From: an uncultured virus (IMG/VR IMGVR_UViG_2851731845_000003)
Lineage: Duplodnaviria > Heunggongvirae > Uroviricota > Caudoviricetes
Length of the DNA stretch: 20,000 bases
Virus record (IMG/VR): IMGVR_UViG_2851731845_000003
Reading direction: 5' to 3' (one strand)
The position numbers were made by a program, and so were the translations under genes. This document shows, one piece after another, positions 1 through 20,000 of the stretch. The notes below the pieces were generated by a model, which was not told the DNA's origin, did no database searches, and saw only the letters and a program-made list of their open reading frames with translations. The first letter of the stretch is position 1. The number at the start of each line of letters is the position of its first letter.

Positions 1-750
1 ATTACAACGCGGGCAATCAGGGTTAGGATCAAGCGTGGCATCAAAACCGTAACCGCCAACGTCTAATGGTTCTCGCTTTTTGCTCTCCACCGCTTTCAAT
101 CGGGCTTCTTCAAACTCAACAGCATCACGCCACTGATATTGATAACCAAATCCCCAGCAATGTCGGCAACACAAACGGCGTAGCTCAGTAATTTGGCTAG
201 CATCGGCTGTGGCAATATCCCACCACCATTTCAGTACAGCATCTTGGGTAATCTGGGTGCGCCTTTCCCTAGCATCCAATGCGTCGCGAATGGCCCGGCT
301 AACCTTAGCATTCCTGTACATGCGTGAAGCGTTAACGTAAGCCGTATTGCCCTCTCCTTTGCCGCCAGACCTTTTATATGCAGCCGTGCTATTCAAGTCG
401 ATCAGGTATTCACTCACGAAACGAGCCTGCATATCATTAAGCCCGTACTCCTCAGGTTTTAATGTGAATTCTGGTTCGTCACTACCATCTACCAGGTATT
501 CTGAATCTATTTCACTTTCAACGTGAACCGTTGGTTTTCTACGTTTGGTTCGCAGGTTCTCATTTTGGTTCGCACTTATTGCCTGCGAACTTACATTGCG
601 AACCTGTTCATGTTTGGGCCACTCCTCAGCCTTTGCCCTCTTCCTTACCGCTGTATCACTTACACCGTATTTCTTGGCAAGCTCTCTGATGGAAAGAGCG
701 CCGGAACGGTAGTCACGCTCTATGCCTCTCCAGTCAGTGTCTTTTGCCAT
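1..750 (-). CDS. terS: Terminase small subunit with N-terminal HTH, runs off the left edge of the window
   Basis: Not in the ORF track. My translation from ATG 750: MAKDTDWRGIERDYRSGALSIRELAKKYGVSDTAVRKRAK...LNDMQARFVSEYLIDLNSTAAYKRSGG, which carries the TerS FVxEYLIDLN motif. Lies downstream of the lysis genes. Confidence 0.88.
   Translation of the reverse strand, partial: MAKDTDWRGIERDYRSGALSIRELAKKYGVSDTAVRKRAKAEEWPKHEQVRNVSSQAISANQNENLRTKRRKPTVHVESEIDSEYLVDGSDEPEFTLKPEEYGLNDMQARFVSEYLIDLNSTAAYKRSGGKGEGNTAYVNASRMYRNAKVSRAIRDALDARERRTQITQDAVLKWWWDIATADASQITELRRLCCRHCWGFGYQYQWRDAVEFEEARLKAVESKKREPLDVGGYGFDATLDPNPDCPRCN
544..604. repeat. GTTCGCA repeats inside terS (two direct, two inverted), candidate pac site
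   Basis: TTTGGTTCGCA at 544-554 and 564-574; TGCGAAC at 584-590 and 597-603. Confidence 0.55.
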
Positions 751-814
751 GATGTTCCCTTAGTGTCATTACACAGTAACCTTGTTAGGTTGCTCTGTGA
801 TGATATTTAGGCGT

Positions 815-837
815 AAAAAAACCAGCCGAAGCTGGTT
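815..837 (-). terminator. Rho-independent terminator
   Basis: Minus strand AACCAGC-TTCG-GCTGGTT followed by a T run. Confidence 0.85.
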
Positions 838-864
838 GATTGTATATTCATATACTTGAAGAGA

Positions 865-1071
865 TTACTTACCTAAAGCAGCTTGAATGGCGTCAGCAAG
901 TTTGCCGACCTCATCAGAGGCGTGCTGCACCTCAATTTTAACTTTACTGACGCCTTGATAGGCAGTGGATGCGCTTACTGATGTTTGAATTACTTCTAGC
1001 GCTGCCTGTACAGCAAGGAGTCTCTTTTTCTGTTCATCGGTGTAATCAATTCCAAAGTAACTTTCTAACAT
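865..1071 (-). CDS. Hypothetical 68-aa moron-like protein
   Basis: ORF with SD AAGGGG, its own downstream terminator and an AT-rich upstream region. Confidence 0.7.
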   Translation of the reverse strand: MLESYFGIDYTDEQKKRLLAVQAALEVIQTSVSASTAYQGVSKVKIEVQHASDEVGKLADAIQAALGK

Positions 1072-1174
1072 TGCAATCCCCTTTTGATAAATAGAACTAT
1101 TAAGTTAGCAGGTGGAATCATCAGCGCTAGTTTTATAGTGGGTATTATTGATAACTCTCAACAAATACCCTTAA

Positions 1175-1360
1175 TTAGGCTCTCACGATATCGACATTCG
1201 TTATCGTCAGCTTACGGATGCGGCGGGTTGCTTCGCGAGAAATGGCGCTCAGATTCTTGGGAGTGGCTTTCACCTTTGCATATTTGCGCAATAGGTTATC
1301 AGTTACCTCGCTAATCTGTTTCTCCGTGGGAGGGATAATGCTTACCTGTAGCTTATGCAT
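1175..1360 (-). CDS. Hypothetical small basic protein
   Basis: 61-aa ORF with TAAGGA SD, immediately after the o-spanin. Confidence 0.55.
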   Translation of the reverse strand: MHKLQVSIIPPTEKQISEVTDNLLRKYAKVKATPKNLSAISREATRRIRKLTITNVDIVRA

Positions 1361-1381
1361 CTGCTGTTCCTTATTTGAGGG

Positions 1382-1642
1382 TTAAGTTTTACTCCCTACT
1401 CTCTGCCGCCAGTCGATAACCTCATCAAGCCGGCCTTTGCAGATTCGTAGTTCTCTCTTTAATTCCATCGCATACAATCCGCCATCCCCCCATGTAATAC
1501 CGGTAAATTCTGGAACTTCACAAGGGGTAAGCGCTGACTCTGGGGGCAATAATAGTGCGGGTTCGGCAACAAGCGGTTTAGCTGGCTTATTCGCGCATGA
1601 CGTTAATGACATCACCAGGCATAGGCTTGATAGAACAATCAT
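1382..1642 (-). CDS. Rz1: o-spanin (Rz1-like lipoprotein)
   Basis: MIVLSSLCLVMSLTS-C lipobox, Pro-rich, overlaps the 3' end of Rz; start reassigned to ATG 1642. Confidence 0.85.
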   Translation of the reverse strand: MIVLSSLCLVMSLTSCANKPAKPLVAEPALLLPPESALTPCEVPEFTGITWGDGGLYAMELKRELRICKGRLDEVIDWRQRVGSKT

Positions 1643-1919
1643 CACTCGCCGCAGCTGCTTTAAACCGTGCAACCTGTAATTCACTGGCATTGCGTAACTT
1701 CCTCTCGTTTTCGAGTTGTCGGGTGGTGGCGGCTCTATTTGCAGAATCATTCACCTGGTATGCATCAATGATGTTTCCCAGAACCGTGTTTGTGTTTTGC
1801 TCTGCTACCAGCTTCGCTTCCGTTTTTTCGACCTTATTTGAGAGGCGGTAATTGTTAAAAAATAGAGCCGACACAATAACCACCAGCACAGCAATGAGTA
1901 TCCCAATGGCTTTATTCAT
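1587..1919 (-). CDS. Rz: i-spanin (Rz-like)
   Basis: N-terminal TM helix plus coiled coil, directly after the endolysin. Confidence 0.85.
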   Translation of the reverse strand: MNKAIGILIAVLVVIVSALFFNNYRLSNKVEKTEAKLVAEQNTNTVLGNIIDAYQVNDSANRAATTRQLENERKLRNASELQVARFKAAAASDDCSIKPMPGDVINVMRE

Positions 1920-2442
1920 CCAGCCCCCAGCATGTCAGCTCGCTTTCTTGCGCTCGGCGTTCTATCTGCCCGTAACAGTTATTTGAGCGAATATTGCAAT
2001 CCTTGCCGCCGTCATATACCCAGCGTTTGATTTCAGCGCATGCACCTTTACGGTCGCCAGCGTTGAGTTTTTTATAGAACGTGGAGGTGAAACACTTGCC
2101 TGGGCCGATGTTATAGGGGCAAAACGAAGCGATACCTGCAATCTGTGGTTCAGTCAGCGGTACCCGGACATTTTTCTTTACCCAGCTTATAGCCTTATCA
2201 GCCTCCAACTGATTCACCGCAGCACACTTATCAGCTGACAGCTTCATCCCTTTCACTACCGGTTTGCCATCAACTTGAGTAGCACCACGGCAAATAGTCC
2301 AAATCCCCTTTCCATCTGGATAAGCTACCAGCCGGTTGCCCTCTTTCTCATCCAAAAGCTGATCAAGAATTATGGTGGCCGGTGCTGCAACAATAATCAG
2401 AGCCAGGACAGCCGCGCTTAATTTGCTTTTTGTCGAGGCCAT
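1912..2442 (-). CDS. SAR endolysin (GH24 lysozyme, phage 21 R-like)
   Basis: Weakly hydrophobic N-terminal SAR segment; EG...YPDGKGIWTICRGAT catalytic E-D-T triad. Confidence 0.95.
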   Translation of the reverse strand: MASTKSKLSAAVLALIIVAAPATIILDQLLDEKEGNRLVAYPDGKGIWTICRGATQVDGKPVVKGMKLSADKCAAVNQLEADKAISWVKKNVRVPLTEPQIAGIASFCPYNIGPGKCFTSTFYKKLNAGDRKGACAEIKRWVYDGGKDCNIRSNNCYGQIERRAQESELTCWGLDE

Positions 2443-2657
2443 TACTCACCATCCGGTTTATAGCCGTGGCGGCGATCCCAAATCTTGACGCCAGCATTAA
2501 GCAAAAATGTCAGGGCCATAAAAAACAAAGAGCCAAGTACGCCGATAACTGTCCACTCATCAGGGGTGAATCCAGCTATCAGCTCTTTAACCCAAAAAAT
2601 GAAACTACCACCCGACACGGTATAGGAGACCGCTGTTGTTATATTGCTCATTTTCAT
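2442..2657 (-). CDS. Holin (pinholin-like, dual start Met-Lys-Met)
   Basis: 71 aa from ATG 2657 (MKMSN), two TM segments, SD GGGGAG, stop overlaps the endolysin start. Confidence 0.88.
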   Translation of the reverse strand: MKMSNITTAVSYTVSGGSFIFWVKELIAGFTPDEWTVIGVLGSLFFMALTFLLNAGVKIWDRRHGYKPDGE

Positions 2658-2696
2658 AGTCTCCCCCTCCCGGACGGGCTGGGCGTGTAGTGGAAA

Positions 2697-2724
2697 TAAA
2701 AAAGGCCACCATCCGGCAGCTCTA
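2697..2724 (-). terminator. Putative terminator after the mom-like gene
   Basis: Minus strand GCTGCC-GGAT-GGTGGC then CTTTTTT. Confidence 0.55.
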
Positions 2725-3450
2725 CTTGTTCCCTCCCGGTTTTGGATATGGGAGAGGTTTAAACAGCTTCGTGTTGAGCCGTTTTCTTGCCCGCTTATTG
2801 AGAAACTTGATATAGCGGAACTGGGTAAATTTATGTGCTGTTGCACGGTGAAAATTAGCTTGAAGATGCAAGCCCCGCGCACCTGCTTTACTGGCCTTGG
2901 TTGTTAAAGCAATTTTGTGGTACCACTCGCCGTCTAATTCGTAGAACGTGCTTTGATGGCTACCCACATAATCAAAGTTGCTAGCCTGATACACCACCCC
3001 GAAGCGACCGCACCGCTCATCAGCAAATGTCTGCACCCACTCAACACCGGGGTGAAGCAATTTGATAGTTTTGAGTGCGTAACTGATCGCCCGTGATTCC
3101 GTATTCGTCAGCATGTCGTCGTGTACCCAGAGTCGGTTTAACTCCATGTATTGCCTGTTACCTGTTCCCTCAACGACTCGCCCTCCGCTGCTGGGGTTCA
3201 TTGCGTAACCCCATTGCATAACGCCAACTAGATCGCGCCCGGAGAAAATACCGAGGTGCAAATATGAGTTGTTCACTATGCGCTTGCTGTAATGAAAGTG
3301 GATAATAACGAGGCGAGCCAACCAGACGGGGATTGTGGCAACGTGCAGGTCTGAACATCCGTACCCCACGGTTACGCCGTCATAAACTACCGGAGCAGGC
3401 TTACCCACGGCGCGGGATGCGTTTTTGTAACTTAACTTTTTCATGGTCAT
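2722..3450 (-). CDS. mom: Mom-family adenine modification enzyme (methylcarbamoylase, GNAT fold)
   Basis: Close match to Mu Mom motifs [73 protein letters not shown]; start is 3450 or 3444. Confidence 0.95.
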
Positions 3451-3478
3451 ATATACAGTATTCCGTTAGGATACCACC

Positions 3479-3626
3479 GCTGACGTTAGCAGGGTGGGCC
3501 TTGGTTATACTCATGACCGGAAACATGGGTGTAATGGCCTCTGCATGGTGCAAACATGCCGGGGTCGCCCATTTCTAACGAGTGATAGATGATAGCCGCT
3601 TGACTCAAAAGGTCAGGCGGTTTTTT
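3479..3626 (+). ncRNA. Putative antisense RNA opposite the mom leader
   Basis: TGGTCA(3444-49)-17-TAGGAT(3467-72) promoter; three-way junction 3495-3571 whose G-U pairs form only on +; terminator 3594-3626. Confidence 0.6.
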
Positions 3627-3644
3627 GTTGAGAGGCAGAAATAG

Positions 3645-3670
3645 AAAAACCCGCACAGATGGCGGGTTTC
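3645..3670 (-). terminator. tR'-like terminator after the late promoter
   Basis: AAACCCGC-7 nt-GCGGGTTT stem with T tracts in both orientations. Confidence 0.8.
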
Positions 3671-3717
3671 TTTTAATTTCGTCGCTTGCGTGTACAGCTC
3701 CGCGAGCTTATGTCTAA

Positions 3718-3745
3718 ATCATATATTTTTTGTTCAAATAGTCAA
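3718..3745 (-). promoter_or_regulatory. Late promoter pR'
   Basis: TTGACT(3745-40)-16 bp-TATGAT(3723-18) overlapping the end of Q, followed by a terminator. Confidence 0.7.
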
Positions 3746-4306
3746 AGTTTTTTTCTCAAATCTTTTTATGTCTTTATCAAAGGCATCACTCATCGGGCGA
3801 TAAAGCATATATTCGGCAGTGCTAATCCAGGCATCAATACGGCGGCGACACGTTGAAATGGAAAGCTCTGGGTGTGCCTCCTGCATTTCCTCCGCCATCG
3901 TGTAACGTTTCTTTTTATAAATGTAATGCTGCTGCAGTATCCCAATTAACCCAGGGGTCGATTGTAGAACCAGGCCAACAACCGAATCCATTAATAGCCC
4001 CTCATCATCCGTACAATAGATTAGATTACTATGGGCCTTGGGGTTGTTAAGGTCGCCAAATATCTCGAACAATTCCTCTTTTGATAAGCCTGATTTTCTC
4101 AGTTGGCTAATAGCGGCTTTTAATGCGGCTTTAGTTATTTGTTGTTTTGCCAATAATCGAGAAAATACCCCCTGAGCCCCTCCTGATTTCGCTATACGTG
4201 ACCAGCGCCCCCACATCTTCAACTTACCCTTGAGCCAAATAAGCTCTAACGTATTTAAGTGTAACTCGTTGCCATCAGCCTTACCGCACGTTGTCGGATA
4301 AATCAT
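3734..4306 (-). CDS. Late antiterminator Q-like protein (DUF1133 family)
   Basis: MIYP...LKGKLKMWGRWS signature, C-terminal HTH, position just before pR' and the lysis genes. Confidence 0.8.
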   Translation of the reverse strand: MIYPTTCGKADGNELHLNTLELIWLKGKLKMWGRWSRIAKSGGAQGVFSRLLAKQQITKAALKAAISQLRKSGLSKEELFEIFGDLNNPKAHSNLIYCTDDEGLLMDSVVGLVLQSTPGLIGILQQHYIYKKKRYTMAEEMQEAHPELSISTCRRRIDAWISTAEYMLYRPMSDAFDKDIKRFEKKTLTI

Positions 4307-4587
4307 AATTTCCCCTCCTTTCTCAATATATTCTGTGTGCGCATAACGCCCTCTGCGTGATATAGCCGCGCCGTGTCGCCATCAATTAAACGAGTGCGCC
4401 GATCACATTCGTCATGACATGCACTACATCCCCATGCGGCCTGTTCATCAGAGGGTTTAATTCCGGTACCGCAGGTTCCTGCCAGTCGGTAATGAGTGAG
4501 CACCACGGTTTCAGGGTTGCCATTGCATACACCCGGAATACGGATCTGGCACTCGCGGCCCCTTGCCTCTTTGCGTAAATTAGCCAT
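4303..4587 (-). CDS. DUF1364/YbcO-like Zn-binding protein
   Basis: LRKEARGRECQIRIPGVCN...HYRL...CSACHD. Confidence 0.88.
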   Translation of the reverse strand: MANLRKEARGRECQIRIPGVCNGNPETVVLTHYRLAGTCGTGIKPSDEQAAWGCSACHDECDRRTRLIDGDTARLYHAEGVMRTQNILRKEGKL

Positions 4588-4595
4588 GATTGCCC

Positions 4596-5189
4596 CTAAG
4601 CCGCATAACTCATTAATTGACTGGCGGCGTTCTCTGCCTCGGATGGATGACTGAATGATTTACTGAGAATGAAAGTCCATAGAACATTCAGCACTGCTTT
4701 GTATAAATCGTTGAATTCCAACTCGTCCATTTTCGAGAATGAAATAGAGCGAGGTTCGCGCAGCGTTGAGCCGTCCGGTAGTTCGTATAGGTCATAATGT
4801 CCCGACTCAACGGTTACCCAACGACGGAAAGCGTGGAATGATTTTGCAGTGGATAAATTCGCAGTCCGTTTACCGGCCACCAGCGCCAGATAATCATCAG
4901 CTATTTCATGAAGTACGCCCTCATTCCCCACATAGGAAATAAGTTGGCTTACATAACCGCGCAGGAATTTAAGTTCGAATGGTGATATCGCCCCGCCCCT
5001 TGGCTCCCAATATTCAAAACCAAGGTTGAGCAGCGAGAAGAATTTACGATGAAACGGCGCATTACGCACACGTTTAAATTCGCCAGTGACAATAGTCCCC
5101 AGCTTGGTGTTTTTGACAAAATCCTCAGCATCCGGCGTGGCCGGTACCAAGATCCCACCTGTTGATTTGGTAAAACTATACTGTGCCAT
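4596..5189 (-). CDS. DUF1367 family protein
   Basis: RVRNAPFHRKFFSLLNLGFEYWEP and PRSISFSKMDELEF motifs. Confidence 0.85.
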   Translation of the reverse strand: MAQYSFTKSTGGILVPATPDAEDFVKNTKLGTIVTGEFKRVRNAPFHRKFFSLLNLGFEYWEPRGGAISPFELKFLRGYVSQLISYVGNEGVLHEIADDYLALVAGKRTANLSTAKSFHAFRRWVTVESGHYDLYELPDGSTLREPRSISFSKMDELEFNDLYKAVLNVLWTFILSKSFSHPSEAENAASQLMSYAA

Positions 5190-5257
5190 TTCCGCCCCCG
5201 GATATATGGCACAGCAGCACGATATTTAGGTTATCGGGTGTTCAATCCGACACTTAT

Positions 5258-5266
5258 ATAATAACA
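5258..5266 (-). promoter_or_regulatory. Putative extended -10 promoter for DUF1367-DUF1364-Q
   Basis: TGTTATTAT on the minus strand, about 70 nt upstream of ATG 5189. Confidence 0.45.
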
Positions 5267-5294
5267 GAATCAATCGAATTATTTTCAATAAGTT

Positions 5295-5714
5295 TTAACT
5301 GACATCAATACCAGTAAGATCTTTAATTTTCTTCTTAGCAAACCCTTCCGCAAGAGATTTAGTCACTGACATTAATGTTGATAATCCCTCATCTTTAAAG
5401 CCAGTCTTGATTGTCTGCCAAACTTCTTTCTGTCTTAAGTCAGCAATGAAATCATGGCCCCTAGCTGTTAGCCGAAGAGGAAGTAATACCCAGTCATATC
5501 CTTCATCATCAGAATTAGAATAAACGATACCAAAGCCTTGTCCACCATCAATACGGCAGATTAACCCTTGGTCGTCGAGTAATCTCATATGAAAAACGAA
5601 ATCTTCATCACACTTAAAACCTTTTAACTCTAACTCTTCAATATTAGTTTCAGGCTTTTCCGATGACTCAAAGGCATCAAGTAAATTACGCAAATACTCG
5701 TGATTAATTTTCAT
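5295..5714 (-). CDS. DUF2513-like winged-helix protein, AT-rich accessory gene
   Basis: Start ATG 5714 with AGGAG SD; LRLTARGHDFIADLR..VW motif. Confidence 0.75.
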   Translation of the reverse strand: MKINHEYLRNLLDAFESSEKPETNIEELELKGFKCDEDFVFHMRLLDDQGLICRIDGGQGFGIVYSNSDDEGYDWVLLPLRLTARGHDFIADLRQKEVWQTIKTGFKDEGLSTLMSVTKSLAEGFAKKKIKDLTGIDVS

Positions 5715-5742
5715 TAAATTGCTCCTGTGACATGTCATATCA

Positions 5743-6096
5743 CTATATATTTAATTTAGTCTCATGCCAGCCAAGAGTTTGCCAGCATTCACTTTCACCG
5801 ATAAATGCGCAACCAAGACTATCACCCGGTAGAGCATCACCACACTTACCACACCTGCGCCCCGCTTGCTGTTTGAGCAGCGCCTGCAGCTCGGCGTTAT
5901 CTTTTCGGATCAGCATAGTGATGTATTCGTCCATGTCGTACGGTTCACGCTGTGGGCGGCGTAGGGCACAGTTCTGCTGTAACATTTCTTTCTCTTGCTG
6001 GTCTATCGTCGCTATTAATTTATAGCTGCCACTATCACGCTCTTTCTGACGCTGTAGGCGTTTACGGGCCGCAGCCCGCTCTTTGGTATCAGTCAT
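5743..6096 (-). CDS. Hypothetical protein with C-terminal Cys cluster
   Basis: MTDTKERAAARKRLQRQ...CGKC..C..C; start overlaps the end of the adenine MTase. Confidence 0.75.
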   Translation of the reverse strand: MTDTKERAAARKRLQRQKERDSGSYKLIATIDQQEKEMLQQNCALRRPQREPYDMDEYITMLIRKDNAELQALLKQQAGRRCGKCGDALPGDSLGCAFIGESECWQTLGWHETKLNI

Positions 6097-6928
6097 GCGG
6101 ATGCTCCCGTTTATCAATGTTAGGGCTGAACCATAGGCATTCTATTTTGGTGACCGTGCCGCCCATACCAGCGCTGGCCTGTGCTGATTTTGTTTCTTTG
6201 CACCACCCGGCCAGCATGTCGTTATACAGTTCGCTGTCATAACCGGAAATGATCGACATACCTTTCAATTTTCTGACCGGCTCGAGTAATTCAATATGGT
6301 CTTGCTCGGTCATTTCATGGCGATATGAATAACCAGTTGGTTTCCAACGTTGGCGCGTTTCCGGCAAATATGGCGCATCAATGTAATTCAAAGTGCTGTC
6401 AGTATCATGATCCAGTAACACCTGAACGGCTGGGCGGTTCTCTATCAATACGCCAAGTAAACGCGAACCAATGGCGGCTAAATTATCAGGATAAGACGCC
6501 CATAACTGCTGGGCTGTCGAATATTCTCGTTTGGTATCAGTCCTAAACCCTGATTTATTGGCTGTGGCCGATGCTGAACTAAATCCCATTGTGGCCTTAA
6601 TTACCGTCCTGCGGGCCTGTTCCAATTCATCATCAATAGGCTCATAGGCAAAGTTAAACTCTTCACGGCTATATGGTGTCAGCACACATAAATCACGTAA
6701 ACGTATGTTCATTACTGGATCTTGCAGCACTCGGAATAGGTTCACAATTTCGCCATCAAGATCATTATAAACCTCAGCGTGGGAGCGGGCCTTTCTCAGT
6801 AGAACTGATGCCGCCCCCCCGAACGGCTCAACATAGCAACGGTGAGCAGGGAAAAAACTGGTTATCCATTTCGCTAATCGGAATTTTCCGCCGTGATATC
6901 TGATGACCGGATGTTTTATCTCTGTCAT
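6089..6928 (-). CDS. DNA adenine methyltransferase (D12/Dam class)
   Basis: YHGGK, YVEPFGGAASV, YND and DAPY motifs; ATG 6928 overlaps the C5-MTase stop (ATGA). Confidence 0.92.
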   Translation of the reverse strand: MTEIKHPVIRYHGGKFRLAKWITSFFPAHRCYVEPFGGAASVLLRKARSHAEVYNDLDGEIVNLFRVLQDPVMNIRLRDLCVLTPYSREEFNFAYEPIDDELEQARRTVIKATMGFSSASATANKSGFRTDTKREYSTAQQLWASYPDNLAAIGSRLLGVLIENRPAVQVLLDHDTDSTLNYIDAPYLPETRQRWKPTGYSYRHEMTEQDHIELLEPVRKLKGMSIISGYDSELYNDMLAGWCKETKSAQASAGMGGTVTKIECLWFSPNIDKREHPHD

Positions 6929-9120
6929 GCCGCCACCCTCCAGATACACAGCTCTGGCATATTCGCCCTTACCAGTGCCTCGGCAAAGGGAGGCGGTACT
7001 GCATTACCACACCTTGCCACCTGCTCAGATTTAGGCCAGATTGTGCCGTCAATATCCCGGTCAATAATGTAATCTGGCGGGAACCCGCTGGCGTTGTACA
7101 GCTCGCGGGCAATCAACATGCGCATGCATATATCAACGATGATGTATTCGCCCACAGATAGATATTGTGGTCGTGGCGCGGGGAATAAATGCCAGTCGTC
7201 CGGTAAATCGCTGAAATGATCCACCAGTCGTGCGCAGTTCCATGCGTTGTAGCGCTGCTTGTCGGTCAGTGGTTCGGCATCAAGATTGCTTTCTACCAAG
7301 CCAAAACGTTCTTTGGTTGTCACAGCATGTATCGGCTCTGATAAATCCACCGCGCCGCCAGTGCCGTAATACTTGGTCAGAAATGCGTTTACCAGTCCGA
7401 CATGATTACCGCCCGCGGTTAAAGTCGGTACCGGTTCGGTGATGGGTTTACCATCGCGACATGTACCACGCAGTTGTACCAGGTGAGATGTACAAAGCGC
7501 ATGGTGATCAACCGTGGTGATGGTGTGTAATGGCTCGTTAATATCGATGCCTGCACCGGTATAATTGCCGCCATAATGTTTTACCAGATGAGCGGCCACC
7601 ATTCCCATTGCATGACCATTACCACCGGGGCGAATCGATGTACCGGCCGTGATAGTCGATAATGGCTCATCACATTGTTGGCCTATAGCGCCGGTCCTAA
7701 ATTTGGTTATATGCGGTGCCAGTATTGCACTGGCTAACTGGCTTTTACCGCCCCCACCCGCCGTAACGGTACCCAGTGGAGTATTGATATCATTTGCCGT
7801 GCTGTTGCCGAACTGACGCACAACCACCGGCGCAGCGATAGCAAAACCATGTGTTCTAGTGATTGTTTGTAACGGGTCACGCAATGATTGCCCACGGAAA
7901 CAATCATATTTGGTTTTAGTGCTGGTGTGGTTGCACTTCACTGCATACGGCTCCAGCAACAAATGCTCAGCCTTGCTGGTGATAGTGGTTAGCGGCTGAT
8001 CTAGCGGATACTGCAGACGGTCGCCACCGAAACCGGTTTGGCCCAACCTCACAATAAATGGATCAGGGTTATCGATAACAAAGCGTTGCAGCCCTTTGAC
8101 GATGCGCCGCAAGGTATTATCAGCCAAATCCTTTTTGCGACCGAAAATAGAGCGTGTTGGCTGGCTCCAGTCGATACACTCGGCCGCCGTGCGCCAAGGT
8201 TGCAACATGCCAGAAAGCACATCTGCAGAGTTTGGTGCGCCGTGGCTTGGCTCTGGCCATACAACCGACTCGCCGTCACAACGCCCAACCACAAACAACC
8301 GCTTTCTGATAGTGGGTGTACCGTAATCACAGGCTTTTAGCTCCCGGTGATCCACGTTATACCCCAACCCCGAAACCAGTTTCACCGCCTCAGGACTATT
8401 GATATCTATCTTCAAGAATTCACATACTTCTGCTAGTGCCGGGTGATTGCCATCAATACCGGTACCTAGCATGCCAATAAACGCCTTGAACGTTTCACCT
8501 TTACGGGCTGGATCAGGTCGGTGATTACCCTCACTATCCGTTAACAATGGCCCCCAGCCGCGAAACTCTTCGACATTTTCCAGCATCAGAAAACGTGGGC
8601 GAACTGCCAGCGCCCAGCGTAATACCACCCAGGCTAAACCACGAATTTCTTTCTTAACTGGCGTGCCACCCTTAGCTTTGGAGAAATGGCGGCAATCAGG
8701 ACTGAACCAGCCAAGCAATACCGGCAGACCGCCGGTAGATATCAGCGGGTCGACACTGAAAATATCCTCAGGATAATGCAACGTTCGCGGGTGATTAATG
8801 GCATGCATCGCCATGGCTACCGGATTATGGTTCATCGCGATGTGTGGTTCATAGCCTAATGCTTGCTTGATTCCCTCGCAGCTCCCACCGCCACCAGCGA
8901 ACCCAACGACAACCAGACCATCCTGCAAATCAGGTCGTGCAACTGTAATTTCTTTGCGCCGCGCCCATGCATGAGCCGCCTTTTGAATGTTGCGCGGATC
9001 TTCCCGCGTCAAAAACATTTCGTTCATCTTGGCCAGTAGCTGCTGTTGCTCTGACTCACTCATTGGGTGAACAGGAATGACTGACGAGGCGCATTGCTGA
9101 ACTTCAGTAGGCCAGATCAT
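6925..9120 (-). CDS. DNA cytosine-5 methyltransferase with an expanded variable region
   Basis: FAGGGG (I), SPDC (IV), ENV (VI), RKRLF (VIII) and GNAV (X) motifs. Confidence 0.93.
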   Translation of the reverse strand: MIWPTEVQQCASSVIPVHPMSESEQQQLLAKMNEMFLTREDPRNIQKAAHAWARRKEITVARPDLQDGLVVVGFAGGGGSCEGIKQALGYEPHIAMNHNPVAMAMHAINHPRTLHYPEDIFSVDPLISTGGLPVLLGWFSPDCRHFSKAKGGTPVKKEIRGLAWVVLRWALAVRPRFLMLENVEEFRGWGPLLTDSEGNHRPDPARKGETFKAFIGMLGTGIDGNHPALAEVCEFLKIDINSPEAVKLVSGLGYNVDHRELKACDYGTPTIRKRLFVVGRCDGESVVWPEPSHGAPNSADVLSGMLQPWRTAAECIDWSQPTRSIFGRKKDLADNTLRRIVKGLQRFVIDNPDPFIVRLGQTGFGGDRLQYPLDQPLTTITSKAEHLLLEPYAVKCNHTSTKTKYDCFRGQSLRDPLQTITRTHGFAIAAPVVVRQFGNSTANDINTPLGTVTAGGGGKSQLASAILAPHITKFRTGAIGQQCDEPLSTITAGTSIRPGGNGHAMGMVAAHLVKHYGGNYTGAGIDINEPLHTITTVDHHALCTSHLVQLRGTCRDGKPITEPVPTLTAGGNHVGLVNAFLTKYYGTGGAVDLSEPIHAVTTKERFGLVESNLDAEPLTDKQRYNAWNCARLVDHFSDLPDDWHLFPAPRPQYLSVGEYIIVDICMRMLIARELYNASGFPPDYIIDRDIDGTIWPKSEQVARCGNAVPPPFAEALVRANMPELCIWRVAA

Positions 9121-9623
9121 TGCGCCCCCTCACGTAGTCTTGCTGCGAAATCAAGAATATTGGAAATCTCGCCTGTATCTGCCATTACACCAACGTCAAA
9201 AGCTTGTACGTGACGGTGCTGCGCAAATTTTTCAACACCCCCCGCCTCCACATCATTAAGAGCCAGAATGGTTGCAGGGACACTAATTACTTCGTATAGC
9301 GCCTCAAATGCATCTTCTTCATAGTCGCCACATGAAGAGATGCCATCTACCGTATTCAGATGCCCCCTGTTGTAACCGGCGTTATATACATGGACGCAGG
9401 CTTGTTGGAGTGCTGCGTTCTCGGCAACAATCACATTATATTTCCCCTGCCACTCCAAACACTCCCGCTCGTAGTGCTTTGCTGTGCGCCGGTTCTTATT
9501 AGCTGATGCCACCAACTCCGCTATACGGTCAGCGATGCCGTTTAACACCTCACTTTCACGTGGTTCCACTCTTTCCGCTGCTGAACGAATTGCAGCAATC
9601 ATGCCATCGGTTGATATATTCAT
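9117..9623 (-). CDS. Hypothetical coiled-coil protein (Ead/Ea22-like)
   Basis: AENAALQ coiled-coil and FAARLREG C-terminal patterns. Confidence 0.65.
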   Translation of the reverse strand: MNISTDGMIAAIRSAAERVEPRESEVLNGIADRIAELVASANKNRRTAKHYERECLEWQGKYNVIVAENAALQQACVHVYNAGYNRGHLNTVDGISSCGDYEEDAFEALYEVISVPATILALNDVEAGGVEKFAQHRHVQAFDVGVMADTGEISNILDFAARLREGAQ

Positions 9624-9871
9624 TTGGTCTCGCCTCTGTGGTCTCTGCGGTCACGCCAGTAATTTAAGCGCTCTTTAAAAAACTCTCGGTAATGCACCGG
9701 TACCCGTTCAATCGCTTCAAGTACATGAGCGCGGTTGGTCCTGCGCTCGTACAGGTTTTTGATTAAGCCGCTGGCTCTCAAATCAAGATTTAGCTTTTCT
9801 TGGTATTCCTGAGGCCAGAGGCAAATGTTGTACGGGAGTCCGGGCGGGAGATAATCCGATTGCCCGGTCAT
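9620..9871 (-). CDS. Hypothetical protein
   Basis: 83-aa ORF with GGGGAG SD; stop overlaps the next start. Confidence 0.7.
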   Translation of the reverse strand: MTGQSDYLPPGLPYNICLWPQEYQEKLNLDLRASGLIKNLYERRTNRAHVLEAIERVPVHYREFFKERLNYWRDRRDHRGETK

Positions 9872-9875
9872 GGTA

Positions 9876-10256
9876 TTAACTCCCCATGCCTACCGTGCTC
9901 ATCAGTTGATTTATCCGAGATACTCGCAAGCAGTACGCCAGCTCCTTGTCATCAAATGGCATTCTGGCGGGCTTGGTTCGGGGTTCGCTTTTGTTGCGTT
10001 TTACTTGCGTGTCAGAGAATCGGAAAAAATCCTCTGAGATACTGTTGAGGGTGTATTGAGTCTTTCGACCATTGCGGCGGGTAATGTCTGCGTGGGGTGA
10101 TCGAACCATACCCTGTACTCGGTAGCGCAAAACGCTAATCGGCATTTCAGCATTAGGAAATTTTAAAGTAATAGCCTCGATAATCTGGCTGTAGTTCATG
10201 CTTTGGCCCAGCATAACCGCTGCCAATTCACGGGTAGTTAGTTCACGTTTTTTCAT
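9876..10256 (-). CDS. Hypothetical protein, possibly winged-helix
   Basis: 126-aa ORF after dnaB, preceded by AGAGGCAAGACC. Confidence 0.75.
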   Translation of the reverse strand: MKKRELTTRELAAVMLGQSMNYSQIIEAITLKFPNAEMPISVLRYRVQGMVRSPHADITRRNGRKTQYTLNSISEDFFRFSDTQVKRNKSEPRTKPARMPFDDKELAYCLRVSRINQLMSTVGMGS

Positions 10257-10300
10257 GGTCTTGCCTCTTTTTTGGTTACTTAAACGCTGGTCAGGCGCGG

Positions 10301-11674
10301 TTAAAATTTTGGTGTTGAATAGTGTTTTTCTTTGGCCGGTGGCCTTGATGCCTCTTTTGCCATTCGGCTGGCTTCTTTTGCCACCAGTTGATCCACCGGT
10401 AGAAAGTGGCCGTTTTTAAATTCCTGATAAACGGTACCAGGCTCGCCAAATCGGTTTTTGGTTACTATGGCCTCAGCAAATCTTGCTGCCGGACTATCTG
10501 CGTTATAAACCGCTTCTCGATACAGCATGATGATGCTGTCGGCGTCCTGCTCGATTGAACCTGAGTCCCTGAGGTCGGAACTGATTGGCCTGCGGCTACC
10601 TGGTGGCCGTTCATCCACTTTTCGCGACAACTGGCTTAGTGCAAAAATCGGGGTGTTTATCCGACCGGCCAGCGTTTTTAATCCGCGTGAAATTATTCCG
10701 ATCGACAGGTCATTACGCTCCGCCTTTGGTTTCGTAATCAGGCCAAGGTAATCAACCATCACCATTCTCAGTTTCGGGTACCGGCGCTTGTGCGTTTCTG
10801 CGATAGCCCGTATCTGATCGATGGTTAGCTCACTGGCATCAACGATCCAAATATCACGACCATTCAATGCCTGTAGCGCGGAGTTAATACGCGCCCAGTC
10901 CTCATCACATAACGTTTTAGGGTCGCGTAATTTAGACACTGGCAAGTTACCAGCACCGGCAACGGAACGCTCAACCATCTGTAGGGAGGCCATTTCCATA
11001 CTGAATATCAGCGCACCACCGCCGTTCTGTGTAGCACCCTCAACAATCTTTAATGCAAACTCAGTCTTACCCATCCCCGGACGCCCAGCGATGACAACCA
11101 AGTCCTGAGGGTTAAAACCGCCCGTTATTGCATCCAGCTCGACAATGCCGCTTTGCAGGTTCATCGACTCAATCTCACCATTCATGCGCTTATCGAGCAT
11201 ATCCATGTAGTTGGGTAACAAATCGTTCAGATGTACGGGGATGATGCCGCCGCTGTCTGCCGTCATATCGATCAGTTGTGTTACCGCACCCTGTATTACC
11301 TGATCGCGCTGTTCCTGATTGTTAGCCCCTCGGATGCCGTCAGCAGCGGTCTGGAATAATGCGGTCATGGTTCGGCTATACCAGGTCTTACGGGCATGTG
11401 CGGCATATCCTTTCAGATTCGCTACGTTTCCCGGCATACGGACGATTTCAGACAGAGTGGCCAGACTACTGCCGCCCAATGCCTCACTGACAAACAGGAC
11501 ATCGATCAACCCTTTAGTCAGTGCCTGCTTTTTAATTTCCGCATACGCAGAACGGTATATTCTTATGCTGAATGCTTCCTCTGGCAGTGTGGCAATCACC
11601 TCCAGTGCATCGGGGGTAGAACCGCCATAAAGCAGACCAGATAAAATTGCTGCTTCCAATTCTTGAGGCTTCAT
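10301..11674 (-). CDS. dnaB: Replicative DNA helicase, DnaB family
   Basis: GRPGMGKT Walker A, FSMEM, VDYLGL, LSQLSR, DLRDSGSIEQDAD, KNRFG. Confidence 0.97.
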   Translation of the reverse strand: MKPQELEAAILSGLLYGGSTPDALEVIATLPEEAFSIRIYRSAYAEIKKQALTKGLIDVLFVSEALGGSSLATLSEIVRMPGNVANLKGYAAHARKTWYSRTMTALFQTAADGIRGANNQEQRDQVIQGAVTQLIDMTADSGGIIPVHLNDLLPNYMDMLDKRMNGEIESMNLQSGIVELDAITGGFNPQDLVVIAGRPGMGKTEFALKIVEGATQNGGGALIFSMEMASLQMVERSVAGAGNLPVSKLRDPKTLCDEDWARINSALQALNGRDIWIVDASELTIDQIRAIAETHKRRYPKLRMVMVDYLGLITKPKAERNDLSIGIISRGLKTLAGRINTPIFALSQLSRKVDERPPGSRRPISSDLRDSGSIEQDADSIIMLYREAVYNADSPAARFAEAIVTKNRFGEPGTVYQEFKNGHFLPVDQLVAKEASRMAKEASRPPAKEKHYSTPKF

Positions 11675-12717
11675 AGCGCACCATCACGGGTTTTTCTTAA
11701 GACTTCCGGTTTCATCAGATAATCAAAGTTTGCCCGCCAGCCTGCCCCATCATCACCACCGAAATAAAACACGGTTGCCTGTCCGCGAAAGGCTTCGAAG
11801 TAGCTCTGGAACGCTTCAAGGTCTTTGGTTTTGAGGTATTGGAGTAATTCGCGGATGGCGTGTTTACGGTCCTGATCGATTTCAGCCGGTGGCAAAACAT
11901 CGCTGAATACAAGGTTATACGCAGTAATGACCTCATCGCAATCAATCCGCCCAGCAGACTCAGACCATGCACGGGCATCAGCCAGATAACCATCGAACCG
12001 GTTTACACGGCAGATATTCGCAGGTTTGGCATACTTGCCGTTGCGGGGTTTCCAGGTATTTACTACCCAGAGGGCCACTAATTTCAAATCAGCCAGCGCG
12101 TAGGCTTTGCGTGATTTCGTTGCCGTCAGCAAGGTTTCGAATGGGCTAGAATCTTCACACCGGGTATGGGTGAGTTCGTTGTAATACGCCAAAGCCCTTT
12201 CAGCGTCAGCGAGAGTATTTTCGGTTTCCCCTTGAGGGGTAAGGGGTGTTTTATTCTTTGTAGTATTCTTTGTAGTATTCTCTTGTAACATTTGGTCATT
12301 CTGACTAGATGTGATCTTGTCATTCTGACCTGCTCCCAATTGGTCATTTTGACCAGATGCATTTGTAGAATTAAGCAACTCCAATTGGTCATAATTTATC
12401 GAATACCACTTAGTGCGGTTATAGGGATCACTGAGCAACACTTTATGTAACTGACCAACTGAAATTAGTTTCATTTCCAGCAGGTTTGCCAACGTGCGTT
12501 TAATCGTACTATCAGACCAAAAGCCTAATTCATCGGCCCATTCAGCCGCCGATTTATAAAACCACTTCCGGCCTTCATGACGGTGATCCGACCGACATAG
12601 CCAATAATGAATTTGCTGAACGAGTATGGCTTCATTGAGGCCAATCTCTTTTGCAAGCGAGGGTAGTACTTGCAGCGGAGGTTCATTAATTAACAGCTTG
12701 GCGCTATTCATCTTCAA
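11671..12717 (-). CDS. Phage replication initiator (O-like)
   Basis: N-terminal wHTH (LLINEPPL..GLNEAIL.QQIHYW), internal iterons, C-terminal WRANFDYLMKP; upstream of DnaB. Confidence 0.88.
   Translation of the reverse strand: MKMNSAKLLINEPPLQVLPSLAKEIGLNEAILVQQIHYWLCRSDHRHEGRKWFYKSAAEWADELGFWSDSTIKRTLANLLEMKLISVGQLHKVLLSDPYNRTKWYSINYDQLELLNSTNASGQNDQLGAGQNDKITSSQNDQMLQENTTKNTTKNKTPLTPQGETENTLADAERALAYYNELTHTRCEDSSPFETLLTATKSRKAYALADLKLVALWVVNTWKPRNGKYAKPANICRVNRFDGYLADARAWSESAGRIDCDEVITAYNLVFSDVLPPAEIDQDRKHAIRELLQYLKTKDLEAFQSYFEAFRGQATVFYFGGDDGAGWRANFDYLMKPEVLRKTRDGAL
12252..12391. repeat. Replication origin: iterons plus AT-rich 12-mers
   Basis: GTCATT(C/T)TGAC at 12295, 12319 and 12343 (24-bp period), half copy at 12388; TATTCTTTGTAG x2 plus one variant at 12252-12287. 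Confidence 0.85.
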
Positions 12718-12938
12718 ACCCCCAGCGCTTCCGCTATTTGCCGACAGGCAGACTGATAATCGTCAGCTGATAGGTTCATCAGGCGCAGGTCTGCTTTCTT
12801 CTGCTCGTACTGTTCCCACACGCTATATGCGGCAACCTGACGCCCTGCAAAAATTGGCTCTATGTCAGCTATGCTTGCCGGTTGCCCGTTCAGCCGGAAC
12901 CCGTTGCAGTAGGTAATTTTATCGATAGATGTAAGCAT
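12714..12938 (-). CDS. Hypothetical protein
   Basis: 74-aa ORF preceded by AGAGGCAAGACCA; stop overlaps the initiator start. Confidence 0.75.
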   Translation of the reverse strand: MLTSIDKITYCNGFRLNGQPASIADIEPIFAGRQVAAYSVWEQYEQKKADLRLMNLSADDYQSACRQIAEALGV

Positions 12939-12954
12939 TGGTCTTGCCTCTGTT

Positions 12955-13419
12955 TTATACGGTGGTCAGCCGGTGGTGTTGTGGTCTGATTGCGTGAAGT
13001 GCCGCAACAGCGCCCGATATTCTTTGTGACATGTCACAGCCATCTAATAGAACAGCGCTAATTGCTGCGGCAAACTCTCTGCTGGCAATCGAAACCAAAT
13101 AATTAACGGTCTCGCCATTTACTCTGGCCCGCCGTTCTGCTGGGAGCGCCGCTTTAAGTACCGGTGATAATTCCAAGACCTTTCGCATTGATGCTTTTGA
13201 ATCCCCGCGCAACCAACGGAATAACTGCTGCCGGTTGTTGTTGATAGACTTCCAATCAGCGTTGCCCTCCTCGTCTTCAATGGGAGTGAGGCGTACTGAA
13301 TCCGTACTGATATTAAGCAAGAAAAACATTCTGCTGATCTCGATAGCTACATGCTCCTGCCCCCGTTCTGCTGCCCACGCCTGTACTTCAGCTTTAAGGG
13401 CGTTAACTTGTTGTTCCAC
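12955..13419 (-). CDS. CII-equivalent, YdaT family
   Basis: GTG start, AGGAG SD, follows cro; WAAERGQEHVAIEI..NRQQLFRWL pattern; TTGATT-N6-AATCA sites nearby. Confidence 0.8.
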   Translation of the reverse strand: MEQQVNALKAEVQAWAAERGQEHVAIEISRMFFLLNISTDSVRLTPIEDEEGNADWKSINNNRQQLFRWLRGDSKASMRKVLELSPVLKAALPAERRARVNGETVNYLVSIASREFAAAISAVLLDGCDMSQRISGAVAALHAIRPQHHRLTTV

Positions 13420-13442
13420 GTTGCGTCTCCTGTCGCAGGAAA

Positions 13443-13486
13443 TTGATTATTGATAATCAGATTTTAAAAGTGGGTTTGGTTAAGCT
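13443..13486 (+). promoter_or_regulatory. pRE-like CII/YdaT-activated promoter
   Basis: TTGATT-ATTGAT-AATCA, 21 nt, then TAAGCT, pointing toward cI. Confidence 0.7.
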
Positions 13487-13665
13487 GCGCTCTGATACAT
13501 CGATGGGTCATATTTCAATTCGCCATGAGTAATGCGTTCAATCTTCATTGCTTGTTTCTCAGGGATAATTTCCCCCCAGCGACAAACTGCCGGGTGTTTT
13601 ATTCCTAAGGCCATCGCGGTATTTACTACACCGCCAAAAAACTTGACTACCTCTTTCTTGTTCAT
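13480..13665 (-). CDS. cro: Cro-like repressor
   Basis: 61 aa from ATG 13665, GAGGAG SD, HTH (FGGVVNTAMALGIKHPAVCRW), divergent from cI. Confidence 0.9.
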   Translation of the reverse strand: MNKKEVVKFFGGVVNTAMALGIKHPAVCRWGEIIPEKQAMKIERITHGELKYDPSMYQSAA

Positions 13666-13691
13666 AGGGACTCCTCTTTGATCATAAAGCG

Positions 13692-13758
13692 AAGGTAACA
13701 AAAGGTACATAACAATGCAAACACTTTTCACCACACTATCGCGTAACATTGGTTACAT
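13692..13758. promoter_or_regulatory. OR region: pR and operators
   Basis: pR on minus strand TTGCAT(13720-15)-17-TACCTT(13697-92); operators AGGTAACAAAAGGTACAT 13693-13710 and GCGTAACATTGGTTACAT 13741-13758. Confidence 0.8.
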
Positions 13759-14419
13759 GAAAACTGAAATGAATGACCGCATCCGTATTCGCAGACTGCA
13801 ACTGGATCTCACTCAAGTCCAATTAGCCAAGGCTATTGGAGTGAGTCGAGTATCAGTTACGAAATGGGAGTCAGGGATAACCAAACCAGATGGAGAGAAT
13901 CTTCACCGACTGGCGCAAGTACTTTCATGTACGCCAGAATGGTTACTCTATGGTACCGGGGATTTACGCCAGGTTGATGATACAAAAATCAAGCCTCTCA
14001 CCGCCGTGCCTAATGCCATACCTGTTATTTCATCAGTTCAAGCAGGCACTTGGACTGATACATATTCAGCGGCCCGAATTTCTGATGTTCTTAGATGGTG
14101 TACTACCACAGTGAAGGTTTCTGAAAACGCTTTTGCCTTAGATGTTCGTGGTGAGTCGATGACAAACCCCAATGGGTCACCTTCTATACCTGAAGGTTCT
14201 ACAGTCATCGTCGAGCCTAACTATGGTTCTATTGAAGATTTATACGGCAAGATAGTGGTGGCCATTATTGATGGTAGTTCCGAGGCCACAATTAAAAAGC
14301 TAGTCGTCGATGGACCTAATAAATATCTCATGCCATTAAACCCTAACTTTAGACCGATCGAAATCAACGGCAATTGCCGTATTCTCGGTAGAGTAGTACA
14401 GGTCACCCAAGACCTGTAA
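13757..14419 (+). CDS. cI: CI repressor (HTH + S24 peptidase)
   Basis: HTH LTQVQLAKAIGVSRVSVTKWE; A-G cleavage site VQAG; catalytic GESM and TIKKL; likely start ATG 13757. Confidence 0.95.
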   Translation: MKTEMNDRIRIRRLQLDLTQVQLAKAIGVSRVSVTKWESGITKPDGENLHRLAQVLSCTPEWLLYGTGDLRQVDDTKIKPLTAVPNAIPVISSVQAGTWTDTYSAARISDVLRWCTTTVKVSENAFALDVRGESMTNPNGSPSIPEGSTVIVEPNYGSIEDLYGKIVVAIIDGSSEATIKKLVVDGPNKYLMPLNPNFRPIEINGNCRILGRVVQVTQDL

Positions 14420-14424
14420 TCAAT

Positions 14425-14449
14425 AGCCCATCACCTCGGTGGGTTTTCT
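14425..14449 (+). terminator. Terminator after cI
   Basis: GCCCATC-ACCTC-GGTGGGT then TTTCTT. Confidence 0.65.
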
Positions 14450-14460
14450 TACGCCCTTAA

Positions 14461-14514
14461 ATGTAACTTATGGAACATCTATCTATTGACATGGTAGGTA
14501 ACTATAGGTACATT
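14461..14514 (+). promoter_or_regulatory. pL promoter with two OL operators
   Basis: TTGACA(14486-91)-17-TACATT(14509-14); operators ATGTAACTTATGGAACAT 14461-78 and AGGTAACTATAGGTACAT 14496-14513. Confidence 0.88.
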
Positions 14515-14600
14515 CACGATATCAACACGGCACAGCAGCCGATAAGCAGTTTAGGTTTAGTACGTTCTGGCAGCCGGGAAGACGGCAAAAGAGGAAGGTT

Positions 14601-14753
14601 ATGAAAGCAACTAAAAAGAAAACGAGTAAATTCCAGATCCAATATCGCTACTGTGGAATGTGGGCTAACGGAAATACTTACTCAACGCGCAAAGAAGCTG
14701 ATGATTACGCACGTAATACTGGCCGTGATTATCAAGTAGTCAAAGTACGGTAA
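14601..14753 (+). CDS. Small basic hypothetical protein (50 aa), first pL gene
   Basis: Below the ORF-track cutoff; SD GAGGAAGG; MKATKKKTSKFQIQYRYCGMWANGNTYSTRKEADDYARNTGRDYQVVKVR. Confidence 0.7.
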   Translation: MKATKKKTSKFQIQYRYCGMWANGNTYSTRKEADDYARNTGRDYQVVKVR

Positions 14754-14924
14754 CAACAGAATTTGGGTTGTTGCATTGGAGGAGAACCCCGCGCCAAGGC
14801 TCGGCATGATTACCACAGTGCAGCAGCCCAAACCAATAACGTAGCCACGACGGGAAAGTGTGGTGAGGCAAGACCAAAGATCTGACCCGCTGGCCCGGCG
14901 TAATGGGCACCAAATTACAGACGT

Positions 14925-15042
14925 AAAAAAACCCACCTAAGTGGGCTTCTTTACCCCGGGTCACCGACCAAAGTTAACCGGGAAGCTAACGGGGACCAAC
15001 CCGTTAACAGAGGCAAGACCAACGGCTTACGCCATCAATCTT
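14925..15042 (-). ncRNA. Putative ~118-nt sRNA with UUGGUC loops, complementary to the repeated RBS motif
   Basis: Extended -10 TGATATACT (15057-49); 5' stem with GUAA tetraloop; two UUGGUC-loop hairpins; terminator GCCCAC-TTAG-GTGGG plus U7. Confidence 0.65.
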
Positions 15043-15066
15043 AAAAACAGTATATCAGGAGTTGCT

Positions 15067-15402
15067 ATGACAGCACTACAGATAACCACCCAGCTATACA
15101 TCCATGTAAATCCGCATTCAACAATGAAAGCTAACCGCTTTATTGTGAGTACCTGTGACATGTCACAATCAACACCAGCATATGCGTTACTTGAAACCCG
15201 CGAAATCACTATCGCTTTCGACGAACCCGATCCATTTGAAATCATCAGTAAGCAGGTTGATTCACTACGCGCTCAAAAAGAGCGGCTGGCGGCTGAATCA
15301 TATCGGCATCAGTTGCTAATTGATGATCAGATTCAGGCATTGCTATGCATCGAGCACAGTACTCCATCGAACGTATCTGATGATACCGAAATTCCTTTTT
15401 AA
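15067..15402 (+). CDS. Hypothetical protein (111 aa)
   Basis: CAGGAG SD before ATG 15067; ends in an acidic DDTEIPF tail. Confidence 0.75.
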   Translation: MTALQITTQLYIHVNPHSTMKANRFIVSTCDMSQSTPAYALLETREITIAFDEPDPFEIISKQVDSLRAQKERLAAESYRHQLLIDDQIQALLCIEHSTPSNVSDDTEIPF

Positions 15403-15457
15403 TTAGTCATACATCAAAGACCAAGATCCGTTTAAAAACCAAAGAGGCAAGACCAAC

Positions 15458-17656
15458 ATGACTGTATTTATTTGTTTATTCGAGCCGAAAAAAGCGGCTC
15501 TCAAAAATGGGGCTATACCACTGGTTATAGCTCTGGAAGCCATAAATAAGAAAATGGCATCCGCACTGGCCATCGGGAAATTATGGGAAGCCTACCCCGC
15601 TGCCGGTGATAACTTTGCTGATCCGAAAATCTGTGAGGATACTGTCGGGCAACCGCGCCCTGCTGTGGGTGATTTCGATGAGCAGTTCGCACAGGATAAT
15701 ACCTTTGATGGCAAAGTATGGACGCCAAATACCGTGGCATCGCCAGAGGATGAGGATGATAACGACGGCGACGAACAAGGCGATGATTCTGGCTTGGTGA
15801 ACTACGCCAAGTTGGGCATTGATGTCAAAGTTGGCAAGATCCTAATGTATGGCTTGCGTGACATTGGTACACACGAACTATCACTAGTGTATGACCTGAT
15901 TAACGACGACGAGGGTGATGCTGGGCTGCGTTCAATTATAACGGCGTTGGCTGGTATACCGGCTGTAGGCGCAATGTATCAGGAGTCGGTCAAAGAACTG
16001 GTCGACGCCATTAATGTGAAGTTTCCTAAGACCCCTCAATTTCCTGAAGTACAGAAGTTTGCCCAAAAATGGGTTGATGAACCCAATAAGCGGGACGAGT
16101 TAACTGGAACGAAGAAAGTTACCCGTATAAACACACCCACGCCTGATGCGCCAATTAAACGCGGCTTTGACCACACCTATAAAACGCTTGATCTCGAAGT
16201 CGCCCTCGCCTTGGTACCCACTGTTTTGAACTGTTGGGAAATCTACTCAGCAGAAATGAGGCAGGCAAAAGAGCTGATGGATAGCAATGATGATGCCTGG
16301 CGCAAGTGGTCTACCGAATTGCGCGTTCGCAGCGATGCGTTGTCTATTCCGCGTGAAACCATCTTTGAGATGATCCGCGCGGGTAAAGAAAAACCTATCT
16401 TCCTAACCGATGCCGCAGCCAGGAAAGAATTTATCTCACAATATTTAGCCGTTAAAGGCCCACAGCCCGCAGTTAAAAATCTAGGCGACGGCAAGTTCTC
16501 TATTGATGGTCTGGTCGGTGGTGAACAGCCAGCGGCAAACAGTGAAACAAAACTGGCATTGGTTGCCAATTCTGGGCCAGAAACTGAAACAAAACCGCCA
16601 ATTGTTGCAACAGAACAGGAAAACCCTTCACAGGAACCTATCTCCGATAATGCCGCTCAACAGGCTAAAGAGACATTGGATAAGTTGGGTTACAGCGTTT
16701 ATGCCTCAACTGATGAGAAGCCAGCAGAGATAATTGAGACGGCACAGCAAAATGACGTTGCTACCGTAGCGGTTACGGCTGATGAGTTCCAACACCGCGC
16801 CGGGTTGATTGAGCAAGAGATTGCGCAGAAATCCCCTGCGGAGCAAGAAAACCTGCATATCTGGAAATCAGTACAACGCACAGATCCACGCTTTACCAAA
16901 CCTGTAGAGGGTGCGGGATATGTAGCTACAAGCATTAACGCTGAATATATGTTTATGCGAGCCACCGAAGTATTCGGCCCAGTTGGTGAGGGTTGGGGCT
17001 ATACCATTCTTGAAGAAAAGATGCTTTCAGGCGCGCCAATGTCCGAGGCTATTTACGACGATAACAAGAAATATGTTGGTAACCGGCTTATTCGTGATGC
17101 CGATGGCACATTGATATGCGAACAAAATCACTCGATCAAAATTCAATTCTGGTACTCAGTCGAGGGTGATGTGCGTGGCGAGATCGAAAGTTACGGAGCC
17201 ACCCCTTACATGTATAAAACCAATAAAGGAATTAAGGCAGATAGCGAGGTAATCAAAAAGAGCCTCACTGACGCCATTAAGAAAGCATTATCTATGCTGG
17301 GCTTTAGCGCCGACGTATGGCTCGGCATGCACGATAACCCCGAGTATAAAGCAGAAAATGACATTGAGTTTGCTATCAAGAACGCCAGTGAAAAAGCTGG
17401 TGACTCAGTTCGTCTGCGCAAAGAACTGGATGAGAAGTTAACCAAAGTAGGCAATACCATTACGAGCGCCGTCACCACCAACGAAGTGAACAAGGTTTAT
17501 AGCACCATTGCGCGTGAAGTTGATGTACATCGCAAAGATGCCGAAGCCAAAGCCGATCACGAACACGCCAATTACCTCAAAACCCGCCTGCTTGCGTTAC
17601 ACCGCTTAACTGAAAAACGGGTTGCTGAACTTACCGCACAGGAGCCGACATTATGA
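15458..17656 (+). CDS. RecE-like N-terminal region fused to a Rad52/Sak-like annealing domain
   Basis: C-terminus TDPRFTK..INAEYMFMRATEVFGPVGEGWGY..KKSLTDAIKKALSMLGFSADV; N-terminus and LDLEVALAL block resemble prophage exoVIII N-regions. Confidence 0.7.
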   Translation: MTVFICLFEPKKAALKNGAIPLVIALEAINKKMASALAIGKLWEAYPAAGDNFADPKICEDTVGQPRPAVGDFDEQFAQDNTFDGKVWTPNTVASPEDEDDNDGDEQGDDSGLVNYAKLGIDVKVGKILMYGLRDIGTHELSLVYDLINDDEGDAGLRSIITALAGIPAVGAMYQESVKELVDAINVKFPKTPQFPEVQKFAQKWVDEPNKRDELTGTKKVTRINTPTPDAPIKRGFDHTYKTLDLEVALALVPTVLNCWEIYSAEMRQAKELMDSNDDAWRKWSTELRVRSDALSIPRETIFEMIRAGKEKPIFLTDAAARKEFISQYLAVKGPQPAVKNLGDGKFSIDGLVGGEQPAANSETKLALVANSGPETETKPPIVATEQENPSQEPISDNAAQQAKETLDKLGYSVYASTDEKPAEIIETAQQNDVATVAVTADEFQHRAGLIEQEIAQKSPAEQENLHIWKSVQRTDPRFTKPVEGAGYVATSINAEYMFMRATEVFGPVGEGWGYTILEEKMLSGAPMSEAIYDDNKKYVGNRLIRDADGTLICEQNHSIKIQFWYSVEGDVRGEIESYGATPYMYKTNKGIKADSEVIKKSLTDAIKKALSMLGFSADVWLGMHDNPEYKAENDIEFAIKNASEKAGDSVRLRKELDEKLTKVGNTITSAVTTNEVNKVYSTIAREVDVHRKDAEAKADHEHANYLKTRLLALHRLTEKRVAELTAQEPTL

Positions 17657-18153
17657 GCAATACAGCAATCGCATTAGCCGCAGACCTTTTCAAACTGCAA
17701 CAGTTGGTTGAGTCCTCAGAGGAACTCACGCCAGAAATGATCGCCGATACGCTTGAGGGGTTAGAGGGTGCCCTGGGGGATAAGCTGGATGCAACCTACG
17801 TCTTTGTTCGCAATCTTGAAGGGCAAGCAAAGACCTGTGATGAAGAAGCGAAGCGCCTAGCTGATCGTAAGCGATCGTTCGAGAACCGGGCAAAGTCGAT
17901 CAAGCAGTATGTGCTTAGCTGTTTACTGGCTGCTGATATGAACACATTGAAAACGCCGTATAACACATTCACCGCTCGTAAAGGTGTGGCTAATGTGGTC
18001 ATCGATAACGAGGATTTGTTGCCAAGTGAACTGGTAACGGTACAGACCATCGTAGCGCCGGATAAAAAGGCCATCAAAGAAGCCATAGAAAATGGCGTTG
18101 ATGTTAAAGGTGCGCATATCGAAATAGGTAGTCGTAGCCTGCAAGTTCGATAA
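17653..18153 (+). CDS. Siphovirus Gp157 family protein
   Basis: DTLEGL..K..coiled coil..PDKKAIKEAIENG.DVKGAH..SLQVR. Confidence 0.88.
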   Translation: MSNTAIALAADLFKLQQLVESSEELTPEMIADTLEGLEGALGDKLDATYVFVRNLEGQAKTCDEEAKRLADRKRSFENRAKSIKQYVLSCLLAADMNTLKTPYNTFTARKGVANVVIDNEDLLPSELVTVQTIVAPDKKAIKEAIENGVDVKGAHIEIGSRSLQVR

Positions 18154-18197
18154 TTTATCCAGCCCCGGACCAACGGGGCATTATTGAGGCAAGACCA

Positions 18198-18371
18198 ATG
18201 CTAAGAAAGACACAAAAGCGGCACGAACTGGCCTATATAACACTCCCAGACGGAAGAACGGGAACCATCCACACCGATCGCCGCTGTGATGTTCACTATG
18301 ATTTTCCAACTGATGTGCGCATTAGTAGCACACCACCGCAGCCAACCGCTGAAAAGGAGGCCAGGCAATGA
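18198..18371 (+). CDS. 57-aa protein, possible divergent CsrA/RsmA fold
   Basis: Below the ORF-track cutoff; MLRKTQKRHELAYITLPDGRTGTIHTDRRCDVHYDFPTDVRISSTPPQPTAEKEARQ; SD GAGG. Confidence 0.65.
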   Translation: MLRKTQKRHELAYITLPDGRTGTIHTDRRCDVHYDFPTDVRISSTPPQPTAEKEARQ

Positions 18372-18523
18372 TCCGTTCTCAACTGGCCGTGTTCTTTATC
18401 ACAGCAGGAGCAGCCTTAACTCTAATTTATGGGGCTGAGGTCAGCGCTGTAGCCGCGTTTTCATTTGGTACCGGTTTGGCTGTGGGGTGCTGGAGGCGTA
18501 GAAAAGTACCAACCAAAAGTTGA
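18368..18523 (+). CDS. 51-aa membrane protein with two hydrophobic segments
   Basis: SD AAGGAGG, ATGA overlap; MIRSQLAVFFITAGAALTLIYGAEVSAVAAFSFGTGLAVGCWRRRKVPTKS. Confidence 0.7.
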   Translation: MIRSQLAVFFITAGAALTLIYGAEVSAVAAFSFGTGLAVGCWRRRKVPTKS

Positions 18524-18563
18524 TTTTGCTTAATCAGAAATAATCAAGCTGCCGCGCTAGCAT
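18520..18563 (+). promoter_or_regulatory. pI-like CII/YdaT-activated promoter
   Basis: TTGATT-TTGCTT-AATCA, 21 nt, then TAGCAT; same geometry as the 13443 site. Confidence 0.7.
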
Positions 18564-18593
18564 GATGGTAAACCAACACCAGGGAAAACCATC

Positions 18594-18800
18594 ATGCAGC
18601 AATGGCAACCAGGCAAGCGTCTATTGACCGACTTCGATATTAAGATCGGTAAATTATCAGCCAGCGTACGAAAGCAGCAACTCACCGACCAAGATATACA
18701 GCGGGCCTGTTCTGCGACCGACAGAGCAATAACCCAAATGATACAGGGGCAAGACCATGAAAAACGACCACGACATAATCACCAAAGAGGAGATGATTGA
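18594..18800 (+). CDS. Hypothetical protein
   Basis: 68-aa ORF with AGGGA SD, overlaps the xis start. Confidence 0.6.
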   Translation: MQQWQPGKRLLTDFDIKIGKLSASVRKQQLTDQDIQRACSATDRAITQMIQGQDHEKRPRHNHQRGDD

Positions 18801-18990
18801 GCTGACCGGGTATCATATCCCTTCAAAGCAATGTGAAGCACTTAAAAATGCTGGGATATTTTTTATAATCCGTAGAGATGGCCGTCCGCAAACTACATGG
18901 GGCCATTTTCAAGATCCCCTATCTCTTCGTCATACCCCCAAAGCAGCGACTGAAATATCTGTTGAGCCTAACTTCGGAGCATTAGATTAA
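18757..18990 (+). CDS. xis: Excisionase-like protein (DUF4224)
   Basis: ITKEEMIELTGY...QCEALKNAGIFF..RRDGRP; directly before the integrase. Confidence 0.82.
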   Translation: MKNDHDIITKEEMIELTGYHIPSKQCEALKNAGIFFIIRRDGRPQTTWGHFQDPLSLRHTPKAATEISVEPNFGALD

Positions 18991-20000
18991 TGGGGAGAAA
19001 ACGCAGTAACCCACAAGACAACTGGATGCCTCCACGAACATGCAGGGGGCGTTCTGCATTTGAATTTAAGCCTAAGCTCGGGGGAACGATAAGGCTCTGC
19101 GGATTCGATGCCAGTCCGGCCCAAGTATGGGCAGCGTATGAGGCGTTAATAAATGATAAACAGAATGAAAATGTCTTTAATTGGCTTGTTAGTCGATTCT
19201 TTCTATCTGCCGATTTTATAGAGCTAGCTGTTGAGACACAGAAAGATTATCGGAAATATGCGGTAAAAGTATTATCTGTTTTCGGCGAGGTCCATCCAGA
19301 TGCAATAAAACCTGAGCATATTCGCAAGTATATGGATAAGCGTGGCGTAAAAAGTCGCACTCAGGCTAATAGGGAAAAAGCCTTTACATCCCGTGTCTTT
19401 CGATGGGCCTATGAGAGAGGGATGGTGAAAATGAACCCATGCAAAGGCGTGAAGCAATTTAAAGAAACCAGCCGTACACGTTATATAACCAATAAAGAAT
19501 ACGATGCGCTTTATCAAGTTTCCCCGCCAGTAGTTCAGGTCGCAATGGAACTGGCATATTTATGCTGTGCACGACAAGCCGATATTTTAGGCATGAAGAA
19601 GAACCAACTAATTGATGATGGGATCTTAATACAACAAAGTAAAACGGGTATTTCTCAAATCAAAGCATGGGGACCGCGTTTAACCGCAGTTATAAAGCTC
19701 GCCAGTCAACTACCGTTAAACAGAGGAATGAGCAGCATCTTTGTTATCCACCAACAATCCGGTGCCAGATATACAAGAGATGGTTTTAATAGCCGATGGC
19801 TGAAAGCCAAAGCGGAGGCAAAAGAGAAGTATCCAGAATTAGAGTTTAATTTCACTTTTCACGATTTGAAGGCAAAAGGAATCTCTGATTTAAGCGGATC
19901 GCTTTACGAAAAACAGGCGATATCAGGACACAAGAATGCAGCTCAAACAGCACGATATGATCGTAAAATTGCGATAGTGCCAGCGGTAGGAGACCAGTAA
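18990..20000 (+). CDS. int: Tyrosine recombinase (phage integrase)
   Basis: CCARQADIL (R), FHDLKAK, SGHKN, TARYDR (Y); stop at 19998-20000. Confidence 0.95.
   Translation: MGRKRSNPQDNWMPPRTCRGRSAFEFKPKLGGTIRLCGFDASPAQVWAAYEALINDKQNENVFNWLVSRFFLSADFIELAVETQKDYRKYAVKVLSVFGEVHPDAIKPEHIRKYMDKRGVKSRTQANREKAFTSRVFRWAYERGMVKMNPCKGVKQFKETSRTRYITNKEYDALYQVSPPVVQVAMELAYLCCARQADILGMKKNQLIDDGILIQQSKTGISQIKAWGPRLTAVIKLASQLPLNRGMSSIFVIHQQSGARYTRDGFNSRWLKAKAEAKEKYPELEFNFTFHDLKAKGISDLSGSLYEKQAISGHKNAAQTARYDRKIAIVPAVGDQ

Follow-up and report, generated by a model that had tools for sequence, protein, structure and literature searches.

Covarying complementarity between the pL leader and the leader of a Q-containing operon in lambdoid phages without a recognisable N gene

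In a 20,000-nt stretch of DNA from an uncultured virus (hereafter the window, meaning the whole stretch analysed), the 5′ leader of the transcript predicted to start at pL was found to be complementary to the leader of an operon that encodes DUF1367, YbcO and a Q-like antiterminator (Table 1). The two segments covary across many related phages and so, judging from their sequences, very probably pair as RNAs. It is tentatively proposed, at somewhat less than even likelihood, that two early phage transcripts pair in trans and that the pL leader activates translation of the Q operon.

Table 1. Positions of the features discussed, in window coordinates
Feature	Position	Strand	Details
Q-like antiterminator gene	3734..4306	minus	DUF1133 + Phage_antitermQ; phrog_753, Q-like; start overlaps YbcO stop (ATGA)
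YbcO/DUF1364 putative nuclease gene	4303..4587	minus	PF07102, E 1.2e-43; start 8 nt past DUF1367 stop codon
DUF1367 gene, first gene of the operon	4596..5189	minus	197 aa; PF07105, E 1.9e-76; phrog_319
Start-codon hairpin	5181..5214	minus	5′ arm CUGUGCCAU (5214-5206); 3′ arm AUGGCACAG (5189-5181)
Inner stem of start-codon hairpin	within 5181..5214	minus	UCCG/CGGA, GGGG loop (SD-like)
Single-stranded linker ('toehold') of Q-operon leader	5215..5232	minus	AACCUAAAUAUCGUGCUG; unpaired in MFE structure
5′ stem-loop of Q-operon leader	5233..5251	minus	GUCGG-AUUGAACAC-CCGAU; conserved loop YYUGAACAM; MFE structure
Extended −10 promoter of Q-operon leader	5258..5266	minus	TG 5266-5265, TATTAT 5263-5258; predicted start ~5251
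cI-like repressor gene, upstream of pL	13715..14419	plus	HTH_3 + Peptidase_S24
pL promoter	14486..14514	plus	TTGACA 14486-91, 17-nt spacer, TACATT 14509-14; predicted start ~14521 (AUCAACA...)
pL-leader partner segment	14529..14557	plus	GGCACAGCAGC-CGAUA-agcag-UUUAGGUU; ~+9 to +37 of predicted pL transcript
Conserved pL-leader box	14562..14586	plus	ACGUUCUGGCAGCCGGGAAGACGGC; conserved in relatives

The candidate extended −10 promoter that the original prediction had placed in front of the operon is present; it has no −35 box and is for that reason missing from the list produced by a simple sigma-70 scan. A −10 box (TATAAT, TACAAT, CATAAT or TGATATAAT) lies 6–7 nt 5′ of the 5′ stem-loop in Pectobacterium phage ZF40, G002, G022, Gifsy-1, Gifsy-2 and viral loci, and the element of the window aligns with these boxes at an equal distance; a conserved promoter of the leader's own is thereby supported. 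No operator-like sites were found near this promoter, so a lock that does not depend on the repressor would make sense. According to the accessible text of PMC4825925, the antQ operon of Gifsy-1 (SL2582-SL2579), which is homologous to the DUF1367-YbcO-Q operon of the window, has a transcription start ~1,600 nt 5′ of antQ, as mapped in Salmonella cultures. The DUF1367 gene of Gifsy-1 starts 1,556 nt before Q, and the start as given in that text coincides with the position of the Gifsy-1 leader.

The leader's layout is common to 48 distinct DUF1367 leaders: the −10 box precedes a 5′ stem-loop whose stem covaries, and a short linker then leads to the start-codon hairpin. In the 5′ stem-loop, 6/6 stem pairs vary on both sides and 88% of cells are paired. 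On the plus strand of the window, 5181-5189 (CTGTGCCAT) and 5206-5214 (ATGGCACAG) are inverted repeats around TCCG-CCCC-CGGA (5191-5202), and the ATG of the 4596..5189 reading frame (minus strand, 5189-5187) falls inside the 3′ arm; these repeats and the MFE structure confirmed the earlier claim that a hairpin buries the DUF1367 AUG. The hairpin is kept in relatives with compensatory changes: across the 48 leaders its core pairs are 96–100% paired, pair 66-102 (CG in 29, UA in 15 and UG in 2) follows the synonymous GCG/GCA of codon 2, and helix 2 is 86.6% paired, as against 23–41% when slid. An intrinsic terminator was ruled out as an identity for this element, most leader types having no U-tract after the stem. 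Rfam covariance models gave no match at 5181-5251 or 14521-14590 (E up to 1), or on the Gifsy-2 leader or pL leader (E up to 0.1), and complete E. coli genomes, searched by megablast with a type-G leader, returned none.

On the other side of the proposed pairing, pL lies immediately 3′ of the cI-like gene and its terminator, a perfect operator-like AGGTAAC-N3-AGGTAC (14496-14511) extends across its spacer, and the spacing from promoter to ATC(A/G)AC is identical in relatives; its assignment as pL is plausible. The first pL ORF specifies 50 aa with no Pfam or PHROGs match, and the next two correspond to phrog_2479 (function unknown) and an exonuclease. None of these three matched the N family in Pfam or PHROGs, which agrees with the original remark that the phage has no recognisable N gene and differs from the lambda arrangement, in which the first pL gene encodes an N-family protein. 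The GUUC of the conserved pL box is collinear with, and complementary to, the GAAC in the loop of the 5′ stem-loop, a complementarity that extends to 7 nt in locus L066, and the two may pair.

Within the window, the plus strand reads GGCACAGCAGC-CGATA-AGCAG-TTTAGGTT at 14529-14557 and GGCACAGCAGC-A-CGATA-TTTAGGTT at 5208-5232, a same-strand repeat that renders the two divergent RNAs complementary. The partner segment in the pL leader is complementary to the linker (through 14540-14557) and to 7 nt of the 5′ arm of the hairpin, and everything originally stated about these sequences, including the 11+5+8 bp of the match, held. The partners lie 9.3 kb apart, in separate operons, in the window, and 4–9.4 kb apart in relatives; in the window and relatives alike, a trans RNA complements the inhibitory arm together with an adjacent accessible region. 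Two points speak for a chance resemblance, or a functionless relic of an old duplication: the 11-mer alone is unremarkable and fairly often expected (at least two matches at no more than one mismatch in 17/200 shuffles), and in predicted hybridisation gain the 60-nt segment overlapping the pL site ranked 12th of 2,623, which makes the modelled match unusual and not unique in the window. The gapped match score of 35, however, was reached in 0/400 shuffles (mean 23.6, sd 2.3, max 34). The in-window match is thus only moderately unusual and the strong evidence is comparative; complementarity has been retained through many sequence variants in distinct phage lineages (0/20,000 permutations), and chance or relic is strongly disfavoured, to the point of being extremely improbable.

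In ZF40, Gifsy-1, Gifsy-2, mEp237, pAEv1818 and dozens of viral contigs, each phage's own linker and hairpin 5′ arm have their complement within its pL leader, and a substitution or indel at one site has its counterpart at the other. The matched pair (Q-operon leader / pL leader) is AACCUAAAUAUCGUGCUGCUGUGCC / GGCACAGCAGC-CGAUA-UUUAGGUU in the window and ACCCAAACAAAGCAACUGCGCC / GGCGCAGUUGCGCUGUUUGGGU (20/22) in ZF40, and in L037 there are 24/27 Watson-Crick pairs. Exact compensation is seen in short cores, given in the same order: AACCUGAUGCGC / GCGCAUCAGGUU, AACUUGAUGCGC / GCGCAUCAAGUU, AACCUACUGCGC / GCGCAGUAGGUU (mEp237, 12/12), AACCUGCUGCGC / GCGCAGCAGGUU and CACCUGCUGCG / CGCAGCAGGUG; pAEv1818 has 14 bp, including one G.U. 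In a scan of DUF1367 loci that had 9 kb or more of upstream sequence (n = 62), the best same-strand match fell beside the pL box in 34 loci at a score of at least 20, in 31 at 22 or above and in 23 at 24 or above, against 1, 0 and 0 for shuffled leaders and 0, 0 and 0 for the reverse complement. With sampling from the pL side, the leader was present in 52/64 loci with at least 8 kb of sequence, and was not found within 10 kb for 12/64 pL boxes. Where a leader instance had exactly one pL-box candidate (n = 81), at least 10 of 11 positions matched in 50 cases, 8–9 in 25 and 7 or fewer in 6; the match sum over 31 distinct combinations was 270, compared with a permuted mean of 209.9 (sd 8.9, max 244; 0/20,000 permutations). 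Duplex energies told cognate from non-cognate combinations as well, both for 21 pairs (−29.1 vs −22.0 kcal/mol; 0/20,000 permutations) and for 10 types (−29.4 vs −22.0 kcal/mol; 1/50,000). For some leaders no partner could be detected within range: 17/115 leader instances had no pL-box candidate, and the G022/G015 leader type had neither a partner nor a pL box within 18 kb. The original prediction had been staked on conservation of the complementarity in relatives; it is conserved, and it covaries.

The repeat could instead act as DNA, either bound in both positions by a single protein of phage or host or serving as a short homology for recombination, with RNA complementarity a by-product. Both copies are on one DNA strand and lie at module borders, points at which homology to relatives is interrupted, and a G.U test gave no strand signal (14 vs 11 transitions, G.U not being favoured in the proposed sense, in 29 aligned pairs of which some are spurious). 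Yet the spacing of the conserved ends varies from 2 to ~13 nt among types, the copies are oppositely oriented relative to the two promoters, and recombination linkers must match between phages rather than between the two sites of one phage. Furthermore, in type-A relatives a ~70-nt structured insert, which the pL leader of the window does not have, divides the pL copy exactly between its halves; such an insert could be tolerated by an RNA three-way junction but not by a protein-binding DNA site. A role at the DNA level is considered highly unlikely. Identification of the repeat as a sigma-54 or CRP-type site was rejected on spacing, by eye.

Equilibrium folding of the window leader alone gave −28.0 kcal/mol with the AUG paired; with its pL partner, the gain on dimerisation was −11.8 kcal/mol, and the probability of the AUG being unpaired rose from ~0 to 0.3–0.9. 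In the cofolding of 14 validly trimmed cognate pairs from relatives (two further, mis-trimmed pairs were left out), AUG accessibility increased by at least 0.2 in six, by ~0.1 in three and by <0.05 in five, among them insert-bearing type A and both type-F pairs. Release of the AUG is thus predicted for the window pair, and clear opening in only 6/14 of the pairs from relatives. Many type F/G pairs have 1–3 central mismatches.

The same RNA pairing might instead repress or delay translation, the pL leader either covering the CA-rich linker (a possible standby or enhancer site) or making a cleavable duplex, as a timer until Cro turns pL down. The whole of the covariation evidence fits such a role equally. 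The hairpin stays closed with the linker bound in 5/14 modelled pairs (in F_L045, the gain is −16.1 kcal/mol and AUG accessibility holds steady at 0.18), and access of ribosomes to a standby site could just as well be blocked by a duplex over the linker. Cleavage of double-stranded RNA by RNase III has a duplex-length requirement, and is conceivable for the longest duplexes (20–27 bp; window, ZF40 and L037). The short-core types, however, pair across only 11–14 bp, and AUG opening is predicted for the window. Moreover, the complementarity, which always stops within the 5′ arm of the conserved hairpin, consistently enters that arm, something needless for the blocking of a standby site. Repression by the pairing is regarded as unlikely.

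The direction of control might also be reversed, with the Q-operon leader RNA serving as an antisense regulator of the pL transcript that titrates leaky pL RNA in lysogens, or that changes how this RNA folds, is processed or is read through in the region of the structured cassette and conserved box. A leader with a stabilising 5′ stem-loop, made from a promoter without operator-like sites, would suit this role, as would the mapping of the homologous operon's start in Salmonella cultures (accessible text of PMC4825925). The pL partner, in turn, always adjoins the conserved box, brackets the cassette in type A and, in types F and G, makes up the 5′ hairpin of the pL RNA itself (GACAAC/GUUGUC). 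On the other hand, the partner lies at least 35 nt upstream of the first pL ribosome binding site, the pL box offers no known function to disturb, and the conserved AUG hairpin would be left without a role, making this direction less likely still. Activation in the manner of a toehold switch is the best reading, one with a little under an even chance of being right.

In this activation model, the DUF1367-YbcO-Q operon would be fired from its own promoter, and its ~62-nt leader would begin with a 5′ stem-loop that protects it, followed by an open linker and then by a hairpin with the AUG in its 3′ arm and the SD displayed in its loop. The pL transcript would have, in its first ~40 nt, a stretch complementary to the linker and to the greater part of the hairpin's 5′ arm. 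As the repressor falls, pL would fire, and its leader would bind the linker, invade the 5′ arm and free the start codon. Translation of DUF1367 would then bring with it that of YbcO and Q by close coupling (an 8-nt gap, then the ATGA overlap), and the late genes would come to depend on pL activity as they do on N in lambda. Directly observed are the sequences themselves, the structures kept across relatives, a complementarity that is conserved and covaries, and which genes the operon contains; we infer that the two RNAs meet, that their pairing activates and that Q is coupled to it.

Several known systems offer points of comparison. In synthetic toehold switches a hairpin presents the RBS in its loop and holds the AUG in its stem, the toehold lies 5′ of the hairpin, and a trigger complements toehold and stem. 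The present elements share the loop RBS, the stem AUG, the single-stranded 5′ toehold and a trigger matching toehold and stem; they differ in being natural, in the shortness of the stem to be invaded (5–7 nt in most relatives) and in that equilibrium models often leave the hairpin closed. Translation is activated by an anti-antisense mechanism when the trans RNAs DsrA, RprA and ArcZ act on rpoS, and RNAIII on hla. As with those targets, the leader examined here has a hairpin that sequesters the start region, and the trans RNA complements the inhibitory 5′ arm plus an open stretch; here, however, the activating role is proposed for the 5′ leader of a second mRNA (pL) rather than for a dedicated sRNA, both partners are phage-encoded and 4–9.4 kb apart, and activation is a proposal. 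The phage antisense RNAs lambda OOP, paQ, P22 sar, P1/P7 c4 and P4 CI RNA are cis-antisense or belong to the same transcript, and are repressive. The likeness is that short complementary phage RNAs set the levels of key regulators, including Q (paQ), but the partners described here are trans-encoded, in divergent operons, with 9.3 kb between them in the window instead of the opposite strands of one locus as in OOP and paQ. In lambda, through N and nut, a product of the pL transcript is required before Q and hence before the late genes; the same logic would apply here, except that the first three pL ORFs include no N-family protein and the link is proposed to be RNA–RNA and translational, not antitermination.

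IsrK of Gifsy-1, as described in the accessible text of PMC4825925, is a prophage RNA that acts in trans to turn on a translationally inactive transcript, with AntQ as the end result. It resembles the present proposal in that a trans prophage RNA leads to Q production, in a shared prophage family with a homologous antQ operon, but it is encoded downstream of antQ, targets a read-through isoform of itself (orf45-anrP) and affects antQ only indirectly, via an antirepressor; complementarity between the pL leader and the antQ leader goes unmentioned in that text. The put RNA of HK022, an N-less lambdoid phage, is a ~70-nt structured RNA directly after pL that acts in cis on RNA polymerase, according to the available part of PMC9378689. 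The ~70-nt structured cassette of the relatives occupies the same position after pL, but it is missing from the window, and put acts in cis and not via pairing. Homology of this cassette to put was considered and rejected, given that its sequence does not resemble the pL/pR region of HK022 (best local score 23) and has no Rfam match; no ~70-nt two-stem RNA with putL/putR similarity was thus found after pL. No description of the complementarity between the pL leader and the Q-operon leader was found in Rfam or in the literature searched.

To our knowledge, the timing of late-gene expression in N-less lambdoid phages is poorly understood. Mis-expression of Q proteins from such prophages is toxic, AntQ of Gifsy-1 being an example (accessible text of PMC4825925). 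If true, activation by the pL leader would explain how a self-promoted Q operon is kept silent in lysogens, and how the signal of induction is passed on to lysis and to the late-region cargo that prophages carry. Both elements are short and widespread and come with natural compensatory variants, so the idea is directly testable with reporter fusions; if it holds, they would also be a source of natural orthogonal riboregulator pairs. As far as sequence can tell, the observation is general beyond this phage. It is conceivable, with slightly less assurance than for the activation itself, that in a large family of N-less lambdoid phages (ZF40-like phages, Gifsy-1/2, mEp237 and many prophages of Klebsiella, Salmonella and Citrobacter) the pL transcript serves, through its own 5′ end, as a trans-acting riboregulator that licenses Q and replaces the protein N link, an RNA 'AND gate' perhaps nucleated by the YUNR-type loop GAAC and the pL GUUC.

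Both sites were read directly in the window, and the sequence statements of the original prediction, which had placed a translation-locking hairpin at the head of the DUF1367-YbcO-Q operon and a segment complementary to it in the pL leader, all hold. The start-codon hairpin of the minus-strand mRNA has UCCG-GGGG-CGGA as its inner part, and its AUG opens a 197-aa ORF specifying the full-length DUF1367 protein (PF07105, E 1.9e-76). The YbcO/DUF1364 gene starts 8 nt past the DUF1367 stop codon, and the ATG of the third gene, that of the Q-like antiterminator, overlaps the YbcO stop as ATGA. Located 3′ of Q are a promoter (TTGACT-16-TATGAT) and a strong terminator, the usual pR′-tR′ target of Q; a Mom-family DNA-modification gene lies beyond them. 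The extended −10 element proposed for the leader matches in position the −10 box of all relatives. None of the eight operator-like matches in the window (≤3 mismatches) falls at 5200-5350 around this promoter, and Rfam matched neither the leader nor the pL segment. Only positions 2619-20000 map to assembly contig C2 (41,687 bases, close to the size of a phage), the match beginning at C2 base 1; the phage therefore makes up a separate contig in the assembly, and the window runs past the end of that contig.

The spacer of the pL promoter is covered by a perfect AGGTAAC-N3-AGGTAC, found again between cI and cro. For the cro-like gene, the start giving 61 aa is the most likely one, as compared with that of the 89-aa ORF, and leaves a 48-bp divergent control region with an operator-like site. 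The partner segment is predicted to correspond to about +9 to +37 of the leftward early transcript. It is a same-strand repeat of part of the Q-operon leader, and the two divergent RNAs are therefore complementary. The pL box (ACGTTCTGGCAGCCGGGAAGACGGC; GTTCCGCCAGCCTGGCGACAAGGGC in relatives), which occurs once in the window, lies directly 3′ of the partner in nearly all pL leaders, and the first genes after it are quite different. No N candidate was found among the first three pL ORFs. An isrB-like small RNA lies antisense within the proximal pL operon, with a terminator hairpin; it scored 34.8 bits (gathering score, 35), and clearer copies are those of the related genome G002 (38.4 bits) and of Salmonella prophage Gifsy-2 (99.3 bits). 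The motif (A/T)GAGGCAAGACCA(A), found just 5′ of many start codons on either strand and also in the pL leader of Pectobacterium phage ZF40, looks like a translation-initiation region common to the phage group. A perfect palindrome, CTGTGACATGTCACA(G/A), is present three times in the window and once in ZF40, ~100 bp upstream of the DUF1367 leader, and may be the operator of some further regulator.

Coordinates of features in the window and, where a locus is named, in related viral loci
Feature	Position	Strand	Detail
Mom-family gene	2722-3450	−	
Promoter and terminator 3′ of Q	3745-3645	−	
Start-codon hairpin, outer stem	5214-5206 and 5189-5181	−	CUGUGCCAU and AUGGCACAG
DUF1367 AUG	5189-5187	−	
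Leader segment repeated at pL	5208-5232	+	
Extended −10 of leader	5266-65 and 5263-58	−	TG and TATTAT
Palindrome	5724-5737, 13024-13039, 15153-15168		
Palindrome, ZF40 (L001)	~1853-1868		
Start-codon motif	14864, 15009, 15443, 18185, 18743	+	
Start-codon motif	9625, 10256, 12939	−	
cro-like gene, ATG	13666-13664		61 aa
cro-like gene, longer ORF start	13749		89 aa
Operator-like site by cro	13693-13708		
cI-like gene	ends 14419		HTH_3 and Peptidase_S24; terminator next
pL promoter	14486-91 and 14509-14		TTGACA, 17-nt spacer, TACATT
Partner segment	14529-14557	+	
pL box	14562-14586	+	
isrB-like RNA	14926-15012	−	
isrB-like RNA, terminator hairpin	14915-14943		
~70-nt cassette, L010	~2330-2400		leftward sense
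~70-nt cassette, L002	~1640-1705		leftward sense
~70-nt cassette, L011 and many of L015-L043			leftward sense
pL RNA 5′ hairpin, Gifsy-1/2 (L095)	~6056-6100		
Second leader copy, L058	5262-5297		

Taken by itself, the window speaks moderately against chance. Little weight attaches to the exact 11-mer: at least two matches with ≤1 mismatch arose in 17 of 200 shuffles. The whole gapped match scored 35, a value reached in none of 400 shuffles of the 71-nt query (mean 23.6, sd 2.3, maximum 34). When 2,623 60-nt windows were scanned by cofolding, the one overlapping the pL site showed a gain of −14.6 kcal/mol, only the 12th best (mean −5.6, sd 2.5).

The nearest named phage is ZF40; in it and in three related genomes, homology to the window ends at ~5245-5250, where the leader begins. 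When viral contigs were searched for the DUF1367 protein, 80 loci were obtained, and their upstream regions were aligned with those of ZF40, one related genome and Gifsy-2. All 48 distinct leaders follow one plan: a −10 box (often TGATATAAT, or TTGAC[T/C]-18-CATAAT), 6-7 nt, a 5′ stem-loop with the loop YYUGAACAM, (A/C)ACCU, a variable linker, and a hairpin with the 3′ arm AUGGC(G/A)CAG. Covariation was scored on a leader structure that we specified. Both sides vary in all six pairs of the 5′ stem-loop. The start-codon hairpin shows 96-100% pairing in its core, and one of its pairs covaries (CG 29, UA 15, UG 2) with codon 2 at the third, synonymous position. Paired cells make up 87.2% of the total, versus 23-41% with the partner columns slid, and none of 500 shuffles reached the covariation score. 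PMC4825925 gives the antQ operon of Salmonella prophage Gifsy-1 as SL2582, SL2581, SL2580 and SL2579, and places its mapped transcription start about 1,600 nt ahead of antQ; in the Gifsy-1 record, DUF1367 (STM2620) starts 1,556 nt ahead of Q and is preceded by the same leader. Locus L058 bears a second, diverged leader copy (stem-loop, linker, hairpin arm) 4.7 kb upstream of its DUF1367 gene.

Covariation of the two segments among phages carrying DUF1367 had been put forward as a check on the prediction, and the complementarity proved to be both conserved and covarying, first in ZF40 and then across the leader types of the viral loci. The ZF40 leader reads GGCGCAGTTGC-TTTG-TTTGGGTT and its pL leader, ~130 nt past the promoter, GGCGCAGTTGC-GCTG-TTTGGGTA; the counterpart in the window, GGCACAGCAGC...TTTAGGTT, is present at both sites. 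Every leader type among the viral loci has its own matching pL segment. In types with short linkers, one- or two-base changes are compensated exactly (AACCUGAUGCGC/GCGCAUCAGGUU, AACUUGAUGCGC/GCGCAUCAAGUU, AACCUGCUGCGC/GCGCAGCAGGUU, CACCUGCUGCG/CGCAGCAGGUG and, in the related phage mEp237, AACCUACUGCGC/GCGCAGUAGGUU at 12/12), and longer linkers (window type, ZF40, L037, L066, types F and G) go with longer pL segments. The complementarity invariably starts just past the 5′ stem-loop and stops within the 5′ arm of the start-codon hairpin, and the pL copy resembles the 3′ arm of that hairpin (GGC[A/G]CAG). In most type-A relatives, the pL copy is split precisely at the boundary of its halves by a structured insert of ~70 nt. 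An RNA junction would tolerate such an insert and a DNA-binding site would not; a role of the repeat at the DNA level is very unlikely, fitting poorly with covariation that tolerates both indels and the insert. The same cassette (...CAGGCAGGACGCCCACGAAGTAGC...GGATGA...) follows pL in most relatives and is absent from the window phage (14540-14550), L020 and L028; it matched nothing in Rfam and did not resemble the pL/pR region of HK022. In Gifsy-1/2 and types F and G, the pL RNA begins with a hairpin of its own, GACAAC-AAGCGCAUC-GUUGUC, so that the partner is presented partly in a loop and partly paired.

The single best same-strand match was taken in each of the 62 loci having 9 kb or more upstream; it adjoined the conserved pL box in 34, 31 and 23 loci at scores of ≥20, ≥22 and ≥24, respectively; shuffled leaders gave 1, 0 and 0, and reverse complements 0 at all three cut-offs. 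An independent sample was drawn from the pL side with the 25-nt box pattern; of its 80 loci, 64 reached 8 kb or more in the 5′ direction, and the leader was present in 52 of the 64. The two samples were pooled with contigs not de-duplicated; among the 115 leader instances that had 8 kb or more upstream, 81 had exactly one pL-box candidate, 17 several and 17 none. Among the 81, at least 10 of the 11 box-proximal positions matched in 50 instances, 8-9 in 25 and ≤7 in six. For the 31 distinct combinations the match sum was 270, versus 209.9 ± 8.9 (maximum 244) with permuted partners, and was reached in 0 of 20,000 permutations. Duplex energies were −29.1 kcal/mol for cognate and −22.0 for non-cognate partners in 21 hand-picked pairs that included the two worst (0/20,000 permutations), and −29.4 versus −22.0 with one pair for each of 10 types (1/50,000). 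Chance resemblance, which also fits poorly with the indel- and insert-tolerant covariation, is scarcely credible.

Some observations cut the other way. In the related genomes G022 and G015, which share a leader type, neither a pL box nor a partner lies within 18 kb, and 12 of the 64 pL boxes lack a leader within 10 kb. Central mismatches, 1-3 in number, are usual in types F and G, and a few mosaics match poorly (e.g. L060/61/67, L070, L083). A preference for G.U pairs in the proposed sense was not seen (14 vs 11 transitions, 34 transversions; 29 aligned pairs, some spurious).

The simplest and most likely reading is that the pL leader RNA pairs in trans with the Q-operon leader RNA. That the leader RNA instead acts as a regulator of pL is unlikely. 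The pL leader would invade the 5′ arm of the start-codon hairpin and free the AUG, an anti-antisense activation equivalent to the toehold switch first proposed; this is favoured because the complementarity always ends in the 5′ arm and the pL copy mimics the 3′ arm. Capture could be a kinetic process, since transcription reaches the 5′ arm earlier than the 3′ arm. Folding upheld the predicted opening of the AUG for the window pair, but not as a general property. In the window (leader −28.0, pL −19.1, dimer −58.9 kcal/mol; dimer gain −11.8), the mean unpaired probability predicted over the AUG and six further bases increased from 0.01 to 0.67. Among the 14 validly trimmed pairs from relatives (two mis-trimmed pairs were left out), the rise was at least 0.2 in six, ~0.1 in three, including Gifsy-2, and <0.05 in five. 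Alternatively, the same pairing might serve as a timer, by covering a standby site or by causing cleavage, a possibility we consider doubtful. The pL box has an invariant GUUC that is complementary to, and in collinear order with, the GAAC of the invariant leader loop, which also holds a YUNR-type CUGA; in L066 the complementary stretch lengthens to 7 nt. More speculatively, this contact could nucleate pairing; covariation cannot test it, since both sides are invariant.

Activation of rpoS by sRNAs belongs to the same, known class of mechanism. Another example, according to PMC4825925, is Gifsy-1 IsrK, which acts on its own long isoform; here, in contrast, the proposed trigger is the pL mRNA leader and the target the Q-operon leader. 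Trigger and target both appear to be new, as does a pair that is conserved and covaries throughout a large family of lambdoid phages lacking N; no description of pL-leader/Q-leader complementarity was found in Rfam or in the full-text literature searched, which mostly excludes subscription journals. Freeing of the AUG by trans pairing would be passed on to Q by the tight coupling of the three genes, linking the late genes to pL, a plausible sequence of events that we prefer tentatively. With such a circuit, the potentially toxic Q operon, which has its own promoter, would stay silent in lysogens, and pairing of the pL leader would take the place that N would otherwise fill.

Follow-up and report, generated by a model that had tools for sequence, protein, structure and literature searches.

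A start-codon tag on early prophage genes and its exact complement in a predicted IsrB-family sRNA

Early genes of the phage region analyzed here, a stretch of 20,000 nucleotides referred to as the window, carry a short tag, GAGGCAAGACC, directly in front of their start codons, and the exact complement of this tag lies within a predicted sRNA gene of the IsrB family. Our preferred reading, put forward with modest confidence, is that this sRNA pairs with the Shine-Dalgarno sequence and the AUG of each tagged cistron and thereby represses its translation. No published description of this tag together with an antisense sRNA was found in the literature.

A count against background, suggested with the original prediction of this motif, came out in its favor. 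With up to one mismatch allowed, eight copies were observed in the window against a mean of 0.29 expected from dinucleotide shuffles, and none of 200 shuffles reached eight. All eight copies were sense to local transcription. An ATG followed within 0-3 nt in six of them, while two were without an ATG, and each of these sites was located where it had been predicted (Table 1). One of the two ATG-less copies (14865..14877) may be an extra site for sRNA binding or titration. The degenerate form GRGGCRAGACC was observed 15 times in the whole genome, with eight copies on the 41,687-bp phage contig C2, all of them within the early arms covered by the window, and seven on the 4.9-Mb chromosome, one of which, at the end of the chromosome contig, duplicates the xis site. 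The exact 11-mer was present in three copies in 4.9 Mb, about chance level, and none of the exact chromosomal copies that were checked heads a real ORF. As predicted, the tag was not found before cI, cro, the cII-like gene or int, and the rest of contig C2 was also free of it.

Table 1. Tag copies, upstream GACCA elements and predicted sRNA features, by position in the window.
Feature	Position	Strand	Context
Variant tag GAGGCGAGACC+AA	9624..9636	-	precedes ATG 9623, 168-aa gene; within 3' end of theta (HolE-like) gene
Tag	10257..10267	-	abuts ATG 10256, 126-aa gene
Mini-hairpin CGC-CUGACCA-GCG	10285..10297	-	upstream of 10267 tag; recurs in relatives
Tag+A	12939..12950	-	precedes ATG 12938, 74-aa gene (phrog_2465), first of O-like/DnaB block
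Mini-hairpin CGG-CUGACCA-CCG	12960..12972	-	upstream of 12950 tag
PL-like promoter TTGACA-17-TACATT	14486..14514	+	transcript carries both leader tag copies
ATG-less tag copy 1	14865..14877	+	PL leader, outside sRNA gene
Predicted IsrB-family sRNA, ~117 nt	14925..15041	-	Rfam isrB match, MFE fold, RNAalifold; 5' end predicted
sRNA terminator with U7 tail	14952-14925	-	predicted fold
sRNA hairpin H2, loop CUUUGGUCGG	14983-14954	-	predicted fold
sRNA hairpin H3, loop UUGGUC	15008-14985	-	predicted fold
ATG-less tag copy 2	15010..15022	+	PL leader; complement is anti-tag (seed) of predicted sRNA
sRNA anti-tag UUGGUCUUGCCUC	15022-15010	-	exact complement of tag
sRNA 5' hairpin	15041-15016	-	predicted fold
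Predicted extended -10 (TG-A-TATACT) of sRNA promoter	15049..15057	-	read from sequence
GACCAA	15419..15424	+	upstream of 15444 tag; outside any predicted loop
Tag GAGGCAAGACC+AAC	15444..15457	+	precedes ATG 15458, 732-aa exonuclease/annealase gene
Hairpin GCCCCG-GACCAA-CGGGGC, GACCAA loop	18162..18179	+	6 nt upstream of 18186 tag
Tag+A	18186..18197	+	precedes ATG 18198, 57-aa gene (phrog_2482)
Variant tag GGGGCAAGACC	18746..18756	+	abuts xis ATG 18757; within upstream 68-aa ORF

The tag was also conserved in ZF40-like prophages of Yersinia, Pectobacterium, Serratia, Providencia, Proteus, Xenorhabdus and Photorhabdus. Our survey of relatives gave 164 tag sites in 26 sources (25 IMG/VR contigs and the window), across which the 11-mer and its 0-3 nt gap to the ATG were fixed while the flanks could not be aligned. 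Genes downstream of the tag in these sources formed 17 clusters of unrelated families, at least 10 of them recurrent, and the exonuclease proteins encoded behind it had diverged by up to about one change per site. Seven positions outside the Shine-Dalgarno sequence were invariant in hosts ranging from Yersinia to Xenorhabdus, and the ATG-less leader copies were likewise conserved among relatives. Judging from these comparisons, Shine-Dalgarno function alone does not account for the strong constraint on the tag, and the earlier claim that its spacer is more conserved than ribosome binding needs was upheld, given that the 11-mer and the distance to the ATG stay fixed while flanks and genes differ. 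Tagged starts were also observed to be module boundaries, which leaves some weight to placement at cassette junctions, the finding named at the outset as contrary to a regulon.

The predicted sRNA gene lies antisense and upstream of the exonuclease gene start. The Rfam isrB model (RF01386) matched the window at 15012-14926 on the minus strand over its whole length (model 1-87 of 87) with 34.8 bits (E 0.0052), which is 0.2 bits below the Rfam gathering score of 35 bits; relatives scored 28.5-46 bits with this covariance model and the Salmonella-type locus 96. We collected 44 distinct homologues. RNAalifold gave -28.59 kcal/mol on the sRNA strand, with 30 pairs of which 10 had compensatory changes, compared with -3.31 kcal/mol and 10 pairs on the opposite strand. 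Counts of G.U against A.C in the stems favored the minus strand for H2 (28:3) and the terminator (11:0) and were ambiguous for H3 (9:7). The structure is conserved only on the sRNA (minus) strand. TTTGGTC was invariant in 35 of 35 sRNA sequences, as was the anti-tag save for its allele position, and the hairpin with the CUUUGGUCGG loop was present, followed by the Rho-independent terminator. Since the 5' hairpin, which takes in half of the anti-tag, covaries in the RNAalifold analysis, the selected RNA spans the anti-tag. The predicted fold pairs the 5' half of the anti-tag within this conserved, G.U-rich hairpin (mean unpaired probability 0.42) and leaves its 3' half unpaired (p about 0.8-0.9). 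A -10-like hexamer was found at the same place in all lineages, 6-8 nt upstream of the predicted sRNA; the predicted sRNA -10 was missed by a consensus promoter scan, which demands two hexamers. Salmonella IsrB differs in its 5' part and has its own -10, and the 5' ends mapped in Salmonella, when transferred by length from the terminator, would land inside or past the anti-tag. No RNA run was found to contain the stretch, and three raw RNA runs yielded 0 reads, a result that does not bear on expression of the predicted sRNA.

Alleles of the tag and of the sRNA were compared at 33 loci in named genomes, found via the 74-aa protein. Only C-type tags were observed in 26 loci and only A-type tags (GAGGAAAGACC) in six, with no locus mixed, and the allele of the sRNA copy equaled that of the tags in 31 loci (30 by pattern and one, L222, by reading). 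L222 has T1 in the leader copy and G1 in the targets, while in Serratia rubidaea a T at position 1 is common to the leader copy and two of the four targets. The sole locus without the sRNA, the prophage remnant L235, has a decayed tag. Outside the core, targets matched their own leader more often than the leaders of other lineages (0.67 against 0.36 at position -1), and 18 of 2000 permutations of the left flank reached the own-leader match, a figure that does not control for relatedness. The allele patterns indicate that tag and sRNA change jointly between phage lineages. This evidence amounts to about one or two events rather than many, because a single event on the exonuclease tree suffices for the C/A switch. 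Gene conversion could be an alternative source of allele uniformity within a genome. No wobble intermediate connects the two forms of the C/A switch, which is a transversion pair.

The additional GACCA copies and loops that had been described upstream of four of the tags were read as such in the window (Table 1). Among unique target contexts, 86 of 216 had GACCA within 60 nt upstream, compared with 101 of 1682 other ORF starts, and the difference was approximately 10-fold for GACCA within a small loop (61 of 216 against 45 of 1682). CYGACCA was observed upstream in 58 of 216 target contexts and 20 of 1682 other starts, while the reverse complement TGGTC was observed in none of 216 target contexts and 91 of 1661 others. 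Tagged starts show an excess of upstream GACCA loops complementary to the sRNA loop, in line with the earlier suggestion of loop-loop contact.

Contiguous complementarity between the sRNA and the tagged starts spans 13-17 nt (15-16 nt in Rosenbergiella). The 39-nt 5' part of the sRNA gave predicted duplexes of -25.4 to -36.0 kcal/mol with the six tagged starts and of -8.4 to -21.7 kcal/mol with the 19 other starts. In the regulation we propose, GAGGCAAGACC(A)(A)AUG would mark early mRNAs as common targets of an IsrB-family sRNA encoded by the phage and made from the minus strand inside the PL leader between approximately 15041 and 14925, from the extended -10 to the U7 terminator. The accessible UUGCCUC(UG) of the sRNA may act as a toehold, assisted at some targets by loop-loop contacts with the upstream (C)(U)GACCA loops, and the paired stretch would extend over the Shine-Dalgarno sequence, the spacer and, at most sites, the AUG, thereby blocking 30S binding. 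Because translationally coupled blocks of genes begin with tagged cistrons (74aa>O>DnaB, 126aa>theta>168aa>methylase, exo>gam, 57aa>51aa and xis>int), one RNA could damp replication, recombination and excision jointly, while cI, cro and the cII-like gene would be left free of its control. The role of the sRNA in a lysogen would be to silence early transcripts that leak through. Upon induction, the abundant PL leader, which offers a perfect complement plus a second tag copy, would draw off the sRNA by titration, and the sRNA promoter would be occluded as PL transcription runs toward it. The original proposal of a translational regulon gained from the constraint, the exact complement, the joint change and the loops, while synthesis of the sRNA, its 5' end, its pairing with targets in vivo, the resulting repression and the proposed titration stand as predictions.

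Several features of the tag could also be explained without an antisense RNA. The tag might simply be an efficient ribosome-binding site, with a Shine-Dalgarno sequence, a favorable spacer and maybe extra 30S contacts, copied along with genes and read by no dedicated regulator. It does contain GAGG at a workable 7-10 nt from the AUG, and all copies are sense with six of eight at starts. However, host genes lack the tag, its three exact chromosomal copies heading no real ORF where checked, and neither the seven invariant positions outside the Shine-Dalgarno sequence nor the conserved ATG-less leader copies fit this explanation. The 16S tails are conserved, so ribosome binding offers no reason for the C/A and T1 alleles to change in concert, and we consider a plain ribosome-binding site very improbable. 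We also find it quite improbable that the tag is a linker or boundary patch for recombinase-driven module swapping, with uniformity within genomes arising from gene conversion. Similarity between relatives does break off at the tag, with different genes following at comparable places, genes for an exonuclease/annealase and a Gam-like protein are present in the phage, and one allele is common to all copies in a genome. Lambdoid boundary or linker sequences are conserved patches at module junctions for which neither orientation nor distance to the start matters, whereas the tag has a strict sense orientation, a fixed 0-3 nt to the ATG and a core of just 11-17 nt. It also occurs inside upstream coding sequence (the theta 3' end and the 68-aa ORF), is absent from the equally mosaic late region, has GACCA enriched and TGGTC depleted upstream, and decayed in L235, where the sRNA was lost. 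A linker role and targeting by an antisense sRNA are compatible and not mutually exclusive.

A protein reader was weighed as well. The tag and the upstream GACCA loops may together form the operator of a phage RNA-binding protein, such as a translational repressor of the T4 RegA kind or a CsrA-like dimer, in which case the leader copies would be additional or decoy sites and the overlap with the sRNA a coincidence. A CsrA-like dimer would contact a loop and the ribosome-binding site, and the two-part layout of CsrA targets is similar to that seen here, with a loop motif and the same motif between Shine-Dalgarno and AUG; the roughly 10-fold enrichment of the loops agrees with this. The 57-aa gene, whose protein had been named earlier as a possible regulator, carries a tag of its own and is conserved across 17 of the 26 sources, and its protein model has five short strands with an Atlas feature match of 0.82 to a CsrA-containing cluster, which is a lead only. 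Against this, none of 19 members of the 57-aa protein family matched Pfam at E up to 10, with no RNA-binding family found, and a PDB profile search matched only adhesin repeats. For the same protein, Foldseek gave nothing at E 0.001 or better, and the best Z in a VIA comparison was 4.1. The 74-aa protein persists in L235 despite the lack of an intact tag there, and a protein reader leaves unexplained an sRNA gene with the exact tag complement, a matching allele and structure on the antisense strand. We regard this explanation as unlikely and favor the antisense sRNA.

It is possible, though doubtful, that the tag and the sRNA add to repressor immunity a further specificity system, one based on RNA. 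If so, any phage with the same tag would have its genes for replication, recombination and excision silenced by the IsrB-like RNA of a resident prophage; this would apply to leaky transcripts of the prophage itself and to those of heteroimmune relatives, whether incoming or co-resident. Escape would then have produced the C-type and A-type as two specificity groups, with lineages re-tagging all early cistrons to follow the sRNA. On this view, orphan IsrB-type prophage sRNAs and start-associated sequences elsewhere would receive a common explanation. Two same-allele prophages were observed within one genome in two cases, which argues against strict mutual exclusion. The main hypothesis, control of early cistrons with one ribosome-binding-site address by one antisense RNA, is directly testable because nature supplies matched allele pairs (C sRNA with C tags, A sRNA with A tags). 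It links IsrB, an orphan prophage sRNA since 2008, to start-associated sequences, which have lacked a known reader since 2011. If right, it would place a post-transcriptional step in the choice between lysis and lysogeny made by many Enterobacterales prophages, a widespread group, and provide a compact, orthogonal tag-sRNA pair for co-regulating many genes.

Among known systems, Salmonella IsrB (RF01386, Gifsy-1/Gifsy-2) and the window sRNA both lie antisense in the leader adjoining an exoVIII/sbcA-type gene, and both have the CUUUGGUCGG loop in H2, a terminator and a full-length model match. As described in the portions of the sources available, the Salmonella IsrB RNA, 88 or 94 nt long, is expressed and lies beside sbcA (PMC2330248; 10.1101/787010), with the layout sbcA/STM1010 '<- -> <-' (PMC2330248). 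In contrast to the window sRNA it has no 5' anti-tag, and its prophage has no repeated ribosome-binding-site word; Salmonella-type and other enteric IsrB loci likewise had no anti-tag, and the surrounding 20 kb contained neither a repeated word of this kind nor trans complementarity of at least 12 nt. The IsrB literature, in the portions available, reports no function or target for the Salmonella RNA.

The SAS/ESAS of Cluster K mycobacteriophages, as presented in the accessible part of their description, are 13-bp asymmetric repeats with a Shine-Dalgarno-like core and conserved non-pairing positions, found in one orientation just upstream of many starts of unrelated genes and absent from the host; a subset has an upstream inverted repeat, although the authors doubted that mRNA hairpins form, and they left open whether the reader is host or phage, RNA or protein (PMC3203893). 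The tag has the same layout, being asymmetric, about 13 bp long, in one orientation, a few nt upstream of starts and rare in the host. Its sequence differs from the SAS consensus available to us, 5'-GGGATAGGAGCCC, and its hosts are Enterobacterales, making it an analogue and not a member. SAS are genome-wide with no complementary RNA gene reported in that part of the description, whereas the tag is confined to early genes and has a complementary sRNA gene.

T4 RegA and CsrA/CsrB act on many mRNAs with a common operator overlapping the ribosome-binding site. The tag shares this arrangement and the possibility of a decoy RNA with repeated motifs, but the regulator in those systems is a protein, whereas here a complementary RNA gene is present and searches with the 57-aa protein identified no RNA-binding protein. 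Lambda OOP, P22 sar and P1/P7 c4 are antisense RNAs that act at ribosome-binding sites; they are short, structured and terminator-ended, arise within the early or immunity region and pair with phage mRNA, c4 acting on sites outside its own gene. Each of these controls one gene or operon, whereas here at least six cistrons on two divergent operons carry the target.

The tag, a short word that contains the Shine-Dalgarno sequence and lies directly before the ATGs of early genes, was observed in eight copies of its C-type allele (the 11-mer GAGGCAAGACC, at most one mismatch) within the 20-kb window, against a mean of 0.29 in dinucleotide-preserving shuffles, none of which reached eight in 200 trials. 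All tag coordinates of the original prediction were borne out on reading the sequence. Six of the eight copies end 0-3 nt before the ATG of a real ORF, two stand without an ATG, and all eight are sense to local transcription, plus in the cI-to-int arm and minus in the cro-to-DnaB arm. The placement of the motif in the early operons also held in a motif count against background over the whole genome: GRGGCRAGACC occurred 15 times, with eight copies on the 41,687-bp phage contig, all within the window's early region, and seven on the 4.9-Mb chromosome, one of which, where the chromosome contig ends, duplicates the xis site. Because of this enrichment, orientation and genome-wide distribution, we conclude that the tag is real, phage-specific and confined to early genes. 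Chromosomal copies in front of an ATG (L002, L004) were considered as real targets and rejected as chance, since their ORFs span just 11 and 15 codons. The repeat at the chromosome contig end (L007) is letter-for-letter identical to window positions 18700-18790, and window positions 1-2618 fall off the 41.7-kb contig; the phage may have been assembled twice, once as a contig of its own, possibly circular, and once at the chromosome contig end. A megablast of window positions 9000-19000 against phage records gave no match.

Pfam and PHROG scans identified the early region as lambdoid. The minus arm carries, in order, a tagged 74-aa gene, an O-like initiator, DnaB, a tagged 126-aa gene, a homologue of DNA polymerase III theta (HolE), a tagged 168-aa gene and two methyltransferases. 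The plus arm continues from the PL-like promoter with a 50-aa ORF, a leader of about 300 nt holding the two ATG-less tag copies, a 111-aa gene, the tagged exonuclease/annealase gene, a Gam-like gene, a tagged 57-aa gene, tagged xis and then int. Untagged genes behind tagged ones begin, as read from the sequence, at ATGA, TAATG or 2-4-nt junctions, so the tag heads each translationally coupled block. The exonuclease/annealase protein is exonuclease VIII-like in its N-terminal part and matches Rad52-like annealing proteins from phages of Pseudomonas and Vibrio in its C-terminal part; the gene next after it is Gp157/Gam-like.

Positions of the early-region features in the window
Feature	Position	Strand	Remark
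cI	13715-14419	+	immunity gene
cro	13480-13665	-	immunity gene
cII/YdaT-like gene			grouped with the immunity genes
PL-like promoter	14486-14514		plus arm
Tagged ATGs, plus arm	15458, 18198, 18757	+	
Tagged ATGs, minus arm	12938, 10256, 9623	-	
Tag copies without ATG	14865, 15010	+	in the leader
isrB model match	15012-14926	-	full-length model
Predicted sRNA	15041-14925	-	about 117 nt; 5' end from prediction
Exonuclease/annealase gene	15458-17656	+	732 aa
Phage-encoded theta (HolE) homologue	9620-9871	-	3' end holds the next gene's variant tag
Iteron-like inverted repeats TTGGTCA-N3-TGACCA	12292-12356		three, in the O-like gene
Palindrome TGTGACATGTCACA	13025-13038, 15154-15167		exact
Palindrome TGTGACATGTCACA	5726-5739		one mismatch

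A scan of IMG/VR for the tag followed by an ATG returned at least 181 stretches. Flanked loci from the listed matches were merged into 50 contigs, 25 of which held three or more copies, and among the matches listed these 25 contigs and the window contained 164 tag sites. The tag preceded the start codon of an ORF of at least 30 aa at 114 of these sites, representing 17 protein clusters, while the remaining 50 fell below the 30-aa cut, the leader copies among them. Tagged clusters within the 25 listed contigs and the window included the exonuclease (22 sources), the 74-aa protein (21), the 57-aa protein (17), a 101-104-aa protein (10) and xis-like proteins (9), with other recurrent clusters in 8, 7, 7, 3 and 3 sources. 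The conserved SD-to-ATG spacer noted originally was borne out between lineages, where the tag and its distance to the ATG are invariant and both flanks unalignable. Pectobacterium phage ZF40, syntenic with the window, has the tag before xis, gp05, exonuclease, gp13, gp16 and gp18 and also in its leader. Scanning one genome per species for the 74-aa protein yielded 33 loci, 32 of them with the tag, from Yersinia, Symbiopectobacterium, Serratia, Pectobacterium, Enterobacter, Providencia, Proteus, Rosenbergiella, Edaphovirga, Photorhabdus and Xenorhabdus.

On the strand opposite the leader, the Rfam isrB model matched at 34.8 bits, just under its gathering score of 35 (E 0.0052), and no further good isrB copy was found elsewhere in the genome. 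Leader elements kept in all lineages are a terminator with an A7/T7 run, the hairpins H2 (loop CUUUGGUCGG) and H3 (loop UUGGUC), a tag copy and a 5' hairpin. In the stems, G.U outnumbered A.C by 28:3 in H2, by 11:0 in the terminator and by 9:7 in H3; RNAalifold gave -28.59 kcal/mol and 30 pairs (10 with compensatory changes) for the minus strand versus -3.31 kcal/mol and 10 pairs for the mirror sequences; and the T-run comes after the stem on the minus strand. By these three tests, the conserved structure therefore belongs to the minus strand. In the predicted 5' hairpin, a GAUCAGUGA-like sequence pairs with the 5' half of the anti-tag, the complement of the tag, and covaries with it, which points to selection on an RNA that includes the anti-tag. 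In every lineage a -10-like hexamer lies 6-8 nt upstream of this hairpin (in the window TATACT, preceded by a TG; elsewhere TAAAAT, TATATT or TATAAT), and the length of the predicted RNA follows from its position. Three raw RNA runs compared with the window yielded 0 reads, a result that speaks neither for nor against expression. The minimum-energy fold of the predicted sRNA leaves UUGCCUCUGUU unpaired. Salmonella IsrB-1 and IsrB-2 are described as expressed RNAs of 88 or 94 nt, antisense beside sbcA, the same position as that of the window RNA; the sections of the published accounts examined give no target for them. The window RNA, which shares this context and scores within 0.2 bits of the threshold, is probably a divergent member of the IsrB family.

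The 5' region of the sRNA is an exact complement of the tag. Predicted duplexes between its first 39 nt and the six tagged starts ranged from -25.4 to -36.0 kcal/mol, compared with -8.4 to -21.7 kcal/mol for 19 other starts; the 39-nt 5' part was used because the full-length sRNA gave meaningless long-range pairings. The tag allele is uniform within each genome, with no mixed locus among the 33: 26 carried only GAGGCAAGACC (2-9 copies), six only the A-type GAGGAAAGACC (5-6 copies) and one neither. The tag copy inside the sRNA gene had the allele of its locus in all 31 loci where it was read; L242, which has an isrB match, lies outside these 31. In a quick exonuclease tree of 30 rows (L217, L222, L235, L240 and L242 having no usable ORF), a single branch (SH-aLRT 93; long branches call for caution) set all A-type rows apart, so a single C/A switch apparently suffices. 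In Serratia rubidaea a T at position 1 is common to the leader and two of four targets; Enterobacter targets do not share this T. Counted as evolutionary events, the joint changes of tag and sRNA number one or two. Outside the core, targets were closer to their own genome's leader than to leaders of other lineages (position -1 matches of 0.67 versus 0.36); permutations of 131 contexts from 17 lineages (after removal of four sources whose leader had been called wrongly), in which relatedness is not controlled, reached the observed value 18 times in 2000 for the left flank, 63 in 2000 for the right flank and 9 in 2000 for the allele position.

The one locus without the sRNA, L235, gave no isrB match and retains one tag only, in the decayed form GAGGCAAGATC. 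The anti-tag is missing from Salmonella-type IsrB loci and from those of other enterics, and in their surroundings we found neither a repeated RBS word nor trans complementarity of 12 nt or more; together with the decayed tag, this fits a link between tag and sRNA. A Rosenbergiella prophage showed 15-16 nt of complementarity at three ribosome-binding sites. The sRNA-less locus (Edaphovirga cremea, 8391-10222) is a prophage remnant in which the 74-aa and replication genes are kept and tRNA genes replace the PL arm. Two genomes hold pairs of same-allele prophages, each with its own sRNA (L217/L219 in Symbiopectobacterium, L244/L247 in Xenorhabdus), and the sRNAs of such coexisting prophages would be expected to cross-react. 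In Providencia and Proteus lineages (L036, L226-L233 and relatives) the leader tag is followed by an ATG and a four-codon ORF (MINH-stop); the short ORFs that other lineages have there are unrelated, the window has none (AACGG), and in a related contig from run X1 (17 differences) C>T at 15023 creates an ATG. Judged from these sequences, the ATG seems to belong to the pairing surface and not to a conserved peptide.

The additional upstream GACCA copies of the original prediction, some of them placed in loops, were present before all six tagged window starts, but a strong hairpin was predicted only at 18162-79. Within 60 nt upstream of 216 unique target contexts and of other ORF starts in the same loci, GACCA was present in 86 of 216 versus 101 of 1682, GACCA in a small hairpin loop in 61 of 216 versus 45 of 1682, CYGACCA in 58 of 216 versus 20 of 1682, and the reverse complement TGGTC in 0 of 216 versus 91 of 1661; the contexts are homologous, and statistics on them overstate independence. 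Between CUGACCA and the H2 loop UGGUCGG seven pairs could form, including one G.U. The iteron-like repeats contain the hexamer of the GACCAA/UUGGUC loops, either by coincidence or through a possible tie of the RNA motif to origin binding; GACCAA might be a half-site of these O-protein iterons. The 14-bp perfect palindrome, found three times in the window against 0.01 expected, is among the most repeated words of related prophages and in the Proteus lineage lies just upstream of the tagged 57-aa gene; it may be an operator of a DNA-binding protein.

In our proposed model, the IsrB-like RNA would pair with the tag and block initiation at the head of each coupled block, its Shine-Dalgarno-complementary part would act as a toehold, loop-loop contacts would speed binding to targets, and the PL leader would serve as a cis target and, after induction, as a titrating sponge. 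We consider repression of the tagged block heads by such pairing somewhat probable. The translational regulon of the original prediction is partly supported, in its tie to an sRNA, by the observed anatomy, conservation, complementarity and joint change between lineages, while we infer that the sRNA is transcribed, where its 5' end lies, that it pairs in vivo, in which direction it regulates and how it would be titrated. We have considerable confidence in the broader claim that some phage-specific trans factor reads the tag, which would then be more than a good RBS: a plain strong RBS is very unlikely given that the host does not use the tag, that positions outside the Shine-Dalgarno sequence are invariant and that the alleles change in concert.

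The trans factor could instead be a phage RNA-binding protein with the tag as its operator, which would suit a layout of loop plus RBS; no such protein was found, however, and the antisense gene is not explained, making this improbable. The 57-aa protein had an Atlas score of 0.82 to a cluster that contains CsrA, a lead only; a Pfam search gave no match, a PDB profile search matched adhesin repeats, and neither Foldseek nor VIA-align gave a clear match. Junction position and uniform alleles would also suit a recombination linker maintained by gene conversion, which may coexist with regulation, but it does not account for the constant orientation and spacing, for tags lying within coding sequence, for late genes having none or for the motif bias upstream, and we regard it as quite doubtful. 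Antitermination of the nut/boxB type was set aside as unlikely, since each genome has at least six sites, every one at a ribosome-binding site, and the opposite strand carries the conserved structure. Extended pairing between the spacer and the 16S 3' tail was a further candidate reading.

Literature searches with the tag strings GGCAAGACC and GAGGCAAGACC returned only unrelated primer matches, and the ZF40 genome paper, from which the words Shine, ribosom, motif, sRNA and intergenic are all absent, does not mention the tag. The main texts of openly accessible papers on the tag, IsrB function and ZF40 yielded no account of the tag or of a link to IsrB. In its behaviour the tag resembles the start-associated sequences of Cluster K mycobacteriophages, for which the published account names no reader; it does not belong to that family. 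With slightly better than even odds in our judgment, the system is a phage-internal, base-pairing sRNA regulon addressed by a uniform RBS tag; base-pairing sRNA regulons as such are known, and the new element, if this is true, would be one internal to a phage with such a tag as its address.

Follow-up and report, generated by a model that had tools for sequence, protein, structure and literature searches.

The P4 CI RNA, whose seqB pairs with seqA and seqC, is an immunity factor located in the leader of the early operon, where two sites complementary to it are found. It is made from the same strand as its targets, is cut from the leader and acts by premature termination of transcription. The T4 RegA protein shuts off many early genes at their translation-initiation regions through a loose AU-rich consensus, while the c4 RNA of P1 and P7 has one operon (icd-ant) as its target and is processed from the same transcript. 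In the part of a 2025 review of phage sRNAs considered here, the loops of c4 are described as complementary to the ribosome-binding region of phage mRNA, by which translation is blocked, and the heteroimmunity of P1 and P7 is said to rest on differences in c4 specificity (PMC12197685). The same part of the review presents P22 sar and lambda OOP as short, terminator-bearing cis-antisense RNAs that overlap a start region or a gene end, and lists 24B_1, sar, OOP, aQ, DicF, AgvB, AsxR, IsrK and c4 (PMC12197685).

Another relevant RNA is IsrB of Salmonella. In the part of the Salmonella study considered here, IsrB-1/IsrB-2 are identical 88/94-nt sRNAs of the prophages Gifsy-2/Gifsy-1, which Northern blots and primer extension revealed and which are encoded in antisense orientation between sbcA and STM1010 (PMC2330248). 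IsrB is recognised there by a size of some 88-94 nt and by two 5' ends (Padalon-Brauch 2008; PMC2330248). Neither a target nor a mechanism was found for IsrB in the literature on this RNA with Gifsy or prophages. The E. coli RNA AzuCR, which was formerly named IsrB, is unrelated (PMC12612679).

Genomic setting of the predicted RNA gene

The window (the whole stretch of 20,000 nucleotides that was analysed), judged from its sequence, is a lambdoid prophage of the ZF40-like kind. Its PR-like operon on the minus strand encodes cro, a CII-like YdaT protein, a 74-aa gene, the replication initiator and DnaB, and in its remaining part a pol III theta homologue, methyltransferases, a Q-like protein, lysis genes and terS. 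An S24-type CI repressor is located on the plus strand at 13715-14419. The PL-like operon, also on the plus strand, is composed of a 50-aa ORF, a 111-aa protein (phrog_2479), a 732-aa exonuclease (phrog_2489) and, further on, Gam-like Gp157, small ORFs, the excisionase and the integrase. The PL-like promoter TTGACA-17-TACATT (14486..14514, plus strand) is positioned between CI-operator-like GTAAC..GGTACA repeats.

The predicted sRNA gene occupies the opposite strand in the interval from PL to the 111-aa gene, and a transcript from the PL-like promoter crosses it in antisense. Along its full length the RNA is antisense to the PL leader, a relation which, with the cis role that follows from it, was absent from the first-pass annotation of this DNA. 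The 111-aa protein is conserved and the sRNA gene was always observed to be its neighbour. No Pfam family was found for this protein, its PHROG family is one of unknown function and its Atlas clusters are unnamed; its AF2 model (pLDDT 82) gave no PDB match at E up to 0.001 and did not match an RNA-binding fold. The palindrome TGTGACATGTCACA was considered as an operator near the RNA promoter and occurs in 3 copies in the window against 0.71 expected, which is not significant. A CI-operator-like repeat was not found at the sRNA promoter.

Structure and conservation of the RNA

The promoter of the sRNA gene, as read in the sequence, is the extended -10 element TGaTATACT (15057-15049, minus strand); a simple promoter scan omitted it because its -35 element is weak. 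The predicted sRNA is about 118 nt long (14925..15042, minus strand), its 5' end being placed from the -10 box and its 3' end from the U-run. Stem-loop 1 (15043-15014, minus strand) has 13 pairs, five of which are G.U pairs (RNAfold), and variants in its 5' arm keep the pairing through changes from G.U to A-U or G-C. Overlapping its 3' arm is a segment that we call the anti-cassette, UUGGUCUUGCCUCU (15009..15022, minus strand), which consists of an anti-SD sequence plus a spacer complement and is the exact complement of the cassette AGAGGCAAGACCAA described below. Stem-loop 2 (15008-14985, minus strand) exposes an invariant UUGGUC loop at 14999-14994, while stem-loop 3 (14982-14955, minus strand), whose core is common to Salmonella IsrB, has the loop CUUUGGUCGGUGAC with UUUGGUC at 14971-14966. 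The gene closes with a Rho-independent terminator, GCCCAC-UUAG-GUGGG plus U7 (14954-14925, minus strand), identified from the fold and the pair count; this hairpin is also terminator-like when read on the plus strand. The TG-A-TATACT element, hairpins, UUGGUC loop and U7 terminator that the first-pass annotation had listed are all present in the sequence.

The fold agrees with a structured RNA gene on the minus strand, as had been claimed. The 141-nt stretch folds at -60.3 kcal/mol whereas shuffled sequences reach -39.2 +/- 3.4 (z = -6.23), with none of 200 shuffles being as good, and the minus strand folds better than the plus strand (-54.0 vs -35.3 kcal/mol). The 3' arm of stem-loop 1 sequesters the UUGGUC half of the anti-cassette, and in the three main types of the RNA (defined below) the UGGUC half was found to be paired, with a mean P(unpaired) of 0.04-0.24; in the single AUG-type sequence this value is 0.59. 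The nnnCCUC half, that is the 3' 7 nt with the specificity triplet, is mostly free (mean P(unpaired) 0.46-0.88 by type).

Relatives were collected by pattern scans and by a search with the exonuclease protein. The flank-pattern scan gave at least 120 loci, and 61 distinct RNA sequences were found among the matches listed. Two other scans also returned chance matches: those to a 14-mer loop pattern in viral contigs were mostly due to chance, about 18 of 120 loci being real, and a scan of genome contigs returned 4 loci of which 2 were chance. The family includes the isolated phages Pectobacterium phage ZF40 and vB_SmeS_BUCT708, and a Rouxiella silvae contig is another relative. In a family sample of one genome per genus, a member was observed in 8 of 151 genomes. 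Among complete E. coli genomes the UUU type occurs, unannotated, in 10 of 5426, and these genomes gave no match to the window stretch or to the AUA-type RNA. The loci are mosaic, as segments between PL and the RNA gene are inserted in some relatives only.

Sixty-six distinct sequences were aligned, used to build a covariance model and re-aligned to it before pairs were counted. This alignment replaced one made with MAFFT and RNAalifold, which had missed stem-loop 2 because its arms were misaligned. The model scores 117.2 bits on the window RNA. Three helices are kept in the 66 relatives, where 93.4% of 1369 cells pair against 73.7% in shuffled alignments, figures to be read with the caveat that the alignment was fitted to the model and that the sequences are kin. 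The covariation score is 0.576 compared with 0.204 for shuffles, none of 500 shuffles reached it and slid controls gave at most 0.112. Across the 66 relatives, stem-loop 2 has changes on both sides in all 8 of its pairs and 97.7% of its cells are paired; the corresponding values for stem-loop 3 (helix 2) are 4 of 6 pairs and 82.1%, and the terminator helix (helix 3) is 97.6% paired. G.U pairs occupy 162 of the 1369 cells and, since they would be mismatches on the other strand, they fit only the minus strand. The anti-cassette was observed to be the most conserved segment of the RNA, with invariant columns in the 66-sequence alignment. All 66 relatives have a -10 hexamer that matches in at least 5 of its 6 positions (TATACT in 33, TATAAT in 18, TAAAAT in 14 and TAGAAT in 1), located 22-41 nt upstream of the anti-cassette, and their -35 elements are weak.

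A cassette at the starts of early genes

The cassette AGAGGCAAGACCAA and its near copies follow the pattern GAGG-CAA-GACCA-(A)UG, 12-14 bases in length. A total of nine copies with up to 3 mismatches were found in the window, whereas shuffled windows contain 1.68 on average and 5 at most, none of 200 reaching nine. Six of the nine touch start codons (15458+, 18198+, 18757+, 12938-, 10256- and 9623-) and are distributed over both divergent operons, in agreement with the earlier claim that the RNA is complementary to an RBS motif shared by six early genes. Two further copies are on the plus strand in or beside the RNA gene (15009-15022 and 14864-14877), and the copy at 2115, with 3 mismatches, is probably a chance match. 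The copy at 14864..14877 (TGAGGCAAGACCAA) is an orphan in the PL leader, without a start codon and 48 nt past the sRNA terminator. A second cassette copy was likewise observed 32-58 nt past the terminator in 43 of 74 distinct contexts, and may serve as a decoy, a second pairing site or part of a read-through isoform.

We compared the genes of the window by cofolding the RNA with the region from -45 to +20 of 29 genes. The six cassette genes rank 1-6 of the 29, with ddG values of -13.8 to -32.5 kcal/mol compared with -0.2 to -9.5 kcal/mol for the others. Cofold ddG was used in place of long-sequence duplex folding, in which energies are large for every gene and uninformative. On the plus strand, a cassette with ATG precedes the 732-aa exonuclease gene (15443..15460, ddG -18.3), which is followed by an overlapping Gam-like gene, and the 57-aa gene (18185..18200, ddG -13.8), where a small hairpin, GGACCAA in its loop, is found 6 nt upstream. 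The third is GGGGCAAGACCA with the ATG of the excisionase gene, which overlaps int (18745..18759, ddG -16.6). On the minus strand, cassettes with ATG are located at the 74-aa gene (12936..12951, ddG -32.5, the best of 29), the 126-aa gene (10254..10268, ddG -18.2) and, as GAGGCGAGACCA, the 168-aa gene of the methyltransferase block (9621..9637, ddG -19.2). Both GGGGCAAGACCA and GAGGCGAGACCA deviate by an A>G change which still allows pairing as G.U. The start region of the 74-aa gene is paralogous over about 55 nt to the plus strand of the sRNA gene; both contain a GACCA-loop hairpin, the cassette itself and the sequence A(T/C)G(G)CTTAC.

Each cassette gene in the window is the first of a block of overlapping or abutting genes. 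The 74-aa gene heads a block with the replication initiator and DnaB (4-nt overlaps), the 126-aa gene is joined to theta, and the 168-aa gene is followed by a 731-aa methyltransferase and a Dam methyltransferase. In the other operon the blocks are formed by the exonuclease and Gam-like genes, by the 57-aa and 51-aa genes, and by xis and int. GACC was observed within 30 nt upstream in all six window targets, often in the loop of a small hairpin such as CUGACCA. This upstream GACCA partner is mostly missing from AUA-type targets and is therefore not a general feature.

Specificity types of RNA and cassette

Four types of the RNA can be distinguished by the central triplet of the anti-cassette UGGUC-nnn-CCUC, namely UUG (which includes the window and ZF40), UUU, AUA and AUG. 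The gene cassettes of each phage were found to carry the matching GAGG-nnn-GACCA directly before the start codon. We counted exact cassettes outside the RNA gene with a start codon within 0-3 nt, in 71 loci that were 9 kb or longer and differed in context. The UUG type is represented by 31 loci with 98 cognate cassettes, UUU by 31 loci with 80 and AUA by 9 loci with 28, with no other cassette in any of the three. In sum, 206 cassettes are cognate and none is non-cognate, and no locus lacks a cognate one; since the types are clades, this perfect contingency amounts to about three or four evolutionary switches and not to 71 independent events. The flank-pattern scan fixed UGGUC..CCUY and therefore only the triplet could vary in it. 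The UUG, UUU and AUA types had already been seen in the exonuclease-based search, which makes no assumption about the RNA.

The AUG type is known from a single phage record, which contains six exact copies of GAGGCATGACCA compared with 0 for the reversed control; an ATG follows each of the five that lie outside the RNA gene. The window's own genome contains a second prophage, which belongs to the AUA type and in which 4-5 cognate cassettes and no cross-type ones were counted. Six gene cassettes are found in ZF40 and three in BUCT708. Relatives without the anti-cassette were observed to be without the cassette as well, namely Gifsy-2 and L147, the one exonuclease relative that lacks the RNA and in which no repeated 10-mer was found. 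The variants UGAUC and UUGUC in one genome (G174) had no matching trans cassette within 20 kb. Each of the four RNA types matches only the cassette of its own phage, and this match provides the covariation among relatives that the first-pass annotation had put forward as a check.

Conservation at the target sites stops at the edges of the 12-nt cassette (99, 102 and 28 distinct target sites). Among 186 distinct sites, 146 are perfect and 40 have one mismatch, with a G.U pair kept in 22 of the 40, among them the two deviating window targets at the 168-aa gene and xis. Cognate 13-mer duplexes have energies of -20.5 to -22.9 kcal/mol while non-cognate ones lie between -12 and -19, except that wobble pairing brings the AUG RNA to -20.9 kcal/mol on the UAU cassette. 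A conserved accessible seed, conserved sites in several mRNAs and co-variation of the two across relatives, which are marks of a trans-acting base-pairing sRNA with a regulon, were thus observed. In addition, three contig pairs with a shared name prefix each combine UUG and AUA, as does the window's own genome. This co-residence of unlike types is only a hint, as its chance is about 60% and the strains may be kin.

Relation to IsrB

No Rfam family matched in the window at gathering thresholds. Below them, the isrB model (RF01386) aligns with 14926-15012 on the minus strand at 34.8 bits (E = 2.6e-4), which is 0.2 under its threshold of 35. The alignment runs end to end over the full model (1-87) and covers the 3' two-thirds of the RNA. 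The RNA, which the first-pass annotation did not recognise as a described family, thus has described kin over its 3' 87 nt. Two of 61 same-genus genomes matched isrB, and in one congener genome (G002) the score is 38.4 bits, above the cut-off of 35. Our own model in turn finds the Gifsy and Citrobacter IsrB at 32-35 bits and homology is therefore supported in the reverse direction too. The isrB model extends over stem-loops 2 and 3 and the terminator only; the 5' hairpin and anti-cassette are extra. In the Gifsy-2 record, IsrB is flanked by STM1009 (exonuclease VIII-like) and STM1010 and lies on the strand opposite to them, and the GACCA cassette was not found at the gene starts of Gifsy-2.

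Interpretation and alternative explanations

We consider it fairly probable, on the strength of the sequence comparisons, that the locus is the gene of a trans-acting RNA directed against the RBS of multiple targets and that this RNA is also cis-antisense to the PL leader. One RNA would thereby probably silence the translation of genes for replication, recombination and excision. The basis of this reading is sequence, structure, conservation, covariation and predicted pairing energies, from which we infer the expression of the RNA, the repression, its timing and the sponge role of the leader. Expression would find partial support by analogy in the homologous IsrB, which was detected in Salmonella lysogens. 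Several observations stand against the reading: one half of the anti-cassette is hidden within stem-loop 1, the two variants in G174 have no matching trans cassette within 20 kb, and AUA-type targets mostly lack the upstream GACCA partner.

An explanation that we regard as unlikely is that the RNA acts in cis only, on the PL leader or the 111-aa gene in the manner of P22 sar and lambda OOP, its matches to the other cassettes being a by-product of the standard start region that it overlaps. It accords with the fully antisense position of the RNA on the leader and with the Gifsy IsrB, which keeps the same position and orientation without a cassette system. Among the 61 listed variants, the cassette copy on the strand opposite the RNA is followed by ATG in 32, with an ORF of 100-126 codons in 11, as cis control of a gene would have it, but it has no start codon in 29 and leads into an ORF of only 4-39 codons in 21. 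Furthermore, the N-terminal extensions that begin at this copy are not conserved whereas the 111-aa protein from its internal Met is, and therefore the copy is not a conserved RBS of the 111-aa gene. A role in cis would also fail to explain the maintenance of a 12-nt cassette at 3-8 scattered genes and the concerted switching of types, and a duplex of 12-14 bp with an energy of -21 to -24 kcal/mol and an exposed seed would pair in trans anyway. As the plus-strand complement of the RNA is itself a cassette copy, the covariation could nevertheless stem from cis overlap together with some other force that homogenises cassettes.

Alternatively, the cassette might be read by a factor other than the RNA, either a RegA-like phage protein or an enhancer acting at the level of the ribosome, with the RNA being unrelated or a decoy. 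In its favour are the conserved GACCA spacer, which sets the cassettes apart from ordinary Shine-Dalgarno sites, and a conserved protein of unknown fold, the 111-aa protein, which always adjoins the RNA gene; there is also a weak rsmX-like resemblance (22.2 bits against a gathering threshold of 56). Sponges of the Csr/Rsm kind carry GGA motifs in their loops, whereas the loops here are UUGGUC, and a decoy would need the sense sequence while the RNA carries the antisense. Since the 111-aa protein matched no RNA-binding fold and the RNA is the only element which co-varies with the cassette triplet, we find this explanation quite improbable. It is very improbable indeed that the cassettes are linkers at module boundaries which are kept by recombination and have no regulatory meaning, with the RNA gene merely overlapping one of them. 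Linkers would be expected at the heads of gene blocks in visibly mosaic loci, as is observed, but not at a fixed distance of 0-2 nt from the start codon and always in sense orientation; 12 nt is short for homologous exchange, and the type switches, concerted within a phage, have their counterpart in the RNA, of which the anti-cassette is the best conserved segment. None of the three alternatives accounts for the concerted and type-specific way in which the RNA matches start sites that are dispersed.

Proposed mechanism

If the RNA acts in trans as we favour, the transcript of about 118 nt would start at a constitutive-looking promoter of its own, opposite in strand to the PL operon, and would be made constitutively while CI silences PL. 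Its anti-cassette would pair with the cassette of leaky or incoming early mRNAs. The UUGGUC loops may first kiss the GACCA loops that are found upstream of several targets. As the pairing extends over the Shine-Dalgarno sequence and the start codon, ribosome entry should be blocked, and through translational coupling within the blocks six blocked starts could silence most early functions. Since the RNA is perfectly antisense to the PL leader, strong PL transcription should both hinder its synthesis and titrate it, which together would make a threshold switch. Once the prophage is induced, the RNA would be removed by the complementary leader and by PL transcription running towards its gene, and the early blocks could be translated.

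A more tentative proposal, which is possible but rather doubtful at present, is that RNA and cassette form a programmable, type-specific immunity layer with at least four largely orthogonal specificities and with the leader as an induction-triggered sponge. Related prophages of unlike type might then share a cell without cross-silencing, as UUG and AUA would in the window's genome. A resident prophage would block the replication, recombination and excision blocks of an incoming phage of the same type, whatever its CI. The PL leader, with the full complement and the second cassette, would serve as the sponge that releases the block upon induction.

If these readings are true, the starts of about six early-gene blocks have been standardised so that one small RNA gates replication, recombination and excision post-transcriptionally, and the RNA/cassette pair has diversified into specificity classes as repressor/operator pairs have. 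An RNA layer would be added to lambdoid immunity, a function would be given to IsrB, a Salmonella sRNA family that has long been an orphan, and mis-annotated ORFs in phages such as ZF40 and BUCT708 would be explained. The family would also supply a natural set of orthogonal 12-nt translational switches. The predicted specificity resides in three nucleotides, and the family has isolated phages in ZF40 and vB_SmeS_BUCT708.

Comparison with known systems

The part of the phage-sRNA review considered here contains nothing that resembles the system of the window RNA (PMC12197685). Similarly, no published description of the RNA/cassette system was found in the literature on IsrB, on ZF40 small RNAs, on the cassette strings or on prophage sRNAs and Shine-Dalgarno sequences. 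With IsrB, the window RNA shares a homologous 3' domain, composed of the hairpin with the CUUUGGUCGG loop and the terminator. Both are antisense RNAs in the PL-side operon of a lambdoid prophage and adjoin an exonuclease gene, the window RNA being upstream of the 111-aa gene and the 732-aa exonuclease gene and IsrB just upstream of its exonuclease gene, each on the opposite strand. The two differ in size (88-94 nt for IsrB compared with about 118 nt predicted for the window RNA), and IsrB is without the 5' hairpin and the anti-cassette.

P22 sar and lambda OOP differ from the window RNA in that each has a single cis target and lacks a common cassette or specificity types. T4 RegA resembles it in logic only, as the window has an RNA with Watson-Crick recognition of an exact cassette. 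The likeness to the P4 CI RNA is found in the PL leader, which holds the full complement of the RNA and a second cassette copy 48 nt away; the window RNA, however, is encoded on the strand opposite the PL operon and has no sequence or family match to P4 CI.

The likeness to P1 c4 which the first-pass annotation had drawn stands for the way of working, in that the RNA is complementary to the RBS, but does not extend to family, as Rfam C4 gave no match at E up to 10 in 14500-15500. Both are structured phage RNAs with segments complementary to the RBS, which in the window RNA are a 14-nt exact complement and the UUGGUC loops, and the likeness is thus one of working and not of membership. Unlike c4, the window RNA has an antisense promoter of its own, and its targets, at least six, are spread over two operons and share a standard cassette. 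The heteroimmunity of P1 and P7 is paralleled by the four RNA/cassette types of its family. By analogy with these systems, we suggest that the RNA and its cassette represent a new variant of antisense-RNA control in phages, to which P1/P7 c4 would be the nearest in its working.

Possible duplication and further copies of the sRNA gene

The start region of a 74-aa gene (12915-13000, minus strand) was found to be paralogous to the plus strand of the sRNA gene over ~55 nt. This likeness in sequence suggests that the targets originated by duplication of the antisense of the RNA gene, or vice versa. A second member of the sRNA family was observed in a different prophage of the window's own genome (locus L293, G000:C1:1651624-1651746, plus strand), where the central triplet of the anti-cassette makes it type AUA (UGGUCAUACCUC). 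In that prophage, GAGGTATGACCA-ATG occurs at 4-5 genes and the window-type cassette at none.

Three copies are present in one other genome, G174, which belongs to the same taxonomic family as the window's source (G174:C1:1979627, 2034470 and 2902495; loci L290-L292). Their UGGUC segments show single-base differences (UGGUC, UGAUC and UUGUC) and few cassettes were found around them; these loci may be decaying elements.

Genes and sites around the sRNA gene

The sRNA gene is adjoined in every case by the gene of a conserved 111-aa protein (phrog_2479; 15067-15402, plus strand), which belongs to no Pfam family and whose AF2 model (pLDDT 82), three strands and a 40-residue helix, is without a PDB match. 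In the deposited annotations of ZF40 (L129, 4919-5407) and BUCT708 (L276, 9066-9179), the strand opposite the sRNA gene bears hypothetical CDSs that run across it; these are probably ORFs called in error or N-terminal extensions that are not conserved.

Operator-like repeats (GTAAC-N5/6-GGTACA) lie at 13693-13760 and 14463-14512, either side of the PR/PRM and PL promoters, and a terminator-like hairpin follows cI (~14427-14450). The PR operon encodes a Mom-family protein, a Dam-type methyltransferase, a 731-aa protein with a C5-methylase domain and a DNA polymerase III theta homologue (2722-3450, 6089-9120 and 9620-9871, minus strand). Three copies of the perfect palindrome TGTGACATGTCACA lie in the window (15156-15165, 13027-13036 and 5728-5737) against 0.71 expected, with at least three in 6 of 200 shuffles, and this 10-mer was found 4-6 times each in several related loci.

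Beyond the sRNA terminator, the PL leader carries an orphan cassette copy followed by CTGACCCGCTGGCCCGGCGTAATGGGC (14864-14911, plus strand). The 20-mer GACCCGCTGGCCCGGCGTAA is identical in a distant relative (L144). In other relatives the equivalent position is occupied by a CTGACAGCCGGGAAAGACCGGC hairpin, and this position may be a nutL/boxB-like site.

Follow-up and report, generated by a model that had tools for sequence, protein, structure and literature searches.

Organization of the early region

The window analyzed here, a stretch of 20,000 nucleotides, represents the early region of a ZF40/Gifsy-type temperate phage with a circular genome of 41.7 kb. Window positions 2619-20000 correspond to positions 1-17382 of the phage contig C2 and positions 1-2618 to C2:39070-41687, and the window thus wraps the origin of this circular 41,687-bp contig. 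Its gene order is identical to that of Pectobacterium phage ZF40. The following genes and sites frame the locus:

Early region, minus strand: P22-Cro/YdaS-like gene; YdaT/CII-like gene
Early region: O-like replication initiator gene; DnaB-type helicase gene
13715-14419, plus strand: CI-like repressor with an S24 peptidase domain
14486..14514, plus strand: promoter-like site (TTGACA, 17 nt, TACATT), a consensus match only, 3' of the CI-like repressor gene
Start at 15458, plus strand: 732-aa exonuclease-like gene (phrog_2489)
Stop at 18153, plus strand: Gam-like Gp157 gene, upstream of the open reading frame (ORF) at 18198-18371
18198..18371, plus strand: P0001, 57-aa gene (phrog_2482), very probably a diverged CsrA-superfamily protein, syntenic with ZF40 gp05
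18368..18523, plus strand: 51-aa hydrophobic ORF, its ATG overlapping the P0001 stop (ATGA)
Start at 18757, plus strand: DUF4224 excisionase gene
Plus strand: integrase gene

Judged by its sequence, the site at 14486..14514 is likely to be the early leftward-type promoter of the operon that contains P0001. The 51-aa ORF at 18368..18523 has no family match, and PADLOC returned no match.

P0001 is encoded by a real gene, as indicated by its full-length match to phrog_2482 (E 4.3e-12), by an excess of variation at third codon positions and by the syntenic homologue in ZF40. Variable columns per codon position number 12/10/39 in the 16 unique Yersinia-type heads of the gene and 11/6/35 in the 29 unique heads of the "MLRH" type, and none of the 49 unique gene heads in the family contains a stop codon. 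There are 12 close homologues with 70-93% identity; public homologues are labelled "hypothetical protein", and wherever the source gives a name, the named homologues are all from Yersinia. Among viral contigs, 118 of 121 candidate stretches encode a relative. By locus length, the homologue mostly lies 1.2-2.7 kb (at most about 7.4 kb) from the end of a provirus contig in the 80 retained loci, and it is upstream of excisionase and integrase genes where ORFs were read (L057, L068, L078 and ZF40). None of 200 genomes of other species sampled from the order has a match, which marks P0001 as a sporadic prophage gene. E. coli genomes likewise contain no match to the distant-type locus. A DNA search of phage records, together with tblastn using P0001 and P0021, returned nothing, and ZF40 was found only via a search with the small RNA region described below.

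Relationship of P0001 to CsrA

The initial annotation had proposed a likeness between this small protein and CsrA on the basis of an alignment made by eye. Direct comparisons do not recover it. P0001 matches no Pfam family at E <= 10 and no NCBIfam family, its six weak matches among PDB sequences do not include CsrA, and the BLASTP alignment with the host CsrA is not significant (E 0.27). A six-frame PF02599 scan of the genome in which the phage resides recovers the host csrA (92.4 bits), the one canonical csrA that it contains, and misses the P0001 ORF. When the P0001 family is compared with 21 canonical CsrA sequences in hhalign, the probabilities are 0.5% and 0.3%, which is not significant. 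The best local matches in these hhalign comparisons, residues 1-11 to 1-11 and 31-42 to 31-42, are nonetheless exactly the segments that had been aligned by eye, in the same register, and at these probabilities they are not significant alone.

The relationship does emerge through intermediates, and it is in this form, as descent, that the proposed likeness holds. It was followed in alignments of 22 members of the P0001 family (A3), of a bridging group of CsrA proteins with an "LPDG" insertion (A7), and of canonical CsrA (A2, using 21 of 30 extracted sequences). An exhaustive search of 1.84 billion proteins with the P0001-family profile gives 17 matches, of which five, being long repeat proteins, were set aside and three are short proteins that look like CsrA. 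P0026 and P0029 are matched by this profile at E 8.1e-5 and 8.1e-4 and are themselves above the Pfam cut-off for CsrA (36.0 and 43.8 bits, compared with 27); 20 of 45 residues are identical in an ungapped alignment of P0001 with P0026 (E 6e-7). In profile comparisons, P0026 and P0029 reach 97.1% and 97.8% with the P0001 family, and 93.8% and 96.4% with canonical CsrA. The same insertion that P0001 has after strand 2 defines a clade of CsrA in which PF02599 is detected in seven of 10 search matches, and two of the 10 are named CsrA by their source. Profile-profile comparison connects A3 to A7 (98.4%, E 5e-15) and A7 to canonical CsrA (99.0%, E 3.7e-18), and ZF40 gp05 matches both A3 (97.7%) and A7 (97.3%). 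In the ESM Atlas, a CsrA cluster appears at rank 7 with a score of 0.82, which serves as a lead only. The automatic name of the rank 2 cluster there suggested an AbrB/MazE/SpoVT reading, which was rejected as it has no Pfam support.

There are caveats to this chain. Among the intermediates are several metagenomic singletons, adhesin repeats also match the "LPDGRTG" stretch, and relatives of the intermediates P0047 and P0026 were not found among viral contigs. Taken together, these sequence comparisons make it very probable that P0001 descends from CsrA via the LPDG-type clade, in which the insertion lies between strands 2 and 3.

Features lost relative to CsrA

CsrA binds GGA-containing RNA loops and Shine-Dalgarno regions. 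P0001 fails three defining features of CsrA. Arg44, which a paper on the family describes as essential for RNA binding (PMC7366521), is replaced by Ser44 in P0001, which reads Ser-Ser-Thr-Pro-Pro at this point, and arginine occurs at the position in none of the 22 members of A3. The earlier observation that this residue is not conserved is therefore borne out. Arg44, Glu45 and Glu46 are invariant in canonical CsrA (A2), and the LPDG-type alignment A7 is likewise invariant at the counterparts of Arg44 and Glu46; these two are absent throughout A3. The C-terminal helix is missing as well: the family core is given in the same paper as five strands followed by a helix (PMC7366521), and two AlphaFold2 monomer models of P0001 (pLDDT 80.8 and 77.3) have strands at approximately residues 2-6, 11-15, 21-25, 30-36 and 41-43 but lack a helix. 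In these models, the tail is proline-rich and of low confidence. Strand 1 is strongly basic in P0001 and hydrophobic in CsrA. Because the arginine and glutamate equivalents and the helix have been lost, P0001 probably no longer reads GGA-containing RNA as CsrA does.

Structure searches with the monomer models found no Foldseek match at E <= 0.001 and no significant neighbor in VIA (best Z 3.8). CsrA chains are absent from the structure matches listed, with the exception of RsmN (4kji_A), which is at rank 47 with a VIA Z of 2.5 and an rmsd of 3.5 over 41 residues and is not above noise. As CsrA adopts its fold only in the form of an intertwined dimer, such searches with monomers say little.

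A start-associated sequence at early genes

The hexamer GACCAA occurs 19 times in the window, compared with an expectation of 9.45 +/- 2.8, and one of 200 shuffles reaches 19. It belongs to a longer motif, the start-associated sequence (SAS) GAGGCAAGACC(A), which is present at about eight early genes in both early operons. The 13-mer GAGGCAAGACCAA has five exact copies in the 4.94-Mb genome, all of them on the phage contig. Within the window, GAGGCAAGACCA occurs in six exact copies and two copies with one mismatch, all of them on the coding strand; six lie directly 5' of ORF starts and the other two are orphans:

9625..9636, minus strand: SAS with one mismatch, 168-aa ORF (start 9623)
10256..10267, minus strand: SAS, 126-aa ORF 9876-10256; its final A doubles as the first base of the ATG
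12939..12950, minus strand: SAS, 74-aa phrog_2465 gene (start 12938)
14865..14876, plus strand: orphan SAS, no start codon 3' of it
15010..15022, plus strand reading: orphan SAS, followed by ACG, where the relatives L049 and L050 have ATG
15444..15455, plus strand: SAS, 732-aa exonuclease-like gene (start 15458)
18186..18197, plus strand: ribosome-binding site (RBS) of P0001, GAGGCAAGACCA, consisting of the Shine-Dalgarno (SD) sequence GAGG and a spacer, abutting the ATG
18746..18757, plus strand: SAS with one mismatch, excisionase gene (start 18757)

Exact copies number 1-7 in 75 of 79 distinct loci and are located 5' of the same gene families, with varying genes between them. In phages of the L068 type, several gene starts have the variant GAGGAAAGACC, which is also found next to the small RNA hairpins; this coordinated change fits co-evolution, but it fits gene conversion as well. 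Searching published papers for the exact motif gave only unrelated primer sequences among the matches listed.

At P0001 itself, the motif is accompanied by further structure:

18162..18179, plus strand: GACCAA-loop hairpin, 3' of the Gam-like gene, which stops at 18153, and 5' of the RBS
18188..18202, plus strand: weak 4-bp hairpin GGCA/UGCU, in the minimum-free-energy fold only

The stem of the first hairpin, GCCCCG/CGGGGC (18162-18167 and 18174-18179), consists of six G+C base pairs, and its loop is GACCAA (18168-18173). The 66-nt segment that contains it has a folding energy of -16.7 kcal/mol (z = -3.05), and none of 200 shuffles is as stable. A second GACCAA (18193-18198) overlaps the A of the P0001 ATG, 25 nt from the first. 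The hairpin at 18188..18202, a weak prediction, would loop out AGACCAA and pair part of the SD sequence and the AUG.

The initial annotation had treated the hairpin and motif as belonging to the RBS of this one gene. Both are present there; however, the motif is shared by about eight early genes, and a GACCAA-loop hairpin with a stem of at least 4 bp occurs in only 15 of 81 sources. In the distant type, the palindrome GTGACATGTCAC takes the place of this hairpin, in 46 of the 81 sources. The motif at the start of the P0001 homologue is more widespread: 63 of 81 sources have it exactly, one has it with a single mismatch and 14 with two, and it is absent from three, in which the gene is still kept. 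It is retained even where protein identity has fallen to 45-52%. At positions -12 to -1 of the gene, the majority base is present in 79-100% of unique variants, which exceeds the conservation of the coding sequence.

A candidate small RNA of the IsrB family on the minus strand

The segment that separates the promoter-proximal genes from the exonuclease-like gene carries, on the minus strand, a candidate small RNA (sRNA) gene with the following parts:

14926..15012, minus strand: IsrB-family sRNA gene (extent of the Rfam match, which scores 34.8 bits against a gathering score of 35)
15010..15022, minus strand: UUGGUCUUGCCUC (anti-SAS), adjoining the 5' end of the sRNA or lying within it
14987..15006, minus strand: sRNA hairpin 1, 7-bp stem and 6-nt loop UUGGUC (GACCAA on the plus strand at 14994)
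14955..14982, minus strand: sRNA hairpin 2, large loop with the invariant CUUUGGUCGG (GACCAA on the plus strand at 14966)
14932..14945, minus strand: terminator stem CCCAC/GUGGG, followed by seven U (14925-14931)

The Rfam isrB match covers the whole model (E 7e-5 to 2.8e-4) and is 0.2 bits under the gathering score; a scan of the full window at the gathering threshold lists nothing. Eight of the 80 loci were scanned for the orthologous site, and three of these are at or above the gathering score (L057, L041 and L067, with 38.4, 38.4 and 35.7 bits). The 74 elements recovered from 81 sources reduce to 16 unique variants with one common fold, comprising hairpin 1 with the loop UUGGUC, hairpin 2 with the loop CUUUGGUCGG, and the terminator. 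Each hairpin has three versions of its stem, while UUGGUC is invariant three times in the 16 unique variants. A covariance model (R1) made from an alignment (A4) of 19 of 30 unique variants recognizes the element in 23 of the 27 sources searched, out of 82, and its matches outside the training set include ZF40 (60.9 bits) and L068-L070 (31-35.5 bits).

Paired positions account for 96.6% of the cells in the alignment. Compensatory changes are seen in 17 of 30 pairs, compared with a shuffle mean of 9.8 (none of 500 shuffles reaches 17) and with 2-4 in slid controls, and all nine pairs of hairpin 1 covary; the alignment was fitted to the model, which favors structure in these counts. The strand can be read from the G.U pairs, present in most or all sequences, which would be C.A mismatches on the plus strand and hence indicate that the selected structure is on the minus strand. 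Hairpin 1 has UUUGUC rather than UUGGUC in ZF40, and in the Rfam isrB consensus, too, the first loop differs from that of the window. The second-best Rfam match for this stretch, rsmX, is not significant (22.2 bits, E 0.025-0.1, gathering score 56). The P0001 gene and the sRNA occur together in 74 of 81 sources and in ZF40.

This result bears on the proposal, in the initial annotation, that the plus-strand GACCAA array at 14865-15022 acts as a sponge for the protein. The array is instead the antisense image of the candidate minus-strand IsrB-family gene, whose U7 terminator is on that strand and whose G.U pairs fit only that strand. Pairing of GACCAA with 16S rRNA and hairpins of the lambda N/boxB type were also considered and dropped; the conserved structure is on the other strand, and the hairpins come after a terminator.

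A possible regulatory circuit and its alternatives

The combination that best explains these observations is a P0001 gene derived from CsrA, a shared SAS and an IsrB-family sRNA that would pair with the SAS sites. It is a tentative account whose chances are put a little below even. The operon expressed from the promoter after the CI-like repressor would carry the exonuclease-like, Gam-like, P0001, excisionase and integrase genes. The sRNA would be made from the minus strand at 14926-15012, or as far as 15022, and its region would present the three invariant UUGGUC units, two in hairpin loops and one within the exact SAS complement at or beside its 5' end. These could pair with GACCAA between the SD sequence and the AUG of SAS genes, blocking ribosome binding, and a loop-loop contact could form with the GACCAA hairpin upstream of P0001. 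The two units at P0001 are 25 nt apart and the two sRNA loops about 28 nt. The outcome would be damped translation of the early recombination and excision genes, P0001 included. Being cis-antisense, the sRNA may in addition encounter the early transcript directly. In this scheme, P0001 would be one of the genes regulated by the circuit, and its product might also be a partner of either RNA.

Pairing between RNAs would account for the motif no less well than binding by a protein, but there are weak points. If the 13-nt anti-SAS is not part of the RNA, complementarity to the RBSs is only 6-8 nt. The isrB score of the window is just under the gathering score, loop 1 is altered in ZF40, and the first loop of the isrB consensus is different. 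At the starts of P0001 homologues, the motif is off by two positions in 14 sources and missing from three of 81. Its conservation could also reflect translation efficiency or a recombination joint alone. A ranking of duplex energies between the sRNA and 31 start regions does not help, as the short form of the sRNA fails to separate the motif genes and the long form makes the comparison circular. A more elaborate version of this account is unlikely: a private three-part circuit in which the IsrB-family sRNA, the 12-nt SAS at about eight genes, and a degenerate CsrA paralogue that traded GGA recognition for one or other of these RNAs as its partner form a phage Csr/Rsm-like system that sets translation of recombination and excision genes.

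The strongest competitor, possible though clearly less probable than sRNA pairing at the SAS sites, has the motif acting without any trans-acting partner. It may be that the SAS is simply an efficient RBS and a short patch of homology at gene borders that facilitates module swaps, with P0001 having a function unrelated to RNA. The orphan copies at 14865 and 15010 look like scars of gene loss, the genes between copies differ among loci, and the single variant found at all sites in phages of the L068 type is what gene conversion would give; a parallel is known from Cluster K mycobacteriophages, which have start-associated sequences of unknown function (PMC3203893). However, this leaves unexplained why UUGGUC is invariant in two sRNA loops amid changing stems, and why a GACCAA-loop hairpin is found upstream of P0001.

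The remaining alternatives give P0001 a direct role, and all are improbable to some degree. P0001 could bind the minus-strand sRNA, in which the UUGGUC loops contain GG and are reminiscent of the GGA loops in Rsm/Csr sponges, and the two would be a phage Csr-like pair in which the protein stabilizes or blocks the RNA or is titrated by it. The rsmX match, the invariance of the loop while the stems covary, and the co-occurrence of the gene and the sRNA speak for such a pair, although the rsmX match falls short of significance, residues central to RNA binding have been lost and co-occurrence among related phages is not independent evidence; the idea is doubtful. Marginally less probable still is interference with the host, in which P0001 would form mixed dimers with host CsrA or occupy a CsrA partner and so disturb host Csr control during phage development. 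Common descent and the five predicted strands at matching positions would allow this, the host has one canonical csrA, and loss of Arg44 is what might be expected of a dominant-negative subunit, but identity to the host CsrA is too low for BLASTP to register (E 0.27) and strand 1 is basic rather than hydrophobic. The least probable is the interpretation with which the locus was first described, that P0001 is a Csr protein of altered specificity that binds GACCAA in plus-strand loops and over SD sequences, represses its own synthesis and is titrated by the plus-strand array at 14865-15022. The CsrA descent of P0001 and the two GACCAA units at its RBS, one in a stable loop, are consistent with this, as is the presence of a homologue in seven of 10 further motif-bearing proviruses, including four of four that are at least 90% complete, which is weak because the phages are kin. 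It is at odds with the loss of Arg44 and Glu46, which are invariant in A2 and A7, and of the helix; with an array whose G.U pairs and strong terminator fit the minus strand; and with a motif that serves about eight genes and an RBS hairpin seen in a minority of sources. The observation in the initial annotation is thus confirmed, and its interpretation is partly supported: the sponge and autoregulation model is not upheld in the form proposed, and RNA-RNA pairing is the better-supported alternative.

Comparison with known systems

P0001 is similar to CsrA/RsmA proteins (PF02599) in its length (the range being about 57-61 aa), in its five strands at matching positions, and in the shared N-terminal ML..T/S.R/K..E...I segment and the ..P..V.I/V segment. 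It is also phage-borne, as are 30 CsrA genes listed in a published paper (Sobrero and Valverde 2020, PMC7366521). Unlike CsrA, it has serine at the Arg44 position and lacks Glu46, the C-terminal helix and any direct Pfam, NCBIfam or PDB match, and in it four residues (LPDG) are inserted, the loop that joins strands 3 and 4 is shorter and strand 1 is basic. If the descent is true, phrog_2482 and ZF40 gp05, now "hypothetical protein", would be assigned to the CsrA superfamily as a lineage lacking the arginine that binds RNA, and would represent a natural experiment on the capacities of the scaffold when this residue is missing.

A further close comparison is with ZF40 gp05 (NC_019522, "hypothetical protein"), which is 58 aa long, lies between a Gam-like gene and excisionase/integrase genes, has the exact motif at its start, and has an IsrB-like element upstream of the exonuclease gene. 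It differs from P0001 in that arginine is kept at CsrA position 44, and its locus differs in the absence of the GACCAA-loop hairpin and in the UUUGUC sequence of sRNA loop 1.

In Salmonella, isrB-1 and isrB-2 are antisense genes beside sbcA in the Gifsy-2 and Gifsy-1 prophages, and they are expressed as starvation-induced RNAs of 88 and 94 nt (Padalon-Brauch et al. 2008, PMC2330248). The window element resembles IsrB (RF01386), as described there, in its length of about 87 nt, its antisense position between early genes beside an sbcA-like exonuclease gene, and its terminator with a U run, and its conserved loop CUUUGGUCGGUG matches the family consensus. It differs in scoring 34.8 bits against a threshold of 35 and in the UUGGUC loop of its first hairpin, which is missing from the Rfam consensus. 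The accessible isrB literature names no target or function for the RNA. The link between the SAS and the IsrB-family sRNA, which we infer here from their complementarity, is undescribed; if true, IsrB, known since 2008, would gain a target set in the RBSs of early phage genes that share one motif.

The closest parallel to the motif is the SAS/ESAS of Cluster K mycobacteriophages. As described by Pope et al. (2011, PMC3203893), these are conserved sequences of about 13 nt with function unknown, found on one strand immediately 5' of the start codon in a subset of genes; they are tied to particular gene families, and some copies are preceded by an inverted repeat. The window motif is likewise asymmetric, abuts the starts of several genes and is tied to gene families, although the likeness is one of analogy only. 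The two differ in sequence, host and phage type, and here a complementary sRNA is present in the same phage. If the proposed link is true, enterobacterial temperate phages would use a start-associated sequence akin to that of Cluster K, together with a candidate trans-acting partner.

Additional sequence elements of the early region

Besides the start motif, the GACCAA-containing sequence associated with the starts of about eight early genes, the region holds several further elements, located as follows.

9700-9745, minus strand: a GAGCGC...GCGCUC hairpin whose loop holds GACCAA, inside the preceding ORF
12292-12390, minus strand: three spaced AATGACCAA(T/A)T units within the O-like replication gene (11671-12717)
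14601-14753, plus strand: 50-aa basic ORF, the first gene past the promoter-like site
14872-14882 and 15419-15424: recurring unit AAGACCAAGATC(T/C) at intergenic joints of the window
About 15150-15165: 12-bp palindrome GTGACATGTCAC, which both the window and its relatives have within the phrog_2479 gene

The GACCAA-loop hairpin precedes the start at 9623, one of those with the start motif, by about 100 nt. The units within the replication gene supply three of the window's 19 GACCAA occurrences; the stretch holding them codes for repeated GQND/SQND peptides, and they look like origin iterons within the initiator gene. The AAGACCAAGATC(T/C) unit is also found upstream of the hairpin preceding the gene for P0001, the 57-aa CsrA-descended protein, in related viral loci (L041-L052), and such units may be marks of gene-cassette gain or loss at the start motif. 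The basic ORF is without a solid family (phrog_15891, E 0.005). Upstream of the terminator, three related loci (L041, L045 and L057) have a promoter-proximal sequence different from that of the window.

The phrog_2479 gene

The motif-linked start of the phrog_2479 gene seems to have been lost in the window (region 15010-15069), which has ACG at this position, whereas L049 and L050 have ATG (reading MAYAINLK...). At 15067 there is an ATG in frame that has an AGGAG of its own. In the distant 'MLRH'-type group, the start motif seen at this site is followed by a 4-codon mini-ORF (ATG ATA AAT CAC TGA). In the phages of this group (L072-L119), the GTGACATGTCAC palindrome also occurs next to the P0001 homologue, immediately ahead of that gene's start motif (46 of the 81 sources). 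The palindrome may be a protein-binding site on DNA.

State of the phage genome

The phage contig (C2) is circular, 41,687 bp in length, and its start is spanned by the window (1-2618 corresponding to C2:39070-41687, and 2619-20000 to C2:1-17382). The P0001 gene is present in one copy only, unlike the integrase end (19000-20000), which is also found in the chromosome contig at 100% identity (C1:4898782-4899782). The assembly may contain both an excised circle and a partial integrated copy of the same phage.

Similarity to adhesin repeats

The 'ITLPDGRTGT' stretch of P0001 and its homologues also matches repeat units of very long adhesin-like proteins (P0018, P0022, P0025, P0027 and P0028, from the family-profile protein search), as well as Bap/SiiE-type Ig-like domains (PDB 7dm0 and 2yn3). 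This likeness probably reflects a common beta-hairpin motif rather than homology.
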